Origin: Candidatus Termititenax aidoneus
GTDB taxonomy: Bacteria; Margulisbacteria; Termititenacia; Termititenacales; Termititenacaceae
Assembly: GCA_003864455.1 (NCBI GenBank)
Contig: BGZN01000004.1
Coordinates: forward strand, 3,125 to 67,124
DNA length: 64,000 bases
Direction: 5' to 3'
Made by a program: the position numbers and the translations under genes. How positions within the stretch are numbered: the stretch's first letter is position 1; the number at the start of each line of letters is the position of its first letter. The notes under the pieces are model-generated. The model worked only from the letters and a program-made list of their open reading frames with translations. It was not told the origin of the DNA and searched no databases. Shown one piece after another: positions 1 to 64,000 of this stretch.

Positions 1-319
1 CCACGCCGATAAGCAGACTAAGTTTATCCAGGGAAATAACTTTTGACGCTTCGCCGATTTGCAAAGCCCGATAATAACAAAGCCAGGACAATCCGGTGGC
101 CACACCCGACAGCAGCAAAAACCATAAACTTTTAGAACCAATATTTGCCAGATCTTGCTGCTTGCCGGTCGCCCAAACCACCGCCCAGGACACGAGCAAA
201 ACCACCACAGTGCGTATGGCTGTCGCCAAATTGGAATTCACATTTTCCACGCCAATTTTCGCCAAGATCGATGTTAAGGCCGCAAAGAAAGCCGCCAGTA
301 AAGCGTAAACTATCCACAT
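1..319 (-). CDS. EamA/DMT-family transporter, N-terminal part only (gene runs off the window start)
   Basis: Minus-strand frame open from an ATG at 317-319 to position 1. The translation MWIVYALLAAFFAALTSILAKIGVENVN...LSWLCYYRALQIGEASKV has the hydrophobic-helix pattern of EamA-type transporters. It is absent from the ORF track because it is truncated by the window edge. Confidence 0.45.
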   Translation of the reverse strand, partial: MWIVYALLAAFFAALTSILAKIGVENVNSNLATAIRTVVVLLVSWAVVWATGKQQDLANIGSKSLWFLLLSGVATGLSWLCYYRALQIGEASKVISLDKLSLLIGV

Positions 320-465
320 GAGGCAATATTATATCCTAATTTGAAGTAATTTTTTATCTTGGATAGTCTAAATCTCATCGCATTTCATTTAATGGATGTC
401 GATGGCTTTGCGCTGCAAGTTATGCGAGCTCCAGCCACCGACAAAAAATTCAGAGAGCACAAAGT

Positions 466-1458
466 TTAGTTCACCTTTATCGAATTAACATTCGCCAGGG
501 CTTTGGCCGCGACAGATTGGGGGAGTCTGCCGTAGTCCAGTTCTCTGGTAAAAGCCTGCCCGTCCGCAATAATCCACTTCAACAGGTCTGTAACTTCTCT
601 GGCCTTGGCCGGATTTTTGGACAGATCCTGATAAGCCACCAGCCAGGTAAAGCCACAAATCGGATAGCCGTCGCGCGCTTTGGTGTTCACAATCGACGCA
701 CGGGTGTCCGCCGGTATCTCCACGTCAGCCGCCGCGCTGGTGGATTCCAAACTCGGTGTAATGAAAACACCGGAGCTGTTTTGCACCGCGGCGTATTTCA
801 TTTTATTCTGATTGGCGTAGGCGATTTCCGTATAGCCGATGGCGCCGGGCATTTGCTTAATCAGGCCAGCCACGCCGGAATTGCCTTTGCCGCCGACCGC
901 CAGTTTGGACTTGGTAGAAAAAGTTTTACTCATTTTCCAATTGGTCGGATCGATCTGGCTCAAATAATCCGTAAATATAGAAGTCGTGCCGGAGCTGTCC
1001 GAGCGGTGCACCACAAAAATATCTCCGTTAAGTTTCAGGCCAGGATTAACCGCCGCGATTTGCGGATCGCTCCATTTGTTAATCTCGCCGTTGAATATTT
1101 TGGAAACCAAAGCCGGCGTCAATTTCAAATCGGGATTGCCGGGGAGATTGTAAGCGACAACCACCGCGCCGATGCAGGTCGGAATATGTACGATTGGCGC
1201 GCCAGCCGCCGCGATCTCTTTGTCGGTCATATAGGCGTCCGTGCCGCCAAAATCAATGACCTTTTCCGTGAGCTGCTTAATGCCGCCGCCCGAGCCGATG
1301 CCCTGATAATTCACTTTCACGCCTTTTTGCTGTTCGTACACCGCAAATATTTTGGAATACAGCGGCTGGGGAAAAGTCGCGCCAGCGCCCAGCAAATCAG
1401 CAAATCCCAATGCGCCCAGCAATATTGTCAGCAAACTCATTTTTAATTTGTTGTTCAT
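466..1458 (-). CDS. pstS: phosphate ABC transporter substrate-binding protein PstS
   Basis: Translation MNNKLKMSLLTILLGALG... has a signal peptide followed by the PstS fold signature (YQGIGSGGGIKQL, DFGGTDAYM, GAIGY). Start chosen at the internal Met directly before the signal peptide. Confidence 0.85.
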   Translation of the reverse strand: MNNKLKMSLLTILLGALGFADLLGAGATFPQPLYSKIFAVYEQQKGVKVNYQGIGSGGGIKQLTEKVIDFGGTDAYMTDKEIAAAGAPIVHIPTCIGAVVVAYNLPGNPDLKLTPALVSKIFNGEINKWSDPQIAAVNPGLKLNGDIFVVHRSDSSGTTSIFTDYLSQIDPTNWKMSKTFSTKSKLAVGGKGNSGVAGLIKQMPGAIGYTEIAYANQNKMKYAAVQNSSGVFITPSLESTSAAADVEIPADTRASIVNTKARDGYPICGFTWLVAYQDLSKNPAKAREVTDLLKWIIADGQAFTRELDYGRLPQSVAAKALANVNSIKVN

Positions 1459-1563
1459 GTTTTTTCTCCTTGTGTTTTTTATTCTCTCACACGTCGCCTG
1501 TCTCTTGCGAGACAGGCTTGTGGGTCTCACTTCACGTTGCGCTCACGCGCTTGTGAAGTTCGA

Positions 1564-2745
1564 CTAGAACTTCACATTGATTTCAAAACGGGTCGAAGAC
1601 GAATTAAGTATCGCCTTGGCGGAATCGCTGAGATCATTGCCATCTCTGTCCGTATCGTCGATACCTTTGAATTTGTAGTAATCGACTGTAAAGCTCACAT
1701 TTTCCACCAAACCTAGAACTAAAGTTATCTGCTCGCCCTCGGTATTTTTCGTGCTATGGGCATCATCCGTAAAATCCCAGCCGAGATTTTTCTCTAAACG
1801 GCGATTCAGATAGCGCAGAGAATAATCACCTAATTTCGCAACTTTAGCTGTGCCAAACTCAAGACCGTACGCTTTGGCCTTGTTATCTTTGTTGTCGTTT
1901 GGATTTGTGAAATCATCGTACAGCAACGCTACTTTCTCAAAATAAGGCACGCTTAAATTAGCGCCAATCTTGGCAGCAATCTGATTAGCCGCCTTATCAC
2001 CAAAATAAGATATTACGGTGTTATCATAGAAAGGCACAGCATATTGAGTATAGGCCGTTTCTAAACTATAGTCTCTAAGTATTTTCCATTTTAACCCTAA
2101 CTGCTGTACCTCCAGATTGGCATTCACGCCCAGACCCGTGCCACTACTATAGGCACTGATGCCATTGACATGATTGAGCACATAACTGCCAACATTGGCA
2201 AAAAGATCCAAACCTTCGACACCCAAATTCTTATAATTGTAATTTAGGTTTTTGCCTTCCAGAGAAATATTGCTGTCCCAAGCGACCGTCGTTGTCGTGT
2301 AAATGCCTTCTTTCAAATCAAACTTACCAATAATCGCTTTGAATTTGCCTGTAACTTCCGGCACCCATTTTGGCGCATAACTCAAATAAGCCTGATCGAG
2401 ATTAATGCCTTGATTACCAAAAGGATTGGTGCTGCCACTGTCCCCAAGGGTCTGTGTAACCGACTTGGTGTTATTCAAGGCGCCGGTGGCCAGACGCGCG
2501 CCGGCCGTAAACTCTTCGTTGATTTTGGAAGTCAAACCAAGACGGTAACGGATACGTTCGCGGTAACGATGCGCGGTCTTCATGCTGTCATCAGCAACTT
2601 TGTAAATATCCTGAGTGTCCTCCTGTAACCTATACCTAAAATCCTGATTCACATCGGTCTGGATAAACCAGCCCGGCGCCGCGCTGGCTATTGAAGCCAA
2701 AGCCGCCGCTCCTATCACTAAAAATTTCAGCACATTTTTTCTCAT
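1564..2745 (-). CDS. outer-membrane beta-barrel porin; phosphate-selective OprO/OprP-like is possible given its position upstream of pstS
   Basis: Signal peptide MRKNVLKFLVIGAAALASIASA, alternating amphipathic strands, and a C-terminal ...FEINVKF ending in Phe, which is the OMP beta-barrel signature. It lies immediately upstream of pstS and is co-oriented with it. Confidence 0.45.
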   Translation of the reverse strand: MRKNVLKFLVIGAAALASIASAAPGWFIQTDVNQDFRYRLQEDTQDIYKVADDSMKTAHRYRERIRYRLGLTSKINEEFTAGARLATGALNNTKSVTQTLGDSGSTNPFGNQGINLDQAYLSYAPKWVPEVTGKFKAIIGKFDLKEGIYTTTTVAWDSNISLEGKNLNYNYKNLGVEGLDLFANVGSYVLNHVNGISAYSSGTGLGVNANLEVQQLGLKWKILRDYSLETAYTQYAVPFYDNTVISYFGDKAANQIAAKIGANLSVPYFEKVALLYDDFTNPNDNKDNKAKAYGLEFGTAKVAKLGDYSLRYLNRRLEKNLGWDFTDDAHSTKNTEGEQITLVLGLVENVSFTVDYYKFKGIDDTDRDGNDLSDSAKAILNSSSTRFEINVKF

Positions 2746-2889
2746 ATTTTCCTCCTTGTTTTTTCTGCATTTCCTGCAGTTGCGGAAAAGTTTAGAGAAA
2801 ATCTGTTAAAAGAAAATTTGCGGATTGTTATATCCGGGTTAAGAAAAAACAATAAAATATATTCGCGCAGCAAATGTTATAATAGAAAA

Positions 2890-3480
2890 ATGTTTATCAT
2901 CACCCAGCATCAATACGATCTCATTATGCGGCAGGCGCAGGAAAATTATCCGTACGAAACCGGCGGTGTGCTCTGCGGTTCTTCTGACGGAGTCATCAAA
3001 GGCGTCCTGCCGCTTTACAATCAAGCCGGCGGCGATCAGCACAAAGAATTTGGCATGTCTGCGGACGATATACTGCGCGGCCACGAGTTCGCCAAAAAGC
3101 ACGGCCTGATTTTTTTCGGCGTGTATCACACGCACCCCAACGGCATCGCTTATCCGTCCGACCAGGACATCAGTAACAATCAGCGCTTTTTATTTATCAT
3201 TTCGCTGCGCGACCGCTACAATCCCGAATTTGCCGCCTACAGTGTCCTGCCTGGCCGCGCGGTTATCCGCGAGGACATACAGGTTGTCAACGACAACGGC
3301 ATTACAGTCATTGATATTCACACCGGCAAACCCAAACTTTCCGAAAGTGTGTCCACGCTGGAAATGGGCAAACTGCACACGCTGATCGATGCTATCGTCG
3401 ACGAGCGTGCCAAATATCCGCGGCTCTCGCCCAAAAATAAATTTGAGGCCAGCCGTTTCAGTTTCAATACCGAAGCGTAA
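2890..3480 (+). CDS. Mov34/MPN/JAMM-family metalloprotease-like protein
   Basis: Carries the JAMM motif E...HTHP-x7-S-x2-D, seen as PYETGG ... YHTHPNGIAYPSDQD. Start set at MFIITQ. Confidence 0.7.
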   Translation: MFIITQHQYDLIMRQAQENYPYETGGVLCGSSDGVIKGVLPLYNQAGGDQHKEFGMSADDILRGHEFAKKHGLIFFGVYHTHPNGIAYPSDQDISNNQRFLFIISLRDRYNPEFAAYSVLPGRAVIREDIQVVNDNGITVIDIHTGKPKLSESVSTLEMGKLHTLIDAIVDERAKYPRLSPKNKFEASRFSFNTEA

Positions 3481-3482
3481 AA

Positions 3483-3511
3483 CTTGCGTATATTTCTTGC
3501 CGGATTTATAA
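3483..3511 (+). promoter_or_regulatory. sigma70-like promoter for gcvH (TTGCGT-17-TATAAT)
   Basis: ttgcgt at 3483-3488 and tataat at 3506-3511 are separated by a 17-nt spacer, about 30 nt upstream of the gcvH ATG. Confidence 0.4.
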
Positions 3512-3539
3512 TCCGCGCATCAAATTCACGAGGTGTTTT

Positions 3540-3923
3540 ATGTCCAATATTCCTGAGGAACTCAAATACACAGCCGAACACGAATGGGTCAAAATCGACG
3601 GCGGCAGCGCGCTGGTCGGCATCACCGATCACGCGCAATCCGAGCTGGGCGATATTGTGTTTGTGGAAATGCCGGCGGTCGGCAAACAGGTCGCGCAAAA
3701 CGGCGATTTCGGCGTGGTGGAGTCGGTCAAAACCGTGTCCAATCTTTACTCGCCGCTGTCCGGCGTGGTGTCGGCGATCAATCCGCTGCTGGAAAAATCT
3801 CCCGAGCTGGTCAACCAAGACCCTTACGGCGAAGGCTGGATCATCAAGCTAAAAGATTTTAACCCAGCCGAATTTTCCGCCCTGCTTGACGCGGCGCAGT
3901 ACAAAGCAAAAATAGGCGAGTAA
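3540..3923 (+). CDS. gcvH: glycine cleavage system H protein
   Basis: The lipoyl-lysine region VESVKTVSNLYSPLSGVV and the overall 127-aa GcvH pattern. Confidence 0.9.
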   Translation: MSNIPEELKYTAEHEWVKIDGGSALVGITDHAQSELGDIVFVEMPAVGKQVAQNGDFGVVESVKTVSNLYSPLSGVVSAINPLLEKSPELVNQDPYGEGWIIKLKDFNPAEFSALLDAAQYKAKIGE

Positions 3924-3931
3924 AAAAATCC

Positions 3932-5173
3932 ATGGCGTATTTTCCGCACACGGAAAACGAAATACAGGCAATGCTCCAAACTATTGGCGCGAAAAATATT
4001 GGTGAGCTTTTTGCCGATGTGCCGGAGAAATTAAAAAATCTGGAGTTCCCCGAATTTAAGCCGGTTTCGGAAATAGAGCTTCTGGCGGAGTTTGCCGAAT
4101 TACGGCGTCAGACGGAATGCCAGTCCGCTTCTTTTTTGGGCGGCGGACGTTATGCTCATTATATACCGCCTGTCGTGCCGGCTCTGGCCGGACGCTCGGA
4201 GTTTTACACAGCCTACACACCCTATCAGCCGGAGATCAGCCAGGGCACGCTCACGGCAATTTACGAATTTCAATCCATGCTCTGCGAATTGACCGGACTG
4301 GATATAGCCAATGCTTCGCTTTATGACGGCGCGACGGCTCTGGCCGAAGCGGTCAGCATGGCGGCTGCCGCCACCGGACGAACAGAATATGTTTTAGCCA
4401 ACACTCTGCACCCAAATTATTGTGAAGTCTTAAAAACTTATCTCACACCGCGCAATATTACGGAACAAAAAAAGAGCGGCAAAAACACCGCGGCGGTAAT
4501 TTTTGCTCTGCCGGATTTTCACGGACTGATCAGCGCCTGGCAAGAACATTTGCTAAAGGCCAAAGAAAACGGCGCGTTGTTTATTGTCTGCGCCGATCCA
4601 TTATTGCTTTCTGTCCTCGAGCCGCCTCCGGCGGACATCATCACCGGCGAAGCGCAGCCGCTGGGTTTGCCGCAAAATTACGGCGGACCGGCTCTCGGTT
4701 ATCTGGCCGCCAAAAAAGATTTCCTGCGCCAGATGCCCGGCCGCATAGTCGGGCGCACGACAGACGAGCGCGGCAACCGGCCTTTCGTCCTGACCATGCA
4801 GACGCGCGAACAGCACATACGCCGTGAAAAAGCGACTTCCAATATTTGCTCCAATCAAGCGCTCTGCGCGCTCATGGCTACTATATATATGTCCTATATG
4901 GGCAAGAGCGGCCTGCAAACTGTCGCCAGATTGTGCAAAGCCAACACGGATTACGCCAAGCAAACGCTGGGCAGTGTTCCAAATTTTTCTGCAGCCCAAG
5001 GGGAGCATTTTCGGGAATTTGTCCTGCATTGTCCAAGCGCCAAAAAAACAAATGAGGCGCTGGCCGAGGATTTTAAAATTGACCTGGTTTTAGATGACCG
5101 GCGCTTGTTATTGAGCGTTACGGAAAAAACAACAAAAGAACAGATAAATAAATTAGCAAAGGAATTAAGATGA
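3932..5173 (+). CDS. gcvPA: glycine dehydrogenase (decarboxylating) subunit 1
   Basis: The 413-aa translation matches the GcvPA N-terminal half of a split P protein ([24 protein letters not shown]). Confidence 0.9.
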
Positions 5174-5232
5174 ATAAATGTTGCCAAGCGCGTGATTCTC
5201 TGCGCGCGCAGGCATGCCAGACGCAGGGGCGG

Positions 5233-6666
5233 ATGGCAGAAAAGTTGATTTTCGAATATTCGCAAAAAGGCCGGAAAGCGCATACTTTGCCGGACGCGCC
5301 GCCGGTCAGTTTTGGTTTGCCGGAAAGAAAAGGCTTGCGCCTGCCGGAAGTCTCGGAAGTCGATGTCACACGGCATTACACTAAACTCTCGCAGCAAAAT
5401 TACGGCGTGGACAGCGGTTTTTATCCGCTCGGCTCCTGCACGATGAAATACAATCCGAAAATCAACGAACAGATTGCCGCGTGCGAAGAATTTGCCGAAA
5501 TGAATCCTTATGAGCCAGAACGTTTCGCGGCCGGACTGCTCAAAATACTTTACGCAGCCGAACAAATGCTCTGCCAAACTTTCGGTTACGCGAGATTTAC
5601 GCTGCAGCCAGCGGCCGGCGCGCACGGCGAATTTACCGGACTGTTGATAATTCGCGCGTATCATCTAGACCGCGGCGACACCCAGCGCGTCAAAATTTTA
5701 GTGCCCGACGCGGCGCACGGCACCAATCCGGCTTCCTGTGCGCTGGCCGGCTTTCAAATTGTAACTATTCGGTCTCTGCCGGACGGCGGTGTAGACCTAA
5801 ATGACCTAAAAAAACATCTCGACAATACTGTCGCTGGATTGATGCTGACTAATCCGAACACGCTCGGTTTATTTGAAAAAAATATTCTGCCAATCGCCGA
5901 GTTGGTGCATAACGCCGGCGGCCTGCTTTACTATGACGGCGCAAACGCCAACGCCACGCTTGGCCTAGCTCGTCCGGCCGATATGGGTTTTGACGTCTGT
6001 CATCTCAATTTGCATAAAACCTTTGCCACGCCGCACGGCGGCGGCGGACCCGGCTCCGGTCCGGTCGGCGTTACAACCGCGCTCGCGCCGTATCTGCCGC
6101 GTCCGCTAATCGATTTTCAAAACGGAAAATATTATCTGAATAATGACCGGCCTAAATCAATCGGCAAAGTGCATTCTTTTTACGGCAATGTCGGTGTGAT
6201 CCTCCGCGCTTACGCCTATCTAAAAATACAGGGTTCGGCAGGCTTGAAACGCGCTTCCGAATTGGCTGTGCTGAACGCCAATTATGTCAAAGCCCGTCTG
6301 CAAAAAGTTTATAATATTCCTTATCCGCAAATCTGTCAGCACGAGTTTGTCATCAGCGTCAAAGAATGGAAAAAGCAATATGGCGTGTCGGCCGCGGACA
6401 TTGCCAAACGCCTCATGGATTACGGTTATCATCCGCCGACGATTTATTTTCCGCTGATCGTGCCGGAATGTTTAATGATCGAGCCGACCGAAACGGAATC
6501 CAAAGAAACGCTGGACGCTTTTTGCGACGCCATGCTCAAGATCGCTACGGAGGTAAAGACGAACCCGGAGCTTGTAAAATCCGCGCCGCACAGCACAATT
6601 ATTGGACGTTTAGACGAAGTCAAGGCGGTCAAAGAGCCGGATTTGAATTATTTTGCCGGAGCTTAA
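5233..6666 (+). CDS. gcvPB: glycine dehydrogenase (decarboxylating) subunit 2
   Basis: [14 protein letters not shown]... is the usual GcvPB N-terminus, and a PLP-site region is present. The ORF is open from 5170, overlapping the gcvPA stop, but the conserved start aligns at 5233 with a GGGG Shine-Dalgarno. Confidence 0.88.
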
Positions 6667-6670
6667 GAAC

Positions 6671-6698
6671 AGGAATTGAACCTGCGACCCGCGCGTTA
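6671..6698 (-). repeat. partial duplicate of the tRNA-Thr 3' end (T-arm and acceptor 3' side, 28 nt)
   Basis: gaacaggaattgaacctgcgacccgcgc is identical to 7171-7198 inside the intact tRNA-Thr. The repeat is direct and sits 0.5 kb downstream. Confidence 0.7.
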
Positions 6699-6717
6699 TG
6701 ATACACTACCGAATATG

Positions 6718-7098
6718 AGAAAATTTACCATTGAATTTGAAGCAGGGGCATTGCCCACACAAAAAGAATTAGCAACAGCTTCTTTTCTCGCAAACCAAAG
6801 AAAGAAAATCTTATTTCTAAAACCGATAGACCGCAATCACATCAAAACTCCTGACATTATAATGGATAACTTAAAATGGGAAATGAAATGCCCTGAAGGT
6901 AAGGGAAAGTATTTGTTGCAAAACACTTTACACAAGGCAATAAAACAATCTGTCAATGTAATCATAGATTTAAGATGGATTAAAATTTCCCCGGAAGAAA
7001 AATGTATCAGTAAGTTAAATAAGGAATTTAACCTATCCAAAGCCCTGAAACGTCTGGTAATCATCACGCGGACAGAAATGCTTGACTTACAAAAATAA
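6718..7098 (+). CDS. hypothetical protein (orphan ORF inside the tRNA-Thr-bounded remnant)
   Basis: ORF of about 127 aa, MRKFTIEFEAG...IDLRWIKISPEEK..., AT-rich with atypical composition. No recognizable domain. Confidence 0.3.
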   Translation, partial: RKFTIEFEAGALPTQKELATASFLANQRKKILFLKPIDRNHIKTPDIIMDNLKWEMKCPEGKGKYLLQNTLHKAIKQSVNVIIDLRWIKISPEEKCISKLNKEFNLSKALKRLVIITRTEMLDLQK

Positions 7099-7161
7099 TT
7101 TGCTATGATTGCTATATAAAGCGCGGCCGGAACTGGAATGTATCGGTTGCGCTTTTTCTTT

Positions 7162-7237
7162 TGGAGCCGAGAACAGGAATTGAACCTGCGACCCGCGCAT
7201 TACGAATGCGCTGCTCTACCAGCTGAGCTATCTCGGC
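7162..7237 (-). tRNA. tRNA-Thr (anticodon CGT)
   Basis: The reverse complement GCCGAGATAGCTCAGCTGGTAGAGCAGCGCATTCGTAATGCGCGGGTCGCAGGTTCAATTCCTGTTCTCGGCTCCA folds as a cloverleaf. It has GTTCAATTC in the T-loop, anticodon loop TTCGTAA and an encoded CCA. Confidence 0.85.
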
Positions 7238-7760
7238 ATAAAGACAGATAATACTACCTATAACACAATTACAAAATAGCAATATATATTTAACGATACA
7301 TGAAACAGCAACCGTTGGTTGCTGTTAGCTATCTCGGCACGAAGACAATCACTATTATCTGCCAAATATTTACAAAATAACAACATCTACTCAACGTTAC
7401 ATGAAACCATAGCCGTCAGGCTATGGTTAGCTATCTCGGCACGAAGACAGTCACTATTATCTGTCAAATATTTACAAAATAACAACATCTACACAACCAT
7501 ACGGTAGCTTCGACAGGCTCAGCCACCGGGGTCAAATATTTACAATATCTACTCAACGTTACATAAAACCATAGCCGCAGGCTATGGTTCGCTATCTCGG
7601 CACGAAGACAGTCACTATTATCTGTCAAACATTTACAAAATAACAACATCTACACAACCATACGGTAGCTTCGACAGGCTCAGCCACCGGGGTTAAATAT
7701 TTACAATATCTACTCAACGTTACATAAAACCATAGCCGCAGGCTATGGTTCGCTATTTCG
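7238..7760. repeat. tandem repeat array of 4-5 units (90, 102, 161, 161 bp plus a partial unit); each unit begins with the tRNA-Thr 5' 11-mer and ends with a hairpin
   Basis: gctatctcggc recurs at 7227, 7328, 7430, 7591 and, degenerate, 7752. Units 7430-7590 and 7591-7751 are about 98% identical. Each unit carries the hairpin aaccatagccgcaggctatggtt. Confidence 0.8.
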
Positions 7761-7804
7761 GTATAAACTTAAAACAGGCCAGTATTTTAGCAGAAAAATT
7801 AAAT

Positions 7805-10531
7805 TTAGGGACTTTCGGCGGTATCTTTATTTTGAGCTTTTATTTTTGGCTTGCGTCCCAGCCGCGCGGCATTGAACGCGGAGCCAATAGTCAGTCCCTC
7901 ATGTATCAGCATAGAAATGAACATATCCATAGTGCGCAGCATACGGCCTACACTGTTGCTGAATAAATTTCCAACGTAATTGAAAGCAAGACCGGTATAG
8001 CCGGTAACCACGCCGCCAATGACTAGCGCATTGCCAATAGTCGAAAGGAGAATATTTTGCAGCATATTACGGGAATACTGCCGCGACATTTGTAAAATAT
8101 CTACAACTTTAGACAACTGACTGCCGTCCGTAACCAGCGCATGCGCGGCGTTGCGTGCCAGACCTTTGGCGTTCCAACTGATGCCAAAATCCGCCGCGGC
8201 CAGAGCGCCGCTGTCATTATTGCCGTCACCGACCATAGTTACATATTGTTTGCCGCCGTTTTGGTCTTTTTGCAAATTGCGAACGAGCGCGGTTTTTTCT
8301 TCCGGACGCAGTTCCGCATGTATATCTGTGTCTGGCAACGGTTTCGCGCCGCGCGCCAGTAATTCTTTATTCAAAAGTTCGACCGCGGCCTGAACTCGCT
8401 GCCGGCTGTCCCCCGAAGCGATCACAATCCGCTGTCCGGTTTTTTGCAGAGCGAGAATAGTGTCCACCGCGTCCGCGCGCAGAGTTTCCGCATATTCAAA
8501 ATAAAGCCGTGCCTGACCGTCCACAACCATAACCACAGCATCTTCATTGAGACCGGTTGTCTCTGCCGTTGATAATAAACCTTCACCGCGCAAATACTTT
8601 AATGAGCCAACAGAAATTGTATGCTCCTGTCCGTCCGCGGTGTATGTGCCTTGCACAGCTTTGCCTAAATCCTGGAAATTTCTAATTTCCGGTCTCTGCG
8701 TCTGCGGACCGATATATTCGAGTATTTTTTCCGCAATAGAATGCGCGGCCAGAAATTCCACAGCATACAACAGCGGCAAGTCTTGCTCCGGCGCGCCATC
8801 CACCGTGTAATGCAAACCGCGGATAGAGAGGTGCGAGCTGTCGGTCAGCGTATCAGTTTTATCAAAAACAATAATTTGAGTTTTGCCAGCGGCAGCCAGA
8901 GCTTTGGGATCGCGTAAAATAATGCGGTCTTTGGCCAGGCGGGAGATGAGCGCCAGCTTAGCGGTAGGCAGAGCGGTCTGTACTCCGCAGGGCGTAGTCG
9001 CGACCAAAATAGTTAACGCGTTTTTGATCGCGAACATATTGGCCGAAAGCACGCCGTACATAAAGTAACCGCTGGAAAACAAACTCATCGCCGGAGACCA
9101 TTTGCGGCTGAAAGCCTCGACAATATCTTCCGCCGCGCTTTTATTAGCGATGGCCTGCTGGATCTGTTTTTCCTGCTGGGCTAAAGCGGAATCCGCGTAA
9201 GTCCGGAGCGCCTGCGCCTGCGCTGTGTCGTCCAGAACAATAGCTCCTGATAATACAGTTTGACCGGGCATTTTCAATACAGGCACGGATTCGCCGGTCA
9301 TATGCGACTCGGACACGGTCATTTGCTGGAGAGCCACCGCGTCCACAGGCAACTGCTGGCCTTTTTTCAAAACCAGCGTGGATTGCGGCGCTATATTCTC
9401 CAGCGGAGTCAAAGTCTGTCTGCCGTCCTGCAGGGTGATATATTCCTTAGCCAGTTGAGAACTGTTCATCACTCTGGCCAGAGCTTTACGGGTTTTATTT
9501 TCCGCAAGTTTTTCCAGTACATGACTGAGCTGGCCGTGCATGACCGCCAAAAAAGCAGCCTCGGCCAAACCGGGTAAAGCGCCGCCATAATTTTGCCAGG
9601 GAGTGCCCAGACATTCTTGAATAGCTTGCTGATGTATCGGGCAGCAAGGAATATAATCGCCGCTGATAAAATTATACATAGACACAAAAAACGGCAGGGC
9701 AATCGAAAGCGCGATTTGCGTGTCTATCGAAACCGTTCTTCGGCGGGCAGTACGCAAAAACTGCAAAAAAGCCTCTTCGCGTTCTGACGTCAACTGCTCT
9801 TGAAAAACCGCCTGCGCCAACTGCCGCTGTTTATTTGGCGGAAGCAGCGCGGCTCTAGCCAAAAGTTTTTGCGCGCCCAGCAGTGAACGCCTGAAAAAAA
9901 GCTCGGCGTTTTGCTCCGCCGTATGACGCAAATAAGCCATGACCGCGTCGGTCTGCCCGATAGTCAAGCCCAGATCAAAAAGCGCCGCGTATATTTCCTC
10001 GGCGCAGTTTTGCGCGTTGACCGTATATAAATCTGCGCCCAACGGCGCGAGCACTTCCTGTTTCTTTAATAGGTCAAATATTTGTTCCAGCAAATTTTGA
10101 TCTTGAACTCCGGTCTGCAGAGCAAAGAGTTTTTGATCAATATTATTAAATTCTGAAAATTTAGTCTGCAGCTCAGACAGAGTAAAGCGCGGCAGGCGCA
10201 GATTTTGCACGGCGTCCTTAACCAGACCAAAACCATAAAAAGAAGCCAGGGTTAATCCGATAGTATTTACCAGACCGAGAGTTCCGGAAGAATGGATTTT
10301 GAACAAAGATACATTTTGCGCAGCGTCGGCCAAAATACCAAGGTTTAAGCTGGAGCGCACCTCAGAAATCTGTCCGCCTAAATTGCCAGAGCCATAATGG
10401 ATCAAAAGCGGCAGGGAAAAGATAAATGCGGCATAAGCGCCTCCCGCCACAGCGCCGGTGGTTTTAGCAATATCGTGAAATTTGATTTTCTCGGCCTCTA
10501 AAACATCCGCAGCCACAATTTTGAGATACAT
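7805..10531 (-). CDS. P-type ATPase, heavy-metal (P1B)-like, with divergent core motifs and a roughly 420-aa N-terminal extension
   Basis: Actuator motif SESHMTGES; membrane motif TPCG in place of CPC; phosphorylation motif FDKTDTLT in place of DKTGT; hinge motif VGDGNNDSGALAAAD; several transmembrane segments. Confidence 0.7.
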   Translation of the reverse strand: MYLKIVAADVLEAEKIKFHDIAKTTGAVAGGAYAAFIFSLPLLIHYGSGNLGGQISEVRSSLNLGILADAAQNVSLFKIHSSGTLGLVNTIGLTLASFYGFGLVKDAVQNLRLPRFTLSELQTKFSEFNNIDQKLFALQTGVQDQNLLEQIFDLLKKQEVLAPLGADLYTVNAQNCAEEIYAALFDLGLTIGQTDAVMAYLRHTAEQNAELFFRRSLLGAQKLLARAALLPPNKQRQLAQAVFQEQLTSEREEAFLQFLRTARRRTVSIDTQIALSIALPFFVSMYNFISGDYIPCCPIHQQAIQECLGTPWQNYGGALPGLAEAAFLAVMHGQLSHVLEKLAENKTRKALARVMNSSQLAKEYITLQDGRQTLTPLENIAPQSTLVLKKGQQLPVDAVALQQMTVSESHMTGESVPVLKMPGQTVLSGAIVLDDTAQAQALRTYADSALAQQEKQIQQAIANKSAAEDIVEAFSRKWSPAMSLFSSGYFMYGVLSANMFAIKNALTILVATTPCGVQTALPTAKLALISRLAKDRIILRDPKALAAAGKTQIIVFDKTDTLTDSSHLSIRGLHYTVDGAPEQDLPLLYAVEFLAAHSIAEKILEYIGPQTQRPEIRNFQDLGKAVQGTYTADGQEHTISVGSLKYLRGEGLLSTAETTGLNEDAVVMVVDGQARLYFEYAETLRADAVDTILALQKTGQRIVIASGDSRQRVQAAVELLNKELLARGAKPLPDTDIHAELRPEEKTALVRNLQKDQNGGKQYVTMVGDGNNDSGALAAADFGISWNAKGLARNAAHALVTDGSQLSKVVDILQMSRQYSRNMLQNILLSTIGNALVIGGVVTGYTGLAFNYVGNLFSNSVGRMLRTMDMFISMLIHEGLTIGSAFNAARLGRKPKIKAQNKDTAESP

Positions 10532-10700
10532 ATATTTCTGCCTTTCCTGGTAAATTATCGCAATTGAAATTCAACTGCAATAAATAACTTATATACTAAA
10601 TGAAAATAAATATCAATACCCTGCTCCCGCGCTTTTTGAATATTTCAACAAAATTTTTTTAAGAAAAATAGCTTCTGTCCACATAACCTGCCGAATCTTT

Positions 10701-12404
10701 CTAAACAGCCGCCACAGCTTCCAATTCCTGTTCTTGAAGCTCCGTGTCTTGTTTTTGTTTTTTCTTGCGGCGTCCTTCCTGCTCACGCCGGTCTTTTTGC
10801 TCGCGCTGGCGTTTAAGATAATCGCGCCAGACTCCGTACATACCTTCCAGATCTTCGTCCTGTTCTTCTTTATGTATAATTTTTCCCAGCAGCAAATTAA
10901 TCAATTTGCTTAGATTTTCTTTTTGTATATCGCGTTCATGGGCGATGCGGCTCAATTCCGCAAAAGAAATAATCGGCTGGCTCTGAACTTTGGCCTCTTT
11001 CGCGCCAATATCGCCAAAAGATAAAACGCCGCCGGATCTGCCAGCCAGAGCAGTTCCTTCCAGCCCTCTGAAATTATTCAGAATCATTTTTTCGCCGTTT
11101 TTGCCGGTAAGCATGGTTTGCTCCGCCGTCAGATTGGCAAAAGCCAGATTAATCTGTATCGGCCTGAGCATAACCTTTTCGCCGGTTACAACAGTATTGC
11201 CTGTATTGCCCGCCGCCAAAACTGCGGCGCCGGATTGATAGATATTTTTGGCGCTGTCAGAAAATACTGCGTTAACCGTATTATTTAAAACCGGACTATG
11301 CACAGCGCGTAAAATCTGCGCCGACATTCCCCCTGTGGCGGCGCTGTTAGACAGGTTTACCGCAGCAGCCGTATTCGCAGATGCGGAAGGCGGCGCGCCG
11401 GTCGCAGCAAGCGTGGCTGTTGCAGCTAGCCCGGTGGCTGAGCTTGTCGAAGCCACCGTATGCGCTCCAGCTGCAGCAGGCGCGGCGGTTGCAACTGTTG
11501 GAGTCGTGGGAACTGCTGGGGCGGCCTGGGTTACGGGAACTCCGGCAGGCACAACACGCCCTGCGCTAACCGTATTTTGCTGAACCGCCGCCGTGCCTGT
11601 ACTGGCCGCCGGCACATTGATTGTATTGTATTGTATTGAAGCCGTTTTAGAAAAAATATTTTGGGCTTGAGTATTTTGACCTGACCCAATATTTGACGTT
11701 ATGCTTCGCGCCGCCGCTGCCACAGTTTGATTTGAAATACCGGCGCGTGAGGCTGCTTGTACGGAAACAGTTGTATTGGCCGGCAGACTTACGCTGACCT
11801 TCACGCTGCGCCCCATAACAGGAGCAGAGGACTTGTCAGCGGCCTTGGCCGTAGCCAGGGCTTGGTCGGCCTTTGCCTCTGCAACGCGGCTATTTGCCAA
11901 ATGCTCGGCTGTAGTTTTGGCGGTAAGCTGCGCCTGTACAGAAGCTGAAGTATTTTGTTGTCCGACAGGTGTTTTCACATCCTGCGCTTTGTTTCCCGTA
12001 GAAGCGCTGACTATCGTTCCGGAACTCGACGCTGTATTGCTTGCTAAAGCGGATTTTGAAGAACCACCTGTTACCGGATCGCTAAAACTTACCGCTCTTG
12101 CGCCAGAACAAACCGGACAATTACAAGTGTCTGGATGTCCTCTCTGAATAGCGGCCGCCATAGCGCCCGCAGCTATTTTACTTCCTGCCGCCTGCTCAGC
12201 AACAACCAACGCCTCCACCTGCTTTGCTTGCTGCGGAGCAGCCTGTACGCTATTGGCATTCGACAATCCTCTTTGCACAATCACCGGCGCTCCTGACTTT
12301 GCTTGCTGTGGAACAGACTGCGCGTCATTAGCGCTTGACGCTCCTCGCTGCACAACTACCGGTCTTGCCGGCTGAGTAACCGCAAATAAACCAACACCGG
12401 TCAT
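10701..12404 (-). CDS. hypothetical protein, Ala/Thr/Ser/Val-rich low complexity, with a Cys cluster and a Lys/Arg/Glu-rich C-terminal tail
   Basis: 567-aa ORF with an N-terminal imperfect repeat (VVQRGASSANDAQSVPQQAK / VIVQRGLSNANSVQAAPQQAK), the motif CNCPVCSG, and the tail ...RQREQKDRREQEGRRKKKQKQ. Confidence 0.4.
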   Translation of the reverse strand: MTGVGLFAVTQPARPVVVQRGASSANDAQSVPQQAKSGAPVIVQRGLSNANSVQAAPQQAKQVEALVVAEQAAGSKIAAGAMAAAIQRGHPDTCNCPVCSGARAVSFSDPVTGGSSKSALASNTASSSGTIVSASTGNKAQDVKTPVGQQNTSASVQAQLTAKTTAEHLANSRVAEAKADQALATAKAADKSSAPVMGRSVKVSVSLPANTTVSVQAASRAGISNQTVAAAARSITSNIGSGQNTQAQNIFSKTASIQYNTINVPAASTGTAAVQQNTVSAGRVVPAGVPVTQAAPAVPTTPTVATAAPAAAGAHTVASTSSATGLAATATLAATGAPPSASANTAAAVNLSNSAATGGMSAQILRAVHSPVLNNTVNAVFSDSAKNIYQSGAAVLAAGNTGNTVVTGEKVMLRPIQINLAFANLTAEQTMLTGKNGEKMILNNFRGLEGTALAGRSGGVLSFGDIGAKEAKVQSQPIISFAELSRIAHERDIQKENLSKLINLLLGKIIHKEEQDEDLEGMYGVWRDYLKRQREQKDRREQEGRRKKKQKQDTELQEQELEAVAAV

Positions 12405-12515
12405 GTTAACCTTCCTTTGCCAGATAATCAGCAGCCTGCTTCAAAATAATATCGAGCAAACGCCGCTGCCCATCCTTTTTTAACCGCTCAGCATAAACTT
12501 GCGCTGTTTTGGTTT

Positions 12516-12947
12516 TCACGAAATGCTCCTTTCCGTAATGCTGGCGGCCTGTTTGCTCCGATGCTCCAGATAGGCCGGCATTTTTTCCACCAAGGCAAGA
12601 GTTTTAAGCAGCACATCGCGCAGAATAAAAATCTTTTTATCCATCTCGTCAATAAAAGTTTCCAGCACTTCAACTTTGTCGTTAAAAATATCCGTGTTTT
12701 TGGAAAGTATAGCGACAGCATGATAAACCGTCTCAAAAGTATTGGGGTTTTTGGCCAGCAGTTGATTGTATTTAGCGTTGATCTCTTTAGTCTGTTCGAC
12801 CTGCAGATTAATATAGTCTATTTTGCCCCAGAGCTTATCATTCTTGCGTACCGCTTCCAACTGAGCAAGCTGCTCTTTGAGCGCCGCCAAAACTTTATTC
12901 AATCCAGCTTCCGCGCCAGCAGTATTTTCTTTCACCGCGTCTGTCAT
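12516..12947 (-). CDS. hypothetical coiled-coil protein
   Basis: 143-aa ORF with a heptad-rich sequence. Its start overlaps the stop of the upstream 322-aa gene, so the two are probably in one operon. Confidence 0.4.
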   Translation of the reverse strand: MTDAVKENTAGAEAGLNKVLAALKEQLAQLEAVRKNDKLWGKIDYINLQVEQTKEINAKYNQLLAKNPNTFETVYHAVAILSKNTDIFNDKVEVLETFIDEMDKKIFILRDVLLKTLALVEKMPAYLEHRSKQAASITERSIS

Positions 12948-13912
12948 TTTGTTACGCCTTGTTCCTTTTCCGCATAGTTTGCCGCTTCTATAAAACCCGG
13001 CTCTTCATTTAAAATAGCCTGCGCGTTTTGAATGACCCGGCGGTCATTGGCCGGCTGTATATTTTCCGAGAACAAAACATTGATTCGCGAAAGATTATAT
13101 TGCGCGCCCATAGCGTCCAGCAGGGCATAAGCGCAATTCAAATCCGTCTGCGTGGCGTCCTCGCCAGGATCATTGGTGTAAAGGCGGTAGCCTTCCAACT
13201 GGCGCAATTTTTGCTGATAAGCGCTGTGGCGCAGATCCGCGTCAGAAATACTTGTCTCATCTTTATCCAGCGCGGCAATTTCACGCAAAAGACGCAGTTC
13301 TCTATCGGGCTGTTTGATCAACCGGCTGAGCAGAACATTGTTCGGATTATAAAGCTGTAGATTAAATAATATTTCTTTAGTCGGTCTAGATAAACTGCTC
13401 ATGGGCGGATTCACCGTAAAAGAACCCTCTTTCGGGACATTGTAAGCCCGCACAATAGCATGATGCGGAGGTTCTTCAGGCGGAAAATAAACTCCGGCAA
13501 ATTGCGGAATTTTCCGAAAATCCAAACCGAATAAAAACTCTTCCATAACAACATAACTATTCGCAAATTTGGCCGCACCCAGTCTCTCCCGCAAGCCTTC
13601 CAAAAACAGACGGGCTGTTTCCAAATCATAAAAAGTACAAAGCGCCTCATGCAAAGGACAATTATCATTCCAATACATGTAAATCCCCTGCATTTGACCG
13701 AGCAGTTCATCAGCCTGCTGTTGATTGGCTTTATAATCATCAGTGCTGATATAATTTCCGCCGGCGTCTTTTTTGAGCGCCGCAAATTTCCGCAATATAT
13801 CCAACTCCAACTGCGGATTTTCAATAATTATAGTTTTAGTCATATCGGGCTTTTCCCGATTGACCACAAAATTTGGGACTTGCGTTATATTTGGTATATA
13901 TGGATCTGCCAT
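12944..13912 (-). CDS. hypothetical protein
   Basis: 322-aa ORF preceded by an AT-rich promoter region (13913-14205). No recognizable motif. Confidence 0.4.
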   Translation of the reverse strand: MADPYIPNITQVPNFVVNREKPDMTKTIIIENPQLELDILRKFAALKKDAGGNYISTDDYKANQQQADELLGQMQGIYMYWNDNCPLHEALCTFYDLETARLFLEGLRERLGAAKFANSYVVMEEFLFGLDFRKIPQFAGVYFPPEEPPHHAIVRAYNVPKEGSFTVNPPMSSLSRPTKEILFNLQLYNPNNVLLSRLIKQPDRELRLLREIAALDKDETSISDADLRHSAYQQKLRQLEGYRLYTNDPGEDATQTDLNCAYALLDAMGAQYNLSRINVLFSENIQPANDRRVIQNAQAILNEEPGFIEAANYAEKEQGVTK

Positions 13913-14205
13913 AACTAACTCCTTTTTTTATTTTTAATTTATATTTCTAAATTTTGCTCTCTATCATTTCCAACATATTCACATTTACATAACCACCACA
14001 TCCTTTACTTGCAATTGATGCAATAGCATTGCAATTACAAGACGGATATTACAACTAAATGAAATTAAATGTCAATAGCCCGCATGGGCTTCAGGCAAAT
14101 GGCACTTAATTAGAGGGTTTAATCCAAAAATTCAACGGAGTTAAAATATCCAAACAATTCCCAGTACGACCTTGGTGTAAAGTTAAGCAATATTACAATT
14201 TTTTA

Positions 14206-14805
14206 TCAAAGAATTTTTTTGAGATATTTTTTCAACCAACCGAGATTATTATACTCTGGATTAACTTTAATTAGCGACTTATGTTTTTCCAATACTAGTT
14301 GCGGTTTGGCAGGTTTTTCCTCTGAATTATCAAATAAGAAAAAATTGTCAGCCACATTCATACAATCACACACAAGTTTTAATGATTTGTAATATCTTGA
14401 AACTATTTTATTTCTGGGCACATCATGCCCACCGTGCAGAACACGCTCTTGGATACGCCGGATATTTATTTTAGGATTTTGGGTTACAATGTATATTGCT
14501 GTTATAATGTATCCCTGTGTTTTCACAAACCTCAAAAAATCAAGTTTCTCAAATGTAGAAAAAACCGATTCAAAAGAAAAAGATTTGCTTTCGGCTACTG
14601 CTCTGTAACGCTGCAATTCTGCTAGCTGCATTGCTTTGATATAAATTTCTTTATTATTTTTTAATTTTTCATCGAGATTATTATCCGGACAGATGTAATA
14701 AGCCGGACATTTTTCCTCAAGCATAAATTCATTAACTATGGTTGACTTGCCAGAGCCATTTGGCCCGGCAAACAAAAATATTTCTTTTTGAGAATTGCTC
14801 CCCAT
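14206..14805 (-). CDS. zeta-toxin / P-loop kinase family protein (PF06414-like AAA ATPase)
   Basis: Walker A FLFAGPNGSGKST at the N-terminus. The roughly 200-aa size and organisation are typical of zeta-toxin-like kinases. Confidence 0.5.
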   Translation of the reverse strand: MGSNSQKEIFLFAGPNGSGKSTIVNEFMLEEKCPAYYICPDNNLDEKLKNNKEIYIKAMQLAELQRYRAVAESKSFSFESVFSTFEKLDFLRFVKTQGYIITAIYIVTQNPKINIRRIQERVLHGGHDVPRNKIVSRYYKSLKLVCDCMNVADNFFLFDNSEEKPAKPQLVLEKHKSLIKVNPEYNNLGWLKKYLKKIL

Positions 14806-14808
14806 GTC

Positions 14809-14943
14809 CTATAAAGAAACACCTAGAGCCTTGCGGGTCTGTTTAGCCGCATGATCAAGATTTTTCTTAACCGTGGCATAGGGCGTGATTGTTATGTTAG
14901 TCACGATTTTTTTTATTATCTTGGCTTTTTGAGCATAGGTCAT
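14809..14943 (-). CDS. small ORF (44 aa), candidate cognate antitoxin of the zeta-like protein
   Basis: MTYAQKAKIIKKIVTNITITPYATVKKNLDHAAKQTRKALGVSL. Its stop lies 4 nt before the start of the zeta-like gene, on the same strand. Below the 60-aa cutoff of the ORF track; found by hand. Confidence 0.3.
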   Translation of the reverse strand: MTYAQKAKIIKKIVTNITITPYATVKKNLDHAAKQTRKALGVSL

Positions 14944-14961
14944 TGACGCACCTCTTTCAAA

Positions 14962-15399
14962 TTACTGGCTACTTTTCTGGCATTTCTGGCAGACACCGCG
15001 CACTTTAGCGCCGAAACGCAGCGGTTGAAATTTGTGTCGCGCGGCAATCTTTTTTTGCAGCTTGATAATCGCGCTGTTGTCATACTCAAAAATCTGTCCG
15101 CACTTGACGCAAACCAAATGCCCGTGATCATGATGTTTGTAAAAATGCTCAAAACGAAACACGCCGTCAGCGCCGCGGATGCGCGCGGCCAGTCCAGCCT
15201 GCTCGATCACCTGCATCGCGCGGAAAGTTGACGAGTAGCTGACGTTAGGATGTTTTTTTTTCACCAAATCATGGAGTTCTTCAATCGAAAAATGTCCCTC
15301 GCTGTTGATAAAAACGTCCAGCACATCAAAACGCTGATGCGTGTTGCGCAGTGCGTTTTTGGCGATATAGTCCGCTAAAACCTGGGCTTCTTCTTGCAT
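14962..15399 (-). CDS. Fur-family transcriptional regulator (Fur/Zur/PerR)
   Basis: Winged-helix N-terminus, then HHDHGHLVCVKCGQ ... CQKCQ metal-binding Cys/His motifs. Confidence 0.8.
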   Translation of the reverse strand: MQEEAQVLADYIAKNALRNTHQRFDVLDVFINSEGHFSIEELHDLVKKKHPNVSYSSTFRAMQVIEQAGLAARIRGADGVFRFEHFYKHHDHGHLVCVKCGQIFEYDNSAIIKLQKKIAARHKFQPLRFGAKVRGVCQKCQKSSQ

Positions 15400-15426
15400 G
15401 GGGTTATTATAACAAATCCACGGATT

Positions 15427-15930
15427 TCAGGCACGTGGATTATTCTCTATATTCTTTTCCAGTTTCTTGATTTCCGCTGTATCCTTTGCGGCGGACATTT
15501 TGGCAATATTTTGCAGTTTCCAGTTCAGGGCAGGCAGGTTTTGCAAATTGGGAAATGGCAGTAGTGACCAGTCGGGCTGATTATGCATTAGCGACAATAA
15601 AAAATCCTTATGCTTTGCAGTCAGCGATTTTTTAACCCTATTGATTACAGAAATTCTAACGGCTAATAACTCTTCAAGGCTTATTTCTTCTGTCATACCT
15701 ACAAAGGAATTAACAAAAATATCCTTTATATTCAGCAGATTTGGCTCAAGAATTTCTGAAAATGGACGATTGCCCTGTGCCAGATAAGCAATAAAAACAT
15801 CCATAAGGGAATCCAAATTTTTGTTTTTTTGCAAATAAATCCGCATATCAAATATATCCTTCGGATGTTGGCGGTCAAGCATAGCGTTGAGTTTGCCAGC
15901 GTATAGTTCCAAATAAGACAGACATTTCAC
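15427..15930 (-). CDS. AbiEii/AbiGii-family toxin-like protein, C-terminal portion only (nucleotidyltransferase N-domain absent)
   Basis: LELYAGKLNAMLDRQHPKDIFDMRIYL resembles the conserved E.LA.KL.A...R..RD.YD region in the C-terminal half of DUF1814/AbiEii proteins. The N-terminal GG..L nucleotidyltransferase motif is not present. The gene lies 24 bp downstream of AbiEi. Confidence 0.4.
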   Translation of the reverse strand: MKCLSYLELYAGKLNAMLDRQHPKDIFDMRIYLQKNKNLDSLMDVFIAYLAQGNRPFSEILEPNLLNIKDIFVNSFVGMTEEISLEELLAVRISVINRVKKSLTAKHKDFLLSLMHNQPDWSLLPFPNLQNLPALNWKLQNIAKMSAAKDTAEIKKLEKNIENNPRA

Positions 15931-15954
15931 CGTGGCTTCTTTCTTGAAAATCTG

Positions 15955-16719
15955 TCATCCAAAATTGCTTCCCTCTGGCACGCAGATGGCATATCTGCCT
16001 ATGTATTTGCCACCAACAACAAGTTGCCTTGCCCCTGTGCCTAAATCTATTTTAGTCTCATTCAACTTCTTATACCACGGATGGTTGACGGTAGAGGCAA
16101 CATATAAGAATAGTCTTTTGGCTTTGATAGAAACACATTTTTCCAACAGGGTTTGTAAAAGATTGCTCCTTAAAGACGGGCAGAGTTCCATAAGTTTCAC
16201 AAATTCATCATAATCCGCTTTGGTCGGCACAAGATACGCCATTTCCAGCAAGGCTCTTTCCGGACTGGAAACTATTAGCCCCTCAATATTGACTACTGAA
16301 TCCACAAGCGGTCTTCTGGTCTTGAACAACGGCATTGCCACAACATTATAAATCTTTTGGCTTTTGAGCCATTTCAAATGAGGTGTTCTGCTCTGATCTG
16401 TCCTGAATACATAATAGGTTTGGGCTTTTTTAAGAAAATGCCGCACCCCTTGCAAGTACAAGGCAGATTGCCCACCAAGGACAAAATCCAGTTTGTGCTT
16501 AAATTCCTGTTCTTGCATAGCCTTTATGCTCAAAAGCGGGGAAAGCGGTTTGTCCGTATGTTTATAAACCTCGGGGGCAACCCTTTCCAGCCAATTGCTT
16601 TTACGGTATTTTTGCAATAATTGGCTGGTAAAGCCATTATTTCGCAAATATTTATAGAACAACGGCTGCCCGCGTTCATAGGCTAGTAAAGCTTGCAGTT
16701 TGTTTCTGTTCTTTTTCAT
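15955..16719 (-). CDS. AbiEi-family antitoxin/transcriptional regulator-like protein
   Basis: 254-aa protein with an AbiEi-like N-terminal region and the typical position upstream of an AbiEii-like gene. Confidence 0.5.
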   Translation of the reverse strand: MKKNRNKLQALLAYERGQPLFYKYLRNNGFTSQLLQKYRKSNWLERVAPEVYKHTDKPLSPLLSIKAMQEQEFKHKLDFVLGGQSALYLQGVRHFLKKAQTYYVFRTDQSRTPHLKWLKSQKIYNVVAMPLFKTRRPLVDSVVNIEGLIVSSPERALLEMAYLVPTKADYDEFVKLMELCPSLRSNLLQTLLEKCVSIKAKRLFLYVASTVNHPWYKKLNETKIDLGTGARQLVVGGKYIGRYAICVPEGSNFG

Positions 16720-17071
16720 CAGTATACCTATGGTTTAGTGATAGAGTATCTTATAAAGATAAGCATAATATTTCTTTATATTATGTCAATACGCTATATT
16801 TACGGTATACTAACAAGAGTTTTGGTAAAGAGGCTTGTTAAGAATATCGGGTCATATTTAATTAACTCGATTTTGTTAAATGTTTCAGGGATAGCGCTAC
16901 TACCAGAACCAACCAGAAAAGTTTTACACTCGTTCAATGTGTGCTGGTAATCGTTTTTAACAGATATGCTTAGCAGCTTCCTAAACAGAAAACCCAAAAC
17001 CGCCAATAACGCCACAAGTGGCGTTGCCTTGCGTCTCGGCCAGTCGCTCCCGACCCCGACCCGCCGAAACA

Positions 17072-17192
17072 GTCGCCAAAAAGAAATTAAAAACGCCAAA
17101 TGCAGTGCGGTTTTTTGCCCCCCAACCTGAAACCGTCTTAAAAAACAACCTTGCTCTATTCACCAAAAGCTGTGATTTTGGGTGGTTTGGGG
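17072..17192. repeat. left arm of a 122-bp inverted repeat pair
   Basis: gtcgccaaaaagaaattaaaaacgccaaatgcagtgcggttttttgcccccc...gggtggtttgggg matches the reverse complement of 25542-25663, with 3 small indels or mismatches. Confidence 0.85.
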
Positions 17193-17208
17193 TATAATGG
17201 AGGTGTTA

Positions 17209-17573
17209 TGGTAATCCGCCAAGAATACTTAAATCAACTAAAACTTCTCAAAGATCAAAAGATTATAAAAGTCATCACTGGTATTCGCCGTAGTGGCAAA
17301 TCCACACTTTTGGAACTTTTTCGCGACGAATTGGAAAAGCAAGGTATCAAAAAATCTCAGACTCAATCTTTCAATTTTGAGGAAGAGAAAAATGTGGATC
17401 TGCGAGATTGGCGAAAATTACATCAAACAATAGAGAAAAAACTCGTCTCCACCGAGATGAACTATATTTTTTTTGACGAAATCCAAAAAGTTGAGAAGTT
17501 TGAAGAGGTAGATTTTGTAGTGGAAAAGGGTAGCGGCGTGCGAAAATACTACCAAGTGGCATTGAAAAAATAA
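17209..17573 (+). pseudogene. truncated ATPase (AAA_14/DUF4143 family), N-terminal fragment
   Basis: Walker A VITGIRRSGKSTLLEL and Walker B IFFDEIQ match the about 400-aa DUF4143 ATPases, but the ORF stops after about 120 aa. A TATAAT at 17193-17198 immediately follows the left inverted repeat. Confidence 0.55.
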
Positions 17574-17613
17574 ATGTTGTTGATTGGCTATTAAATAAAG
17601 GAAAACAAAACTT

Positions 17614-19101
17614 ATGAACAACAACGAAACCCAACAACTCGAACGCACCCTCTGGGACGCCGCCAACAAACTGCGTGGCAATATCAACTCCTCCGACTAC
17701 AAATACGTCGTGCTGGGGCTGATTTTCATCAAATATGTTTCCGACGCTTTTGAAACGCAATTCGCCAAATACAAGGTGGAAGGCTTTGATGAGTCCGACG
17801 AGGATTTCCTCCGCGATTACCTGACCAAAGACAACATCTTCTATGTCCCGCCCACTGCTCGCTGGAAATATCTCCAAGACCACGCGAAAACCCCGCAAAT
17901 CGGCGAACTCGTGGACAAGGCAATGGACGCCATCGAAAAAGAGAATAAATCCTTAAAAGGCGTTCTCCCAACCAACTACGGACGCGAAGAATTGGACAAA
18001 ACCCGCCTCGGCGAACTGATTGACCTTTTCACCAACAAAATCCGTTTCGGCGCAGACAGCAAAGACCTGCTCGGGCGCGTCTATGAATACTTTATGGGAA
18101 TGTTTGCCGACAGCGAAGGCAAACACGGCGGCGAGTTTTACACCCCGCGCTCCATCGTCCGGCTGCTCGTAGCAATGATTCAGCCCTTCAAAGGCAGAGT
18201 ATATGACCCTTGCTGCGGCTCCGGCGGAATGTTTGTCAGCAGCGAAGATTTCGTGGCGGAACATTCCGGGCGTATCGGCGACATCGCCATTTACGGACAG
18301 GAACTCAACACCACCACTTGGCGTCTTGCCAAAATGAATATGGCGATTCGCGGCATTGACGCACGCCTCGAACAGGGCGACACCTTGCAGGACGACAAAC
18401 TCAAAGATTTGAAGTTTGATTTCATCCTCGCCAATCCGCCGTTTAATATCAGCGATTGGGGACAAGCCCGCGCCCAGGACGATGTCCGCTGGCAGTTTGG
18501 CACTCCGCCCGCCGGCAATGCCAACTACGCTTGGATACAGCACATCGTCCACCACCTCTCGCCTGCGGGAGTCAGCGGTTTTGTAATGGCAAACGGCACA
18601 ATGACCAGCAACACCTCCGGCGAAGGCGACATCCGCCGCCGCATCGTGGAAGCCGGACTCGTGGACTGCATCATCGCTTGCCCCGACAAACTCTTTTTCA
18701 ATGTTACGCTCCCGTGCTGCCTCTGGTTCGTTTCCCGCGACCGCGCCAACCGCAAAGACAAAACCCTCTTTATTGACGCCCGCAAACTGGGCTTTATGGA
18801 AAGCCGCAAAACCCGCAACCTCGCCGAAAGTGACATTCAAAAAATCACCGCCAAATATCACAAGTTCGTTTCGACCGGTGTAACGACAGATGAACCGGGC
18901 TTTGCCAAAGTTGCCACGCTGGAAGAGATCCGCAAAAACGGCTTCGCCCTCACGCCGGGCTTGTATGTCGGAAGCGAAGCGGTGGCAGACGACGGCGACC
19001 TTGACCAGCAAATCGCCAACCTCAAAGCCGAACTCCTCGCCGGTTTTGAAAAAGGCAGAGCGTTGGAAGAGAAAATTATTTACAACTTAAAGGAAGTCTA
19101 A
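17614..19101 (+). CDS. hsdM: type I restriction-modification system DNA methyltransferase subunit
   Basis: N6-adenine methyltransferase motifs, including the catalytic motif in FILANPPFNISDW, and the HsdM N-terminal domain. Confidence 0.9.
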   Translation: MNNNETQQLERTLWDAANKLRGNINSSDYKYVVLGLIFIKYVSDAFETQFAKYKVEGFDESDEDFLRDYLTKDNIFYVPPTARWKYLQDHAKTPQIGELVDKAMDAIEKENKSLKGVLPTNYGREELDKTRLGELIDLFTNKIRFGADSKDLLGRVYEYFMGMFADSEGKHGGEFYTPRSIVRLLVAMIQPFKGRVYDPCCGSGGMFVSSEDFVAEHSGRIGDIAIYGQELNTTTWRLAKMNMAIRGIDARLEQGDTLQDDKLKDLKFDFILANPPFNISDWGQARAQDDVRWQFGTPPAGNANYAWIQHIVHHLSPAGVSGFVMANGTMTSNTSGEGDIRRRIVEAGLVDCIIACPDKLFFNVTLPCCLWFVSRDRANRKDKTLFIDARKLGFMESRKTRNLAESDIQKITAKYHKFVSTGVTTDEPGFAKVATLEEIRKNGFALTPGLYVGSEAVADDGDLDQQIANLKAELLAGFEKGRALEEKIIYNLKEV

Positions 19102-20210
19102 TGACTACACAAACCGTAAAATTAGGCGAGGTGTGCGAGATAAACAGAGCGTCAATCGGTAAGGATTACGCTTTTGATAGCATTGAATACCTTGATACTT
19201 CCTCGGTAACGAGCGGCACTTTTTCTGAAACTGAACATTTGAATTTGGCTGACGCACCAAGCAGAGCAAAACGCATTGTCCAAAACAACGACATTGTGAT
19301 TTCAACAGTTCGTCCAAATTTAAGGCATTTCGGCATTATTCAAAACGCCAAACCCAATATGGTTGTTTCAACAGGTTTTGCTGTTTTAACAATTGACGAA
19401 AGCAAAGCAGATTACAGTTATATTTATTATCTCCTTACAAAAGACGACATAGTAGATTATTTATCAGCAGTCGCCGACCAAGCAGTTAGCACATATCCCG
19501 CATTCAATCCCTCTGTCTTGGTAAACCTTGACCTCTCCCTTCCTCCTCTCCCAGAGCAGCAGCGCGTAGCGGGGATTTTGGGCAGTTTGGACGAAAAAAT
19601 CGAAAACAACCGCACCCTCGTCCGCACCACCGAAGCCCTCGCCCGCACCATCTTCAAAAAACACATCGCCGCAAATGAGGAAAACAAGGGGTGGGAAACG
19701 GTAAAATTAGGTGATGTTTGCGAAGTTTTTATCGGTGGAGATGCTCATAAATATGACATAGTAAAGCAATCTGATAAAACTCATAACGTACCAGTATTTT
19801 CCAATGGCATTGTCAATGAAGGACTTTACGGTTATACAAAAAACGCAGAAGTAAAGGCGGGTTCGGTGACAGTCAGTGCCAGAGGAACTGTTGGTTTTAT
19901 AAAGCTACGAGATACTGATTTTGTTCCTATTGTCCGTTTGATTGCGGTTATTCCAAAAGAAGACGATGTTAGCGGCTATTTTCTTGAAGCAGTTTTACAA
20001 AAAGAAACAATTAACGCAAGTGGGTCAAGCCAACAACAAATAACGGCACCAATGATTAAAAACCTTAGAATCAAACTCCCTCCCGCCGCCGTCTTGCAAT
20101 CGTTCGATGCCGTCGTAGAGCCATTGTTTGCCGAAATCGGCTTTCTCACCCGCGAAAACCAAACCCTCGCCGCCACCCGCGACAAACTTTTAAGGAAACT
20201 AATTAAATGA
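19101..20210 (+). CDS. hsdS: type I restriction-modification system specificity subunit
   Basis: Two target-recognition domains separated by conserved central (LPPLPEQQRVAGILGSLDEKI) and C-terminal (LPPAAVLQSF...LFAEIGFLTRENQTLAATRDKLLRKLIK) repeats. Start overlaps the hsdM stop. Confidence 0.85.
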   Translation: MTTQTVKLGEVCEINRASIGKDYAFDSIEYLDTSSVTSGTFSETEHLNLADAPSRAKRIVQNNDIVISTVRPNLRHFGIIQNAKPNMVVSTGFAVLTIDESKADYSYIYYLLTKDDIVDYLSAVADQAVSTYPAFNPSVLVNLDLSLPPLPEQQRVAGILGSLDEKIENNRTLVRTTEALARTIFKKHIAANEENKGWETVKLGDVCEVFIGGDAHKYDIVKQSDKTHNVPVFSNGIVNEGLYGYTKNAEVKAGSVTVSARGTVGFIKLRDTDFVPIVRLIAVIPKEDDVSGYFLEAVLQKETINASGSSQQQITAPMIKNLRIKLPPAAVLQSFDAVVEPLFAEIGFLTRENQTLAATRDKLLRKLIK

Positions 20211-22363
20211 GTATGCTAACTAAAATTACAGATTACACTCACAAGTCTTTCAAGAAGTTCACGAACCCACCTGACTTAGAGTTCAGACAAAAAAACATCG
20301 TCTTTGGCTATAATGGCAAAGGCAAAAGTGCTTTTGCTCTCGGTGTTAAAGCGGAATTTCTGAAAGATGCGTCAAAAACCGACGCCCATTTTCGTTTGTT
20401 TAATAAGGAATACATAGGCAAGGATTTAATGCTTGAAAATAGCAATGGAAAACTGAAAGGAGTTAAAGCAAATTTCAGCGAAAAAGATGTAACTGCCGAA
20501 ACCAGAATAAAGGAGTTGGAATCTGAAATTGTTAAGCCAGAAGATATTAAAAAACAAGAAGAGGAAATTCTAAAAATAAGGAAAGATGCAAGAAAAGAAG
20601 TTGATAGTATTCACGACAGGAAAAAAGGTAAAGCCAGAATTGCGAAAAAAGAACAGAGTAAACCTGTTGAAGATATAATTAAACTTTACGAAAGCGACTA
20701 TACGGAAGCATACAAAATTGAAACAGATGATGAAAAGTTACTAAAAACAACAGGCGACGACTCAATCTCGAAAGAAATAGAGAAATTTGAAAGTTTGCAA
20801 AATCTAACTTTCACAACTTATTCAGAGACAGAAATAAACGAATTAAAAGCCATTTTTGAGGAAAAATTTGGCGAAGATGTTGAAATTCCGGCAAATGAAA
20901 TTGTGAATTGGATGTCACAAGGTTTGACTTTGCATAAAGATGGCGACAGTTGCAAAATGTGTGGCGGGAAATTGGATTATCAGTCGGTAAAAACGAAGAT
21001 AGAACAATACAAAGACAACAGAAAACATCAAGCGATTGAGAAATTAAAATCTTTCCAAACTAAACTGAAAAAATCCTCTGATGAGATAGAGAGTATCGCA
21101 AAACAAGAAAAAACCTATTCCGCAATTATTGGGGAATCGGTCAAAGAATCATTTCAAAATATAATTGGAAGCAAAACCTCGTTTGAAGAATTAGACAAAT
21201 CATTGCAAGCGAAGATTGAAGACATCTTATCTTCAAATAGTTTTGATTTTGATAAATTGAAATCTGTTTCTGAATCAATTAAAACAGAAATTGAGAGAAC
21301 ACAGAGGGAGAAAAGCCAACAATTAACCACCTTGCGAAACAAACAAAGCAATTTAGAAACATTGGTCAAAGGTTCAATCGGTTTAGAAGTCAAAAATTCT
21401 CAAACCATCAAAGATAAACTGGCAGAGATTAAGAAAAAAGAAGATGATTTGAAGAAAGCTAAAGATAAAAACACTGAAACTCAAGGAGAAATTCAAAAAC
21501 TGAAAACTTCTAAAAGCCCGACCAAAGATTTTGCAGAGTTTGTATCTCAAATTTTGCAAGACATCAACATCTCGCTGAAAGTTGAAGTAGAAGCGACAGA
21601 CAATAACTACATAATCAAAAGTTCACACGAAGAGGTATTACTTACCATAAGCGACATCAGCGAAGGTGAGAAAAACTTGTTGGCTTTGTTATTCTTTTAC
21701 TACGAACTTTTTAATGATAATAAACAGACCGAAGTCAAAACCGATATTGAGTTGGTTATTGTTGACGACCCCATTTCAAGTATGGACGACGCAAACAAGT
21801 TTTATATTTTGGAATTGATGAAAAACATTTTGAATTTAGAATCGCAACAAGTATTTGTTCTAACTCATAGTTGGGACGATTTCTGCAATCTTTCTTATGG
21901 AAGAAAAACAGGTGAAGCAACCTCAAAGTTTTCGACTATTGAAATCAGAAAGAATAACGGAAAAAGTTATTTAGAAAAAGTTGGAAACATTGAAAAACCA
22001 TATAAGCACTTATTCAAAGAACTCTACGATTTTTCGCAGAAGTCAGAAAAAGATATTGGAACTGATTGTGAAATCTACCATTTTCCGAATGTGATGAGGA
22101 GAGTTTTTGAAGAATGGTATAGTTTTAAGATTGGGAAAGATTTGAATTTAACAAGTAATCAACTTGACCGTCTGGCAAATGATTTTGCTATAACCGATAC
22201 AAATAAAAAAACAAAATTAGGAATGCTACTCAAAGTTTGCAACATTCTTTCTCATTCAATCAACACAACAAAAAACCCGCAAGAAATTCATCAATCATCA
22301 AAATTTTTGATGAAATTGATTGAAGACAACGATAGATTACATTTTAATTCAATGAAGGGATAA
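20207..22363 (+). CDS. RloC/PrrC-like anticodon-nuclease candidate (ABC/SMC-type ATPase with coiled-coil and CxxC insert)
   Basis: Walker A GYNGKGKSAF; a long Glu/Lys-rich coiled coil containing CKMCGG (zinc-hook-like); Walker B/D-loop IVDDPISSMDD and H-loop LTHSWDD; C-terminal MRRVFEEW...NILSHS fits the PrrC anticodon-nuclease R-x3-E...H motif. Located between hsdS and hsdR, as prrC is. Confidence 0.55.
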   Translation: MSMLTKITDYTHKSFKKFTNPPDLEFRQKNIVFGYNGKGKSAFALGVKAEFLKDASKTDAHFRLFNKEYIGKDLMLENSNGKLKGVKANFSEKDVTAETRIKELESEIVKPEDIKKQEEEILKIRKDARKEVDSIHDRKKGKARIAKKEQSKPVEDIIKLYESDYTEAYKIETDDEKLLKTTGDDSISKEIEKFESLQNLTFTTYSETEINELKAIFEEKFGEDVEIPANEIVNWMSQGLTLHKDGDSCKMCGGKLDYQSVKTKIEQYKDNRKHQAIEKLKSFQTKLKKSSDEIESIAKQEKTYSAIIGESVKESFQNIIGSKTSFEELDKSLQAKIEDILSSNSFDFDKLKSVSESIKTEIERTQREKSQQLTTLRNKQSNLETLVKGSIGLEVKNSQTIKDKLAEIKKKEDDLKKAKDKNTETQGEIQKLKTSKSPTKDFAEFVSQILQDINISLKVEVEATDNNYIIKSSHEEVLLTISDISEGEKNLLALLFFYYELFNDNKQTEVKTDIELVIVDDPISSMDDANKFYILELMKNILNLESQQVFVLTHSWDDFCNLSYGRKTGEATSKFSTIEIRKNNGKSYLEKVGNIEKPYKHLFKELYDFSQKSEKDIGTDCEIYHFPNVMRRVFEEWYSFKIGKDLNLTSNQLDRLANDFAITDTNKKTKLGMLLKVCNILSHSINTTKNPQEIHQSSKFLMKLIEDNDRLHFNSMKG

Positions 22364-22365
22364 CT

Positions 22366-25300
22366 ATGAATACAATCTTAAACGAAGACCAAATAGAACA
22401 AATGACGCTGGAGATTTTCGGCGAATTGGGCTGGACTGTAAAGCACGGCGCACAAATCAGCCGCGATGCCGACCTTTACGCTCCACTGCCGGATGGTGCG
22501 ACCACTTCCGCCGAGCGTGATTTTGGCGATGTGGTGCTGCGTGGTCGCTTGGAGCAAAAAATCCGCGAAATCAACCCGTGGCTGCCGAGCGAAAAGTTGG
22601 ACGAGGTGTTGCGCAAAATCACCCGCACACACGGCGCAAACGACATTGACAACAACCGCCAGTTTCACCACCTTTTGACCGAAGGTGTGGACACCGAATA
22701 CCGCGACGGCGGCGAAGTAAAAACCCGCAAAGTGTTTTTTGTGGATTTTCAACAACCCGAAAACAACGACTTTCTCGCTGTCAACCAACTGACCGTGATT
22801 CAGGACGGCGTCAACAAACGCCCCGACATTGTGCTGTTTGTCAACGGCTTGCCCCTCGGTGTAATTGAACTCAAAAACGCCGCCGATGCCACCGCCGACC
22901 TTTCCGCCGCTTACAACCAAATCCAAACTTACAGGGCAAAAATCTCAAATCTGTTCCGTTTCAACGAACTCTGCGTGATTTCCGACGGACTTGACGCAAA
23001 AATCGGCACTTTTTCCGCCCCCGAAAACCGCTTTACCGCTTGGAAAACCATTAACGGCGAAGAAATACAGCGCAGCGTGCAGATTGACACGCTGACACGC
23101 GGAGTGTTTGAAAAATCGCGTGTTTTGGACATTATCAAAAACTTCATCGTCTTTGAACGCGACGACACCAACTACATCAAAAAACTTGCCGCCTATCATC
23201 AGTATTGGGTGGTGAATAAAGCGCTAGCGACGACCACGCAGGCAATCGCAGGCGACCATCGCGCCGGTGTCGTCTGGCATACGCAAGGCAGCGGCAAGTC
23301 GCTTTCTATGGTGTTTTATGCCGGTAAGCTGATTGCGACGAGCGAACTGCACAACCCGACCCTCGTCATCGTTACCGACCGCAACGACCTCGACGGGCAA
23401 CTTTACAGCACTTTTCATAACTGTGCCGATTTGCTCCGTCAAACGCCCGTGCAAGCCACGAGCCGTGCCGATTTGAAGGACAAACTCAACCGCGAAGCCG
23501 GCGGAGTGATTTTTACTACCATTCAAAAGTTTGAAGAAAGCAACGAAGCAATTTCTGGGCGTTCAAATATCATCGTCATTGCTGACGAGGCGCACCGCTC
23601 GCAATACGGGCTGAAAGCGAGAGTTGGGCGTGACGGCGAGGTGGCGTATGGTGCGGCAAAATATATGCGCGACACGCTGCCCAACGCTTCGTATATCGGC
23701 TTTACCGGCACGCCGATTGAACTTGACGACCGCTCCACGCCGGCGGTGTTTGGCGATTATATTGATATTTACGATGTGGCGCGTGCGGTAGAAGACGGCG
23801 CAACAGTGCCGATTTATTACGAATCACGCTTGGTTGATTTGGGATTCGACGATGAGACGAAAAAGTGGATGGACGAAGAAGTTGACGCGCTTTTTGAAGA
23901 TGTGGAAATGAGTAAGAGCGAGCAACTGAAAGCCGAATTTGCCCAGAAAGAAGCCATTGTCGGCAACCGCGAGCGCGTGAAGTTGATAGCCCGTGACATT
24001 GTGGAGCATTTTGAAAAACGCGAGGAAGTTTTCGCCGGCAAGGGAATGATTGTGGCAATGAGCCGTCAAATTGCGGCGTCGCTTTATGAGAAAATTATCG
24101 CCCTGCGTCCCGACTGGCACAGTGACGAGGTAACTTCCGGCGCACTCAAATGCGTTATCACCGGCGCGTCGAGCGACCCGGCGAATTTGCAAAAACATAT
24201 CCGCAGCAAACCCGACCGCGTGATTGTGGAGAAACGCTTCAAAGACCCGAAAAGCGACCTGAAACTCGTGATAGTGTGCGATATGTGGCTGACCGGTTTT
24301 GATGTGCCGCCGCTTCACACGATGTATCTTGATAAACCGCTGAAAATGCACAATTTGATGCAGGCAATTGCCCGCGTGAACCGCGTTTATCCCGACAAAG
24401 TCGGCGGGCTGGTGGTGGATTATCTCGGCGTGGCGGGAGCGCTGCGCGATGCGATGGCGGTTTATGCTAAATCCGGCGGAACTGGGACGCAAACGGTTGA
24501 TGTTGAGGCGGCAGTGGTGGAAATGAACCGCCGCGTGGAAGTGGTGCGCGATTTGTTCCACGGCTTTGATTATGCGGCGTTTTTCACCGGCTCGGCTGGG
24601 AAAAAATTAGAAATAATGCTGGACGCCGAAGAGTTTATCTTGGGTAAAGTGGAAGACGGCGAAGCGCGCGTCTGAAACGCGAAGTTCACGGACTCTACAA
24701 GGCATTTTCGCTCGCAATGCCGCAACCCGACGCACTCGCAATTCGTGAAGAAGTGGCATTTTTCCAAGCAGTGAAAGCCCGCCTGACCAAAGCAGGTGAA
24801 ACCGGAAAATTAGACAAGGACTACAAAATACAGTTGCAACAGATTGTGGACAAAGCGATTCAACCGCTCGGCATTGTGGACGTGCTTGAAGCGGCGGGGG
24901 TTGAAAAACGCGAACTGCCAATGCTCTCAGAAGAGTTTTTGGCGGAAATCCGCAATTATAAGCGCAAAAGTTTGGCAGTCAGAGCATTGGAAAAACTGCT
25001 TGCTGACCAAATCCGCGCCGGGTTTGCTCACAACGCCATCAAGAGCGAACAATTCAGCGAACTGATTAAAAAGGCATTAGACCGCTACAAAAACGGCACT
25101 ATCGAAGCGGCGCAAATCATTGAGGAGTTGATAGACATTGCCCGCAAATTGAAGGCAAACATAGAAAATCGCCCCGCCGATATGACCGATGACGAAATCG
25201 CCTTTTACGATGCCCTCGCCGACAACGGCTCCGCCCGCGAAGTCCTCGGCGATGAACAACTCCGCGAAATCGCCCGCTATCTCGTGGAAAAAGTCCGCAA

Positions 25301-25469
25301 AAACATCACGACCGATTGGAGCGTGAGAGAAAGTGCAAGAGCGCAGTTGAAATACGAAGTTCGCGTAGCGCTGAACAAATTCGGCTACCCGCCGGATAAA
25401 CAAGCCATCGCCACAGAGCGCGTGCTGCAACAAGCCGAAGTGTTAGGCAATCAGGTTTCAGAGCAGTAA
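22366..25469 (+). pseudogene. hsdR: type I restriction enzyme R subunit, interrupted by a frameshift near 24655-24675
   Basis: 22366-24675 encodes the N-terminal, helicase and motor domains (DEAH-like IVIADEAHRSQ). The C-terminal domain continues in another frame from about 24661 (LKREVHGLYKAFSLAMPQPDALAIREEVAFFQAVKA ... to 25469). The junction lies in a gcgcgcg run. Confidence 0.8.
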
Positions 25470-25541
25470 ACCGCACACCCCAACCCACCCGCAGCGAAAT
25501 TGACGAGGTGATTGAGAGCAAAGTTTTATAATCTGTCTAAC

Positions 25542-25663
25542 CCCCAAACCACCCAAAATCACAGCTTTTGGTGAATATAGCAAGGTTGTTTTTTAAGACG
25601 GTTTTTCAGGTTGGGGGCAAAAAACCGCACTGCATTTGGCGTTTTTAATTTCTTTTTGGCGAC
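25542..25663. repeat. right arm of the 122-bp inverted repeat pair
   Basis: Reverse complement matches 17072-17192. It ends 24 bp before tRNA-Leu(CAA). Confidence 0.85.
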
Positions 25664-25686
25664 AATTCCGATTTAGTTCCATTTTT

Positions 25687-25774
25687 TGGTGCCGAAGGTG
25701 GGACTTGAACCCACACACCCGCAAGGAGTTCACGATTTTGAGTCGTGCGCGTCTGCCAATTCCGCCACTTCGGC
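25687..25774 (-). tRNA. tRNA-Leu (anticodon CAA)
   Basis: Reverse complement GCCGAAGTGGCGGAATTGGCAGACGCGCACGACTCAAAATCGTG...GGTTCAAGTCCCACCTTCGGCACCA; long variable arm, anticodon loop CTCAAAA, encoded CCA. Confidence 0.85.
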
Positions 25775-25802
25775 TAAATAAAAATGTCCTTTGCTTCAAT
25801 CC

Positions 25803-26777
25803 TCAACTGAAAATTCCCAGGCCCCTAAATTTATTATAGCGTTCGGCAGCGATTTCGTCAGCAGGGCAGCCGGAATAATTTTGCAAAAACGCAGCGATCG
25901 CCTGGCTGATCTTTTGCGCGGCCACCTCGTGATCATTGTGCGCTCCGCCTTGCGGCTCGGAAATAATCCCGTCGATGAGTTTTAATTTCAGCAGATCCGG
26001 CGCGGTGATTTTTAGCGCCTTGGCCGCGGCCTCTGCCTGCGCCGGGTCGCGCCAAAGTATCGAGCCGCAGGCTTCGGGCGAGATGACCGAATAAGTGGCG
26101 TATTCCAGCATCAGGATTTGATTGGCCACGGCGATGCCCAGCGCGCCGCCGCTGCCGCCCTCGCCGGTGATTATCGCCAGGACCGGCACTTTTAATTTGG
26201 ACATTTCCAGCAAATTGCGCGCGATGGCTTCGGCCTGACCGCGTTCTTCCGCGCCCAGCCCGGGAAAAGCGCCCGGCGTGTCGACAAAAGTAATGATCGG
26301 AAAATTAAATCTCTCCGCCGTACGCATGATGCGCAGCGCCTTGCGGTAGCCTTCCGGCTGCGGCATGCCAAAATTGCGGTAAATATTTTCTTTGGTGTCG
26401 TGGCCTTTTTGATGGCCGATCACGGCCACATTTTGCCCCTGATAAAAAGCGATACCGCCGACTACCGCCGGATCGTCGCCGAAAAGCCGGTCGCCTTTTT
26501 GTTCGACAAAATCCGTAAAAAGCAGCCGGATATAATCCAGCGTGTTCGGGCGCAGCTGATGACGGGAAATCTGCACAATATTCAACGGCGTCAAACTGGC
26601 AAAAATCTCTTGGGCTTTTTCCGCGGCGCGTTTTTTCAGCGCGGCGATTTCTTTATCCACATTGATATTCTGCGCTCTGGACATAGCCTCCAGTTCGGCA
26701 ATCGCGTCGTAAATCTCCGCCACCGGTTTTTCAAAATCCAGAAGTATTTTTTTCTTTTCGCCGGTATTTTCCGCCAT
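25803..26777 (-). CDS. accA: acetyl-CoA carboxylase carboxyltransferase subunit alpha
   Basis: LDFEKPVAEI...FGMPQPEGYRKALRIM...GEGGSGGALG is diagnostic of AccA. Confidence 0.85.
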   Translation of the reverse strand: MAENTGEKKKILLDFEKPVAEIYDAIAELEAMSRAQNINVDKEIAALKKRAAEKAQEIFASLTPLNIVQISRHQLRPNTLDYIRLLFTDFVEQKGDRLFGDDPAVVGGIAFYQGQNVAVIGHQKGHDTKENIYRNFGMPQPEGYRKALRIMRTAERFNFPIITFVDTPGAFPGLGAEERGQAEAIARNLLEMSKLKVPVLAIITGEGGSGGALGIAVANQILMLEYATYSVISPEACGSILWRDPAQAEAAAKALKITAPDLLKLKLIDGIISEPQGGAHNDHEVAAQKISQAIAAFLQNYSGCPADEIAAERYNKFRGLGIFS

Positions 26778-26778
26778 G

Positions 26779-27642
26779 TTACGCTTCCTGTTGGACAAAA
26801 TGTTTTAGCACACGCGCCAGATAATCTTTTAATTCCGGCCGCGTCAGCACCGCGTCGAGAAAACCGTGCTCTTCTAAATATTCGGCTCTTTGAAAATCGC
26901 GCGGCAGTTTTTGCCGGATAGTCTGCTCGATCACACGCGGACCGGCAAAACCGATCAGCGCGCCCTTTTCCGCCACCTGTATGTCGCCCAGCATGGCAAA
27001 ACTAGCCGTCGTGCCGCCGGTCGTCGGATCGGTAAGCACTACAATATACGGCAGGCGCGCCGCGTTTAGTTTCGCCACCGCCGCGGCAGTTTTGGCCATT
27101 TGCATCAGCGAAGCCAGTCCCTCCTGCATGCGCGCGCCGCCGGACGCCGTGAAAACAACCAGCGGCAATTTTTTCTCCAGAGCTTTTTCCGTTGCGCGGA
27201 CAAATTTTTCACCCAGCACCGAACCCATGCTGCCGCCCAAAAAGGCAAAATCCATAATTCCCAGAATCAGCGGATATTTATGAATAGCCGCCTCGCCGCA
27301 GACAAAAGGGTCGCGGTGTCCGGTTTTGGCCTGATTTTCCTGCAAACGGGTCTGATAAGTTTTGGTGTCTTCAAAAGCCAAAAAATCCACCGCCGTCAAC
27401 TCCGCGGCAAACTCTTGAAAAGACCCGGCGTCGGCGGTCAGAGCCAGCCTTTCCGCAAAAGTCAGACGGAAATGATAACTGCAGCTCGAGCAAACTTTTT
27501 GATTATCCTCCAGATCTTTTTTGTACAAAATCGTGGCGCAGGACGGACATTTCACCCACAAATCGCCCGGAATATCCAAACGCTCGGAAGTTTTTTCAGA
27601 AACATTTTCCTTTTGCTTGCTAAACCATTCCAAAACTGACAT
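26779..27642 (-). CDS. accD: acetyl-CoA carboxylase carboxyltransferase subunit beta
   Basis: N-terminal zinc ribbon CPSC...CSSC followed by the carboxyltransferase domain; adjacent to accA. Confidence 0.85.
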   Translation of the reverse strand: MSVLEWFSKQKENVSEKTSERLDIPGDLWVKCPSCATILYKKDLEDNQKVCSSCSYHFRLTFAERLALTADAGSFQEFAAELTAVDFLAFEDTKTYQTRLQENQAKTGHRDPFVCGEAAIHKYPLILGIMDFAFLGGSMGSVLGEKFVRATEKALEKKLPLVVFTASGGARMQEGLASLMQMAKTAAAVAKLNAARLPYIVVLTDPTTGGTTASFAMLGDIQVAEKGALIGFAGPRVIEQTIRQKLPRDFQRAEYLEEHGFLDAVLTRPELKDYLARVLKHFVQQEA

Positions 27643-27702
27643 AGGTGTGTTATTATACCGGCCGCGTTAATAAATGACAAGAAAAAGGAGAAATTTGTAA
27701 CC

Positions 27703-27969
27703 ATGGCAAACATCAAGTCCGCGAAAAAAAGGATTAAAATCACGGAACGCAACAATTTAAGAAATAAAGCGGCGCGTTCTGAAGTGAAAACTTTGCGCAA
27801 GCAGACGGAAGACGCTTTGCTCAAAGGCAGCGAGGGCAAGGATACTTTGCTGAAAAAATTTTTGGCGCGCATCGACAGCGCCGCGTCCAAAGGCGTGTTT
27901 CACCGCAACAAAGCCGCGCGGCTGAAAAGCAATATCATTTCTAAAGCACGAAAATCCGCTAAAAAGTAA
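27703..27969 (+). CDS. rpsT: 30S ribosomal protein S20
   Basis: MANIKSAKKRIKITERNNLRN... is a typical S20 sequence. Confidence 0.9.
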   Translation: MANIKSAKKRIKITERNNLRNKAARSEVKTLRKQTEDALLKGSEGKDTLLKKFLARIDSAASKGVFHRNKAARLKSNIISKARKSAKK

Positions 27970-27981
27970 AATTACTCGGAG

Positions 27982-28746
27982 TTATTCCGCATTTGGAGTA
28001 ACGGCTGCCGTTTCCACTGCCGGCGCTGGCGCAATCGGCTTTGGCTCAATCGCGTAAACGACATTTACTCTGGACGTAAAACTCACTTTACCTTCCGGCG
28101 GAGAAAAACTATCCGCGGCGGCTTCTTTCATCACGGCTAAACTGTTTATACCGGCAGCACGGCTGGAATAAGAGCCTGTTTCTTCAATGGAAACCGGCTT
28201 CACTAATTTCACATTGAAACTTCTAGCGATAAATCCGGCCTTAATCTGCGCGTTTTCCATAGCGCGTTTCAAGGCTTCCTGTTTGGCCAGAGCTGGGTCT
28301 TTCAAAGCATAATTAATATTTTCCACGCGGTTCGCACCGCCTTTGATCGCCACATCCACCACTTTGCCCATCTGCTGCACCTGATGCAGCTCAATGCTCA
28401 AGCGAATATGGGCGCGGTATTTGTCGATCTCCGGAGTTTCTTGAACATAGCCGGAACTCTTTTGCTGTTTGTAAACCGGATACAGCGAATATCCGTCGGT
28501 GCGCAACTGTTCCTGCGGCAAATCCAGCGGCTCGAGATTTTTGAGCACGGCGGAGAGAGCTTTGCGCAAAGCGTCCTGCGCTTCCTCGGCGGTCAGGCCG
28601 TCCCTCTGCACGCTGAGATTGACAAGCACGGTGTCCGGCAGAGTTTCGTACACACCCTCGCCGTAAGTCGCGAGAATTTCGCGCTCGGGCGCGTCCGCCG
28701 CCAGCAAAAACGCCGCGGTGAGAAATAAAACTATAAATTTTTTCAT
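27982..28746 (-). CDS. SIMPL-domain (DUF541) periplasmic protein
   Basis: Signal peptide plus the SIMPL/26-kDa periplasmic immunogenic protein pattern. Confidence 0.65.
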   Translation of the reverse strand: MKKFIVLFLTAAFLLAADAPEREILATYGEGVYETLPDTVLVNLSVQRDGLTAEEAQDALRKALSAVLKNLEPLDLPQEQLRTDGYSLYPVYKQQKSSGYVQETPEIDKYRAHIRLSIELHQVQQMGKVVDVAIKGGANRVENINYALKDPALAKQEALKRAMENAQIKAGFIARSFNVKLVKPVSIEETGSYSSRAAGINSLAVMKEAAADSFSPPEGKVSFTSRVNVVYAIEPKPIAPAPAVETAAVTPNAE

Positions 28747-28792
28747 GGCTGCTCCCCTTATCTTTTCATTTGTTATATATTAAAATAATTTT

Positions 28793-29179
28793 ATGGTCAA
28801 TATTCTAATTGTGGACGACGAAGCCAATATTATCACGATGTTTAAATTGACTCTGGAAATGCTGGGGCATACTGTGTACAGCGCCGCGCACGGACGGGAA
28901 GCTCTGGCTGTTTATGAACAAAACGCGGACAAAATTGAGCTTGTAATTTCCGATCTGACTATGCAGCCGGATATGAGCGGCTGGGAACTGTGCGCCGCGC
29001 TAAAAGACCGCGTGCCGGTGGCGTTGACCAGCGGAGAGCTGATCGATGAGAATTTTATGGAAAAAATTTTAGCGGCCGGAGCGGTCGGTTTTTTAAACAA
29101 ACCGGCCGATTATGTGCCGGCGGCGCTGGAGAAAAAACTAGAGGAATTTTTAAAAGCCTCCAGCCGCGGAAAATCCTAA
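28793..29179 (+). CDS. single-domain response regulator (CheY-like receiver)
   Basis: ILIVDDE...D(phospho-acceptor)...the conserved T/S position (S in GELIDE)...K is the receiver-domain pattern. No output domain. Confidence 0.75.
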   Translation: MVNILIVDDEANIITMFKLTLEMLGHTVYSAAHGREALAVYEQNADKIELVISDLTMQPDMSGWELCAALKDRVPVALTSGELIDENFMEKILAAGAVGFLNKPADYVPAALEKKLEEFLKASSRGKS

Positions 29180-30051
29180 TGCGCCTGTCTATAATTATTG
29201 TCAGTTGGAATGTCAAAGATCTGCTGGAGCGGACTATCGCTGCGGTTTTGCAAAATCCGCCCAATTCCGCTTACGAAATAATTGTGGTCGACAACGCCAG
29301 CGGCGACGGCTCGGCGGATTTGGTGGCCGCCAAATTTCCGCAGGTCAAATTGATCCACAGTCCGCAAAATGTCGGTTTTGCCGCCGGCAATAATTTAGGC
29401 TTCCGGCAGGCCTCCGGCGAATACCTGCTCTGCCTCAATCCCGACACGGAAATGCATGCCGGCGCTTTGGATTTTATAATCACCGCTTTGGACCGCGACG
29501 CCAGGCTCGGTGCGCTCGGCGTGAAACTGCTCAACAGCGACGGCACTCTGCAATTATCCTGCAAAAGTTTTCCGGCCGCGGACACCATACTTTACAATGC
29601 TTCCGGCCTCGACGCGCTTTTTCCCAAATCCAAAATTTTCGGCAAATACAATATGAGTTGGTTTAAGCATGACCGGGAAATCGAAGTCGATCAGCCGATG
29701 GGCGCGGTTCTGGCTTTGCGGCGCAGCGCGCTGGATCAGGCCGGCGTTTACGATGAGCGGTATTTCATGTATTTCGACGAAGTAGACCTGTGCTGGCGTC
29801 TCAAGCAGGCCGGCTGGAAAATCAAATTTTTTCCGCAGGTCTGCGTAACGCATCACTGGGCGCAAAGCACGAAACAGGCTTTGTTTAAAATGAACAAACA
29901 ATGGTATATTTCTTTTCAAAAATATTTAGTCAAAAATAAACATTATCCGGCGTGGCTGGCCTGGCTGTTATTGTCCAGCCTGATTTGGCTAAAACCGCTA
30001 ATCCTGATTTTGTTAATTTGGCTAATAATTGTAAATAGGAGCAGATTTTGA
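29179..30051 (+). CDS. family 2 glycosyltransferase
   Basis: LSIIIVSWNVKDLLERTI...VVDNASGDGS...DTE is a GT2 N-terminal Rossmann signature. C-terminal transmembrane segment. Confidence 0.8.
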   Translation: MRLSIIIVSWNVKDLLERTIAAVLQNPPNSAYEIIVVDNASGDGSADLVAAKFPQVKLIHSPQNVGFAAGNNLGFRQASGEYLLCLNPDTEMHAGALDFIITALDRDARLGALGVKLLNSDGTLQLSCKSFPAADTILYNASGLDALFPKSKIFGKYNMSWFKHDREIEVDQPMGAVLALRRSALDQAGVYDERYFMYFDEVDLCWRLKQAGWKIKFFPQVCVTHHWAQSTKQALFKMNKQWYISFQKYLVKNKHYPAWLAWLLLSSLIWLKPLILILLIWLIIVNRSRF

Positions 30052-31241
30052 AACGTAATATTCTAGTCATCAGCAACGGGCGCGGCGAAGACAGCATCGC
30101 TGTTACTTTGCTGGAAAATCTCAAAAAAGTTCTACGCAAAGAAGAGCTGTCCGAAGACGATCTCAATATTATCGCCCTGCCGCTGGTCGGCGAAGGCTTG
30201 CTCTACAAAAACGCCGGCTATTCCACAGCGGCAACTTGGGACGATCTGCCCAGCCACGGTTTTTTTTCTGTCTTTAGTTTTCTGCGCGATCTGCGCCACG
30301 GCTTGCTCGACAATTGGCGCAAGCAGGCTGAAATTATCAGGCGCGAAGCCCAAACCGCCGATTTGATCCTGACTGTCGGCGACATCTGGCCGGTGCTGCT
30401 GGCCTCTCTGTATGGCCGCCGGAAAAAAATCGTACACATGGCCACGGCTGCTTCTATATATATACGCCGTTATTCGCTGCCCGAACTTTGGCTTTTCAAA
30501 AAATATGTAAGCTGCGTGATTTGCCGCGACTTGCCGACCTGCGCGGAGCTGCAAAAATTCAGCGTCAACGCTTTTTACGCCGGCAATCCGATGCTGGACG
30601 ACCCGATCCTGCGCAGCACGAACACCAATCTGGGCTTGGACAAAAAACGCCGGCGGCTTGTTTTGATCCCCAGCAGCCGTGCAGACGCTTACGGCAACAT
30701 TTTACGCATGCTCAATGTAGTCAAACATTTTTCCGTCAAAAACAATTTTCAATTTGTCATTTCGCTGTCGCCCAATCTCAATCTCGACCGCCTGCGCCTG
30801 GCGCTAAACAAAAGCGACTGGAGCTTGTTTGACCTGCGGCACAAAAAAACGCCGATTGTCGCGGAACTGCTCAGCAGAAATTCCGCGCAGGTTTATGTCG
30901 TGCACGGCTATTTCCGCGAATGCCTCAATGAAGCTTCGCTGGTCATCGGCATGACCGGCACCGGCAATGAGCAGATCGCCGGTCTTGGCATACCGCTGGT
31001 CCTGCTCAAAGGCAAAAGCGCGGCGGCTTCGCGCGGACGGCTGAGGCATTACAAAAAACTGCTCGACGGCGCGGTTTTCGCGCCGCGCGGCTCTGACGAA
31101 AGAATCGCCCGGGCGGTAACCGAGTTGCTGGCCAGCAGCAAAAAACTGCAGAGCATGGCCGACGCCGGACGCGCGCGCTTGGGCGCGGCTGGCGGCTCTC
31201 ATTTTATCGCGCGCAAAATCTGGTATTACTTGTATGCCTAG
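30048..31241 (+). CDS. lipid-A-disaccharide synthase-related (LpxB-like) glycosyltransferase, putative
   Basis: The N-terminus ILVISNGRGEDSIA resembles the LxxSNGHGED.IA start of the LpxB-related family. Lies between two GT2 genes. Confidence 0.4.
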   Translation: MKRNILVISNGRGEDSIAVTLLENLKKVLRKEELSEDDLNIIALPLVGEGLLYKNAGYSTAATWDDLPSHGFFSVFSFLRDLRHGLLDNWRKQAEIIRREAQTADLILTVGDIWPVLLASLYGRRKKIVHMATAASIYIRRYSLPELWLFKKYVSCVICRDLPTCAELQKFSVNAFYAGNPMLDDPILRSTNTNLGLDKKRRRLVLIPSSRADAYGNILRMLNVVKHFSVKNNFQFVISLSPNLNLDRLRLALNKSDWSLFDLRHKKTPIVAELLSRNSAQVYVVHGYFRECLNEASLVIGMTGTGNEQIAGLGIPLVLLKGKSAAASRGRLRHYKKLLDGAVFAPRGSDERIARAVTELLASSKKLQSMADAGRARLGAAGGSHFIARKIWYYLYA

Positions 31242-32112
31242 CCCAGCCGCGCCAGATCTGTCGATCATTATTGTTTCTTTCAATAATCGCGAGTATTTGC
31301 GCGGCTGCTTAAATTCTATTTACGAAAATATCGGCAATCGCCTGCGTTACGAAATTTTTGTTGTGGACAATAATTCAATGGATCAGACGCTGCAAATGCT
31401 GCAGGAAAATTATCCGGCCGTGCAAGTTATCGACAACACGGAAAATGCCGGCTTTGCCAGAGCCAACAATCAGGCTCTGCGTCTCGCAACCGGACGCTAT
31501 ATGCTGCTGCTCAATAATGACACTTTTGTTCTGGGGCACTCTTTGGAACAAATGGTTGATTTTATGGACGCGCGCCGCGAGATCGGCGCTCTCGCGCCAA
31601 AATTGCTGGACGGCGATGCTCTGACCGCGCAAAAGCCGGGCAGCGCGCTAGCGCAAAAAGACTGGACTGCCGCAGAACCGCGGCATGTAAAATTCATCAG
31701 CGGCGCGGCCTTTCTCATCCGGAAGGAAACTTATAAAAATGTCGGCGGGCTGGATGAAAATTTCTTTTTTTACAATGAAGACCTGGATTGGTGTCGGCGC
31801 ATTTTGCAAAACGGCTGGCAAATTTATTATTATCCTGAAGCCGCGATTATTCATTACGGCGGCCAAAGCACCGGTTTTATCGGACGGCGGGCTACGGTTG
31901 AAGGTTTGCGCGGCGGCCTCTACTTTGCCTACAAACATTATCGGCCGCTTTTTCCGTTGTACTTTGTCTTGTTGAGCGCCGGACTGCTGGCGCTGATCCT
32001 CGGCAATATTTTAGGCCTGCTTTTCACCAAAACCGCCGCGGAAAAAATCGCCGCTTACGCGCAGGTACTCTGGCTGGCCGCAACCGCGCAATACAAACCA
32101 AAAGTGTTATAA
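31234..32112 (+). CDS. family 2 glycosyltransferase
   Basis: LSIIIVSFNNREYL...VVDNNSMDQT...NNDT plus a C-terminal transmembrane region. Confidence 0.8.
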   Translation: MPSPAAPDLSIIIVSFNNREYLRGCLNSIYENIGNRLRYEIFVVDNNSMDQTLQMLQENYPAVQVIDNTENAGFARANNQALRLATGRYMLLLNNDTFVLGHSLEQMVDFMDARREIGALAPKLLDGDALTAQKPGSALAQKDWTAAEPRHVKFISGAAFLIRKETYKNVGGLDENFFFYNEDLDWCRRILQNGWQIYYYPEAAIIHYGGQSTGFIGRRATVEGLRGGLYFAYKHYRPLFPLYFVLLSAGLLALILGNILGLLFTKTAAEKIAAYAQVLWLAATAQYKPKVL

Positions 32113-32891
32113 TGCGCTCCATGCTTTCTAAAAAAATTTTGGTTTTTTTGCTGCTCTGCGGAATTTTACTGGCCGCACCAATGCGGCACAATGAAAAAAT
32201 CAAAACCGATTATTTGAAATACAAGCAATTAACCACGCAACAACCGAATAACAAAGACTATCTTTTTGAATTTGCCATGATCTTAGCGGCGATGGGACGT
32301 ATCGAACAGGGCGGCGACACGCTGAAAAAAATCAATGAGCTGGACGAAAACTATGCGCGCGCCGCGCTGGGCAAGTTGGAACGCAGCCGCGCCGCCGGCC
32401 AGGACAATTGGTGGCTGCGTTTCAAACTCGGCTTTGTTTATTATTTTCTCTACGAGGAAGATCAGGGACGCATCGATCAGGCCAAACGCCGCATCAAAAA
32501 AAATCAAGACAGTCCCGCCGACCAATCCGGCCAGATCATTGCCCGCGAGCGCGCGCTGATCACGGAACGCCAGCCGCGTGCCAATCGTTACAAAGAAGCG
32601 TCACTGGCCAATTTTTACCTCGTCGCCACTAAGCAGCCGGAGGATTATCTCAACGCCTGGGGTTACGCTTACATGGCCACAGTCAAAGCAATCGAAAAAG
32701 ACTGGCCGGAAGCCAAAAATCTGATCGAAACAGCCGTGTCTATCGAACCTAATGCCTGGGCGATACGCGCCGCCTATATGGAAGCCCTGCGCCAAAACGG
32801 TAATCTCCTCGCGGCAGCCGGCCAATTGACTCAAGCGCTCAAATTAAAAGCTGAACAAGAAAGCTACGAGAAGCAGGCTTTCCATGAATAG
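32112..32891 (+). CDS. secreted TPR-like repeat protein
   Basis: Signal peptide plus helical repeat content. Confidence 0.4.
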   Translation: MRSMLSKKILVFLLLCGILLAAPMRHNEKIKTDYLKYKQLTTQQPNNKDYLFEFAMILAAMGRIEQGGDTLKKINELDENYARAALGKLERSRAAGQDNWWLRFKLGFVYYFLYEEDQGRIDQAKRRIKKNQDSPADQSGQIIARERALITERQPRANRYKEASLANFYLVATKQPEDYLNAWGYAYMATVKAIEKDWPEAKNLIETAVSIEPNAWAIRAAYMEALRQNGNLLAAAGQLTQALKLKAEQESYEKQAFHE

Positions 32892-33927
32892 GCCGGTGCT
32901 CTGGAATAAGATCACGATCAAACGCCGTTTTATTTTATTGCTCTTTATTCTCCTGCTGACCGCCGGCTGGTATTGTCTGAGCAAAATCCAGCCCTGGAAT
33001 ATCATTACTCCTCCTGTGCCGGCGCGCAAAACTCTGCCTGATTATGTTTTCCAGCAGGTCGCGCTGCGTGAAGTTTCCGGCGCCAAAATTTTTTATCAGA
33101 TCTCGGCCAATGCGCTGACGCTGGACAGCGCACAGGGACAGCTCGAACAGGTCACCGGCAGCATTCTGGAAAACAACAACTCCGTGTTTAATTTCACCGC
33201 GCAAAACGGCGTCCTGAACATCGCCAAAAAATTATTCACTTTGCATAATTTCAAAGGCCAGACTAATACCCGTTATTATCAGCCGTGGCACATTGAATCG
33301 CCGCTGGTTTACTGGGACAACGCCTTGCAGAGTTTTACTTTTGACCGCAAACCCAAATTGACCAGCCGCGACATCAGCATTTCCGCCAGCAAAATTGTCT
33401 ATAATTCGGTTTTCAATTTTTTCATTTTCGGCGCTGGCTGTGAAATTCAAAAAGGCGACTATACTGTCAAAAGCGACCGCGCGGTTTTGCGCAACGCTGT
33501 CGATATTCTGACTCTCGAGGACAATGTCTCTCTGCAAAGCAGCGATTTTGCCGGACGCGCCGACGCGCTGGACTGGGATATTCGCCGCGCAGAAATAAAT
33601 CTCAAAAACAATGTCATTTTGCAAACCGCGGACATTATTTTGACCGGCGAGCAGGTTTCGCTGAATACTACGCAGGAAACCGTGCTGCTCAAAAACAATG
33701 TGCGCTTGCAAAACAAAGAAAATAGCGGCATTGACAATATTATCGTCAACAGCGACCGCGCGCTGTGGCTGCGCCAGGAAGGTAAAATTCAGTTTTTTGA
33801 AAACACGCAAGCCTGGAAAAATAATTCGCTGATCCAGAGCAATCAGATCAGCTACGATTTCACGCAAAAAGACATCGTGGCTTCCGGCGGCGGCCGTACC
33901 ACGATCATCACCACCGATGACGAGTAA
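32884..33927 (+). CDS. LptC/LptA (OstA-like) domain protein, putative LPS transport component
   Basis: N-terminal membrane anchor followed by a beta-jellyroll-like repetitive region with SANALTLDSAQ.../GNVxLQ patterns typical of OstA-like domains. Confidence 0.35.
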   Translation: MNRPVLWNKITIKRRFILLLFILLLTAGWYCLSKIQPWNIITPPVPARKTLPDYVFQQVALREVSGAKIFYQISANALTLDSAQGQLEQVTGSILENNNSVFNFTAQNGVLNIAKKLFTLHNFKGQTNTRYYQPWHIESPLVYWDNALQSFTFDRKPKLTSRDISISASKIVYNSVFNFFIFGAGCEIQKGDYTVKSDRAVLRNAVDILTLEDNVSLQSSDFAGRADALDWDIRRAEINLKNNVILQTADIILTGEQVSLNTTQETVLLKNNVRLQNKENSGIDNIIVNSDRALWLRQEGKIQFFENTQAWKNNSLIQSNQISYDFTQKDIVASGGGRTTIITTDDE

Positions 33928-34541
33928 TGCCGGATAAATTTCAATTTTCTTTATTTAGCAAATTTCCGCAGATCGAGCATGGTTTTATCGGCCGCGCTTC
34001 CGGTCTGACCGAATTAGCCAAACACAATTTTGTCATTTCGCAGCAGGTGCACGGCGTGAAAATTTACAACATAGAAAAAACCTTTCTCGGCCGGTTGGAA
34101 ATAGACGGCTATGACGGCCTGGCCACGCGGCAAAAGGAAATCACGCTCGTGCTCAAGACCGCCGACTGCGCGCCTCTTTTATTTTTTGATCCCGTGACCC
34201 AAACCATCGCCGCCGCGCATGCCGGACGCGCCGGCACAGAATTGGGTATCGCCGCCAAAATGGTCGAACATTTGGCCGCAGTTTATTCCGTAAATCCTGC
34301 GGATTTGCTGGTCGGTCTTGGGCCGGCCATTTGCGTGAATTGTTATCAGATCGACCGCGCCAGAGACCTGCATTATGACCTGGCGGCGGAAAATCAAAAG
34401 CAATTAACGGCCGCCGGCGTGCAAAATCTTGAACTGTCCGGTCTGTGCACGGCCTGCAGCGCGCAGGAGCGTTTTTATTCTTACCGCCGCGAAAAAACTG
34501 ACCGGCGCAACTTTGCTTTTATTCGGTTAAAGCAAGTATAA
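33927..34541 (+). CDS. pgeF: peptidoglycan editing factor PgeF / YfiH laccase-domain protein
   Basis: TADCAPLLFFDPV...AAAHAGRAG...CVNCYQ are conserved DUF152/YfiH motifs. Confidence 0.8.
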   Translation: MPDKFQFSLFSKFPQIEHGFIGRASGLTELAKHNFVISQQVHGVKIYNIEKTFLGRLEIDGYDGLATRQKEITLVLKTADCAPLLFFDPVTQTIAAAHAGRAGTELGIAAKMVEHLAAVYSVNPADLLVGLGPAICVNCYQIDRARDLHYDLAAENQKQLTAAGVQNLELSGLCTACSAQERFYSYRREKTDRRNFAFIRLKQV

Positions 34542-34548
34542 TTTCCGC

Positions 34549-35115
34549 GTGAAAAAATTGGCTTTCTTTCTGATCTTGGCGGCGCTGTCTGCGGAAATCT
34601 CGCTGTCCGGCGGCCTGACGCAGGGACGGCAATTGCAGACTATTTCCGGCGCGGAAAATTATCGCGCGGCTGCGGAGTTGACGCTGCGTCCGGCTTATTT
34701 CGCCGAGTTTGACTCGGCAGGCCATTCGTTATTTTTGGCCAACGATCATGTCGCTTACGGCCTGGGCATCTTAACCGAATGCGCGCAGCGAGACGCTTAC
34801 GCGGCTTTCAATCAGCATCTGGCTTTTCCGCTGTACGCGACCTATTATTTAAATTTCGGCGCGCAAGCTGTCGGCTTCGGTCTAAATCTCAACATTTTAC
34901 AGCTGCGCCGCCGCAATTATGCGGTTCTGCAGGGACAGCAGCTCGGCAAACATATTTTCTGGCGCTTAAACGGCGCGGACAATTACTGGGAATTTGGCCT
35001 GATGCAGCTCTGCGCGGAAAGCAATTATCCCGACGACGAAATAAACAGTTTTTACGACACGACAAATTTTGTTTTGCGCTACGGATTTTATCCGGGCGGA
35101 AAAAATTTAATCTAA
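34549..35115 (+). CDS. hypothetical secreted protein
   Basis: 188-aa ORF with an N-terminal signal peptide. Confidence 0.35.
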   Translation: MKKLAFFLILAALSAEISLSGGLTQGRQLQTISGAENYRAAAELTLRPAYFAEFDSAGHSLFLANDHVAYGLGILTECAQRDAYAAFNQHLAFPLYATYYLNFGAQAVGFGLNLNILQLRRRNYAVLQGQQLGKHIFWRLNGADNYWEFGLMQLCAESNYPDDEINSFYDTTNFVLRYGFYPGGKNLI

Positions 35116-35190
35116 AAATTAAAATACAAAATAAAAATAATTTACAGAAAATTTTCAACAAAAAATCCAACGGCAAAATACATTAAGAAA

Positions 35191-35600
35191 TTTCGATGCA
35201 TTTTACAGGTATATTTTATCGATAAGCGGGTAATTACTGTTTTGTCAGTAGATGATTTTTGAGGAAGTAAAAATATTTGTTTATGCTTACGCGCGGCAAA
35301 TATCTTTACTTGCGCTCGGCGGCTGAGTTTCGGACGGTGAGCTTGGGACGGTGAGCTTGTCGAACCGTCGAACCGTCAAAGCCATCGTAAAACGGTCATT
35401 TCGACATCTCGACTTCGCTCGATGACCACAGGCTCAATGACCGAGTAGGTTACGTTCGCTACGGGCAAAGATATTTGCCGCGCTATTTGTGAAAAAACGA
35501 AAAAATGGAGTTTTGTCATGAAAAAGTTTTTAAATTTAAGATCTGTTAATAATTGCCCCCCCCCCATTTTTGGCGTAGGTACGCTGAAAAGCTAAGTTTT
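35191..35600. repeat. copy A of a roughly 430-bp repeated intergenic element (conserved ends, variable inverted-repeat core, poly-C tract)
   Basis: 5' block ttcgatgcattttacaggtatattttatcgataagcgggtaattact and 3' block ggagttttgtcatgaaaaagtttttaaatttaagatctgttaataattgCCCCCCCCCCatttttggcgtaggtacgc are shared with 43425-43870. Inner inverted repeat gcgcggcaaatatctttac / gcaaagatatttgccgcgc. Confidence 0.8.
35539..35575 (+). promoter_or_regulatory. candidate promoter with a C10 homopolymer in the -35/-10 spacer (TTGCCC-17-TAGGTA)
   Basis: ttgccc at 35553-35558 and taggta at 35576-35581 flank a spacer dominated by a C10 run (35556-35565). It is about 120 nt upstream of the 35698 ATG, and a good Shine-Dalgarno aggagg is present. 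Confidence 0.35.
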
Positions 35601-35697
35601 CTCCACTCTCTATTTTCTCCTAATAAACATCGAATGTTAAACGCCGCTGCCGCGGTTGTCTGAGATTTGGTGTTTAAAAAAAATTTAGGAGGAATTT

Positions 35698-37983
35698 ATG
35701 AGTATACAAACTATAAATAATAACGGAGTCGACTCTGGGGTTTTTGTCAAACAGCAGACCGGAAGAAGGGTTTCGGGAGAAGAGCGCAGGCTTAATGATG
35801 CTCTGTCCAGAATAAATCTAGACAGGGGCAACGATAATATTTATGGAGGATTTAATATCAGTAATGAAGAAATGCAGGCGGCGATTAGGCAAGACAGGGA
35901 GAATACGAGCGCCAATGTAGCCACTGTTTTTAAGAAACTTAACGAGACAGATGCGAGAATACTTTTCAATAGTTTTGACAGCGAGACTCAGGCACAATTG
36001 ATGAGCCATCTTTATGGAAGCAGAGGCAACGAAAATTTTACAAATATGATAAATAGCGAGCTGGACAATCCACAATCCAAACTTAATACCACCGTTTTAA
36101 ACGGTGAGCAAACCGGTGCTATTGCCGCCAGAGCTCTGACCAAAGGTTTGTTGGTTGCCGCCACTGGCCTCTTCGCCTCCGGCTCTACAGCCGAGACCGC
36201 TCAAAACCGTTTGACCAACTTATTGACAGGAGAGCATTCCGGAGTATTTCAAACGGCAATGCGTCAAGTGTATCAAAAATCTGAGCCCGGCAATGGTTTC
36301 ATTTCAAACTCTTCTAACAACGCCAGGGACGAGATCGAAAGATTTTTAAAGAAAACGGATAATCCAGAGCTGGCCGTTTTTAAAGCGGAGTTTACGCACA
36401 GCGGGATTACCAGCAGCGGCGCAGTCGTGCGCGCAGACAAGAACGCAGACGGCAAATATGATCTTAATGAATTGAAGAGTATGAATTCTGAACAAATCCT
36501 GCGTTTGAGTTGTACGGATGAACATTTTTTAGACAACATAGAAATACAAGGACCCAACGGCCCCTTAACGGGAGAGGCCAAAATCGACGCGCTGAAAAAT
36601 ATTTTCACGGAAATTGCGGCTAAAGAAAGAATGGACGGCGTGGCAATAGCTGTTTTTGTGGGAGCTACTTTGGCTACATTGACCGCTGGATTAGCGTCAG
36701 GCGTGGTAGCCACTGTGCTTGCGGTGGAAGGAACAGCTATGGCCACTCTTACCACAGGCGGCGTCATGACTGGCCGGCCAGCGCAGGCTTTGGAAAATAT
36801 CGCCAAGGAACAAATTGCTTCCGGCAATCCCCAGCAAATCCAAAGTTTTTTAGAAAGGTCAGACGCCTTTGGCAGATTGGGAGAAGACCGGACGAACAAC
36901 ATCATCGATAGTTTGGCTAACCTTCCGGACACCAAAATTGAAGCATTTTATACAGCGGTGGAAAATTTGCCGCCGGAACAACGCGCTAATATCTACGCAA
37001 GGATAGCCAAGGCTTTGCCCGACATGCAGCAAGGAAGGTATATAAATAATCCTAACAGCAGCAGAGGAGAACAAATAGAAAATAGGCGTTCAAACCCTAA
37101 CGGAGCGGCACGGCTTGTCAGGCTAAATCCAGAGAACAAATTTCAAGAGCTAAAGAGAATAATGGACACTGGAACCACAATTGAGCTAGCAAGTTACCTT
37201 GAAAAAAATCCGCCTACAAAAGCCCAAATCGCCCGCCTTACTCCGGACGATAAAGCTAAATTAGTCAATGCGGCCGAGGGATTGCAGAGTTTTGGTTCTC
37301 CTGCAGGAGATACAATAATTGCCTTAATGAGAGAAACACCAGACATGCAGTCTGAGATGCTTGCTGCTGTTCTAAATATGGATACTGCTACCAAAGAGCA
37401 GATAGTTACTACAACGCCGTCGCCCAAGAGCGAGACAATTGTTAGTGAACTGATTATTGAAGAAGAAGGTGGATTAACGAAAACCACCGATCAAGAGTCG
37501 GTTTTAAATTTATTCACCACAAACCAAAATGGAAACATCGAAGATGATAATTCAGCGCCAACAAATACAATTGAAGAAAACCAACAGCCCCCACCAGTCT
37601 CAGCAAACATAGCACGAAATGAACAAGCCGCTTCAAGCAGAAATTACCAAGTTTCTACTGTAACTTATCAAGATAACCCAAAATCCTCTGAGACGCAGTT
37701 TATTCCCAGGACTTACGGAATAACGCCACCATCTAATGGCAATGGAATTGAATATCTTAACAATGGCCAACGGATAATGACTGTGGGGAACGATACATTT
37801 GAGTTTGACAGCACATTCCAAGACAATAAAATAAAACTTGGTGGTCGGGAATATACTGTTCAAGGATCAAACCCAGTACATTTTAGAGACAATAATGGCA
37901 ACACTCACTATCTTGGCTGGGACGCTGCGACTAAAAGTTGGACTTATAGAAAAGAAGAAGGAGTGAACCTCAACGCCGCTTAA
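35698..37983 (+). CDS. large hypothetical protein (761 aa) with no signal peptide, a polar Asn/Ser/Thr-rich N-terminus and a central hydrophobic segment
   Basis: ORF with a strong ribosome-binding site; central hydrophobic stretch GVAIAVFVGATLATLTAGLASGVVATVLAVEGTAMATLTTGGVMTG (nt about 36637-36775); no recognizable catalytic motif. Confidence 0.5.
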   Translation: MSIQTINNNGVDSGVFVKQQTGRRVSGEERRLNDALSRINLDRGNDNIYGGFNISNEEMQAAIRQDRENTSANVATVFKKLNETDARILFNSFDSETQAQLMSHLYGSRGNENFTNMINSELDNPQSKLNTTVLNGEQTGAIAARALTKGLLVAATGLFASGSTAETAQNRLTNLLTGEHSGVFQTAMRQVYQKSEPGNGFISNSSNNARDEIERFLKKTDNPELAVFKAEFTHSGITSSGAVVRADKNADGKYDLNELKSMNSEQILRLSCTDEHFLDNIEIQGPNGPLTGEAKIDALKNIFTEIAAKERMDGVAIAVFVGATLATLTAGLASGVVATVLAVEGTAMATLTTGGVMTGRPAQALENIAKEQIASGNPQQIQSFLERSDAFGRLGEDRTNNIIDSLANLPDTKIEAFYTAVENLPPEQRANIYARIAKALPDMQQGRYINNPNSSRGEQIENRRSNPNGAARLVRLNPENKFQELKRIMDTGTTIELASYLEKNPPTKAQIARLTPDDKAKLVNAAEGLQSFGSPAGDTIIALMRETPDMQSEMLAAVLNMDTATKEQIVTTTPSPKSETIVSELIIEEEGGLTKTTDQESVLNLFTTNQNGNIEDDNSAPTNTIEENQQPPPVSANIARNEQAASSRNYQVSTVTYQDNPKSSETQFIPRTYGITPPSNGNGIEYLNNGQRIMTVGNDTFEFDSTFQDNKIKLGGREYTVQGSNPVHFRDNNGNTHYLGWDAATKSWTYRKEEGVNLNAA

Positions 37984-38003
37984 CTAGTTTTAAAAGGCAC
38001 GGC

Positions 38004-38684
38004 TTATTCTGTTTTCAGCATTTTCTCCAACGCTCCGCGCGTTTTGGCGGTCAGGTCTTCCGCCTCAGGCTCGATTGCTTCTCCAACAATAACGGTAAAA
38101 GAATTTGTGCGCCACGGCAATTTTTGCGTTGCTTTACCGCCTAAAACAGCCACAGGCAAAACAGCGGTTTGCGCTTGTTTGGCCAAACGCTCCATGCCGC
38201 TTTTGAAAGGCAGCAGCGGCTCGGCTGTAGTGTTGCGCGTGCCCTCGGGGTAGATCAGCAGCGTGCCGCCGCCGCGCAAAAACTGCGTCATGGCCGCCAT
38301 AGAGCGCGCCGCACTGTGGGGATTTTTACGATTGATTGGGAAATAGCCCAGCGTCCTGACCGCCCAGCCAAAAATCGGGATTTTAAAAAGCTCTTCTTTC
38401 ATCACAAAACTAAAATTCACCGGCAAATAACCCAGCGCGATAAAAATATCAAAATAACTCGTGTGATTGGAAGCGATGATCAGCGGCTTTTGCGGAATAT
38501 TTTCCAGCCCCTTCACGTTCACCCGAAAACCGGAGATCCAGAGCAAAAATCTGCCCCAGAACACCGCGACAAACCGCGCGTGCTTGGGCAGAAAAAAAGA
38601 CATGCAGAGCAGCGGCAAAAAGCCCAGAGGCATCGACGCGACTAGGGCAGTCCAGAGCAGCGCGAGACGGCAATAACCGATCAT
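38004..38684 (-). CDS. plsC: 1-acyl-sn-glycerol-3-phosphate acyltransferase
   Basis: Acyltransferase motifs NHTSYFD (H-x4-D) and YPEGTR. Confidence 0.8.
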   Translation of the reverse strand: MIGYCRLALLWTALVASMPLGFLPLLCMSFFLPKHARFVAVFWGRFLLWISGFRVNVKGLENIPQKPLIIASNHTSYFDIFIALGYLPVNFSFVMKEELFKIPIFGWAVRTLGYFPINRKNPHSAARSMAAMTQFLRGGGTLLIYPEGTRNTTAEPLLPFKSGMERLAKQAQTAVLPVAVLGGKATQKLPWRTNSFTVIVGEAIEPEAEDLTAKTRGALEKMLKTE

Positions 38685-39904
38685 GCGCTCAATCTGGCGA
38701 CGGTCAGTTCCTGGCCGAGCAGCTCCATTACTTCAAATATTCCGGGCGAAACATTGGAGCCGGTCAGTATAATCCGCAGCGGCATAATAATTTGCGCCGC
38801 GTCAAGATTTTGCTCGGCCGCAAAACCGCGCACTGTTTTTTCAATAGCCTCGGTTTGCCAAACAGCCGCTTTTAATCGCACCGCCAATTCCGGCAAATAT
38901 TTTCTGGCGCTCTCCGCCGCGGCCTGCAATTCCGCAGGAATAGTGATTTCTTTTTCAATAAAATACGCGCAGCTTTTGGCGATATGCCCGACTGTTTTCA
39001 TTCGCGACTGGCTCAAAGCCAAAATTTTGTCGATTTTGGGGTGTTGCAAATATTCCGCCGGCAAAAAATCTTTGAGCCGGCTCAAAGACGCTTTTTTGAT
39101 ATGCTCGGCGTTCAGCCATTCCAGTTTTTTGTTGTCGAAAATCGCCGCCGACCGGCCGACTTTGTTCAGCGAAAATTTTTCCAGCAAATCCGCGCGCGTA
39201 AAAAATTCCTGATCTTTGTACGCCCAGCCGAGCCGCGCCAGATAATTGACCATCGCTTCCGGCAGCACACCCTGCTTGGCATATTCCTCGACAGAAGTCG
39301 CGCCGTGCCGCTTGCTCAAACGCTGTCCGTCCGGCCCCAAAATCATCGGCACATGCACGATTTTCGGCACGGCCAAATTCAGCGCCTTGTAAATCATCAC
39401 CTGCCGCGGAGTATTCGAGAGATGATCATCGCCGCGGATAATATGCGTGATCCGCATCAGCGCGTCGTCAATGACCACCGCATAATTGTAAACCGGCATG
39501 CCGTCCGAACGGCGGATTACAAAATCCTCAATATTGCCGTCGGGGTCTGTGGATTTGAAATACACCGCGCCGTCTTTTTCGTAAGCCGTTTTTTGGCTGA
39601 GCAGTTCGGCCAAATATTTATTGTAAATTTCCAAACGCTGCGTCTGAAAATACGGGCCAAAATCTCCCCCGGCTTCCGGCCCTTCGTCCCAGTCCAGTCC
39701 AAGCCAGCGCAGGCCGTTGAGAATAGCCTGTATCGCTTCCGGCGTGGAGCGCGCGCGATCAGTGTCCTCAATGCGCAAAATAAATTTGCCGTTATTTTTG
39801 CGGGCGTACAGCCAGTTAAAAAGCGCCGTGCGCGCGCCACCGACATGCAAATAGCCGGTGGGCGACGGCGCAAAACGAGTGCGGATTTGAACATTCTCGG
39901 ACAT
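38681..39904 (-). CDS. gltX: glutamate--tRNA ligase
   Basis: Class I HIGH motif PSPTGYLHVGGAR and the KMSKS-like LSKRHG. Confidence 0.85.
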   Translation of the reverse strand: MSENVQIRTRFAPSPTGYLHVGGARTALFNWLYARKNNGKFILRIEDTDRARSTPEAIQAILNGLRWLGLDWDEGPEAGGDFGPYFQTQRLEIYNKYLAELLSQKTAYEKDGAVYFKSTDPDGNIEDFVIRRSDGMPVYNYAVVIDDALMRITHIIRGDDHLSNTPRQVMIYKALNLAVPKIVHVPMILGPDGQRLSKRHGATSVEEYAKQGVLPEAMVNYLARLGWAYKDQEFFTRADLLEKFSLNKVGRSAAIFDNKKLEWLNAEHIKKASLSRLKDFLPAEYLQHPKIDKILALSQSRMKTVGHIAKSCAYFIEKEITIPAELQAAAESARKYLPELAVRLKAAVWQTEAIEKTVRGFAAEQNLDAAQIIMPLRIILTGSNVSPGIFEVMELLGQELTVARLSA

Positions 39905-40004
39905 GGCATTATTTAAACACAAGAAAAAGGAAAATTACAGAACAAGCCGCCATTTGACCGCCTCGCCGTATTAGTGTATAGTAATACTTATCACGCGCGG
40001 AGGT

Positions 40005-40268
40005 ATGGAAGTTATGCTGATTTGCTCAAATTGCCATAAAGAAAATCAAGAAGATTCTAAGTTTTGTCAGGAATGCGGCTGTGCGCTGGAAGTGCAAAGT
40101 AATATTGTGAAAATCGGCAAACCAACCGGCGTCAGCAAATTTACGCCGTTGAGCCGCGAGGAGCGTTTTCGCCGCGCCAAGCTCGCCGCTTTGAAAGCGC
40201 TCAAAAACGCCGAAACTGCGGAAAGCGCGCCGGCAGGTGTTGTTTTCGTCGGCAAGAAAATTTTATAA
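40005..40268 (+). CDS. zinc-ribbon domain protein
   Basis: CSNC...CQEC at the N-terminus. Confidence 0.4.
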   Translation: MEVMLICSNCHKENQEDSKFCQECGCALEVQSNIVKIGKPTGVSKFTPLSREERFRRAKLAALKALKNAETAESAPAGVVFVGKKIL

Positions 40269-40292
40269 TCAACCAGGCATTCGGGGGGAACG

Positions 40293-41453
40293 GTGAATTT
40301 GTGGCCAAAAATTAGCGGATTTCTTTGTTTGCTGTCCGCGTTTGCCCTGGCCTCATTTCCGGTTGATCTTTTGGACAAAACTTCCGGTCTAGCCGTCCTG
40401 AGCTGCGGCGGAGCAGGAGCGGCGCGTACCGACGGCGTCGGCGCGGCTTACTGGAATCCGGCGGGGTTGGCTTTTTCCGGCAAAAGCGGCTTTGACCTGA
40501 CCTATTATCAAAAACTGGGTTTCGTGAATCACTCTTCACTGGACGCCGTGCTGCTGCTCGGCGGCGACATCTTGCCGCTCGGTTTCAATCTGGTGCAGGA
40601 GGGCATTAACAGTATTCCGCGCACCAGCTCGGCCGGCGGACTGCCGGTGGAAGAAGGCTCTTTCGCCGACGAGTACCGCTTTATTAATTTTTCTACAGCT
40701 TTTCGCCTCGATCACGGACTGTACGGCGGCCTCAATTACAAAATCATTTCTCATACTATCGACAAATACCGCGCCGAAGGCTTTGCTGTCGATCTGGGTT
40801 TAATCCAGATCATGAGCCAAAACTTGACGCTGGGCGCGACTTTTCGCAATCTTTTTTCCGCGCTGGACTGGACTACCGGTTTGCAGGAATATCTGGCGCG
40901 CAAATTGACCGCCGGAGTTGCCTATCATCTGCCGCTGGCCGATTTTGAAAATTATTTGTACGCCGATCTCGACATATACAGCGAAGAAGAGCGCGGCTGG
41001 GCGCTGGGCGCGGAGTCCTGGCTGCTGAAAAATGTTTTCTGTCTGCGCGGCGGCTACAACAGCGGCCAAGAATTCACGCTCGGCACCGGGCTGCGTTACA
41101 ATGATTTTCACTGCGATCTAGCTCTGCTTTTCAATCCGGACAAAGTGGAAATAGACAATTCTTTTTTGTTCGGGCTGGGCTTTGATTTTCAACTGCCGCG
41201 CAATTCCGCGGCGCGCGCCGTCAGCGACGCCAGTTTTCAGCCGGAAATCAGCGTATTTCGTAAACGCATTATTGTCAGCGATTTGCAGCCGGAGAAAATT
41301 CAAGAAATCGCCGTGCTTGATCCTGCTGACAATGTGCTTTCCCTGCCGGTCCGCAAAACTATTGAAATTCCGGCGCCGGCCACCGGCAATTACACGCTTT
41401 TTTTCCAACTCAAAAATGAAAAAATCATTAAACAAACCGTCCTGGTTGAGTAA
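40293..41453 (+). CDS. outer-membrane beta-barrel protein, UPF0164/PorV-like family (putative)
   Basis: Signal peptide; GAGAARTDGVGAAYWNPAGLA resembles the conserved N-terminal motif of PorV/UPF0164 OMPs; amphipathic beta-strands. Confidence 0.35.
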   Translation: MNLWPKISGFLCLLSAFALASFPVDLLDKTSGLAVLSCGGAGAARTDGVGAAYWNPAGLAFSGKSGFDLTYYQKLGFVNHSSLDAVLLLGGDILPLGFNLVQEGINSIPRTSSAGGLPVEEGSFADEYRFINFSTAFRLDHGLYGGLNYKIISHTIDKYRAEGFAVDLGLIQIMSQNLTLGATFRNLFSALDWTTGLQEYLARKLTAGVAYHLPLADFENYLYADLDIYSEEERGWALGAESWLLKNVFCLRGGYNSGQEFTLGTGLRYNDFHCDLALLFNPDKVEIDNSFLFGLGFDFQLPRNSAARAVSDASFQPEISVFRKRIIVSDLQPEKIQEIAVLDPADNVLSLPVRKTIEIPAPATGNYTLFFQLKNEKIIKQTVLVE

Positions 41454-41698
41454 ATTTCGCGGTTATCTTAATTAACGTTAATCTTAAATTCCCTCCAATT
41501 CACTTGGCATAAATCTTGCAGTTATACCTATAAACAGGTTGGCAAAAAAGTTAGAAATTTTTGTAAAGACTTGCGGCCAAAAAATCTACAAAGGAGGCGG
41601 TTTATGCAGAAAGACCCTTTATTGCTAAAAACGAAAATACGCGGCGGAGAAAAACTTTATTTGCTCGGTCTGCTCAAAAAGCAGCTCAAAAGCCTCAA

Positions 41699-42874
41699 TT
41701 AACGTCTTTTCTTTGGGGACTTAACTTTTTTGGGGCTGTGCTTTTGGGCCGGACGGCCAGACTTTTTTCGCGCGGCTTTGCGGCGCGGCCTATTTCTGGC
41801 CGGCAGGTCAAACTCCTCAGCAAAAGCGCCGTCGACATCCACGCCGAGGTCGACATTTTCGGAGTTTTTGAGCAAAGCTTTGTAGCGGTCTAAAATTTGC
41901 GCCAGTTTGCGCGAATACCAATTTTCCAAAATATATTTGGAAAAAATCGGCAGCCGCCGCTGCAAACCCAAACCTTGTTTTTTCAAAATTTTTTCCAGCG
42001 CGTTCAGTTGCTTGGCGTGATCCGCGCCGCTTTTCTTTTCCTCCGCCAGATCGTAAGAACCGATGTCCCGCACGCCGGCTTTGATAAAATCCAAAATATT
42101 TTCATTGTTCGCGCCGGGCACAGTGATCGGAATATCGTTCGGCAAAATCCGCCGCGCCAGCTCCAGCGTCTTGAGCATTTCCGCTTTGCTGATCTGATTT
42201 TTGATCTCCAGCTTGCTGTTATTGATCGGCAGATAATTTTGCAAAATAACATTTTGAATATTGCCGTATTCCGCGTGCAGAGCTTTGATGATTTCCAGCG
42301 CTTCGCGGCGGCTTCTGTCCGACTCGCCCAGTCCCACCAAAATACCCGTGGTTACCGGCACTTTGCCGAGACCCGCGTAAGAAATCGTGTCCACGCGCGA
42401 CTGCAGAGTTTTACGCGGCGAATATTTTTCCAAAATCTTTTCATCGGCGCAGTCCAGCATCATGTAAATCGATGCCACGATCCGCCGAATACCGTTCCAA
42501 CTGCTTTCCGGATCGCGCAGCATTTCTTCTTTGGCGATGTAACCGATATTCAGCGAAGGCAGCAGGCCTTCCAGAAAAGCCAGCTCGCAAACTGTGTACA
42601 CATATTCAATGTAAGAATTGAAGCCCCAGAGATCGAGGCGCGCGCGCACCGCGGAAAAATTATCCGGCCGCTCGCCGGCCACGAAAATCACTTCCTTGAC
42701 GCCGGCTTTCTTGGCCTGCGCGCAGTGCTTGATAGTCGAGTACGGCACAGCCAGTTCAAAAGCCGCCTGATCCGTGTTGTTCGCTGGAAAATCACAGTAG
42801 TCGCACAAACTGGAGCAAATCCGTGAGAGGCTGACCGTAGTCGAACGCGAATAAGTTACGATATTTTTATCCAT
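41699..42874 (-). CDS. radical SAM enzyme of the CofG/CofH/MqnC/MqnE family, with a Lys/Arg-rich C-terminal tail
   Basis: CSSLCDYCDF Cx3Cx2C cluster; NIQNVILQNY resembles the IQEVIxQNF motif of FO-synthase/futalosine enzymes; tail ...RPRRKAARKKSGRPAQKHSPKKVKSPKKRR. Confidence 0.55.
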   Translation of the reverse strand: MDKNIVTYSRSTTVSLSRICSSLCDYCDFPANNTDQAAFELAVPYSTIKHCAQAKKAGVKEVIFVAGERPDNFSAVRARLDLWGFNSYIEYVYTVCELAFLEGLLPSLNIGYIAKEEMLRDPESSWNGIRRIVASIYMMLDCADEKILEKYSPRKTLQSRVDTISYAGLGKVPVTTGILVGLGESDRSRREALEIIKALHAEYGNIQNVILQNYLPINNSKLEIKNQISKAEMLKTLELARRILPNDIPITVPGANNENILDFIKAGVRDIGSYDLAEEKKSGADHAKQLNALEKILKKQGLGLQRRLPIFSKYILENWYSRKLAQILDRYKALLKNSENVDLGVDVDGAFAEEFDLPARNRPRRKAARKKSGRPAQKHSPKKVKSPKKRR

Positions 42875-42904
42875 AAAACTCCTAAAAAAAATTAAAAAGA
42901 AAAC

Positions 42905-43279
42905 TTACCTGAAGCACAGGCGCCGGATGATCCGGAAAAACATAAATACCGCGGCGAACACTACGCCAAAAGCAGCCGCGCCTTTTTTATCCAGCACAGT
43001 TCTTACATCGCCCTCGATATTGTCCGAAATCGTGATGAGCGAACGCACCGATCCGGTCTTGAGATTTCTGGCTACGACCACCGCGTTGCCGCAATTGGTC
43101 TGATTGACATTCTGCGCTTTGAGCAAGCCGATGCCGGAATGATCGATGTCCGCGCGGCCGGCATTGATCGAACTGACGCCGGATTGCGAGCAATTCACCA
43201 TTTCCGCATAAATCGCTTCGGTTGTCTGACGGCTGACTTTTTCCTCTTTTTTCGGACTTTTTTTGCCGTTTTCGCTCAT
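42905..43279 (-). CDS. hypothetical protein with a C-terminal hydrophobic anchor
   Basis: 124-aa ORF with a basic N-terminus and C-terminal ...AAFGVVFAAVFMFFRII. Confidence 0.3.
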   Translation of the reverse strand: MSENGKKSPKKEEKVSRQTTEAIYAEMVNCSQSGVSSINAGRADIDHSGIGLLKAQNVNQTNCGNAVVVARNLKTGSVRSLITISDNIEGDVRTVLDKKGAAAFGVVFAAVFMFFRIIRRLCFR

Positions 43280-43424
43280 TTTGGTTTTTCCTTAAATGTA
43301 TAAAATTTCAAAAAAAAGCAGGTTATTTTACCTTATTTTTACTTGCCTTGTCAAACTCACCGTCAATTTTTGGCGTATTTAGGCAACTTTTTGATAAATG
43401 AATTAGTAAAAAACAACAACAAAA

Positions 43425-43870
43425 TTCGATGCATTTCACAGGTATATTTTCTCGATAAGTGGGTAATTACTTTTGTGTAAGTTTGTGAGCAGGTGAACTC
43501 TTTTAGAGCGAATATGTTTGCTTGCACGCGGAGAATATCTTTACCTGCGCGCGTGGTGGCTTCTCACTTAACTTCGCAGCCACGCTGCTTGTTAAGTTCG
43601 AACCAGACGCGCTCCGGCAAAATATTCTCCGCGCTTAACTTAAAGTAAACATGTGATTTTAGGCAGTGAAAATATTTGCTTCAAGCGGCCGTAACCTTCA
43701 GTGCTATGCCGTGGCCGCGGAAGTAAATATTTTCACTGCCGGAAAATTAGATGTGTTTTTTGAAAAATTTGTACAAAACAAAAAACGGAGTTTTGTCATG
43801 AAAAAATTTTTAAATTTAAGATCTGTTAATAGTTGCCCCCCTCCCCCCCCATTTTTCGTGTAGGCACGCG
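43425..43870. repeat. copy B of the repeated intergenic element (C6-T-C8 tract)
   Basis: Shares its end blocks with 35191-35600. Nested inverted repeats gcgcggagaatatcttt/aaaatattctccgcgc and cagtgaaaatatttgcttcaagcggccg/cggccgcggaagtaaatattttcactg. Contains a REP-like palindrome also seen at 1535 and 50632. Confidence 0.8.
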
Positions 43871-43983
43871 GAAAATCTAGAGTTTTTCACAAACGCGCTA
43901 AACAATAAAACCCTGTCCGGCTAAAGCCGGTTCGGGGTTTTTTGCGTTTGTGATAAATCTAAAAAAGAAAGGGGGTGTTTTTT

Positions 43984-44319
43984 ATGGTCGATTTCAATCC
44001 TAATTTTCAGATTAGTGGGTTTAAGCCAAAATTTGACTTAAACGAAGTCAAATTTGGGGGCAATCATTCTGACAGCACCAAAAAGTTTGCCAATAATGTG
44101 CATCAGAAAATTCAAGACAGCTTTGCCGAACAGGACATTAAGGCAAAAGTAGTTGTTAGCGCCGGATTTAAAGATGGACAACCAATACTTTACATAACGG
44201 CATATGACAATGGCAAACCTGTAATTAAGGACGCTGAAAACGCAATACAGAACAATTTGCCTGACGGCGCTTCTTTGACTGTCTATGACCACAAAGCTGA
44301 AATTCTTTTGCGTGAATAA
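43984..44319 (+). CDS. hypothetical small protein (111 aa)
   Basis: ORF with ribosome-binding site aaagggggtg, followed by a terminator. Confidence 0.4.
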   Translation: MVDFNPNFQISGFKPKFDLNEVKFGGNHSDSTKKFANNVHQKIQDSFAEQDIKAKVVVSAGFKDGQPILYITAYDNGKPVIKDAENAIQNNLPDGASLTVYDHKAEILLRE

Positions 44320-44335
44320 CAATTGCAAAAAGGCA

Positions 44336-44372
44336 TGCACACCCCTAGTCTGTCAATCAGGCTAGGGGTTTT
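44336..44372 (+). terminator. rho-independent terminator
   Basis: cacccctagtctgtcaatcaggctaggggttttcttg is a GC-rich hairpin followed by a T-run. Confidence 0.5.
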
Positions 44373-44437
44373 CTTGACAATATTTACCACTCGTCATATA
44401 ATTAGTCCAGTTAGTTTAGTTTACTAGGAGCACAGCC

Positions 44438-44707
44438 ATGCAGCAGGTCAATATTCACGCAGCCAAAACCCAGCTCTCCGCGCTCGTCGAACGGGCGGCG
44501 CACGGCGAGCCTTTTGTCATCGCCAAAGCCGGCAAGCCTATGGTAACAGTTGTTCCTTATCAAACGCCGCGCCCTAAAGCCACTAAACGTGTCGGTTTTC
44601 TCAAAGGCCGGATCAAAATTCCACCTGATTTTGATATTGATAAAATAATGGAAGATGAGATTATTGAAATGTTTTACGGATCAGACGGCGGCTCACACAA
44701 AGCCTAG
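44438..44707 (+). CDS. type II antitoxin, Phd/YefM (VapB-like) family
   Basis: MQQVNIHAAKTQLSALVERAAHGEPFVIAKAGKPMVTVVPY is the Phd/YefM pattern. Lies immediately upstream of a PIN toxin. Confidence 0.75.
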   Translation: MQQVNIHAAKTQLSALVERAAHGEPFVIAKAGKPMVTVVPYQTPRPKATKRVGFLKGRIKIPPDFDIDKIMEDEIIEMFYGSDGGSHKA

Positions 44708-44713
44708 TTTCGC

Positions 44714-45121
44714 ATGAAAATACTATTGGACACTAATTATGTAATCTGGATTGCGGAAGGCAACATCTCGCCAAAAGTCCAAACATATATTAATAATTCA
44801 GAAAACAGTTTTTATTTTAGTCCAGCCAGCATCTGGGAAGTCGGGTTGAAAAAACACAGTCAACGCAATTTTTCGGCTGAACCATTTGCTTTGCGTCTGG
44901 GACTTGTGGAAAACGGATACATAGAATTACCCATCACCAGTATGCATACCCTGCTCGTCAACGAACTGCCGCCTATTCATAAAGACCCTTTTGACCGTTT
45001 GCTAATTGCGCAGGCCAAAGCAGAGGGACTACTGTTATTGACCGCGGACAAAATCATCAACCAATACGACGCGCCGGTGCTTTATTGTCCTAGAAATAGC
45101 TCGCTGAGAAAAACTTCATAA
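44714..45121 (+). CDS. vapC: type II toxin VapC (PIN domain ribonuclease)
   Basis: MKILLDTNYVIW... with the conserved acidic residues of a PIN domain. Confidence 0.8.
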   Translation: MKILLDTNYVIWIAEGNISPKVQTYINNSENSFYFSPASIWEVGLKKHSQRNFSAEPFALRLGLVENGYIELPITSMHTLLVNELPPIHKDPFDRLLIAQAKAEGLLLLTADKIINQYDAPVLYCPRNSSLRKTS

Positions 45122-45156
45122 AAATTTATGGAGGGGTAATTCCGAAATCTCGGAAA

Positions 45157-45429
45157 CTACTCGTAATGCGACCACATTCTGATAATGCGCACATAATGCT
45201 CGCTGGCGTGTACCGAATAAACCAAGCGATGTTTTATATTTATTCTCCTGGAATATGCTCCAGCTAGATTGCCGCTCAATTTCTCATAAGGCGGCGGGAT
45301 TTGAAATGGATTTAGACGCAAAACATCAAGCAATTTTTGAGTACGGGATTTTAGTCCTGATTTACCAAGCAACTCGGCATCTTTAAGCGCTTGTTTGGTA
45401 AAAAGCAGTTCCCATACATCAGCTACCAC
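45157..45429 (-). CDS. Txe/YoeB-family toxin
   Basis: PF..P.YEKLSGNLAGAYSRRINIKHRLVYSV...W.HYE matches the YoeB consensus. Confidence 0.75.
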   Translation of the reverse strand: MVADVWELLFTKQALKDAELLGKSGLKSRTQKLLDVLRLNPFQIPPPYEKLSGNLAGAYSRRINIKHRLVYSVHASEHYVRIIRMWSHYE

Positions 45430-45683
45430 TTAAGGCTGCTTTCCTTGTGAAGTTTTTTCTTTGGTGCGTTTAAGCCTTGGACAATCGATTGCTCCAGGTT
45501 TGGAATGCTTGTTAAATACTCCGTGTCATTTTGAGCAATTGGTTCAAAAGGAATTTTACCATAATTGATCACTTGATGATAAAACAAGACCGTGGCTGAT
45601 GCTACGGTAAGCCCGATATTCTCAAATATCTGCTGGGCTTTTTTCTTAACACTATCATCAACCCTTACGCTAACAGTAGCCAT
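45423..45683 (-). CDS. RelB/DinJ-family antitoxin
   Basis: MATVSVRVDDSVKKKAQQIFENIGLTVASA is the ribbon-helix-helix pattern of DinJ/RelB. Overlaps the start of the toxin gene. Confidence 0.7.
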   Translation of the reverse strand: MATVSVRVDDSVKKKAQQIFENIGLTVASATVLFYHQVINYGKIPFEPIAQNDTEYLTSIPNLEQSIVQGLNAPKKKLHKESSLKW

Positions 45684-45772
45684 TTTTGTACTCCTTTTGT
45701 ATCAATTATGTATGAAATTGTAGCACATTTGCTATGAATTTGCAAAATATTTAAGGGATAATTCCGAAGTTT

Positions 45773-46504
45773 TTACGCTGTTAATTTTGGCGGTTTTTGC
45801 AGCAAATACAACAATATGCCGGCCGCCACAGCCGCATTGAGCGACTCGGCTTTGTTTTTATGGATCGGCAAAGAAACTTTTTGAGAAGCGCGCTGCAAAA
45901 TCTCCGCGGCCAAACCCTGCCCTTCGCTGCCAATCGCCAGGACAAAACCGCCGTTGATTTGCAAATTTTCCGGCGCGGCGCCGTACAAATCCGCCGCGAT
46001 AATATTGCCCGTCAAGTCCGTGATCTCCGCCGCCAGCAAATCCAGAGTAAAAACCGCGCCCATCGAAGCGCGCACTACTTTCGGCGCAAAAACATCAACA
46101 CAGCCTTTGTTGTAAATCAGGCCGTCCAGACCAAAAGCCGCGGCCGTACGAATAATCGTACCCAGATTGCCCGGGTCCTGCAGGCGGTCAAGAAAAATAT
46201 ATCTTTTTTTCTCGCTGTATTTGGCCGGCTTCGGTCTGGCGCAGACAGTCATAATACCCTGCGGATTTTCCATGCTGGACAGCGCGTCAAAAATATTTTT
46301 GGCGATGTAGCGGTGGCGGAGTTTTTGCAGATTTTCCGGCAGGACAATATCCTCGCGCGCGTAAAGCGTCCGTACATTTTTGGCGAATTGCAAAATCTTA
46401 AAACCCTCGCAGACCAAAGCTTTTTGCTCGCGGCGGTAAGCCGCATCGCTCAATAATTTGCGCAGGTTTTTGATCTCGGAGTTTTCCGGCGAAGTCAGCA
46501 GCAC
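45773..46504 (-). CDS. TrmH/SpoU-family RNA 2'-O-methyltransferase
   Basis: LDRLQDPGNLGTIIRTAAAFG and a C-terminal SLNAAVAAGILLY motif. Confidence 0.8.
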   Translation of the reverse strand: MLLTSPENSEIKNLRKLLSDAAYRREQKALVCEGFKILQFAKNVRTLYAREDIVLPENLQKLRHRYIAKNIFDALSSMENPQGIMTVCARPKPAKYSEKKRYIFLDRLQDPGNLGTIIRTAAAFGLDGLIYNKGCVDVFAPKVVRASMGAVFTLDLLAAEITDLTGNIIAADLYGAAPENLQINGGFVLAIGSEGQGLAAEILQRASQKVSLPIHKNKAESLNAAVAAGILLYLLQKPPKLTA

Positions 46505-46978
46505 TTATATTTTCTCGATGAGGACTACCGCTTCCGCGGCAATACCCTCGCCCCGTCCCGCAAAACCCAGCCGTTCGGTAGTGGTGGCCTTGACGCCGAT
46601 GCGGTCTGCCGACAGGCCAAACACCACGGCGATATTGGTTTGCATGTCCTGAATATACGGCGCGAGTTTCGGCTCCTGGCAAATAATCACGCTGTCGAGA
46701 TTAATTAGTTTATAACCGCGGCTGATAAGCAGCGCGTTGACGTTTTCCAGCAGCTCCAGACTGTTGATGCCCTGATAAGTCGGATCTGTGTCGGGAAAAT
46801 GCTCGCCGATTGAGCCCAGCGCCGCAGCGCCCAGCAGCGCGTCCATCACGGCGTGCAACAGGACGTCAGCGTCAGAGTGTCCGTCCAGTCCTTTGGCATA
46901 AGGAATATCCACGCCGCCAATGATCAATTTGCGTCCTGCGGTGAGCTGATGCACATCGTAGCCGATACCAACTCTCAT
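46505..46978 (-). CDS. ispF: 2-C-methyl-D-erythritol 2,4-cyclodiphosphate synthase
   Basis: MRVGIGYDVHQL...GHSDADVLLHA...DAL is the IspF signature. Confidence 0.9.
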   Translation of the reverse strand: MRVGIGYDVHQLTAGRKLIIGGVDIPYAKGLDGHSDADVLLHAVMDALLGAAALGSIGEHFPDTDPTYQGINSLELLENVNALLISRGYKLINLDSVIICQEPKLAPYIQDMQTNIAVVFGLSADRIGVKATTTERLGFAGRGEGIAAEAVVLIEKI

Positions 46979-47000
46979 GAAATATATTATACTCTCTCCT

Positions 47001-47960
47001 ATGAGCAAAAAACAACGCGGCGCGCTTTTGCTGGCGGCTCTTTGCCTGGTCTGGTGGCTGCTAGATAGTTTTGTGTTTTGGAAAGAAGTCGCCGAACAGC
47101 GCTATGTGCTGCACACTTTGGCGGAAATCAGGGTTCTTTGCCACAGCAGACAGCAGGGACGCCAGGCTATAAACACGGCTTTTGCTAAAATGAAAGAACT
47201 GGAAGAAAAATTTAATTATTTTGACCCCGGCAGCGAATTATCCCGGATTAATCAAAACGCTTTTCGGCAGGAAATGCCGCTCAGCGGGGACATGAACGCG
47301 ATACTGACCCTGGCGCTGGCCGGCAGCGAGATTTCTGGCGGCACTTTTGACATCACAATCACGCCGATCTCGCGCCTGTATGGATTTGGCACGGAGCAAA
47401 AACAAAAACCAGACCAGCGGAATATTCAAAATCAAATGCAGGGCGTCGGCTGGCAAAAGGTGCGGCTCGACAGCCAAAAACAAACCGTGCGCCTGCTGCA
47501 TAGCCGCACGCAGCTCGATCTAGGCGGCATTGCCAAAGGCTACGCGGTAGACCAAGCTGTCGAAACTCTGCAGCGGCACGGCATTCGCCATGCGCTGGTC
47601 AATGCCGGCGGCAATATTTTCGCGCTGGGGCAAAAACGCGGCAAGCCCTGGCGAATAGCGATACGCGATCCGCGCGCCGTCGAGAAAACTTTGCAGGTTT
47701 TTGAATTGAGCGACGAAGCCTGCGCGACTTCCGGCGATTACGAGCAATATTTTGTAGCGGACGGACAGAGATACTCGCATATTTTTAACCCGCAAACCGG
47801 ACGTCCGGCCAATCTCGAAAATGAACTGGCCAGCGTTACAGTTATCGCCGACAGCGCAGCCCGGGCAGACCTGCTCTCCACCGCCTGTTTTGTGCTGGGC
47901 GTGGAAAAATCCAGCATTTTTCCTGAAAAGAAATTTTTTTATAAGGCGAATGCCGACTAA
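47001..47960 (+). CDS. apbE: FAD:protein FMN transferase
   Basis: LDLGGIAKGYAVD is the ApbE motif. N-terminal lipoprotein-like signal. Confidence 0.8.
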   Translation: MSKKQRGALLLAALCLVWWLLDSFVFWKEVAEQRYVLHTLAEIRVLCHSRQQGRQAINTAFAKMKELEEKFNYFDPGSELSRINQNAFRQEMPLSGDMNAILTLALAGSEISGGTFDITITPISRLYGFGTEQKQKPDQRNIQNQMQGVGWQKVRLDSQKQTVRLLHSRTQLDLGGIAKGYAVDQAVETLQRHGIRHALVNAGGNIFALGQKRGKPWRIAIRDPRAVEKTLQVFELSDEACATSGDYEQYFVADGQRYSHIFNPQTGRPANLENELASVTVIADSAARADLLSTACFVLGVEKSSIFPEKKFFYKANAD

Positions 47961-50554
47961 CTTGCGGCCAGCGCTTTTAACTGCTCTTCCACAATTTTAA
48001 ATTTTTCGGCGTAATCTTTTTCTTTTTCTTTTTCTTTTTCGATAACTTCCGGCGGCGCTTTTTCGATAAAACTTTTATTGGCCAATTTATTTTTGATGCG
48101 GTTAATTTCGGTTTGGTATTTATTTTTTTCTTTTTCCAAGCGGGCAATTTCGGCCTGCAAGTCAATGAGCTTGTCCAACGGCACAAAAATCTCCGCGCCG
48201 TTGATCACCGCATGCGAGGCATTACGCGGCTTGGCAGCCAGTCTAGCCGCCAGATCGATTTTTTCCACGCCGGAGAGCTGCTGAATATACGGCTTGGCTT
48301 CGGTCAAGGCCTCGGCCACAGCCGGATCGCCGCAGAGAATAATCAAATCCGCTTTTTTCGCCGGCGCGACGTTCATTTCCGCGCGGATATTGCGCACCGC
48401 GCGGATCAGCTCAATAACCACAGCCATTTTTTTCTCGCGCGCCGGATTGAGCAGGGCTTTGTCCGCCTGCGGCCAATTCGCGTTGATCACTTTGCCGGCA
48501 TTGCCAAGCTTAGCCCAGATCTCTTCTGTGATAAAAGGTGTCAGCGGATGCAGCAGGCGCAAAATGCCGTTGAACACGGTCAAAAAAGTTTCTTTATGCA
48601 GCCCCAGTTTGGACATCTCGATATACCAGTCGCAAAATTCATTCCAAACAAAATCATACAAGCCCAGCGCCATGTCGCCGAAATAAAAATTGCGCAGCGC
48701 GGAGTCGGTCTTTTGGATCACCTGCTGATAGCGCGAAAGTATCCATTCGTCAGCCGGTGATTTTTCCGCGCTAAATTTATTGTCCGCCAATTTCAGCAGA
48801 ACAAAACGCGCGACATTCCAAATCTTATTCATGAAATTGCGGCTGGCCAAAACTTTTGACGCCGCCAGCTTGAGGTCCTGTCCGCCGGCCGTCGCCATCG
48901 AAGCCAGCGTAAAGCGCAGTGCATCCGCGCCGTATTCTTTAATCAACTCCACCGGGTCGACAGCGTTGCCGGTGGATTTGCTCATTTTTTTGCCGTGTTC
49001 ATCGCGAATCAAGCCGTGGATCACGACTTTGTGAAACGGCGCTTCTTTTTGAAATTCCAAACCCATAGTAATCATGCGCGAAACCCAAAAAGTGATAATG
49101 TCGTAGCCGGTTACCAGCAGCGCGGTCGGGTAATATTTTTTTAAGTCGGCGGCAGCGTCCGGCCAGCCCAGCGTAGAAAAAGGCCAGAGCGCTGAACTGA
49201 ACCAGGTGTCCAGCACGTCCGCATCTTGAGTTAATTTATCCGAGCCGCATTTGGGGCAGGTCTGCGGATCATCTTTGGCACAAATGATTTCACCGCACTC
49301 GCAGTACCAAACCGGAATGCGGTGTCCCCACCAGATCTGGCGCGAAATGCACCATTCGCGGATATTTTCCATCCAGTCAAAATAAACTTTGCTCCAGCGC
49401 TCAGGATAAAATTTTAGGCGGCCGGAACGCACAGCCTCGACAGCGGGCGCGGCCAGTTTAGGCATATCCACAAACCATTGCGGCGAAAGATACGGCTCGA
49501 TCACATCGTGGCAGCGGTAACAGCGGCTGATTTTATTTTCATAATCCTGCACCGAATCCAGCAGGCCTTTTTCCTCCAGATCGGTCAGCGCCAGCTCGCG
49601 GGCTTTGAAACGATCCAGCCCTTTGTAGCGCAGCGGCACATTTTCGTTAAGCAGTCCCGAAGTGTCCATGATCGCCAGCGCCGGTAATTTATGGCGTTTG
49701 CCGACTTCGTAATCGTTCACATCATGCGCCGGAGTGATCTTGACCACGCCCGTGCCAAATTCGCGGTCGACATATTCATCGGCAATAATCGGGATTTTTT
49801 TGTCGGTCAGCGGCAGCAGCACTTCTTTGCCGATCAGGTCTTGGTAACGTTCGTCCGCAGGATGCACAGCCACGGCCGTGTCGCCGAATAAAGTTTCCGG
49901 CCGCGTCGTCGCCACCACCAAATATTTTTTAGGATTTTCGGCCAGTTGATAACGTAAATGCCAGAGCTTGCCGGCGTTTTCTTCGTATTCCACTTCGACA
50001 TCGGACAACGCCGTATGACAGCGCGGACACCAGTTGATAATGCGCGGGGCTTTGAAAATCAGACCTTTTTTGTACAGTTCGACAAAAACTTCACGCACCG
50101 CGCGCGAACAGCCTTCGTCCATAGTAAAACGCTCGTGCGCCCAATCGCAGGATGCGCCAAGCAAACGCAGCTGGCTGGTGATCCGGCCGCCGTATTCTTC
50201 TTTCCAGCGCCAGACTTCCTCGATAAATTTTTCACGGCCGAGATCATGACGCGTCCGGCCATCCTGGGCTAATTTTTTCTCCACAACATTTTGCGTGGCA
50301 ATACCGGCGTGGTCGGTGCCGGGCACCCAGAGGACATTGTCGCCCAGCATGCGCCGCCAGCGCACCAAAATATCCGGCAAAGTGTCGTCAAGCGCATGCC
50401 CCATGTGCAAAGCGCCGGTTACATTGGGCGGCGGCATGACAATCGCGAACGGCTCACCGGCGCCTTTGGGCGCAAAATCTCCACTTTTTTCCCAATCCGC
50501 GTAAATTCGCGCTTCGATCTCCGAGGGGTTATAAACTTTTTCCATTTCGGACAT
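47957..50554 (-). CDS. valS: valine--tRNA ligase
   Basis: HIGH region PPNVTGALHMGHA, KMSKS, the editing domain, and the C-terminal coiled coil. Confidence 0.9.
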   Translation of the reverse strand: MSEMEKVYNPSEIEARIYADWEKSGDFAPKGAGEPFAIVMPPPNVTGALHMGHALDDTLPDILVRWRRMLGDNVLWVPGTDHAGIATQNVVEKKLAQDGRTRHDLGREKFIEEVWRWKEEYGGRITSQLRLLGASCDWAHERFTMDEGCSRAVREVFVELYKKGLIFKAPRIINWCPRCHTALSDVEVEYEENAGKLWHLRYQLAENPKKYLVVATTRPETLFGDTAVAVHPADERYQDLIGKEVLLPLTDKKIPIIADEYVDREFGTGVVKITPAHDVNDYEVGKRHKLPALAIMDTSGLLNENVPLRYKGLDRFKARELALTDLEEKGLLDSVQDYENKISRCYRCHDVIEPYLSPQWFVDMPKLAAPAVEAVRSGRLKFYPERWSKVYFDWMENIREWCISRQIWWGHRIPVWYCECGEIICAKDDPQTCPKCGSDKLTQDADVLDTWFSSALWPFSTLGWPDAAADLKKYYPTALLVTGYDIITFWVSRMITMGLEFQKEAPFHKVVIHGLIRDEHGKKMSKSTGNAVDPVELIKEYGADALRFTLASMATAGGQDLKLAASKVLASRNFMNKIWNVARFVLLKLADNKFSAEKSPADEWILSRYQQVIQKTDSALRNFYFGDMALGLYDFVWNEFCDWYIEMSKLGLHKETFLTVFNGILRLLHPLTPFITEEIWAKLGNAGKVINANWPQADKALLNPAREKKMAVVIELIRAVRNIRAEMNVAPAKKADLIILCGDPAVAEALTEAKPYIQQLSGVEKIDLAARLAAKPRNASHAVINGAEIFVPLDKLIDLQAEIARLEKEKNKYQTEINRIKNKLANKSFIEKAPPEVIEKEKEKEKDYAEKFKIVEEQLKALAAS

Positions 50555-50768
50555 AAGGCCACAATAATAGCATAAAATAGCCGCTCTAAGCATTTATAAA
50601 CTTGTCACTTCGGCCGCTAAAGCGGCCTTGTGGCTCTCACTTAACTTCGCGGCGGCGCCGCTTGTTAAGTTCGAGTGCGCGGAAGAGGACGACTGCGCCG
50701 GCTACCGCCGGCTTGTGGCCCTAATTTTTTTCTCTATACTTTTTACGTATAGTCATTTCAAACATATT

Positions 50769-50853
50769 AAATTACTTGGTGCGCGGAAGAGGACTCGAAC
50801 CTCCAAGCCTTGCGGCACAAGATCCTTAGTCTTGCGCGTATACCAATTCCGCC
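50769..50853 (-). tRNA. tRNA-Leu (anticodon TAG)
   Basis: Reverse complement GCGCGGATGGCGGAATTGGTATACGCGCAAGACTAAGGATCTTG...GGTTCGAGTCCTCTTCCGCGCACCA; long variable arm. Confidence 0.85.
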
Positions 50854-50911
50854 ATCCGCGCGTCAAAGAGCAAACAACTATACAACAAGAGCAAAATTTT
50901 TTCTAGAAAAA

Positions 50912-51262
50912 CTATTTTTCCCGACTGGTCTGGCTCATAAGCCGCAGCCAGAGCAGTTGCAGGTTTGGCCGTATTTTACGGAATACGCTCAGCAATTGTT
51001 TTTCCACACCGGCGCTTTCGCTAGGCACAGTTTTTACTCCGCGCTCCTGCAGAAAATAATTAAGCGGCACGCCGTGAAATTCCGCCAGTCTGTACAAAAT
51101 ATCCAGGCCAGGATTATTGTTTTTCGCATTTTCCAAACGCACATAATTGGCGTAATTTATATTAACCAGCCCCGTCAAAACATCCACAGTCAAGCCTTTT
51201 TTCAAACGCAGCTCTCTCAGCTTTTTGCCGATCTGCATTTTCAAATGTTGAAAATCCTGCAT
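50912..51262 (-). CDS. XRE-family helix-turn-helix transcriptional regulator
   Basis: IGKKLRELRLKKGLTVDVLTGLVNINYANYVRLE is an HTH_3 domain. Transcribed divergently from the repeat-protein genes. Confidence 0.75.
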   Translation of the reverse strand: MQDFQHLKMQIGKKLRELRLKKGLTVDVLTGLVNINYANYVRLENAKNNNPGLDILYRLAEFHGVPLNYFLQERGVKTVPSESAGVEKQLLSVFRKIRPNLQLLWLRLMSQTSREK

Positions 51263-51437
51263 GTTTTTACCGCCTCGTTTTATTTATTGTATTAATTAAA
51301 TCCTCCAATTAAGTATCTTTTACAGTACTTGCTTTTAAGATATTAATATGCTAAACTAGGGACTAGGTGTTAAAGCGGTATTTAGCTGACTGTTCAAACT
51401 TTACAAGTTCAACAAGGCAAAATAAAAAAAAGGGGGT

Positions 51438-52358
51438 ATGTATATGGCAAGTAATTACACAGACAGTTATGACGGCATAGCGAGCCGGGAGCCGTTGTCG
51501 GCGGAGAAAGTAACAGCGGCGCTGAACAAAATGGAAAAAGTGGCCAATAAAGTATCCAAGGCGGAATGGGAAGCAAATGCTGGTAGTGAGCAGAGCAGCG
51601 ACAGCAAATATCCTACCTGCGCGGCGGTCAATAACGCGGTCGAGGCAGTCAGCGCTAAGTTGAGCGACGATGCGCAGGCGCTTAATATTAAGATAGATGA
51701 AATGAACTTTGCTGCGGAGAAAGCAATAAACAAGATCCAGACAACCGAGACATGGGAGGACAATAAAAGCAGTAATGAAAAATACCCCAGCTGCAAGGTG
51801 GTCAATGCGGCAATCACGGAAAAGTTCGAGGGCGCGGAAAAAATAGTTAATAGAGTGGATTACACGCTATGGGATAGCAACACGGATGAGGATGCAAAAT
51901 ACCCCACCTGCGGGGCGGTTACTCATGCGATCAATCTCGCAATTGAGGCGATTGATGCTATGATCGCGGATGTCAATGAGAGGATCGCGACTGTTGTCCA
52001 CGACGATATTCCGCTTCTCAATGAGGAGATCGCGACTGTCAATGAGAGGATCGCGACTGTTGTCGACGACGATATTCTGCTTCTCAATGAGAGGCTCACT
52101 GCTGTTCAGGGCGAGCTTACGGCGCTGTCCGACGCGGCGGAAAGAACAGCCAATAAGGTCATTAAAGAAAATTGGTCAAGCAATAAGACCAATGCTACAA
52201 AATACCCCAGCTGCGCGGCTGTGCAGTTGGCCATAGAAACGGCCGCCATTAATACCGTTAATAATGTTAAAACAACTTCAATATCCAGCTCTTCAACGGA
52301 TGACAAATTCCCGACGGCCAAGGCTGTCCATGACTATTTCTGGAGTGTATTTCATTAG
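51438..52358 (+). CDS. repeat protein with a recurring KYP(S/T)C-x-AV module and a coiled-coil segment
   Basis: Modules at ...SDSKYPTCAAVNNAVEAV, ...NEKYPSCKVVNAAITE, ...DAKYPTCGAVTHAINLA, ...ATKYPSCAAVQLAIETA, ...DDKFPTAKAVHDYF. Internal roughly 45-bp DNA repeats (51982-52026 and 52048-52092) encode the hexadecapeptide repeats IATVV(H/D)DDI(P/L)LLNE(E/R). Confidence 0.5.
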   Translation: MYMASNYTDSYDGIASREPLSAEKVTAALNKMEKVANKVSKAEWEANAGSEQSSDSKYPTCAAVNNAVEAVSAKLSDDAQALNIKIDEMNFAAEKAINKIQTTETWEDNKSSNEKYPSCKVVNAAITEKFEGAEKIVNRVDYTLWDSNTDEDAKYPTCGAVTHAINLAIEAIDAMIADVNERIATVVHDDIPLLNEEIATVNERIATVVDDDILLLNERLTAVQGELTALSDAAERTANKVIKENWSSNKTNATKYPSCAAVQLAIETAAINTVNNVKTTSISSSSTDDKFPTAKAVHDYFWSVFH

Positions 52359-52376
52359 TTTTAAAAGGGGTGTTAT

Positions 52377-54023
52377 ATGGCTAGTGATTACGAGGGTAGT
52401 TATACCGGCATAGAACAAGGTAAAGTAGCCTACGCGCGGGACTTAACGAACGCGCTGAACAAAATGGAAAGAGTGGCCAATAAAGTAACCACCGCGGAGG
52501 AATGGGACATCTATGCCAATAAAATCAGTGAGGATAAATACCCCGCCTGCAATATTGTCAGCGCCGCGGGCGCGGCGGTAAAGACGTCTATGGATACCCA
52601 GCTTTCGGAATTATCCAGCCAGGCGACCGCGGTAGATGACGCTACGGAAAAGACAGCCAATAAAGTAACTTCAGGCGACTGGGCAGACAATAAGGAAGAT
52701 GATAACAAATATCCGAGCTGCAAGGCGGTTGATCAGGCGCTCACGGGAACAACCGGCTTCGAGCAAAGTATGAATATAATAAAATACGAATACACAGAGG
52801 AGAAAAACAGCTGGGGAAGAAACACGCGGAATGATTTAAAATATCCCAGCTGCAAGGTTGTGAATACCGTGGTCGGGGAGAATATCATCAGCGCCAAGAC
52901 CGCCGAGGTCGAGGGTAGTAACAATTTGGTAAATGGTATTAATACTTCGGTAGATGACAGCAACGCTTCGGTAGATGACAGCAATGCTTCGGTAGACGAT
53001 ATTAACGCTTCAGTCGATAATATTAACGCTTCGGTAGACAAAATCAGTGAGGATATTGAGGAATTGGACGGCGACACGGAAAAAATTGCCAATAAAGTCA
53101 TGGAAGGAACGCTAAAGGATTATGAGGACAGTGATGACAAATATCCGAGCTGTCCGGTTGTTGATGAGGGTCTAACCGCGGTTTTTAGCCAGCTAGACTT
53201 TGGCAAAATCACATCAGTTTCCGCGGATTCGACAGACATTTTGCTGCCAACGGCCGGAGCGGTGTATAGATTTGTACAGTCTATAATAGGCGTCTCGTAC
53301 GGCTCTATAGTTTCCAACGTTCATGTGGATAACAACGCATTTCATACAGTGATGGGTTACTATACTGGGAATAGTTATCAGCAGGATGCGGGCTATAATT
53401 GGTACGAGGCCGTGCAGTATTGCGCTTATCTGACGGTGCAGGAAAACGATGTGTCCCAGGCGGTCAAGGATTATATAATACAATATTATCTTGTGGACAG
53501 ATCCAGCCTTAACATAACCAATTACGATCAGACCATTGGAGATAAATGCAGCAATTATCTGAAATATGCTCTGATCACACCCGGATGTTATCGTCTGCCG
53601 ACCAGCACGGAGTGGACAGGCGTTTACAACCAAATTCTCAAGTACAGGTCTGGCCTGCACACTGAGACGTATTCAAATGATCCTTCAGTTGTTTTCAGTT
53701 CCACGAGCGATCATTATTGTCTTGAATGGTGCATAGATGCTAATAGTAGTTCCGATAAGATGCTGGGCGGCAAAGCTTTTAAGAATGGGAATTATCAGGC
53801 TGAACGCATTGTGCGCGGTGGTGTGGCCGGCAAATCCGAAGACAGAGGCCTCGACCCCACCCGCTGGTATTTTCGGCTGGCAGATTATATCTACCGCGCG
53901 GCGTCGTACTCCAGGGCAGGCCAATTAACACTAATTGGCAAAGGTAGCGGTGAAATTGAATACACTCACCACTACATACCGTACTCCGCGCACGGCATGC
54001 GTTTAGTCCAAACAGTAATCTAA
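52377..54023 (+). CDS. repeat protein (same KYPxC-AV modules) with in-frame 21-bp tandem repeats and a C-terminal FGE-sulfatase (SUMF1/DUF323)-like domain
   Basis: N-terminus is paralogous to the preceding gene (...ANKV...KYPACNIV, KYPSCKAVDQAL, KYPSCKVVNTVV, KYPSCPVVDEGL). The C-terminal NWYEAVQYCAYLT...CYRLPTSTEWTG...RIVRGG resembles the W.DA.AYC.WL / YRLPTEAEWE / R.LRGG blocks of FGE-sulfatase domains. Confidence 0.5.
   Translation: MASDYEGSYTGIEQGKVAYARDLTNALNKMERVANKVTTAEEWDIYANKISEDKYPACNIVSAAGAAVKTSMDTQLSELSSQATAVDDATEKTANKVTSGDWADNKEDDNKYPSCKAVDQALTGTTGFEQSMNIIKYEYTEEKNSWGRNTRNDLKYPSCKVVNTVVGENIISAKTAEVEGSNNLVNGINTSVDDSNASVDDSNASVDDINASVDNINASVDKISEDIEELDGDTEKIANKVMEGTLKDYEDSDDKYPSCPVVDEGLTAVFSQLDFGKITSVSADSTDILLPTAGAVYRFVQSIIGVSYGSIVSNVHVDNNAFHTVMGYYTGNSYQQDAGYNWYEAVQYCAYLTVQENDVSQAVKDYIIQYYLVDRSSLNITNYDQTIGDKCSNYLKYALITPGCYRLPTSTEWTGVYNQILKYRSGLHTETYSNDPSVVFSSTSDHYCLEWCIDANSSSDKMLGGKAFKNGNYQAERIVRGGVAGKSEDRGLDPTRWYFRLADYIYRAASYSRAGQLTLIGKGSGEIEYTHHYIPYSAHGMRLVQTVI
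52947..53054 (+). repeat. five 21-bp in-frame tandem repeats encoding VDD(S/I)NAS heptapeptides
   Basis: gtagatgacagcaacgcttcg / gtagatgacagcaatgcttcg / gtagacgatattaacgcttca / gtcgataatattaacgcttcg / gtagacaaaatcagt... Confidence 0.8.
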
Positions 54024-54033
54024 ACTACTTAGG

Positions 54034-54492
54034 TTACTCCACTTTGCCTTTGCGCTTGGGCGTCCAACTGGAGTCCACGTAAACGCCTTTCTTTTGTTCT
54101 TCCAAATTTTGAAAATCCGGCAGGTCAATATTGGACTGCGGCGCAAACTCATGGCGCAAACGCTCCAGACCGCGGACATTTTCGGTCAGCCCTTCGACGT
54201 GCTGATTGATCGCCGTGCCGCCGCGCGACTGGCGGATCTGCGTATAAGCGTCGATCACACCTTTGAGCGCCGCCGAACCCTGGCTGAAAATACCGGCGAT
54301 CAAACCAAAGCCCTTGAGATCAAATTCTTTCAAATCTTTGGCAATTTGCTTGACCGGCGAGGCCTGCTGTATTTCTTGAATATAAGCCACGCGCTCCGCC
54401 GGCGACATGCCGCCTGCCGCGGAGATCGGCGCTGTGCCGCCGCTGCCACCGTAAGCGGGCACGCTGCTTTTGCGTTTTTTCCGTTCGCTCAT
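54034..54492 (-). CDS. hypothetical protein
   Basis: 152-aa ORF; no motif. Confidence 0.3.
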   Translation of the reverse strand: MSERKKRKSSVPAYGGSGGTAPISAAGGMSPAERVAYIQEIQQASPVKQIAKDLKEFDLKGFGLIAGIFSQGSAALKGVIDAYTQIRQSRGGTAINQHVEGLTENVRGLERLRHEFAPQSNIDLPDFQNLEEQKKGVYVDSSWTPKRKGKVE

Positions 54493-54501
54493 ATTTCCTC
54501 C

Positions 54502-55329
54502 CTAAATTCGCGTTCTGCGGCCGGCGTTAATGTCTTTGCGCATTTTGCTCAAAATCTTTTTCTTGTAAGCCACGAGTTCGCCCGGACTCATTTTAGATGT
54601 GTCCGCCGAGATCACCGAATGTCCTTGCACAGGCGCGGCGGATTGTCCCAGCACAGTGCCTTTTTGTTGTTTTTCCAGTTCCTCGCTCAAAAGATTAACC
54701 GTTTGAGCGATCTCCGTTTGCTCGGTCATAAAAGTATCTTTGGCCAGCAGCTCGCCGGTCTCCGGAGCATTGAGCACAATCGCCTGACGCAAGGCCTCCT
54801 GCCGTTTCCGTTCGGCTTCCTGCATCTGCGCCAGAGCCAGCGCGCGTTTTTGCGTCTGCAATTCCTCGGCATTGTCTTTTAGCAAATCTTTTAATTCAGA
54901 AACGCTGCTGAGCTTGCGCTCTCCGCCGGCGCGTTTGTGCTCCGGCATCAGCATAGTCAACAAATCCTCTTTTTTGTCATCAGCGTTGCTGTATTTCAGC
55001 AACTCGGCGTAAATCGAACCCTGCATTTTGGCCTCGCGCAAAAGCTTGTCCACATAGCGGCTGATCTGCAGCGGATTGTCCAGACCGACAAAATACCTGA
55101 ATTTCTTTTCGTCAATCGTGCCGTCCAGATAGCCGGTCAGCAAAAAGTTCAAAAGAAAATCATAATACTGTTCCTGCGAACCGCCGCTCAGCAGAAAATC
55201 ATAAAATTCACCGGAATCCATTTCGTAAAAAGGCTTGGCCGGCGGCTCGCCGGGCACTTTGTTTAAGACTTCCCGCAGCTGCACAAAACGCTGCACGCGC
55301 GCCAGAAATTTTTTAATAAAACCCAACAT
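54502..55329 (-). CDS. hypothetical protein
   Basis: 275-aa ORF; Glu/Lys-rich coiled-coil C-terminal half. Confidence 0.35.
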   Translation of the reverse strand: MLGFIKKFLARVQRFVQLREVLNKVPGEPPAKPFYEMDSGEFYDFLLSGGSQEQYYDFLLNFLLTGYLDGTIDEKKFRYFVGLDNPLQISRYVDKLLREAKMQGSIYAELLKYSNADDKKEDLLTMLMPEHKRAGGERKLSSVSELKDLLKDNAEELQTQKRALALAQMQEAERKRQEALRQAIVLNAPETGELLAKDTFMTEQTEIAQTVNLLSEELEKQQKGTVLGQSAAPVQGHSVISADTSKMSPGELVAYKKKILSKMRKDINAGRRTRI

Positions 55330-55332
55330 AAC

Positions 55333-56625
55333 TTATTTCAACACCCGTTTAAAAATTTTCCGCACATTGCGGATCGTGTATTGATAATCAAATAAATCCA
55401 GCAGTTCTTTTTTCGTAATCCACTGCAATACTTCCGGATCACCCGTGATGTTGTCGCGGAAAGAACCGTCCTCGTCCCGCGCTCGCAAAGCATTGCGCTG
55501 CACCAATTTGTAAGCCCGCTCGCGCGTCAGTCCCTTGCCGACCAGAGCCAGTAAAACGCGCTGGGAAAAAATTATGCCGCCGCAGGCGTCCATGTTCCTG
55601 GCCATGCGCCGCGGATAAATCTCCATGCCGGCCAAAACTTTTTGCGCCAGCGAAAACATATAGTCCAGTAAGATACAGCCGTCGCCAAAAATAATTCGCT
55701 CCGCGCCGGAGTGCGAAATATCGCGCTCATGCCAGAGCGCCACATTTTCCAGAGCCGTAACCGCATAGCCGCGCAAAACCCGCGCCAGGCCGGTAATGCG
55801 CTCGCAAATAATCGGGTTGCGCTTGTGCGGCATCGCAGAAGAGCCTTTTTGTCCTTTGCCAAAAGGCTCGGCGGCCTCGGCGGTGTCGGTCTTTTGCAGC
55901 AGGCGGATTTCCACGGCGATTTTTTCCAGCGTCGCGCCAATAACCGCCAGTGTGGTCATAAACTCCGCATGACGGTCGCGCTGCACCACCTGCGTCGCCA
56001 CAGAGCACGGCATCAAATGCAGTTTTTTACAAACATATTTTTCGACAAAGGGATCGATATTGGCATAAGTGCCGACCGCGCCGGATAATTTGCCGACGGA
56101 AATATTTTTCCTGGCCTGCGCCAGACGCTGTTTGTTGCGCCGCATCTCCTCATACCAGAGCAGGAGCTTCAGGCCAAAGGTCGTCGGTTCGGCATGAATG
56201 CCGTGCGTGCGGCCGATCATAATCGTGTCTTTATATTTCAAGGCCTGTTTTTTTAAGACGGCCAGCAAAACGTCTACATCTTTTTCTAAAATTTCCGCCG
56301 ACTGCTTGAGCAGCAGGCAGGCCGCCGTGTCGCCGATGTCCGAGGAAGTCAGTCCCAAATGCACAAAACGCGAGGACGGACCGACATTTTCCGCCACATT
56401 GGTCAAGAAAGCGATGACATCGTGATTAGTTTCTTTTTCGATTTCCTCGATACGTTTAACGTCAAAACGCGCTTTAGCTTTGATGATCTGCAAATCTTTT
56501 TTGGAAATCAAACCTAGTTTTTGATTGGCCTCGCAAGCCGCTAGCTCAATATCCAGCCATTTGCGAAATTTATTTTCCGGCTCCCAAACAGCCTGCATTG
56601 CGGGCAAAGAATAACGGTCGAGCAT
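55333..56625 (-). CDS. purB: adenylosuccinate lyase
   Basis: Fumarate-lyase signature GSSAMPHKRNP and the PurB N- and C-terminal regions. Confidence 0.9.
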   Translation of the reverse strand: MLDRYSLPAMQAVWEPENKFRKWLDIELAACEANQKLGLISKKDLQIIKAKARFDVKRIEEIEKETNHDVIAFLTNVAENVGPSSRFVHLGLTSSDIGDTAACLLLKQSAEILEKDVDVLLAVLKKQALKYKDTIMIGRTHGIHAEPTTFGLKLLLWYEEMRRNKQRLAQARKNISVGKLSGAVGTYANIDPFVEKYVCKKLHLMPCSVATQVVQRDRHAEFMTTLAVIGATLEKIAVEIRLLQKTDTAEAAEPFGKGQKGSSAMPHKRNPIICERITGLARVLRGYAVTALENVALWHERDISHSGAERIIFGDGCILLDYMFSLAQKVLAGMEIYPRRMARNMDACGGIIFSQRVLLALVGKGLTRERAYKLVQRNALRARDEDGSFRDNITGDPEVLQWITKKELLDLFDYQYTIRNVRKIFKRVLK

Positions 56626-56681
56626 TGAATAACCCCTTATTTATTATAACATGCCGTTTCGACAGCGTCAGGATTGAGCTT

Positions 56682-57632
56682 TCATGCTCCCTTTAATAAT
56701 TTCAACGCCGCTGGTATCTGCACCAGAATATCGCCAGCGATAAGTCCGTCCAGCGAATAAACCTGCGCGGCCAAATTGCCGGCCAGACCGTGCACATAAG
56801 GCGCACACACCGCCGCGCGCAGAGCCGTCATGCCGCGCGTGGATACCCACAGTCCGGCGGTAATCCCGGCCAATACATCTCCGCTGCCGGCCGTGGCCAT
56901 GCCAGGATTGCCGTTAATATTTAAAAAATATTTTTGCTGATCCCGCGCGATATAAGTTTGGTCAGCATTTTTTAGGACAACCACCGCGTTATATTTTTGA
57001 GCAGCTTTGCCGGCCGCAATAAAAGGATGCCTCCTGACCGCGGCGGAAGACCAGCGCAGCATTTTGCCCAGCTCGCCGGCATGCGGCGTGGCTATCAAGC
57101 GCATTCTGGCACGGCCGCGCGGCAGGTCTGCCAGTATCTTTAAAGCGTCGGCATCCAGTACCACGCGCAGTCCCGGCCGGTAATTCTTGATGTATTGAAA
57201 CAAATCTTTACTAAACGCTTTGGTCTGGCGGCGCAAAGACAGCCCCGGCCCGGCCAAGATGCAATCATAATCGCCCAAACGCGGCCGTAAAACTTTCAAA
57301 GCGCCGGCTGTCAACGCGCCATTGGCGCTGGGCAAAGGCAGAGTCATTATTTCCGGAATCTGCACATCGATCAGGTCGGCCAATTCTTGAGGCGCCGCCA
57401 GAGTTACCAAACCAGCGCCGCTGCGCAAAGCCGCTCTAGCCGCCAGCAAAGCCGCGCCGGTCATACCGCGTGAGCCGGCAATCACCAGCACATGTCCGGC
57501 GGAATACTTATGTGTCTGACGAAAACGCGGCGGCAGCAGCGCGGCGATGTCAGCCTGTCCCAAAATTATCTGCTTGGCCTGCTTAACGCGCCGCATATAA
57601 ACACCCGCAATATTTTTGGCGGTAAAGTCCAA
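56682..57632 (-). CDS. nnrD: ADP-dependent NAD(P)H-hydrate dehydratase (YjeF C-terminal domain)
   Basis: HKYSAGHVLVIAGSRGMTGAALLAARAALRSGAGLV...GSGDVLAG. Confidence 0.8.
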   Translation of the reverse strand: MDFTAKNIAGVYMRRVKQAKQIILGQADIAALLPPRFRQTHKYSAGHVLVIAGSRGMTGAALLAARAALRSGAGLVTLAAPQELADLIDVQIPEIMTLPLPSANGALTAGALKVLRPRLGDYDCILAGPGLSLRRQTKAFSKDLFQYIKNYRPGLRVVLDADALKILADLPRGRARMRLIATPHAGELGKMLRWSSAAVRRHPFIAAGKAAQKYNAVVVLKNADQTYIARDQQKYFLNINGNPGMATAGSGDVLAGITAGLWVSTRGMTALRAAVCAPYVHGLAGNLAAQVYSLDGLIAGDILVQIPAALKLLKGA

Positions 57633-58104
57633 GCTCTTGAGCTAATTGCCTGCTGCGCGGATATAAATCACGAAAATTAAAATTTAAAAAATTTCCGCCG
57701 CGCCGCCGCGCGGCTTCCTGGCCGGCCAGAGTTATTTGCGCAAAATTTTTATGCGGCGAAATGGACAAAGTCGTCGCAAAACCAATGTACCCGCCGGACT
57801 GCGCCGCGGTATAAGAGAGCCGATAATTAAAACAAATCTGGCAGCGCGCGCCGCCTTCCGGTTCGGCGGCTAAGTCTTTGGTTAGACCCAGCCATTCCTG
57901 CGGCGCGTAAGGCGGCGCCAGCAGTTCAAAAGCAAAACGTTCCTGCAATTTGGCAAACTGCGCCAAACGTTCTTGATACTCCGCCTCCGGCTGAATATTG
58001 GGGTTGAAAAACAAAAGTGTCAATTCATAATCCGGCGCCAGTTTTTCCAGCGCCGCAGAACTGCAAGGCGCGCAGCAAGCCTGCAGCAGCAGCTTACCCT
58101 TCAT
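57583..58104 (-). CDS. queH: epoxyqueuosine reductase QueH (DUF208)
   Basis: LLLQACCAPCS...CQICF...CGC are the conserved Cys motifs of QueH. Start set at MKGKLLL. Confidence 0.7.
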   Translation of the reverse strand: MKGKLLLQACCAPCSSAALEKLAPDYELTLLFFNPNIQPEAEYQERLAQFAKLQERFAFELLAPPYAPQEWLGLTKDLAAEPEGGARCQICFNYRLSYTAAQSGGYIGFATTLSISPHKNFAQITLAGQEAARRRGGNFLNFNFRDLYPRSRQLAQELGLYRQKYCGCLYAAR

Positions 58105-59176
58105 CTTCTTCTTGCTGACGCAGGGCGCTGATCCGCATACGCACAAAATCCGAATTTTTGTAACCGGCTTCCAGTGCTTTTTGATAGTACTGGATCGCCT
58201 GCGCGCGCAAACTTAAATTGTCACAGGCGCTGGCCAAATAATATTGATAATCGGCACTCTTGCTGTTGGCCGCGGCGCGCGGCTCCAGCACGGACAGTAT
58301 GCCTTGAAAATCGCGGCCAAGCAAAGCGTTCTCCGCAAACTGCACGTACAACCCCTCTTCACGGCCGCCCGCGGCAATCGCCTTGCGCAAATTATCCGCC
58401 GCATTACTGTGATTTTCCAGGCCGGCATAAGCCTGCCCCAGATATTTGTATATGTCCGGCGCCGGCGTATACAAAACTCCCGCCCGCTGCAGGCCGTCAT
58501 TTATCAGCGTTAAGCCGGTCTGCCATTCTCTTTTTTTGACCTTTAACTCGCCCTGCTTGAGAAACAGCTCCACTTCCTGGCAGCCGGCGTCAAGCGCTTT
58601 CTGAAAATAATTTTCCGCCTCGCTAAAATTATCTAAATTATAATAACCCCAGCCGACATAATAAGCATAAGGATTATTAGTCCTAGGATCGTCCTCATCA
58701 AGCGTGCCTATAAAAAAATCCACAATTTCTTGATTTCTGTTTTGCTGCGTCAAAATAGAGATTATCTTTTGCGAAGCTGAACTTCTCTCCTTGGGAAATT
58801 TCCGAAATAACTGGCGGCAAACAGTCAGGGCCGTTTCCAGGTCGCCGCGCGCCTCAAAATAACCGACAATATTTTCGCCCATTTCATAACTCAAGTCCGG
58901 CTTGTCCAACGTCAGCAAATAGGCTTTGGCAGCCAAACGATGCCGCCTAAATCCGATATACGCCGCGCCCAGGTAATAATAATTGCGCGCGCTTTCGCGG
59001 GAAATCACAGCCTCGCGGGAAAGCTCCAGCAGACGCGGATAATCCTCCCGTTCGAGAATATCCGCCAGCGGATCATAAGCAGCAACAGCAGCCCAGAGCA
59101 GGCTAATTAAAACAAGAATTTTGCGCACGAAACTCCCCTTACAATAAAGTATACACCACTCGTTCTTTTCCACCAA
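58094..59176 (-). CDS. secreted TPR-repeat protein
   Basis: Signal peptide plus several TPR-like helical pairs (YYYLGAAY, YKYLGQAY, YQYYLASAC...). Confidence 0.5.
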   Translation of the reverse strand: MVEKNEWCILYCKGSFVRKILVLISLLWAAVAAYDPLADILEREDYPRLLELSREAVISRESARNYYYLGAAYIGFRRHRLAAKAYLLTLDKPDLSYEMGENIVGYFEARGDLETALTVCRQLFRKFPKERSSASQKIISILTQQNRNQEIVDFFIGTLDEDDPRTNNPYAYYVGWGYYNLDNFSEAENYFQKALDAGCQEVELFLKQGELKVKKREWQTGLTLINDGLQRAGVLYTPAPDIYKYLGQAYAGLENHSNAADNLRKAIAAGGREEGLYVQFAENALLGRDFQGILSVLEPRAAANSKSADYQYYLASACDNLSLRAQAIQYYQKALEAGYKNSDFVRMRISALRQQEEDEG

Positions 59177-59987
59177 GGTCTCGGACTATTTGCGCCGGAA
59201 TTTGAAAACGGTCTTGCAGCAGTTTGGCCACCGCACCGGCCTGCCTATGCCCGACCTCAAAAAAAACACCTTTTAAGTCTGACACCGCGCCGCTTTGCGC
59301 CAAAATTTTCTGGTAAAACTCCAGCCCGTCATTTTGCGCCAGCAAAGCCAGCCGCGGCTCATGCTCCCGTACTTCCGGCTCCAGAGCGGCGTATTCTGCC
59401 GGGGAAATATACGGCGGATTGGAGACCAAAAAAACGCCGCGCACCGGAGGGATATTAACGCCGGCCAGCAAATCCGCGCAAATAAATTCTATTTTATCCA
59501 CCGCTTGATGCGCGGCGGCGTTGGCTTTGGCCACGGCCAGGGCTTCCGGCGAAATATCCAGCGCCAGAACTTTTTTGCCGCGTTTGGCAAAAGTGACCGC
59601 CAAAATCCCTGAGCCGGCGCCGATGTCCACAATTAACTCTGCCTGGTCGAGATAGCGTAAGACTGTTTCCGCCAAAATCTCCGTGTCATAACGCGGAATC
59701 AAAGTGTGAAGTGAAACTTTGAACTTCTCACTCATAAACCAAGCCTCGCCGGTGATGTACTGCAAAGGCTCGCGGCTGGCACGGCGCAAAAGCAGTTTTT
59801 TGTACGCCGCGCGCTCAGTTGTAGTCAAAGGCTGGTCAAAACGCAGATACAAATCAAGGCGCTGACAGCCTAAAACAAAAGCCAGCAAACATTCAGCGCC
59901 ATGCTTGGCGGCAGCCACACCTTTTTCCCGTAAAAATTTTTCCGACCATTTAAGGATACTTAAAATCGTCCAGATTTCCGTGGACAT
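59139..59987 (-). CDS. prmC: release factor glutamine N5-methyltransferase
   Basis: SAM-binding motif VDIGAGSG and catalytic NPPY (LVSNPPYI). Immediately downstream of prfA. Confidence 0.8.
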   Translation of the reverse strand: MSTEIWTILSILKWSEKFLREKGVAAAKHGAECLLAFVLGCQRLDLYLRFDQPLTTTERAAYKKLLLRRASREPLQYITGEAWFMSEKFKVSLHTLIPRYDTEILAETVLRYLDQAELIVDIGAGSGILAVTFAKRGKKVLALDISPEALAVAKANAAAHQAVDKIEFICADLLAGVNIPPVRGVFLVSNPPYISPAEYAALEPEVREHEPRLALLAQNDGLEFYQKILAQSGAVSDLKGVFFEVGHRQAGAVAKLLQDRFQIPAQIVRDLGGKERVVYTLL

Positions 59988-61061
59988 TTACGCCGCCTGC
60001 AGTTTGGCGATGCGGTCAGCCTGGATCAAAGCGTTGGTGATTTCGGACAGATCGCCGCCTTTGACTATCGCGTCCAAATTGTAAAGCGTCAGGCCGATGC
60101 GGTGATCGGTGATGCGGTTTTGCGGATAATTGTAGGTGCGGACTTTTTCCGAGCGGTCGCCAGAGCCGACCTGCATTTTGCGCAAATCCTTTTCTTTTTG
60201 CTGGCGTTCCCGCGCCTGCATCTCGTAAATCCGGCTGCGCAAAACCCGCATGGCGCTGTCGCGGTTGGCGTGCTGCGAGCGGCCGTCCTGACAGGAAACC
60301 ACCACGCCGGTCGGCAAATGCGTGATGCGCACGGCGGAATCGGTTTTATTGATATGCTGGCCGCCGGCGCCGCTGGAGCGGTATGTGTCGATTTTCAAAT
60401 CGGCCGGATTTATTTCGATGTCCACATCTTCGACTTCCGGCATGATCGCCACAGTCGCCGCCGAAGTATGCACGCGCCCCTGCGCTTCCGTCTCCGGCAC
60501 GCGCTGCACGCGGTGCACGCCGGACTCGTATTTCATTTTGCCGTAAATGCCTTCACCGCCGATCTCCACAATGACCTCTTTAAATCCGCCCTGCTCGGCC
60601 TCGGTCAAAGAAATCACCTGAAAACGCCAACCGTTGCGCTCGGCGTAACGCCGGTACATCGAAAAAAGATCCGAAGCAAACAGCGCGGCTTCTTCGCCGC
60701 CCGTCCCCTGCCGTATTTCCAAAATCGCGTTTTTATTGTCATCGGGGTCTTTGGGCACTAATAAAAACTTTAATTCCTCTTCCAGCACGGCCAGCCGTTC
60801 TGCGCTGGTTTTCCATTCCGATTCGGCCAGCTCGCGTATTTCTTTGTCCGCCGCGGCGTCGTCCATAATCGACCGCGCGTCGTCCACAGCTTGACGTGTT
60901 TTTTTATACTCCTGATATTTTTCGACAATGTCTTTCATCTCGGCCTGGGCGCGCATCAACTCGCGGTAACGCTTCAAGTCCGCGGTTATCTGCGGGTCAT
61001 ACAAAGCCAGCTCATTGTCGCGGTAACGCTTGACGATCTCCTCGATCTTGTCCAGCATCAT
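59988..61061 (-). CDS. prfA: peptide chain release factor 1
   Basis: GGQ motif SSGAGGQHINKTDSAV and the PxT-region context. Start set at MMLDKIEE. Confidence 0.9.
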   Translation of the reverse strand: MMLDKIEEIVKRYRDNELALYDPQITADLKRYRELMRAQAEMKDIVEKYQEYKKTRQAVDDARSIMDDAAADKEIRELAESEWKTSAERLAVLEEELKFLLVPKDPDDNKNAILEIRQGTGGEEAALFASDLFSMYRRYAERNGWRFQVISLTEAEQGGFKEVIVEIGGEGIYGKMKYESGVHRVQRVPETEAQGRVHTSAATVAIMPEVEDVDIEINPADLKIDTYRSSGAGGQHINKTDSAVRITHLPTGVVVSCQDGRSQHANRDSAMRVLRSRIYEMQARERQQKEKDLRKMQVGSGDRSEKVRTYNYPQNRITDHRIGLTLYNLDAIVKGGDLSEITNALIQADRIAKLQAA

Positions 61062-61954
61062 TCTATCCCTTTGGCGGCTTCCAGCGCCGCGATCGCCGCC
61101 GCGACCATTTGCGCGTCCGGCTGGCGCGTGGTCAAATACTGCAAAAGCAAGCCCGGCCCCAGAATAATATTCGTCAAAAATTTCGGCAGGCGGCAAACCA
61201 AACGCACTAGCTCATAACTCAAGCCGGCCACGACCGGCAGCATCAGCAATTTGATCAGCAGACGGGAAAGCAGCGCCGTGCGGCCAAAAAGCGCCAGAAC
61301 AATTATAGAGACGACAAAAACCACAAGCAAAAACGAAGTGCCGCAGCGCGGATGCAGCGTGGAATATTTTTGCACGTTTTCCACCGTTAATTTTTCACCA
61401 GCCTCGTAAGCGTGCACGGTTTTGTGTTCCGCGCCGTGAAAACCAAAAACGCGCGCCATGTCCCGTGAAAAACCGACAACCAGCAAAAAAATAATAAAAA
61501 TTAAAATGCGCGCCGAGCCTTCCAGTAGATTTAAAAGCAGCACATTGCTAAAAACATTTTGCAGGCGCGCGAAAAAAAAGGCCGGCAAAAAAATGAACAG
61601 GCCGAAAGTCAGTAAAAAAGAAAACGCCAATGAGACCGGCATTTCGTATTTAGATTGTTTGGCCGATTCCTCCGACATGGCCACGCGCAGAGAAAAATCC
61701 AGCGCTTTGACGCCGAGATTCAGCATTTCTATAAGATTGAAAAAACCGCGTAGAAAAACCCAGCCTAAAAACGGGAATTTCTTTTTCCAGGGCGTGTATT
61801 CCTGGCGTTCCACGACCAAGCGGCCGTGCGGCGCGTAAACGGCATAGCCCAAAGCCTGGCTGCCTTTCATCATGACGCCTTCGATCAGGGCCTGACCGCC
61901 CAGCAATTCTTTACCTGACATTTTTCTCCTCCGGCAAATATTCCAGACAAACAA
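61058..61954 (-). CDS. DUF1385 (YqhQ-like) membrane protein
   Basis: LLGGQALIEGVMMKG...HGAEHK is the DUF1385 pattern. Conserved position upstream of prfA-prmC. Confidence 0.65.
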   Translation of the reverse strand: MFVWNICRRRKMSGKELLGGQALIEGVMMKGSQALGYAVYAPHGRLVVERQEYTPWKKKFPFLGWVFLRGFFNLIEMLNLGVKALDFSLRVAMSEESAKQSKYEMPVSLAFSFLLTFGLFIFLPAFFFARLQNVFSNVLLLNLLEGSARILIFIIFLLVVGFSRDMARVFGFHGAEHKTVHAYEAGEKLTVENVQKYSTLHPRCGTSFLLVVFVVSIIVLALFGRTALLSRLLIKLLMLPVVAGLSYELVRLVCRLPKFLTNIILGPGLLLQYLTTRQPDAQMVAAAIAALEAAKGIE

Positions 61955-62567
61955 TCTGCGGCTCGTTTTTAAAATCCTGCCGCTGGAAACGCAGAATATT
62001 TTTTGGTTCAGGAATTATAATATCTTTTTGCAGAGCGATAAACTCCGCCAGACCGCAGGCCGGACGCGGATTGTGCAGCGTGCGGTACAGCATCGGCAGC
62101 GCGTACTTATAAGATATCTGGCGCAAAACCTGCGCGGCCGTCTGCGGAGACCAAATCTCTCCGCCGCCGCTCGGAAAAAACAAAACATCAACCGTTCCGA
62201 TTTGTGCCAGCAGTTCCTGATCCGGCACAGAGCCGAGCGCGCCCAAATGACAAAAATGCACCGCCTGCATATCCCAGCAAAAAATCGTGCCGGCGCTGTG
62301 CGGCTGGCCGGGTGTTTGTACCGGAATGCCGCGGATTTTGACCCAATTTAACTCGCGGTAGCCAGCACCTTGAATGACCGCCGGCTGGCCGCCGACCGCC
62401 TCGGCACAATTATGCTCGGCGTGATTGCGTGAAATCAAAACAATATCCGCCGCGACCTCCGGCAAAACATAACCGAGAAAACCGCTGTAAGGATCGGTCA
62501 AAACCCGCAGTCCATCGTCTGCTGAAATCAAAAAACAGGCATGGCCAAGATATTTAATCTCCAGCAT
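61911..62567 (-). CDS. MBL-fold metallo-hydrolase
   Basis: LEIKYLGHACFLI...HxHxDH-like HAEHN. Confidence 0.65.
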   Translation of the reverse strand: MLEIKYLGHACFLISADDGLRVLTDPYSGFLGYVLPEVAADIVLISRNHAEHNCAEAVGGQPAVIQGAGYRELNWVKIRGIPVQTPGQPHSAGTIFCWDMQAVHFCHLGALGSVPDQELLAQIGTVDVLFFPSGGGEIWSPQTAAQVLRQISYKYALPMLYRTLHNPRPACGLAEFIALQKDIIIPEPKNILRFQRQDFKNEPQIVCLEYLPEEKNVR

Positions 62568-62572
62568 AAAAC

Positions 62573-63028
62573 TTAAAGGTGCTTACTACCGCCGGTAGAA
62601 CCAAAGCCGCCAGAGCCGCGCGCGGAATCCGGAAGTTCAGAAACAAATTTTAACTCCGCTCTGGCCACCGGCGCGATGACCATTTGAGCGATGCGCTCGC
62701 CGCGCCGCACGGTAAAAGGCTCACGGCCAAAATTAGTCAGGATCACGCCGACTTCGCCGCGATAATCCGCGTCAATAGTGCCCGGGCTGTTCAGCACACC
62801 GATATTTTTTTTGAGCGCCAGACCGGAGCGCGGCCGTACCTGCGCTTCATAGCCGGCCGGCAAAGCCATTTGAAAACCGGTCGGGATCAATTTCGTCTCA
62901 CCGGCCGTCAAAACAACCGGCTCGGTTACCGCGGCGTAAATATCCAAACCCGCCGCCTGCTCGGTCATGTACTGCATGGCCGGCAGGTCGTCTGTACCAG
63001 GGAGTTTTTTGATGAGAACTTCCAACAT
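62573..63028 (-). CDS. dut: dUTP diphosphatase
   Basis: [23 protein letters not shown] and RIAQMVI are the dUTPase motifs. Confidence 0.85.
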
Positions 63029-63106
63029 AGCGCTAGATTAACATTTTGTTTTAAGCGCGGCAAATATCTTTGCCGCGCTTTAACTACACTCCACAGAAAT
63101 TAGACA

Positions 63107-63982
63107 CTAGCTATGGACAAGCAGTTCCACCTGCTCCATAATTTTTCGCCAGTATTTTCTGGTCTGGACAGAATGATTATTAAAATCCAGGCGCAAAGTT
63201 CTTATTTTTTCCGGCGCCGGATTGTCCAAGAATAAACTCAACATTGAAAGCACGCCGGAAATATTAACGTATTGTTCATGAGTGGTTTTAGGGTTTTTTA
63301 TCATTTCACCGAACATTTCCTCGATAGCTTTATAATTATCTTCCAAAACCAGACAAAAAGCCGCAAATTTATTTTCTAAATACTGTATCTGCAATTCTTT
63401 TAACACATTCACTAATTCGCGGCATTTTTCTATATTCGCCGGTTCGGCGGCGGCCTCCAAATAGGCGTCCTGCAATAATTTGTAATCCGTGTCCGTTATC
63501 CAGCCCTCATATTCCTGCACAATATCCAGAGCGTCCGCTATCGAGTGAAGCGCGGCGTTTTCATTATGAACTTCCTGTACCGGCGGCGTTCTGCGCCGAT
63601 TGGGTTTCGGCATGGCAAAATTGGTTTTGCTTTGTATAGACCGCAATAAATCCTGAACACTTTTATACAAAATATACTCCACCGCTTGCTGATTTTCCTC
63701 CGGCGTGAAGCTCTGGTCAAAATAGGTTTTGCGGTGTTTTGGCGTATTATCCGGCGCGTTAAATCCGTCCGGATTGAAGCCGTTGGTCTGGTCTGTCTGA
63801 AAATAGCCCTCTAAAATAGCCGTGCCCTGCCGCAAAAAATCTTTATAATAAATTATTTCACGCGGCTTCTGCGCCAGCGGAGTTAGTTGTTCACCTGTGG
63901 CGGAGCGAATATCGAGATGGCGGCTCTCATTACCTCTTCTTCTCTCAAACAAGGCTTTTATTTTATCTATCCGTTCACGCAA
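63107..63982 (-). CDS. hypothetical protein
   Basis: 291-aa ORF; no recognizable motif. Confidence 0.35.
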   Translation of the reverse strand: MRERIDKIKALFERRRGNESRHLDIRSATGEQLTPLAQKPREIIYYKDFLRQGTAILEGYFQTDQTNGFNPDGFNAPDNTPKHRKTYFDQSFTPEENQQAVEYILYKSVQDLLRSIQSKTNFAMPKPNRRRTPPVQEVHNENAALHSIADALDIVQEYEGWITDTDYKLLQDAYLEAAAEPANIEKCRELVNVLKELQIQYLENKFAAFCLVLEDNYKAIEEMFGEMIKNPKTTHEQYVNISGVLSMLSLFLDNPAPEKIRTLRLDFNNHSVQTRKYWRKIMEQVELLVHS

Positions 63983-64000
63983 AGGATCAGCAGGGGATTT

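Follow-up and report, generated by a model that had tools for sequence, protein, structure and literature searches.

A long C tract upstream of two orphan genes in Candidatus Termititenax aidoneus, most likely part of a small proline-rich leader ORF

Long G/C tracts of variable length are known upstream of genes in several bacteria. In Treponema pallidum tpr and Neisseria opc/porA, they lie in or beside the core promoter, with documented length heterogeneity. In Helicobacter pylori, the 5′ UTR of tlpB contains a variable G-repeat that is targeted by the C/U-rich loop of the sRNA RepG. The Bordetella genes fim2, fim3, fimX and fimN have a C-stretch in the promoter whose length changes transcript abundance, and an interrupted C9TC8 variant exists (PMC1891110).

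A different kind of upstream device is the regulatory leader ORF. Salmonella mgtL (the mgtA leader) and mgtP (the mgtCBR leader), like the attenuators hisL and pyrL, place a short ORF with consecutive regulatory codons in a long 5′ leader; RNA structures further along that leader determine whether transcription reads through or the ribosome gains access. When ribosomes pause on polyproline, they become uncoupled from RNAP at terminators downstream, and this is how the Pro-codon leader ORFs mgtL and mgtP exert their control; such pausing and EF-P level are inputs to devices of this type (PMC5021804). Of the proline codons, CCC is translated most slowly, and CCC-C promotes +1 frameshifting (PMC8129111).

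The locus described here is found in a 64-kb stretch of DNA (the window) from Candidatus Termititenax aidoneus (Margulisbacteria), a termite-gut ectosymbiont, and it shares features with both groups. As in T. pallidum tpr and Neisseria opc/porA, a poly-G/C tract of at least 8 nt lies upstream of variable-protein genes in a host-associated bacterium; those systems differ in their core-promoter placement and documented heterogeneity, whereas the tracts here are known from consensus assemblies alone. As in H. pylori tlpB, the homopolymer lies in a (here putative) transcribed leader, where its length would tune post-transcriptional regulation rather than promoter spacing, but tlpB combines a G-repeat with an sRNA, and here a C tract sits in a putative ORF. 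The likeness to Bordetella fim is that paralogues share a conserved upstream element with a long C tract, its length varying by paralogue and species and one form being interrupted by T (PMC1891110). Unlike fim, there is no conserved −10 at a usable distance after the tract (spacers are 22–23 nt in 3/4 copies), and the tract is inside a conserved ORF with a Shine-Dalgarno (SD)-like motif and an ATG. That anatomy is the one seen in mgtL, mgtP, hisL and pyrL, with 3–5 Pro codons as the regulatory run. Nevertheless, sequence similarity to these leaders is absent, the Pro run is an uninterrupted homopolymer (C10–C15) where theirs is mixed CCN, and a single leader-ORF module is joined to two devices, a terminator or an anti-SD stem. 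In addition, leader translation is putative here, and the genes served are orphans unconnected with Mg2+, proline or virulence.

Two C tracts in a duplicated leader module

An earlier note on this DNA had drawn attention to two tracts on the + strand, and both are confirmed by the sequence: a C10 homopolymer at 35556–35565 (copy A) and C6-T-C8, CCCCCCTCCCCCCCC, at 43836–43850 (copy B). No other G or C run of at least 7 nt occurs across the 64 kb. In mononucleotide shuffles of the window, G/C runs of at least 8 nt average 1.15, and a run of at least 10 nt occurs in 7% of shuffles. The C10 tract ends 132 nt before the start codon of a 761-aa orphan gene, NO1_0417 (35698–37983, + strand), whose product has a hydrophobic segment at residues 314–345. 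Copy B precedes a 111-aa orphan gene, NO1_0424 (43984–44319, + strand). Neither protein could be assigned a function from Pfam, NCBIfam or PDB sequence searches, an AF2 model or Foldseek, and exact-protein look-ups of four window proteins returned no match. A weak match of the 761-aa protein, P0005, is a eukaryotic coiled-coil protein and was dismissed as irrelevant.

The tracts occupy equivalent positions in a duplicated block of ~100 nt (35485–35600 vs 43767–43886) with 86% identity. The shared leader module within it runs from 35495 to 35600 in copy A and, by comparison, from 43775 to 43886 in copy B (both + strand), and comprises an A-rich stretch, an SD-like motif, the start of a leader ORF, the C tract and a hairpin (hairpin 1). 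Rfam 15 covariance models passed only tRNAs in the window, and, with the limit relaxed to E = 10, they gave nothing beyond sub-threshold chance matches in either intergenic region, mainly of miRNA-precursor models on palindromes; the region is rich in REP-like palindromes. DNA pattern scans for the element (a 22-mer in genome contigs; a 20-mer in metagenome and viral contigs), in collections evidently without the source genome, yielded chance matches in AT-rich marine, phage and unrelated contigs, and BLAST against phages and plasmids returned nothing relevant.

The comparison set comprises four sequences, namely the two window copies and an orthologue of each (L011 of copy A, L009 of copy B). 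Both orthologues come from one related Margulisbacteria MAG, and the set therefore represents two genomes only, with tract lengths read from consensus assemblies. Each orthologue carries C15, and at the MAG locus this length agrees between two separate assemblies. Tract length thus differs between the copy A orthologues (C10 vs C15) and is 15 nt in both copy B orthologues. The earlier claim that the tract serves a function instead of being an accident, and is prone to slippage, holds in part: the tract is retained in 4/4 copies and varies in length for copy A, but any phase variation would shift the frame of the leader ORF rather than promoter spacing, since slippage in a proline run written with one repeated base changes frame and stop.

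The 45 nt that precede the tract show one mismatch between copies A and B, where 0 such matches are expected by chance, whereas the same stretch differs at 9/43 sites between the two MAG copies. This contrast points to recent gene conversion in T. aidoneus ending at the tract. The near-identity had also been considered as co-evolution with a trans-acting factor (promoter/operator); this was withdrawn, since the MAG copies differ at 9/43 sites and gene conversion fits better. The leaders are better conserved than the genes they precede. The copy B leader, from module to start codon, is 88.5% identical to its orthologue; the 111-aa CDS reaches 83.9%, and the intergenic region after it 78%. The copy A leader aligns throughout with its orthologue, while similarity between the proteins encoded downstream is confined to about 50 C-terminal residues.

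The leader ORF and the structures that follow it

Judged from the sequence comparison, the C10 tract most likely lies in a transcribed leader, as the proline codons of a small upstream ORF common to the two orphan genes, and not in a promoter spacer. A short upstream ORF had been offered in the earlier note as the alternative explanation, and it turns out to fit the comparative data best. The peptide quoted for it (“...PPPHFW”) was wrong, however, and belongs to an overlapping TTG ORF at 35553, the frame that a C11 tract would yield. With C10, the ORF at 35518–35595 (+ strand) reads MKKFLNLRSVNNCPPPIFGVGTLKS, stops immediately 3′ of hairpin 1 and shares its frame with orthologue L011 (733–861). 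The copy B ORF (43798–43863, + strand) reads MKKFLNLRSVNSCPPPPPFFV and ends at a TAG stop in the hairpin 1 loop, and that of its orthologue L009 (64–129) reads MKKILNLRFVDSYPPPPPFFV.

All four sequences have the ATG, a GGNG motif at a fixed distance and an open frame through the tract. The SD-like motif is GGAG in both window copies (35507–35510 and 43787–43790, + strand), 7 nt 5′ of the leader ATG, and GGCG and GGGG at the same position (−8 to −11) in the orthologues. The ORF thus has a start codon and a ribosome-binding site, is conserved as an ORF and contains consecutive candidate regulatory codons. The tract is read as TG[C CCC CCC CCC], or Cys-Pro-Pro-Pro, in copy A and as TG[C CCC CCT CCC CCC CC]A, or Cys plus five Pro, in copy B, where the interrupting T makes a synonymous CCT; L009 and L011 likewise have five Pro. 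Apart from this CCT and a final CCA or CCG, all Pro codons are CCC, and the A/G changes are also synonymous. The shared peptide pattern is MKKFLN...C/Y-PPP(PP). Indels are absent from the 39 nt before the tract across the four sequences, though present 1–2 nt 5′ of the ATG, and in both remaining frames this AT-rich stretch is crowded with stop codons. Past the tract, the frame is retained in both orthologous pairs. Copy B and L009 both have 15 nt and the same TAG stop; copy A and L011 differ by 5 C and an adjacent 1-nt indel (net +6), and both read [I/V]FGVG....

Several observations weigh against a translated leader. Frame retention in two pairs is ~1-in-9 evidence at best. By hand count in the four-sequence alignment, pre-tract substitutions number 3, 6 and 4 at codon positions 1, 2 and 3, with no coding-like bias; an apparent third-position bias among three sequences (6/11 changes, p about 0.12) vanished when the fourth was added. 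This is only weak evidence against the ORF, because regulatory leader peptides are often unconstrained outside their regulatory codons, as residues 7–13 are here. The length varies among copies (25, 42, 21 and 21 aa in A, L011, B and L009), as does the position of the stop, and nothing connects the downstream genes with proline or translation. Finally, the ATG overlaps the −35 of TTGTCA-18-TAAGAT, the sole sigma-70-like + strand match in the scan, and if this pair is a promoter, the leader ATG would not be transcribed. A minus-strand ORF that begins ATG-G10 (35376–35567) was rejected as an explanation of the tract, as it has no counterpart in copy B.

The tract is followed by hairpin 1, at 35567–35590 in copy A (UUUUUGGCGU-AGGU-ACGCUGAAAA) and at 43852–43875 in copy B (UUUUUCGUGU-AGGC-ACGCGGAAAA), both on the + strand. 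Although 95% paired over the four sequences, the hairpin lacks statistical support, and its covariation is not significant. A compensatory change apparent in three sequences was discarded, since L011 brought two broken pairs. The G.U wobble pairs of hairpin 1 are possible in + strand RNA only, which is a weak hint that the region is transcribed.

Beyond hairpin 1, the two leaders diverge in type. The copy A leader contains a long stem (35614–35694, + strand) in which UUCUCCUAA pairs with the main-gene Shine-Dalgarno AGGAGG (35687–35692). This SD-sequestering stem is conserved in L011, with six one-sided changes, all of them pair-preserving. The copy B leader has instead an intrinsic-terminator-like hairpin with a U6 tail (43907–43943, + strand), situated between its ORF and the 111-aa gene. 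L009 retains this hairpin, and the loop-closing pair there shows a compensatory change from C-G to U-A. There is no space for a promoter 3′ of this hairpin. No convincing candidate for an alternative antiterminator pairing was identified in the leaders, which is a further difference from mgtL, mgtP, hisL and pyrL.

Other readings of the tract

The earlier note had placed the tract in a sigma-70 spacer whose length switches transcription. In such a model, or a Bordetella fim-like version of it, the tract would be part of a variable DNA spacer running from a −35 or activator site in the 45-mer to a −10 past the tract, and slippage would toggle transcription of the orphan genes. The named hexamers are indeed present in copy A (TTGCCC, 35553–35558; TAGGTA, 35576–35581) with a 17-nt spacer, and the conserved 45-mer directly before the tract recalls the “fim box” before the Bordetella C-stretch (PMC1891110). 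Tract length varies as well, both between paralogues and between copy A orthologues (10 vs 15 in each case), and the downstream genes are lineage-specific and fast-evolving, one with a membrane-spanning segment, a type controlled by contingency loci. The equivalents elsewhere, however, are TTGCCC-22-TAGGCA in copy B, TTACCC-23-TAGGTG in L011 and CTACCC-22-TAGGTA in L009, so that the −35 is not conserved, the −10 lacks the near-invariant T at position 6 in 4/4 sequences, and spacers of 17, 22, 22 and 23 nt would leave 3/4 copies permanently off. A consensus promoter in the same locus, TTGACA-17-TATAAT (44374–44402), served as a control; both of its hexamers are invariant in the orthologue, and the spacer has diverged. 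There is no other conserved TAnnnT at a fixed distance 3′ of the tract, and the putative −10 is inside hairpin 1, whose G.U pairs need + strand RNA. Moreover, copy B and its orthologue have exactly 15 nt despite 12% divergence around the tract, and the copy B tract is stabilised by its T. The spacer model is therefore unsupported and improbable. A shift of the main-gene frame by the tract is excluded, as every frame meets a stop on the way from the tract to either start codon (35698, 43984).

Less improbable, but still unlikely, is an untranslated RNA element near the mRNA 5′ end, which would pair with the Shine-Dalgarno or offer a C-rich site to which Rho or some other RNA-binding protein could bind. 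Transcription would start ~7 nt after TAAGAT (about 35549 in copy A and 43829 in copy B), putting the tract at about +7 to +22. The pair TTGTCA-18-TAAGAT (35513–35542 and 43793–43822, + strand) is in the same place in both window copies and is the only + strand sigma-70-like match in either 580–700-nt intergenic region; conservation of the module begins ~55 nt 5′ of the predicted start, with an A-rich, UP-like stretch, and the 13 nt from TAAGAT to the tract are its least conserved part (61.5%). C-rich, G-poor RNA is, furthermore, the classic Rho substrate (PMC5021804). As a promoter, the pair is nevertheless a weak candidate: it is degraded to TTTATA-18-TAAGAT in L009 (8/12) and TTTATA-18-CAACAT in L011 (7/12), whereas the control promoter keeps both hexamers, and a 9/12 match is expected 1.0–1.6 times per region in shuffles. 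The MFE folds of copy B and L009 pair the C run with a G5 Shine-Dalgarno (duplexes of −13.6 and −13.7 kcal/mol), but the A type fails in this pairing (−5.8 kcal/mol) and uses a local anti-SD; C-run:SD pairing works for the B type only and was rejected as a common function. An untranslated element also leaves the conserved ATG, the GGNG motif and frame retention unexplained. A candidate location for the real promoter is a conserved upstream block (block 1–2) at 35175–35318 in copy A and, by comparison, 43408–43553 in copy B (both + strand), with the core TCGATGCATTT..A.GTATATTTT.TCGATAAG.GGGTAATTACT and TATATT as a possible −10-like hexamer.

It is also doubtful, if somewhat less so than the spacer model, that the tract itself is functionless, a slippage-made homopolymer carried in a repeated, gene-converted intergenic module, the assembled length (C10 especially) perhaps partly reflecting homopolymer errors made in sequencing or assembling amplified DNA from an uncultured organism. 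The probable gene conversion in the 45 nt before the tract and the REP-like palindromes that fill the region are in keeping with this, as is the fact that the MAG assemblies break near the module, with the MAG sequences L009 and L010 starting within or beside it; no comparative statistic was significant in this analysis. On the other hand, a C10–C15 run is in the same place in 4/4 copies of two genomes whose flanking leaders differ by 12–20%, with one interrupting substitution, G/C runs are otherwise absent from 64 kb, and C15 is identical in two different assemblies of the MAG locus.

A possible polyproline attenuator

The anatomy of the element, its conservation in four copies and the retention of its frame are best read, with a probability of about 0.4, as those of a polyproline leader-peptide attenuator. 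The module consists of an SD-like GGNG, ATG AAA AAA TTT TTA AAT, some seven unconstrained codons, Cys/Tyr, 3–5 Pro codons (nearly all CCC) and a hairpin, followed by the putative intrinsic terminator (B type) or the predicted long stem that would sequester the main-gene Shine-Dalgarno (A type). It precedes at least two unrelated, fast-evolving orphan genes in Ca. Termititenax and the related Margulisbacteria MAG. In the proposed scheme, transcription from an upstream promoter would cover the leader ORF, and ribosomes translating it would pause at the consecutive CCC codons, with the pause depending on EF-P and prolyl-tRNA. Pause duration and the final termination site would then decide whether the terminator or anti-SD stem forms, and thereby the expression level of the orphan gene. 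Slippage, either of the DNA or of the ribosome (+1, on CCC-C), would alter the frame and stop of the leader ORF.

In a more elaborate version of this attenuator, which is considered very unlikely, the homopolymer would act as a selector of the leader-peptide frame, making the attenuator phase-variable or sensitive to translation fidelity. The three frames that exit the C run stop in the hairpin 1 loop, just after hairpin 1 and far downstream. The far stop falls in the terminator loop in the B type (43922; L009 188) and, in the A type, inside the anti-SD stem region or shortly after it (35661; L011 906). A one-C DNA slippage, or +1 slippage of the ribosome at the repeated CCC-C with limiting EF-P or m1G37, would send ribosomes into the long frame, where they would melt the terminator or anti-SD stem and turn the orphan gene on. 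To our knowledge, such a combination has not been described.

Annotation usually treats a long G/C tract ahead of a gene as a contingency locus of the promoter type. The present locus calls for caution in doing so, since the orthologue comparison argues for a translated leader. If the attenuator reading is true, a single cassette would be coupled to different output devices, a terminator in one case and an SD-sequestering stem in the other, and proline/EF-P-sensing attenuation would extend well past the enterobacteria. A termite-gut ectosymbiont from a candidate phylum would, in that case, control rapidly evolving orphan proteins by means of a portable polyproline leader cassette built on a pure C homopolymer.

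Duplicated Leaders Around a Cytosine Tract

Just two G or C runs reach 7 nt in the 64-kb window, and they occupy matching positions in a duplicated block (35485–35600 vs. 43767–43886, 86% identity). As described in an earlier note, copy A has ten consecutive C residues (35556–35565), and the tract of copy B is broken by one T (CCCCCCTCCCCCCCC, 43836–43850). In mononucleotide shuffles of the window, runs of at least 8 nt averaged 1.15, and a run of at least 10 nt arose in 7% of shuffles. Copy A precedes a gene for a 761-aa protein (35698–37983) that matches NO1_0417 of Candidatus Termititenax aidoneus at 100% identity, the organism being an uncultured member of the Margulisbacteria and a termite gut symbiont, while copy B precedes the gene for a 111-aa protein, NO1_0424 (43984–44319). 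Both are orphans, with no family in Pfam or NCBIfam. For the 761-aa protein, which has a single strongly hydrophobic stretch (residues 314–345), a full HMMER search against 1.8 billion representatives gave a sole match of 50 C-terminal residues. The predicted fold of the 111-aa protein is a generic alpha/beta sandwich with uninformative structural neighbours.

Intergenic homology between the copies has two parts. The first, block 1 (35175–35318 vs. 43408–43553), is located some 300 nt before the tract and contains an almost invariant 47-mer; its core, TCGATGCATTT..A.GTATATTTT.TCGATAAG.GGGTAATTACT, is nearly invariant between paralogues and in the other species. The second is the tract-containing block, and beyond about 35600 and 43886 the two leaders diverge. 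The space between the blocks is filled by REP-like palindromes with CGCGGCAAATATCTTT-type ends, the members being different in each copy. This REP/MITE-like family has variable interiors between CGCGGCAAATATCTTT... and ...AAAGATATTTGCCGCG termini, with 7 occurrences of its motif in the window vs. 0.55 expected (35291–35483, 43527–43633, 43657–43745 and 63051–63079, with a partial match at 50630–50674).

Scans of public collections with DNA patterns for the tract element returned chance matches only. Orthologues were instead reached through the proteins. A 76%-identical homologue of the 111-aa protein occurs in a Margulisbacteria MAG, on a contig (L009) whose leader is orthologous to that of copy B; the same locus is present on L010, an independent Logan contig. 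P0004, a C-terminal relative of the 761-aa protein, led to a contig of the same metagenome (L011) that holds an orthologue of the entire copy A upstream module: block 1 (about 370–500), palindromes (about 478–556 and 575–690), tract block, A-type stem and AGGAGG. The tract is an uninterrupted C15 in both orthologues (L009 102–116, L010 6–20; L011 771–785).

The L011 module precedes different genes, of 312 and 532 aa (927–3491). Its leader aligns end to end with that of copy A, whereas the downstream proteins are essentially unrelated, the 761-aa protein and the L011 cargo being similar only over the last 50 or so residues (53% identity). For copy B and L009, identity is 88.5% in the leader (43775–43983), 83.9% in the 111-aa coding sequence and 78% in the next intergenic region. 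Since leaders are conserved and downstream genes diverged, the cassette is more stable than its cargo, and the cargo behind the copy A leader evolves or turns over much faster than the leader itself. The window copies differ at 1 site in the 45 nt before the tract (35507–35551 vs. 43787–43831) and at 8 sites in the 35 nt after it. Between the two MAG copies, 9 of 43 sites in the corresponding 45-nt stretch differ. Such a pattern suggests recent gene conversion in T. aidoneus, with the C tract as its boundary.

Surrounding housekeeping genes encode LPS glycosyltransferases, an LptC-like protein, PgeF, GltX, a radical SAM enzyme, IspF, ApbE and ValRS. A type I restriction R subunit is present as two ORFs (22366–24675 and 24717–25469), with its T1RH-like C-terminal domain divided across a stop at about 24673 (profile positions 1–60 and 82–326, respectively); the junction has no visible homopolymer. 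Between hsdS and hsdR lies an AAA_13 ATPase gene (20207–22363). A 386-aa protein (40293–41453) matches the PorV/PorQ family (NCBIfam NF033709) at 89.8 bits vs. a cutoff of 90, a hint that this Margulisbacteria genome may encode an outer-membrane component like those of type IX secretion.

Promoter Candidates

The earlier note had placed the tract within a promoter spacer. The hexamers it named, TTGCCC (35553–35558) and TAGGTA (35576–35581), are present with a 17-nt spacer, but they are not conserved as a promoter. In A, B, L009 and L011, respectively, the proposed −35 element reads TTGCCC, TTGCCC, CTACCC and TTACCC, the −10 element reads TAGGTA, TAGGCA, TAGGTA and TAGGTG, and the spacer measures 17, 22, 22 and 23 nt. 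Position 6 of the −10 element is never T, the base that sigma-70 −10 elements almost always carry there. This element also falls within hairpin 1 (35567–35590), in its loop and 3′ arm, and the G·U pairs of that hairpin are possible in plus-strand RNA only. As a positive control, the promoter of the phd-PIN pair is a perfect consensus, TTGACA-17-TATAAT (44374–44402; L009 643–671), with both hexamers invariant in L009 and 7 of 17 spacer bases changed. This lineage therefore has canonical promoters that behave in the expected way, which the proposed one does not; the phd-PIN promoter is a useful calibration of promoter calls here. A second toxin–antitoxin pair, YoeB/RelB (45157–45683), adjoins phd-PIN, and both are syntenic in L009.

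In both window copies, a consensus scan placed TTGTCA-18-TAAGAT ahead of the tract (9/12 match; 1.0–1.6 such sites expected per region in shuffles). With this promoter, the tract would span about +7 to +22 of the transcript. The pair is degraded in the orthologues, L009 having TTTATA-18-TAAGAT and L011 TTTATA-18-CAACAT. Among promoter-like features, conservation is highest for a TATATT, without a −35 element, in the invariant core of block 1, and this block could be the real promoter, an operator or its own small transcription unit.

An Open Reading Frame Through the Tract

Frame-shifting of the main ORFs by tract length is excluded because stops occur in all frames. The short upstream ORF had been translated one frame off after the prolines; given C10, the translation is MKKFLNLRSVNNCPPPIFGVGTLKS up to the stop (35518–35595). 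A G-rich tetramer is kept in A, B, L009 and L011 (GGAG, GGAG, GGCG and GGGG), followed after 7–8 nt by ATG AAA AA(A/G) (T/A)TT TT(A/G) AAT. In all four sequences, the frame is open and indel-free up to the tract, which then supplies Pro codons: MKKFLNLRSVNNC-PPP in A, MKKFLNLRSVNSC-PPPPP in B, MKKILNLRFVDSY-PPPPP in L009 and MKKFLNSTFVFSY-PPPPP in L011. The interrupting T of copy B makes a synonymous CCT, and the A or G that follows the tract completes CCA or CCG, also synonymous.

The post-tract frame is the same within each orthologous pair. B and L009 continue with FFV and a TAG stop in the loop of the hairpin. The tract has five more C residues in L011 than in A, and in L011 one extra base follows it directly, a net six; both continue as (I/V)FGVG.... 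Tract lengths were simulated to follow the frames leaving the tract, and in every copy three frames lead to three stop places. The first frame always ends at the TAG in the hairpin 1 loop. The second ends shortly after that hairpin (35593 in A, 43878 in B, L009 144), or further on, inside the anti-SD arm, in L011 (859). The third ends far downstream, in the terminator loop in B-type leaders (43922; L009 188) and at 35661 or L011 906 in A-type leaders. In present assemblies, A and L011 use the second frame, and B and L009 the first. Two observations, the equal length of B and L009 (15 nt) and the indel that restores the frame in the A pair, speak for selection on tract length modulo 3 and against free drift.

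Several observations count against a leader ORF. Pre-tract substitutions, L011 included, show no third-position bias (3, 6 and 4 at positions 1, 2 and 3), residues 7–13 vary freely, lengths are unequal (25, 42, 21 and 21 aa), and frame retention in two pairs only is weak statistics. The ATG would also be untranscribed if TTGTCA-18-TAAGAT were the promoter.

Beyond the tract, hairpin 1 (43852–43875 in B) is 95% paired across the four sequences, with two mismatches in L011; a shuffle control gave it no support. Copy A then has a long stem (35614–35694) pairing UUCUCCUAA with the AGGAGG of the main gene, and six one-sided changes leave the pairing of the A-type stem intact. Copy B has a strong terminator-like hairpin with a U6 tail (43907–43943), followed by an AGGGGG Shine–Dalgarno sequence; in the B-type terminator, the loop-closing pair has undergone a double change from C-G to U-A. 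Only 40 nt separate this terminator from the 111-aa start codon, and no promoter-like hexamers were seen within them, so the gene must be reached by read-through. Between copies, CCUCC in the copy B tract (43836–43850) is the exact complement of the copy A GGAGG (35687–35692), and the pure C run of copy A (35556–35565) complements the copy B GGGGG (43971–43975). These cross-duplexes (−9.5 and −12.9 kcal/mol) are probably coincidental.

Proposed Attenuation and Its Alternatives

The anatomy of the leaders is conserved, and we infer their transcription, translation, stalling and coupling to downstream structures. The preferred reading, a leader-peptide attenuator, is tentative (probability about 0.4). 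The transcript would begin upstream, perhaps in block 1, and carry the short ORF, whose ribosome would have to cross 3–5 consecutive CCC proline codons. A pause there would depend on EF-P or prolyl-tRNA and, together with the final stop place of the ribosome, would decide whether the B-type terminator or the A-type SD-sequestering stem forms. Ribosomes paused at polyproline are known to lose their coupling to RNA polymerase at downstream terminators, and in Salmonella the leader ORFs mgtL and mgtP act through Pro codons (PMC5021804). The tract would work most like such Pro-codon ORFs; Rfam gave no match, and the tract belongs to no sequence-defined family.

It is unlikely that the C run acts untranslated in the 5′-UTR, as an anti-SD or as a landing site for Rho or a protein; the run pairs well with the G5 SD of the B type, but good pairing is limited to that type. 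That the tract is a slippage product with no function, in a gene-converted repeat, or that its length is an artefact of assembly, is distinctly unlikely. Still more doubtful is a promoter C-stretch of the Bordetella fim kind (PMC1891110), to which the likeness of the tract is superficial. C10 and C15 runs are long enough for DNA-level slippage, and CCC-C is a known +1 ribosomal slippage site (PMC8129111). That slippage of either kind picks among the three leader frames and so toggles the attenuator is speculative and quite improbable.

If leader-peptide attenuation holds, a regulatory proline run in the form of a pure homopolymer, serving repeatedly as a cassette before different output structures and different orphan genes, would be new.

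Follow-up and report, generated by a model that had tools for sequence, protein, structure and literature searches.

Homopolymer contingency loci include the poly-C promoters of Bordetella fim, the poly-C/G tracts of Neisseria opc and porA and the poly-G tracts of Treponema pallidum tpr, all of which precede genes for variable envelope proteins. In Neisseria opa and pilC the repeats (pentamers and poly-G, respectively) lie within the region coding for the signal peptide, and in the vlp system of Mycoplasma hyorhinis a conserved 5′ region bearing a homopolymer precedes divergent surface-protein genes. Proteins of another kind, the T3SS translocators IpaB, SipB and YopB and the chlamydial Inc proteins, have no Sec signal, begin with a polar N-terminus and carry, near the middle, a hydrophobic segment of ~40-60 residues that can fold as a helical hairpin. 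In the tlpB-hp0102 system of Helicobacter pylori, a G-repeat in the leader is bound by the sRNA RepG for graded control, and translation of host-interaction genes is thereby controlled (PMC8295292).

The locus described here, from Candidatus Termititenax aidoneus, centres on NO1_0417, a gene coding for a 761-aa orphan protein. As at the fim, opc/porA and tpr loci, a long C-run lies just upstream of a gene and its length varies between copies and genomes; in those systems, however, the tract sits in a promoter spacer, whereas the Termititenax tract lies within a conserved, SD-bearing short ORF that is followed by structured RNA. The arrangement also resembles tlpB-hp0102, since its mRNA leader holds a homopolymer of variable length, which we propose to control downstream translation; the Termititenax tract, however, is potentially translated and is not known to have an sRNA partner such as RepG. 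In common with vlp, a conserved 5′ cassette that recurs in several copies stands before coding bodies that are unrelated or have diverged strongly, and each copy has its own tract length. The vlp products, however, are lipoproteins with conserved signal peptides, whereas NO1_0417 has no signal peptide and its host is a diderm Margulisbacterium.

NO1_0417 and its upstream cassette

The protein NO1_0417 (GBR72961.1) is identical in sequence to the product of the ORF at 35698-37983 (+ strand, ATG start) of the window, that is, the whole 64-kb stretch of DNA analysed, to which all coordinates refer. The SD sequence AGGAGG sits 5 nt upstream of the ATG, and an in-frame TAG at 35686-35688 makes a longer N-terminus impossible. 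A preliminary description of the window had reported a 761-aa orphan at this position; the ORF, with its strong SD, is indeed a real gene, and its product has no significant family match. The GC3 of the gene is 0.42 against ~0.60 for the adjoining genes, and low GC3 recurs in two genomes (0.42 and 0.41 versus ~0.6 in neighbours). The protein is acidic (pI 4.97) and contains a single Cys in 761 residues, compared with 1.08% Cys in 17 other ORFs of the window.

Upstream of the gene lies a cassette of ~550 nt, of which seven copies were found across four Margulisbacteria genomes. Its best-conserved upstream block, module A (TCGATGCATTT..GTATATTTT.TCGATAAG.GGGTAATTACT; 35193-35238, +), has a second copy in the window at 43426-43471 and is also present in the related loci L001, L003, L004, L005 and L006. 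Nested palindromes with arms GCGCGGCAAATATCTTT and AAAGATATTTGCCGCGC 159 nt apart (35265-35483, +) form the variable part, each cassette copy carrying related but non-identical palindromes at the equivalent position. A search of genome contigs with module A returned three loci; metagenomes and viral contigs gave no match to it, and the exact 33-mer cassette pattern found no match in the genome or metagenome collections.

The second cassette copy in the window (43426-43863, +) comprises module A, palindromes, a leader ORF (43798-43863) and a poly-C tract that reads 6C-T-8C (43836-43850). It is followed by NO1_0424, a 111-aa orphan (43984-44319, +), with a terminator-like hairpin between the two at ~43909-43945. 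An identical 45-mer occurs in both copies (35507-35551 and 43787-43831; 0 of 100 shuffles gave a match) and, together with module A, substantiates the upstream element that the preliminary description had seen as common to the two genes. Its further idea of a co-regulated pair was too narrow: the cassette is multi-copy, and since each copy has its own poly-C length, independent switching would be expected.

In locus L005 the cassette precedes an ORF of >1089 aa that codes for a signal peptide and Big_13/fn3 (Ig-like) domains. This ORF lacks an SD of its own and, at 14 C, is in frame with the leader ATG and C-run, an organisation like that of opa and pilC. Unlike in those genes, the leader ORF of NO1_0417 is distinct from the main ORF, from which it is separated by ~100 nt and an in-frame stop, so any effect would be indirect, through coupling or unmasking and not through frame fusion. 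That a cassette copy in a related genome precedes a surface protein of this kind, Ig-like and with a signal peptide, speaks for NO1_0417 acting in the envelope or outside the cell.

Leader ORF, poly-C tract and RNA folds

The leader ORF (35507-35595, +) runs from an ATG at 35518 to a TAA at 35593-35595, is preceded by its own SD (GGAG, 35507-35510) and encodes MKKFLNLRSVNNCPPPIFGVGTLKS. Its SD-ATG-AAAAA core is kept in 7/7 cassette copies, and the three reading frames that follow the C-run are conserved across loci; as the long open frame spans just ~33 codons and the loci are not independent, it could be due to chance. Homopolymer loci are characterised by a tract of at least ~8-9 nt in a promoter, leader or 5′ coding region, with a length that differs between copies, strains or genomes. 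The tract found here within the leader ORF consists of 10 C read as proline codons (35556-35565, +), and the lengths observed among cassettes are 10, 14, 15, 15 and 6C-T-8C. Two MAG contigs end within the poly-C tract.

Immediately 3′ of the tract is a conserved hairpin, UUUUUGGCGU-AGGU-ACGCUGAAAA (35567-35590, +), whose pairs are kept in four sequences and in part preserved through base changes. A long hairpin of the 5′UTR (35605-35703, +), with an outer stem that extends to the start codon, is predicted to mask the SD of NO1_0417: the anti-SD strand UUUCUCCUAA (35614-35623) pairs with UUAGGAGGAA (35685-35694), which spans the AGGAGG at 35687-35692. The fold has a minimum free energy of -47.2 kcal/mol (z = -4.63), and none of 200 shuffles was equally stable. 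Equivalent masking of the SD was predicted in L006 (z = -4.05) and L001 (z = -1.75).

These elements suggest a mechanism in which slippage in the hypermutable C-run would shift the leader reading frame, and the frame would decide whether ribosomes cross the anti-SD strand and so unmask the SD of NO1_0417. With 10 C, as assembled, the leader ends short of the anti-SD, from which OFF or low expression is predicted; at 8 or 11 C, it would read through. The assembled leaders give no uniform picture, those of the window and L006 stopping ahead of the anti-SD and that of L001 reading through. Counting against the leader model is a promoter-like sequence at 35513-35542 (TTGTCA-18-TAAGAT), from which transcription would begin 3′ of the leader ATG and which is not kept in L001, L005 or L006. 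Inspection by eye also picked out a candidate sigma-70 promoter that uses the C-run as its spacer (TTGCCC-17-TAGGTA); its -10 is poor, and the other cassette copies would need spacers of 22-25 nt.

Architecture and relatives of the protein

The structure prediction and remote-homology searches recommended in the preliminary description produced no significant profile, PDB or fold match for NO1_0417: Pfam, NCBIfam, PHROGs, PADLOC, PDB and fold searches were all without a significant hit, and the PDB sequence search gave nothing better than E = 0.9. Sub-threshold matches of the protein and its partners in the family libraries include MgtE_N, XopAW and CU044_5270. The earlier view that there is no catalytic motif agrees with the lack of any catalytic or other family match, and these searches found no confident homology to a cytoplasmic enzyme or structural protein, an outcome that the preliminary description had named as refuting its reading and that thus did not arise.

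From its N-terminus, the protein would be made up of a polar region, an EF-hand-type loop, degenerate MgtE_N/FliG-like repeats, a hydrophobic hairpin, a disordered linker and a beta domain. Several of these parts had been anticipated from the sequence. The polar N-terminus (14% Asn and 9% Ser in residues 1-130) was confirmed, as was the lack of a signal peptide, the top 9-residue Kyte-Doolittle (KD) hydropathy within aa 1-53 being 0.76. So was the lone central hydrophobic stretch of helical-hairpin size, an Ala/Gly/Thr/Val-rich segment of 46 residues (aa 312-357; 36631-36768, +) with a 19-residue KD of up to 2.06. AlphaFold2 places two helices in this segment (315-333 and 337-353; local pLDDT <50), and basic residues flank it on either side (K309/R311 and R359). 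The C-terminal third, previously described as Gln/Asn/Thr-rich with a final beta region, consists of a linker of low complexity, T/N/E/S/Q-rich in composition and modelled as disordered (aa 572-683; 37411-37746, +), followed by an all-beta domain (aa 684-754; 37747-37959, +; core pLDDT 70-82). The predicted coiled regions were not recovered: the single-sequence AlphaFold2 model (mean pLDDT 45.8) contains 31 short helices with a median of 12 and a maximum of 25 residues, an arrangement that is helical-repeat-like.

An MgtE_N-like helical repeat at aa 72-120 (35911-36057, +; PF03448, E = 1e-4) scored 23.2 bits, below the Pfam gathering cut-off of 25.9, and the related protein P0005 also matched MgtE_N weakly (14.3 bits). 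Shared 'LPxxQRxxI'-type motifs were noticed by eye only. At aa 247-258 (36436-36471, +), a regular expression (PROSITE PS00018-like) detected the EF-hand-type calcium-binding loop motif DKNADGKYDLNE, which arises in 2.4% of shuffles; the Pfam search gave no EF-hand match for NO1_0417. EF-hand loop motifs are present in both branches of the family (chance 2.4% and 3.8%), with one each in P0005 and P0006, whose Pfam EF-hand matches are sub-threshold (19.2 and 21.8 bits, respectively, versus ~25). A further helical repeat region at aa 360-571 (36775-37410, +; pLDDT 60-83) bears degenerate 'NPxxxAxIARLxP(D/E)xK'-type motifs, its internal repeats being detected at E = 0.001-0.01. With Foldseek, the model retrieved just generic alpha-solenoids from the PDB (E >= 0.028), and a model of the C-terminal domain (pLDDT 63) found no fold match (E >= 0.09, TM ~0.25).

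The orphan status of NO1_0417 was established over 5.8 billion clusters and 1.84 billion representatives. Among the latter, just two proteins, both from Margulisbacteria, are related to it (P0002/P0005 and P0006), and P0002 and P0006 match it over the last ~51 residues only (703-753, 51-53% identity). This relationship between C-terminal domains has an hhalign probability of 97%; hhalign of the P0006 family with NO1_0417 gave no match outside the C-terminus, a profile built from the domain found no further members, and the 64-kb window holds no NO1_0417 paralogue. NO1_0417 is found only in termite-gut Margulisbacteria, as an accessory protein whose distribution is limited to the Termititenax group. 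The hydrophobic hairpin is absent from P0002, P0005 and P0006, in which the highest 19-residue KD is 1.36 (in a Pro/Ala-rich linker), 0.61 and 0.76, respectively. As it is missing in the sole homologues, the hairpin is not family-defining; it would be specific to T. aidoneus, and the conserved C-terminal beta domain would measure ~55-85 residues.

At the nucleotide level, the 5′ region of NO1_0417 (5′UTR, SD and first codons) is 79% identical to L001 over 232 nt (E = 3e-49), and in windows of 150 nt its upstream region matches L006 and L001 at 62-73% identity. In the body of the CDS identity is 35-50%, against a shuffled baseline of 30-48%. The coding regions of L006 and L001 are 67-82% identical to each other outside the linker, which indicates that the family persists. 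The genomic neighbourhoods of the three family loci differ, and no housekeeping gene is common to the window and the related loci. In this family the 5′ control region, SD, first codons and C-terminal domain are retained, and the body has diverged, or been swapped out, to the point that it can no longer be recognised.

NO1_0417 could also be read as a non-functional or decaying accessory ORF, or a selfish module, that stays open by accident, with the cassette a repeat element without regulatory meaning for it. The gene is a singleton in databases with an atypical GC3, the region upstream is full of palindromic repeats, and where P0006 is encoded by a single ORF of 868 aa, its L001 counterpart consists of two separate ones (312 and 532 aa). 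We nevertheless consider decay very unlikely, given that an open frame of 761 codons at ~44% GC far exceeds chance, that the strong SD, the 5′UTR structure and the C-terminal domain are kept in three genomes, and that coding identity between L006 and L001 is maintained. Still less credible is an origin from a phage or tailocin, as a membrane-targeting protein, for example a tape-measure-like one; a resemblance to phage/tailocin-like membrane-targeting proteins had been suggested earlier. Such an origin would suit a long, mainly helical protein that lacks a signal peptide and has a hydrophobic segment rich in Ala and Gly, but the sole PHROG match was weak and to an unrelated 'transcriptional repressor' (E = 8e-4), and tblastn against 50,697 phage and 72,556 plasmid records gave no match. 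The cassette is likewise absent from phage and plasmid records, IMG/VR contained no match for protein or cassette, and the adjoining genes are housekeeping ones (pgeF, plsC, gltX). We therefore disfavour this origin as highly improbable.

Location, export and role

Our leading, though tentative, reading is that NO1_0417 is a phase-variable, hypervariable cell-envelope or exported protein. We consider an envelope or exported role most likely because the cassette precedes an Ig-like surface protein and because NO1_0417 itself is acidic, poor in Cys and equipped with a calcium loop. Counting against it, the protein has neither a signal peptide nor a recognisable export signal of known systems, and no secretion genes adjoin it. 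The positive residues that flank the hairpin would also fit a cytoplasmic, membrane-tethered protein.

Such a protein would act as a scaffold or adaptor on the cytoplasmic face, with the hairpin in the inner membrane and both the helical-repeat arms and the C-terminal domain in the cytoplasm. By the positive-inside rule, basic flanks at both ends fit an in/in hairpin, the topology that K309/R311 and R359 would give. The missing signal peptide and the ARM/HEAT-like body are also in keeping with a tethered scaffold, as is the sub-threshold match to MgtE_N, an intracellular domain family. Tethering is not a family trait, however, since P0002, P0005 and P0006 have no hairpin, and EF-hand loops, scarce Cys, an acidic pI and a long disordered linker are features that we infer to be commoner among bacterial proteins outside the cell. 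Phase-variable cassettes, moreover, usually govern surface-exposed products, and one copy here precedes such a protein. On balance we regard a tethered scaffold as possible but somewhat unlikely.

If the protein is instead exported, it might be a translocator- or effector-type substrate (T3SS or flagellar, T1SS, T4SS or T6SS) whose hairpin inserts in a target membrane. This was the architecture that the preliminary description had perceived, and part of it holds: NO1_0417 is an orphan without a signal peptide and, like IpaB, SipB, YopB and the Inc proteins, combines the lack of a Sec signal and a polar N-terminus with a central segment, here of 46 residues, able to form a hairpin. The Asn/Ser/Thr/Ile-rich, polar N-terminus without a hydrophobic core is shared by P0005/P0006, and an acidic, Cys-poor protein with a calcium loop and a conserved C-terminus is T1SS-cargo-like. 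Flagellar genes are carried by some Margulisbacteria (PMC11607428, PMC7018530).

Other observations do not support the resemblance. NO1_0417 has no sequence or fold similarity to the translocators and Inc proteins, nor homology to any effector family; its model shows no long coiled coils, no chaperone or T3SS genes lie nearby, and its hairpin is not conserved in other family members. T3SS translocator families in Pfam and NCBIfam gave no match at E <= 1, and the XopAW match (E = 0.23) is noise. Of the translocator layout, the hairpin-sized segment is present, but the flanking helices are short (at most 25 residues, in a low-confidence model). No T3SS class II chaperone, nor any other chaperone, ABC/MFP or T3SS gene, was found among the scanned ORFs of the 64-kb window. 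This agrees with the earlier statement that no secretion apparatus is visible there, with the caveat of a borderline PorV/PorQ-family outer-membrane barrel 2.3 kb away (40293-41453; 89.8 bits, just under the cut-off of 90). A secretion substrate of this type therefore seems unlikely.

Two particular routes lack the features expected of them. For an RTX-type T1SS substrate, the sequence offers no fit to GGxGxD nonapeptide repeats and the window ORFs scanned include no ABC/MFP; the acidic pI, low Cys and single EF-hand loop are general resemblances to T1SS cargo. For T9SS cargo, the protein has no signal peptide and no NCBIfam C-terminal-domain match (TIGR04183/TIGR04131-type), and its C-terminal domain is restricted to the NO1_0417 family among the 1.84 billion representatives and is thus not a general sorting tag.

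Members of Termititenax are uncultured bacteria found on termite-gut protists, attached to spirochetes. As a phase-variable envelope or exported protein, a switched NO1_0417 would be used where the cell touches its spirochete or protist partner. The more far-reaching proposal would be that the Termititenax group has a new portable phase-variation cassette, in which the poly-C leader frame controls SD unmasking or direct leader fusion and so switches hypervariable, non-classically exported spirochete-attachment proteins, among them NO1_0417 with a membrane-inserting hairpin; taken as a whole, we hold this to be unlikely. The small set of genes behind the shared hypermutable cassette, one with a clear surface-protein signature and another evolving beyond recognition between close relatives, would be obvious candidates for the contact machinery and concrete targets for microscopy and metatranscriptomics. 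A homopolymer in a leader ORF upstream of an SD-masking hairpin would, if confirmed, be an unusual form of translational phase variation and the first example in the phylum Margulisbacteria. NO1_0417 also adds a new C-terminal beta domain without a detectable fold relative, at a locus where the non-coding DNA is much better conserved than the gene that it would control.

Anatomy of P761 and its relatives

The ORF at 35698–37983 (forward strand) was upheld as a real gene: it comprises 761 codons and begins with ATG, AGGAGG lying 5 nt upstream, and a longer N-terminus was ruled out because an in-frame TAG occupies 35686–35688. The sequence of its product, P761, is identical to that of GBR72961.1, "hypothetical protein NO1_0417" of Candidatus Termititenax aidoneus. 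As anticipated in the preliminary description, P761 has no signal peptide, an N-terminal hydrophobic core being absent (maximum 9-residue Kyte–Doolittle (KD) value of 0.76 over residues 1–53), and its N-terminus is polar (Asn 14% and Ser 9% in residues 1–130). Residues 312–357 form the sole strongly hydrophobic stretch (19-residue KD up to 2.06), also as described, and were modelled by AlphaFold2 as two helices (315–333 and 337–353; pLDDT <50). The C-terminal third likewise agreed with that account, residues 572–683 being rich in Thr, Asn, Glu, Ser and Gln and disordered in the model, and residues 684–753 forming an all-beta domain. The coiled regions expected elsewhere were not borne out, as the model shows 31 short helices instead (median 12, maximum 25 residues). 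In the model these look like a helical repeat, and weak NPxxxAxIARLxPDxK-type repeats within the sequence support this appearance. P761 has an acidic pI (4.97) and one Cys in 761 residues, versus 1.08% across 17 other ORFs of the window.

The orphan status of P761 held, with no significant match in Pfam, NCBIfam, PHROGs, PADLOC or PDB. Its sole Pfam match, MgtE_N, scored 23.2 bits, below the cut-off of 25.9; the NCBIfam scan gave noise only, PHROGs a single weak unrelated match and PADLOC none, while the best PDB sequence match had an E-value of 0.9. Foldseek searches with the whole model returned generic alpha-solenoids only (E ≥ 0.028). The suggested phage origin found no support, as phage, plasmid and viral collections held no relative. 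In a word-indexed search of 5.8 billion clusters P761 matched itself alone, and HMMER, run exhaustively against 1.84 billion representatives, yielded one true relative, P0002, matching at residues 700–755 only. Other orphans occur in the window. Two adjoining paralogous proteins (51438–52358 and 52377–54023), neither of them with a significant match in Pfam or PHROGs, include seven instances of a ~55-nt repeat containing AAATA(T/C)CC..(C/G)CTG(C/T), which by eye encodes roughly Lys-Tyr-Pro-x-Cys; three successive minus-strand ORFs of 567, 143 and 322 aa at 10701–13912, lacking Pfam matches, adjoin a P-type ATPase.

P0002 (532 aa) is encoded on a short metagenome contig (L001; also L002), where P0005, an ORF of 312 aa, precedes it. 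In the Margulisbacteria MAG GCA_031268855.1 (locus L006), one ORF of 868 aa encodes the third member, P0006, which is equivalent to a joined P0005 and P0002 and has 53% identity with P0002. The sequence shared between P761 and these relatives is limited to the final ~51 residues (BLASTP 53% and 51% identity, E = 1e-14 and 4e-12), and hhalign aligned the C-terminus with 97% probability and nothing else. Modelled by AlphaFold2 from two sequences, this domain was all-beta (core pLDDT 70–82) and gave no match in a PDB fold search (best E = 0.09, TM ~0.25). The 761-family itself, including this C-terminal domain without a fold relative, appears new.

The relatives resemble P761 in style, lacking a signal peptide and having a polar N-terminus (MNINI...), acidic pI and few Cys. 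Each of P761 (247–258), P0005 (45–56) and P0006 (47–58) contains one PROSITE-like EF-hand loop, which arose by chance in 2.4% and 3.8% of shuffles per protein; Pfam EF-hand matches in P0005 and P0006 were sub-threshold, and P0005 has a weak MgtE_N match. The hydrophobic hairpin is absent from the relatives (maximum 19-residue KD of 0.61 in P0005, 0.76 in P0006 and 1.36 in P0002, the last in a Pro/Ala-rich linker). The earlier translocator reading depends on this hairpin, and thus on a feature that the family does not share.

Conservation and copies of the upstream cassette

Upstream of the P761 gene lies a cassette, a repeated control region of ~550 nt whose order is shared by the window, L001 and L006: module A (35193–35238), nested palindromes, a short leader ORF with its own Shine–Dalgarno sequence (SD), a long C-run and a small hairpin. 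The SD and start of the leader ORF (ATG at 35518) read GGAG-N7-ATG AAA AAA TTT TTA AAT .... At 761-family loci only, a ~130-nt 5′UTR ending in AGGAGGAATTTATG lies 3′ of the small hairpin. L001 matched window positions 35491–35706 with 79% identity across 232 nt (blastn, E = 3e-49), and cassette identity to L006 and L001 was 62–73% in 150-nt windows. The coding body of P761 reached 35–50% against the same loci, indistinguishable from a shuffled control (30–48%), while the coding regions of L006 and L001 are 67–82% identical to each other, linker excepted. By sequence comparison, the non-coding DNA upstream of P761 is thus better conserved than the gene itself. The P761 gene retains its control region, start and C-terminal domain, the body having been replaced or having diverged past detection.

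The three family loci lie in unrelated neighbourhoods: an outer-membrane-protein gene and plsC-gltX flank the P761 locus, fba and rpoC the P0006 locus, and a small gene resembling atpZ by eye adjoins the L001 locus. GC3 is 0.42 for P761 and 0.41 for P0006, versus ~0.6 for the neighbours of each. Elsewhere in the window, a low-GC island (14206–22363; GC3 0.30–0.40 in most ORFs) encodes an AbiEi antitoxin, a 718-aa ORF (GC 0.33) immediately 3′ of it and some genes that are restriction-modification-like by eye only; the island is probably a defence region gained by horizontal transfer.

The proposed sharing of an upstream element with the small protein at 43984 was confirmed, a second cassette copy (43426–43863) preceding the 111-aa orphan NO1_0424 (43984–44319). 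Between them, at the position of the SD-masking hairpin of 761-family loci, lies an intrinsic-terminator-like hairpin (43909–43945; CCGGC-TAAA-GCCGG inside a longer stem, then T6). Scanning genome contigs with module A revealed three further copies, all in the Margulisbacteria MAG JAIRZV01. Two of its contigs (L003 1–110 and L004 1–110) stop within the C-run and continue as poly-G junk; since assemblies break at the poly-C tract, cassette copies in MAGs are probably undercounted. C-run lengths across copies were 10 (P761 gene), 6+T+8, 14, 15 and 15. The third copy, on L005, is directly followed by an ORF of >1089 codons encoding a classical signal peptide and Big_13/fn3 Ig-like repeats. The cassette had no match in phage, plasmid and viral collections.

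Nested palindromes with GCGCGGCAAATATCTTT / AAAGATATTTGCCGCGC-like arms occupy the middle of every copy (window 35265–35483 and 43527–43745; L001 470–680; L005; L006 9480–9770), varying in number and sequence; REP- or MITE-like insertions are one possible identity, insulators another. At least some are dispersed repeats, since a 40-nt unit of the second copy (43562–43601) recurs with 90% identity at 50635–50674, beside a tRNA gene (50780–50861). At another tRNA gene (7165–7237), a 36-nt copy of its 3′ part lies 504 nt away at 6666–6701 and tandem repeats of 161 nt and 121 nt occupy 7280–7738; together these may be an integration scar.

A proposed leader-dependent switch

The leader SD and ATG are invariant in 7/7 cassette copies, and the C-run lies inside the leader ORF. 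The frames beyond it are alike in all loci, which are not independent: one ends (...FLA or ...FFV) at a conserved TAG, one is of medium length and one is open for ~33 codons. The 5′UTR of 761-family loci is predicted to fold into a long hairpin, in which, in the window, UUUCUCCUAA (35614–35623) pairs with the SD-containing UUAGGAGGAA (35685–35694). Its minimum free energy of −47.2 kcal/mol (z = −4.63) was equalled in 0/200 shuffles; z-scores elsewhere were −4.05 (L006) and −1.75 (L001). The long leader frame reads across the anti-SD to a stop at TGA 35661–35663; the 10-C leader of the assembly terminates before the anti-SD, at 35593–35595. C-run slippage would therefore shift the leader frame and alter unmasking of the P761-gene SD. 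Assembled leader states are mixed across loci, and a weak, non-conserved promoter-like site would place the transcription start 3′ of the leader ATG. On L005 (3–3340, minus strand), the leader ORF (MKKVLNLIAVLPPPPPRVFRVV) at 14 C is in frame with the signal-peptide protein of >1089 aa, whose ORF has no SD of its own, making this copy a candidate direct translational phase switch.

Among the closest known systems are the homopolymer contingency loci Bordetella fim, Neisseria opc/porA and T. pallidum tpr, Neisseria opa and pilC with repeats within signal-peptide coding regions, and Mycoplasma vlp-type families with conserved 5′ regions. A further one is H. pylori tlpB, whose leader G-repeat is targeted by RepG (PMC8295292). 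A phase-variable locus for a variable surface protein is of an already known kind; what appears new is an arrangement, carried on a portable cassette, in which the homopolymer sits in a leader ORF distinct from the main gene and 5′ of a hairpin that masks the SD.

Export and cellular role of P761

P761 has no Sec or Tat signal, RTX repeats or T9SS-type C-terminal domain. Its own C-terminal domain, confined to this family among the 1.84 billion representatives, is by this distribution not a general sorting tag. The stated absence of a secretion apparatus from the window stood for the scanned ORFs with one exception, a borderline outer-membrane barrel of the PorV/PorQ family at 40293–41453 (NCBIfam NF033709, 89.8 bits versus a cut-off of 90). 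As flagellar genes are present in some Margulisbacteria (PMC11607428, PMC7018530), P761 may use a flagellar-type export route.

The main alternative to export is a protein of the cytoplasmic face tethered by the hairpin, consistent with basic residues on both hairpin flanks and with the MgtE_N-like repeats, which belong to an intracellular domain family. An envelope or exported location is favoured because the control module is common to a genuine surface protein, because conserved termini enclose a hypervariable body, and because P761 is acidic and Cys-poor with a calcium loop. T. aidoneus, a member of the Margulisbacteria, has been described as living attached to spirochetes that are themselves ectosymbionts of termite-gut protists. 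The anatomy and conservation pattern of P761 are established, and we infer that it is most likely a protein of the envelope or an exported one that evolves fast, is switched stochastically and acts in partner contact.

Follow-up and report, generated by a model that had tools for sequence, protein, structure and literature searches.

A regulator-linked gene cassette of Candidatus Termititenax aidoneus probably encodes binding fibres derived from phage fibres

The BclA-type fibres of the exosporium have a conserved N-terminal targeting peptide, a variable repeat stalk and a globular C-terminal head, and lack a signal peptide. In Treponema denticola the targets of the diversity-generating retroelement (DGR) are dispersed genes of the formylglycine-generating enzyme (FGE) type, and orphan targets persist in isolates without a reverse transcriptase (PMC4891356). 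TvpA, a variable protein of this DGR, is a lipoprotein; it carries a signal sequence and has no fibre stalk (PMC4891356). The DGR targets of phages include a tail-collar fibre of a crAss-like phage (PMC7290462).

A three-gene locus was analyzed within a 64,000-nucleotide stretch of Candidatus Termititenax aidoneus DNA (the window). A gene for an XRE regulator is followed, in divergent orientation, by two collinear genes on the + strand, NO1_0434 and NO1_0435, whose products are called P1 and P2 (Table 1). We judge it probable that these genes form an XRE-controlled cassette for binding fibres derived from phage fibres, in which P2 carries a non-enzymatic lectin head. Termite-gut Margulisbacteria carry dozens of such cassettes. 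A previous sequence-only reading of this DNA was partly confirmed in its observations, and its core interpretation was supported.

Table 1. Features of the cassette (positions counted from the first nucleotide of the window)
Feature	Position	Strand	Remarks
tRNA-Leu	50777-50861	-	anticodon AAG, loop CUAAGGA
XRE/Cro-C1-type HTH regulator, 116 aa	50912..51262	-	transcribed divergently from fibre genes
Divergent intergenic control region	51263..51443	.	strong GGGGG ribosome-binding site before P1
P1 (NO1_0434), headless fibre paralog	51444..52358, alternative ATG 51438	+	304-306 aa
P1 66-nt x2 tandem repeat, ERIATVV.DDI.LLNE units	51962..52091	+	TRF
P2 (NO1_0435), 548 aa: P1-like anchor and stalk, plus C-terminal head	52377..54023	+	
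P2 N-terminal 37-aa family anchor (MASDYEGSYTGI...LTNALNKMERVANKV)	52377..52487	+	
P2 stalk, four KYPxC modules (aa 54-58, 111-115, 155-159, 255-259)	52536..53153	+	
P2 long predicted alpha-helix/coiled coil, aa 159-242	52851..53102	+	TRF, AF2
P2 21-nt x4.5 tandem repeat, SNASVDD heptads	52945-53038	+	TRF
P2 last, canonical-type module (SADSTDILLPTAGAVYRFVQSI), directly 5' of head	53223..53288	+	
P2 C-terminal head, aa 305-548, divergent TvpA-like FGE-type (C-type-lectin-fold) domain	53289..54020	+	predicted
P2 equivalent of DGR variable region, aa 483-539, between RIVRGG and GMRL	53823..53993	+	

The cassette is chromosomal and lies between tRNA-Leu/valS and the purB operon, with the XRE gene as its sole partner and flanks of housekeeping type (valS, tRNA-Leu, purB, ispF, apbE, prfA and similar). 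Its GC content is 0.45-0.48 compared to 0.48 for the window, and no integrase ORF was found at the cassette. The tRNA had been read as tRNA-Leu(TAG) with the cassette immediately after it; the real anticodon is AAG, and it is the 5' side of the tRNA gene, not its 3' end, that faces the cassette. The lack of an integrase, the position on the 5' side and the native GC content do not correspond to a tRNA-targeted integrative island or prophage remnant. Since only 3 of 26 related loci hold a tRNA and no integrase is present, the adjacency to the tRNA, previously taken as a pointer to the nature of the locus, is incidental. The REP-like palindrome described next to it amounts to only a few short imperfect inverted repeats.

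P1 and P2 are paralogs, collinear across the whole of P1 with 35% identity (E 1e-38), and each contains four KYP[STA]C motifs against 2.6e-4 expected from composition, in agreement with the sequence-only reading of two paralogous KYPxC-AV repeat proteins. The Cys residues of the stalks are exclusively those of these motifs and occupy matching positions in P1 and P2 (59/58, 117/115, 156/159 and 257/259). P1 is 100% identical to NCBI NO1_0434 and has the paralogs NO1_0150 and NO1_1992 in the same genome; its parts are the N-terminal anchor at aa 1-37, the four KYPxC modules with Cys 59, 117, 156 and 257, a helical unit of 22 aa present in two copies and, at the end, a KFPTAKAV module and the aromatic tail DYFWSVFH. 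The internal tandem DNA repeats noticed earlier were recovered by TRF, with two copies of a 66-nt unit in P1 (93% matches, score 232) and 4.5 copies of a 21-nt unit in P2. The helix of P2 at aa 159-242 was modelled by AF2 at a pLDDT of ~60-83, and the coiled coil weakly resembles the trimeric Lpp coiled coil (E 0.11). The stalk is predicted to be mostly alpha-helical, probably a trimeric coiled coil, and is punctuated by modules of ~40-57 aa with the phage-fibre type pattern ..NKVT..(W..NK)..D.KYPxC.AV; tandem duplication alters its length. P1 ends after the last module, and P2 goes on into the head.

Pfam, PHROG and NCBIfam contained no family matching P1 or P2 and no model covering the stalk, so that the family could indeed not be named, as had been stated. 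The PHROG tail families gave no significant match to either protein, and tblastn against INPHARED left both unmatched, P1 having no match in 50,697 phage genomes. A signal peptide, lipobox, transmembrane segment or secretion gene was not found at the P1/P2 locus.

The stalk module itself was found in phages. A profile of anchor and module retrieved 417 cluster representatives with tandem NKVT..STD.QYPSAKAVY units, many of which carry the Ala-type module in 5-9 tandem copies. In IMG/VR 176 module copies were confirmed, and in viral ORFs the module usually lies just ahead of the distal domain. In L155 the gene with the module immediately follows one for a baseplate wedge (phrog_6, 1e-56) and is itself a tail fibre gene (phrog_12796, 4e-23); the presence of the repeat in tail fibres beside baseplate genes bears out the earlier proposal of a variable protein of fibre or receptor-binding type. 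The last module of P2, SADSTDILLPTAGAVYRFVQSI, aligns with QLPTAKAVYSF and KYPTAKAVYDLL of homologs. Judged by sequence comparison, P1 and P2 carry in their stalk a variant, with Cys, of a phage tail-fibre repeat that is uncurated. None of the solved structures contains it.

The family to which P1 and P2 belong includes at least 51 ORFs in 29 loci and is characterized by a common 37-aa N-terminus, which may be a docking or anchor peptide. Invariant or nearly invariant columns of this anchor among 9-10 members are M1, Y5, Y9, G11, I12, T24, A26, L27, N28, E31 and V33-K36. Among 185,579 species genomes only 3 contained the family, at 26 loci; besides T. aidoneus, it was found in only three termite-gut Margulisbacteria genomes, and the named anchor-bearing matches all come from Termititenax or Margulisbacteria MAGs. 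Heads are interchangeable across the family (lectin-type, tail-collar-type, Gly-rich or none), and other family heads match tail-fibre and tail-collar PHROGs (1e-17 to 1e-9). T. persephonae repeats the gene order XRE, headless, FGE-headed. A second population keeps the gene at the same site beside the same downstream neighbour, for which 38 aa could be compared and proved ~84% identical; the ortholog, P0003, is ~45% identical to P2, and its stalk is ~105 aa shorter, with one module and the coiled coil missing. Repeat number therefore differs between the two populations, as the sequence-only reading implied, and P2 does not qualify as a core gene of constant repeat number. The phage-fibre repeat, the lectin-like head and the restriction of the family to termite-gut Margulisbacteria make it plausible that P1 and P2 are attachment or targeting fibres. 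The absence of tail-particle genes near the 29 loci, the absence of the anchor from IMG/VR, the lack of a phage match for P1, the failure of P1 and P2 to match any Pfam, PHROG or NCBIfam family and the missing signal peptide and secretion gene are observations that weigh against the fibre reading.

The same architecture could have a particle, not the cell surface, as its base. P1 and P2 would then be receptor-binding fibres belonging to a resident phage or to a phage-tail-like particle, such as a tailocin, an extracellular contractile injection system or a gene-transfer-agent-like particle, with its genes elsewhere; the N-terminus would plug into the baseplate, and the cassettes would supply alternative target specificities. 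The absent signal peptide is in keeping with assembly in the cytoplasm, a baseplate socket used in common would require just such a single invariant N-terminal peptide on dozens of different fibres, and the combination of the stalk module with several heads of phage tail-fibre type and with regulators of phage repressor type points in the same direction. We nevertheless consider this explanation unlikely, though a real possibility, because phage, prophage or tail-particle structural genes were not found near any of the 29 family loci (0/29 adjoin sheath, tube, baseplate or capsid genes), the anchor was not found in the 2.9 million viral contigs of IMG/VR, and fibre genes at 10-20 scattered sites, each with its own regulator, are unlike known tail-particle loci. 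We know of no such tail-like particle in the Margulisbacteria lineage.

The C-terminal part of P2, a protein of 548 aa as first described, contains the blocks WYEAVQYCAYLT, CYRLPTSTEW and RIVRGG, from which an FGE/SUMF1-type end had been deduced. A direct search did not bear this out, since the PF03781 HMM matched neither full-length P2 nor its last 247 aa even at E<=10; the deduction stood when homologs were brought in. P2 is 38% identical to its homolog P0002 (E 3.3e-73), which scores 26.7 bits against PF03781 (cut-off 23.3), a P2-type profile matches Termititenax persephonae heads (E 7e-14 to 9e-12), and hhalign relates P2-type heads to the canonical FGE-type heads of sister-species paralogs at 99.9% (E 3.8e-31). 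The canonical head L006 scores 128 bits against PF03781, and the solved structure closest to the canonical heads is TvpA (2y3c; E 4.3e-34, 121 bits), the next one scoring 82 bits. By way of these homologs and profile-profile comparison only, the P2 head is assigned as a divergent TvpA-like FGE-type domain. Compared to the canonical heads it is shorter by ~24 aa in the central FGE segment and carries an insertion of ~25 aa in the tail, and may therefore bind differently or be decaying. AF2 models of P2 reached a pLDDT of 32 (3-sequence alignment) or 49 (13 sequences), with only aa 340-420 at 70-88, and Foldseek with the low-confidence model gave no match. At this confidence the lectin fold of P2 and the trimeric fibre are predictions only, which also counts against the fibre reading.

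NCBI and UniRef list paralogs of P2 in sister species under the name 'sulfatase-modifying factor protein', and these paralogs match PF03781 strongly, which would be expected if P2 were a formylglycine-generating or related FGE-fold oxidase enzyme. This is highly improbable. The FGE catalytic pair, Cys336/Cys341 in the human enzyme, lies just after the RGGS motif, but no Cys is present in the corresponding stretch of P2 (aa 483-548), and this region is the most variable in the family. Moreover, the best structural relative, TvpA, is non-enzymatic and not an FGE, the domain forms one protein with a fibre stalk, and no sulfatase genes are nearby. The missing catalytic cysteines suggest that the P2 head is a non-enzymatic, lectin-like ligand-binding tip; the likeness of the family's heads to TvpA likewise agrees with the non-enzymatic binding module envisaged in the earlier reading.

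Among homologs, aa 483-539 are the most divergent part of P2 and carry the ~25-aa insertion. In relatives the corresponding tails are hypervariable at codon positions 1-2 and almost all of their codons are NNY. The third base is C in 82% of the P0002 tail versus 29% elsewhere, and is C or T in 90-93% of the L006 and L011 tails, with no A. From RGG to GFRLAR, codon positions 1-2 are variable at 56% versus 24% upstream (p 4e-6), and position 3 shows no excess variability. Together with the TvpA-like head, this pattern would fit P2 being an active DGR target, its last ~60 codons rewritten through adenine-specific mutagenesis by a reverse transcriptase and template located elsewhere, on the model of T. 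denticola, in which as many as seven dispersed TvpA-like genes draw on a single template; orphan targets persist there in isolates without the reverse transcriptase (PMC4891356). However, the P2 tail has no NNY bias (~60% C+T at the third base versus 57% in the rest of the gene) and includes the codons AAA, GAA, CAA and AGA as well as an insertion. The window contains no ORF of at least 200 aa with YxDD and no template-like repeat (blastn word size 7; A-tolerant regex scan); no template repeat was found in the related family loci examined, and no ORF of reverse transcriptase character across the 29 family loci. In the relatives, variable sites with A are not enriched compared to upstream (p 0.29). 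The T. persephonae tails show the same degree of third-position drift as the remainder of their genes, and therefore these tails have not been recently overwritten from one template. On the evidence of the window and the family loci, an active DGR target is improbable.

The eroded DGR-like codon signature of P2 could also be a sign of decay, the cassette being a remnant without current function whose orphan head is turning into a pseudogene. Large deletions and insertions do distinguish the P2-type heads from one another: the WC..GGK..RGG segment is missing from P0010, P0003 and P0002 differ in length, and P2 has its insertion. On the other hand, neither the P1 nor the P2 ORF is disrupted, a strong ribosome-binding site precedes each (for P2 AAAGGGG, 8 nt upstream of the start), site and neighbour are the same in the second population, and the GC content matches the genome. 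In addition, P2, P0002 and P0003, with an overall identity of ~45-50%, share long invariant scaffold blocks (W.EA.QYCAY.T, DV.QAVKD and GDKC.NYLKYALITP.C.RLPTS.EW). Decay is therefore very unlikely in our view.

The product of the divergent gene is an XRE regulator, as had been recognized, with scores above the curated Pfam cut-offs for HTH_19 (33.5 bits, cut-off 30.2), HTH_3 (27.7, cut-off 23) and HTH_31 (27.5, cut-off 27); it also matches PHROG transcriptional regulator/repressor families (E 7e-10). A divergent XRE gene is the sole recurrent neighbour of family members and nearly always present, the flanks being housekeeping genes. In ~17 other loci a homologous XRE gene is found upstream of a family member and in divergent orientation to it; the XRE-fibre intergenic regions measure 98-184 bp in all 17 compared, and nearly all of them terminate in AAGGGGG(T/G)AT..ATG. 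In the intergenic region of the cassette no convincing operator palindrome was seen, and a promoter scan did no better than with shuffled sequence.

For the preferred reading, a phage-fibre-derived binding cassette, we propose that the XRE protein, probably as a repressor, would set expression on or off, that the fibres would assemble on a common base via the conserved N-terminus, and that the variable heads would bind surface ligands on other cells. In an obligately attached ectosymbiont these ligands would be on the surface of the partner. Across the family the cassettes keep the anchor and swap heads, nearly always behind an XRE gene of their own.

The BclA-type fibres resemble P1 and P2 in concept only, including the presence of several paralogs, and have no sequence relationship to them; their stalk is collagen-like and they are assembled inside the sporulating mother cell. 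To our knowledge, sporulation is not known in Margulisbacteria. TvpA (TDE2269; PDB 2Y3C) shares its domain subfamily with the heads described here: the canonical ones match it across the whole domain, and against these it outscores any FGE, pFGE, PorK/GldK or EgtB structure. Multiple dispersed paralogs per genome, a hypervariable RGG-GFR stretch at the C-terminus and a non-enzymatic nature are also shared. Unlike TvpA, P2 has no signal peptide, is fused to a tail-fibre-type stalk of ~300 aa and has a family-specific N-terminus; a reverse transcriptase or template repeat was not found in the window or the family loci, and P2 lacks ~24 aa of the central segment and the NNY signature. Mtd of Bordetella phage BPP-1 and similar tips have the same design, a fibre with a distal C-type-lectin-fold head and varying C-terminal residues, but their genes are located in phage tail modules with an adjacent DGR, whereas the cassette is chromosomal with XRE as its only partner. 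The phage-fibre repeat NKVT-x-I-x3-STD-x-QYPSAKAVY shares with the Termititenax modules the ANKV...(D/T)xKYPx(C/A)xAV core, the spacing and the position ahead of the head. The Termititenax modules differ from it in that they swap the conserved Ala for an invariant Cys, insert a W..NK segment and are combined with long heptad coiled coils.

The stretch 50769-54023 contains three genes, bounded by valS and a tRNA-Leu gene on one side and by the purB operon on the other. These genes form a cassette of an XRE regulator and two fibre-type paralogs, the headless P1 and P2, which has the same 37-aa N-terminal anchor and stalk plus a C-terminal head; P1 and P2 are 100% identical to NO1_0434 and NO1_0435 of Candidatus Termititenax aidoneus at NCBI. 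The regulator is divergent from the two large genes, as the sequence-only reading had stated. The GC content is 0.45-0.48 at the locus and 0.48 in the window, and the wider flanks are housekeeping genes (ispF, apbE, SpoU methylase, NAD(P)HX dehydratase, queH, prmC and prfA). The two ORFs between P2 and purB gave only spurious coiled-coil matches in Pfam, PHROGs and NCBIfam scans, and a scan of the locus for operators, promoters and terminators returned nothing beyond the level of shuffled sequence.

Features of the fibre cassette and its immediate neighbours (window coordinates)
Feature	Product	Coordinates	Strand	Remarks
valS		47957-50593	-	
tRNA-Leu		50777-50861	-	
XRE-type regulator	116 aa	50912-51262	-	HTH_19, HTH_3 and HTH_31 above Pfam cut-offs
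P1	304 aa from MASNY	51444-52358	+	ATG 6 bases upstream would give 306 aa
P2	548 aa	52377-54023	+	
ORF	152 aa	54034-54492	-	same strand as purB, downstream of purB
ORF	275 aa	54502-55329	-	same strand as purB, downstream of purB
purB		55333-56625	-	

The tRNA had been read as tRNA-Leu(TAG); its anticodon loop is CUAAGGA, so the anticodon is AAG. The REP-like palindrome described beside it was overstated, the inverted repeats around the tRNA being short and imperfect. A tRNA-linked island was also considered and rejected: a tRNA of any kind is present in just 3 of 26 family loci, and tRNA adjacency is therefore neither a family trait nor a meaningful clue. A34 of this tRNA-Leu is presumably deaminated to inosine. 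In bacteria A34 is normally limited to tRNA-Arg(ACG), other A34 tRNAs being uncommon, and tRNALeu(IAG) has been described mainly for Lactobacillales (PMC13249217; PMC8266599). Elsewhere in the window, a type I restriction-modification operon at 17614-24675 (+) comprises hsdM (17614-19101), hsdS (19101-20210) and hsdR (22366-24675), with a gene for a 718-aa AAA_13 ATPase (20207-22363) between hsdS and hsdR, an arrangement known for PrrC/RloC-type anticodon nucleases. Three window ORFs had no Pfam match at E<=1e-5: 10701-12404 (-, 567 aa), 35698-37983 (+, 761 aa) and 40293-41453 (+, 386 aa).

P1 aligned end to end with residues 1-304 of P2 (35% identity, E 1e-38). Each protein contains the motif KYP[STA]C four times, where composition predicts 2.6e-4, and the stalk cysteines of both are exactly these eight, at matching P1/P2 positions (59/58, 117/115, 156/159 and 257/259). 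This collinearity and the matching cysteines confirm two paralogous KYPxC-AV repeat proteins. P1 closes with a fifth module of Ala type, DDKFPTAKAVHDYF, whose counterpart in P2, DILLPTAGAVYRFV, lies directly ahead of the head. Tandem Repeats Finder confirmed the internal DNA repeats named in the sequence-only reading, a 66-nt unit in 2 copies in P1 (51962-52091) and a 21-nt unit in 4.5 copies in P2 (52945-53038), the latter encoding SNASVDD heptads.

The stalk was covered by no Pfam, PHROG or NCBIfam model and by no PDB sequence. Direct scans of P1 and P2 against the three model collections gave spurious coiled-coil matches only, phmmer of P2 against the PDB found only Lpp-like heptads, and PDB searches with an anchor/module profile and with P0021 found no match. 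In 50,697 phage genomes tblastn likewise found no match to P1 or to one canonical multi-module protein. Among 1.84 billion cluster representatives, a full HMMER search with a profile of the N-terminus and first modules matched 417 proteins at E<=1e-3, 80 of them at E<=1e-10. Many of the 417 are 500-3000 aa long and carry 5-9 tandem copies of a unit of about 35-45 aa with the consensus K-E-x3-NKVT-x-I-x3-STD-x-QYPSAKAVY. For this unit a curated model was likewise absent, cluster look-ups returned no names for the long multi-module proteins, and a literature search on the module motif found nothing.

An IMG/VR scan confirmed 176 copies of the QYPSAKAVY-type unit. On viral contig L155 the gene bearing it is a tail fibre (phrog_12796, 4e-23; phrog_1396, 2e-19), directly preceded by genes for a baseplate protein and for a wedge subunit of the baseplate (phrog_6, 1e-56), and on viral contig L161 it comes after a tail protein (phrog_372, 6e-70). 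The viral ORFs carry 1-3 copies, mostly with a distal domain longer than 60 residues behind them, which is also how P2 is laid out at its last module and head. The unit is thus phage-borne and the stalk probably derives from a phage tail fibre, the P1 and P2 modules being a Cys-bearing form of a connector repeat of such fibres that has KYPxC where the viral unit has QYPSA. If this holds up, the analysis has brought to light a widespread fibre repeat (417 cluster representatives, 176 copies in viruses) for which Pfam and PHROGs lack a model and no structure has been solved.

The FGE-sulfatase-like end assigned to P2 did not match PF03781, either with full P2 or with its last 247 residues, even at E<=10; the relationship is real and was recovered stepwise through homologs. 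Only two close homologs of P2 were found among 5.8 billion proteins, P0002 (E 3e-73) and P0003 (E 3e-52), both from one termite-gut metagenome, and P0002 scored 26.7 bits against PF03781 (cut-off 23.3). A profile of the three heads recovered Ca. T. persephonae proteins annotated as sulfatase-modifying factor (E 7e-14 to 9e-12), which have a P2-like N-terminus and modules and a canonical FGE domain (128 bits in the protein of locus L006). Profile-profile comparison of P2-type and canonical heads gave a probability of 99.9% (E 3.8e-31). Compared with the canonical heads, that of P2 is shorter by about 24 residues in the central YIWG...YGWY...NAYGLYDVLGNVWEW segment and longer by about 25 residues in its tail.

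Against all PDB sequences the best match of the canonical heads was TvpA of Treponema denticola (2Y3C; E 4.3e-34, 121 bits, whole domain), followed by pFGE (82 bits) and then FGEs, PorK/GldK, PvdO and EgtB. The three-sequence P2-type profile also ranked TvpA first, weakly (E 0.33). The P2 tail has no Cys at the site where the FGE catalytic pair would fall, which makes an enzymatic role very unlikely. These comparisons indicate that the P2 head is probably a non-catalytic FGE-type domain of the TvpA type. AlphaFold gave pLDDT 32 for the head alone (3-sequence alignment) and 49 for full P2 (13 sequences), with moderate confidence only for a long helix (aa 159-242) and aa 340-420; Foldseek of this low-confidence model against the PDB found no match. 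A viral-contig scan with the canonical head detected 19 FGE-type genes, none of the 19 with a stalk module and none with an adjacent DGR (diversity-generating retroelement) by a crude motif test. In the L006 gene of T. persephonae (1652-3193) the head has, besides an N/Y-rich C-terminal tail, two additional Asn/Tyr/Ser-rich insertions, YGYNNNISYSYSNNYNNHNSEY and HHYYTIYYNNGGSYTNYSSYTG, which look like further hypervariable loops.

The relationship of the head to TvpA, a DGR variable protein, at once raises the question of DGR targeting. A single template repeat of T. denticola serves as many as seven FGE-type genes at dispersed sites, and isolates from which the retroelement has been lost still carry orphan targets (PMC4891356). 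From RGG to GFRLAR the T. persephonae paralogs share an invariant scaffold (F-A-S-S-Y-R, P, R) interspersed with variable codons, and in these tails codon positions 1-2 are variable at 56% compared with 24% upstream (p 4e-6), with no excess at position 3. Tail codons of the relatives are almost all NNY (in loci L006 and L011 the third base is 90-93% C+T, with no A), and in the P0002 tail the third base is 82% C compared with 29% elsewhere in the gene. This signature is suggestive, and a DGR may have acted, or may still act, on the canonical heads of the family. On the other hand, no reverse transcriptase was detected by motif scan, and no template-like repeat was found, in the 64-kb window (blastn and A-tolerant regex scan for the repeat) or among the other fetched family loci. 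Third-position drift in the T. persephonae tails is the same as in the rest of the genes, which argues against recent rewriting from one template, and their variable sites are not enriched for adenine-containing columns (p 0.29). The P2 tail itself has no NNY bias and contains AAA, GAA, CAA and AGA codons and an insertion. An active DGR acting on P2 is therefore unlikely. A literature search combining DGR with Termititenax or Margulisbacteria gave no result.

Two further paralogs of P1, NO1_0150 and NO1_1992, are encoded in the same genome, and relatives occur in Ca. T. persephonae and Margulisbacteria MAGs, all sharing the N-terminus MAxxYxxxYxGIxxGxPLSAEKxTxALNxMEKVANKV. A scan with the N-terminal region of one genome per species (185,579 species) found 26 loci in only three genomes, Ca. 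T. persephonae and the termite-gut MAGs Gx481_bin108 and Gx485_bin185. The anchor was absent from 2.9 million viral contigs, and the named anchor-bearing matches of the exhaustive search were all Termititenax or Margulisbacteria. Local ORF clustering assigned at least 51 genes in 29 loci to the family. Only one neighbour recurs, an XRE gene transcribed in the opposite direction; it accompanies nearly every locus, and each one whose upstream DNA is present. XRE-fibre intergenic regions measure 98-184 bp, and nearly all of them end with a strong ribosome-binding site, GGGGG. The remaining flanks are housekeeping, with neither phage structural genes nor integrases or secretion genes near the family loci. 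In two loci from different genomes, L011 (1797-5964) and L026 (about 1390-2664), an outer-membrane factor, an HlyD-like adaptor and a MacB-type ABC exporter adjoin a family member, which could be synteny by descent or a hint of an export route. On some contigs of MAG Gx481_bin108 (L017, L028, L029) two XRE-fibre cassettes lie 2-5 kb apart with housekeeping genes or a tRNA between them, oppositely oriented in L028.

The order XRE, headless fibre, FGE-headed fibre is also found in T. persephonae, where in L012 the XRE gene precedes genes of 170, 403 and 399 aa; L007, L010, L013 and L006 are similar. The heads are interchangeable within the family: TvpA-like lectin, tail-fibre/tail-collar (phrog_8469, 1800, 5795 and 8763 at 1e-17 to 1e-9), ALK/LTK-type glycine-rich, or none. 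A second family cluster on the L012 contig (Ca. T. persephonae BGZO01000004, 1586-4640, -) contains a fibre gene (2006-3262) whose head is glycine-rich and of ALK/LTK type (PF12810, 55 bits). The separate 139-aa ORF right after it (1586-2005) encodes only the C-terminal half of an FGE head, with YGFRLARIV as its end, and could be a head that was split or is decaying. Headless P1-like paralogs (window 52330-52355; P0005 and P0006; L012 8198-8710; L009) stop soon after their last module with an aromatic tail (DYFWSVFH, NCFWNIFNSL, DAFWNRFNLL or AIWRRFRMHNLF) and are always upstream of an FGE-headed paralog, which suggests a distinct conserved subfamily, perhaps the partner of the headed fibre.

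Repeat number was compared on metagenome contig L002, where a P2 ortholog lies beside the ortholog of the downstream ORF 54034-54492 (about 84% identity over 38 comparable residues). The fibre ORF, which extends past the contig start, is about 45% identical to P2, lacks about 105 residues comprising the heptad coiled coil and the fourth KYPSC module, and has a completely different tail. P2 is therefore a fast-evolving gene with a variable number of modules, and not a fixed-repeat core gene. The family thus combines an invariant N-terminal peptide, swappable heads and XRE linkage with rapid divergence and change of stalk length. The original suggestion of a variable fibre or receptor-binding type protein fits the phage-fibre stalk, the TvpA-type head and the variable stalk length.

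In the working that we propose, the stalk would form a trimeric coiled coil that is knotted at the modules, with the conserved module Cys possibly on the fibre axis. The N-terminal peptide would dock every family member onto one common base, the head would bind a surface ligand and the XRE protein would repress or gate its own cassette. P1 and P2 have no signal peptide, lipobox or transmembrane segment, which is compatible both with a phage-tail-like particle whose genes lie elsewhere and with a display route not yet recognised.

Candidatus Termititenax is an obligately attached ectosymbiont of ectosymbiotic spirochetes (Treponema) on termite-gut protists. Given this obligate attachment, the most economical idea of what the proteins do, and only a guess, is that they help to attach the cell to its partner or to recognise targets. 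The nearest solved relative of the lectin heads (L006, L007, L010-L012), 2Y3C, is itself from Treponema, and it is conceivable that these heads were acquired from the partner lineage or its phages. It would be a long shot that the family as a whole represents domesticated phage-fibre-derived adhesins, each cassette with its own XRE switch, which attach Termititenax specifically to its Treponema partners on termite-gut protists, with TvpA-type heads taken from those spirochetes or their phages and diversified by a retroelement now or recently, and with the invariant Cys forming metal or disulfide knots on the fibre axis. Together with its relatives, which number more than 50, the locus is the kind of gene set to be sought in a search for attachment genes: lineage-restricted, massively expanded, fast-evolving fibres with interchangeable lectin-like and tail-collar heads and private regulators. 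If the findings on the cassettes hold up, phage tail-fibre parts and a DGR-type head have been recruited into chromosomal cassettes outside any phage. Finding the anchor partner would define either a new way of displaying proteins that lack signal peptides on the surface, or a tail-like particle so far unrecognised in Margulisbacteria.

P2 is probably the same in kind as Mtd and TvpA, a tail-fibre-like receptor-binding protein with a putative C-type-lectin-fold tip. Unlike these, it belongs to chromosomal phage-free cassettes, each with its own regulator and present in dozens of copies in one small lineage; it has a private N-terminal anchor and a Cys-type module, and its TvpA-type head is fused to a fibre stalk, with no retroelement detected.
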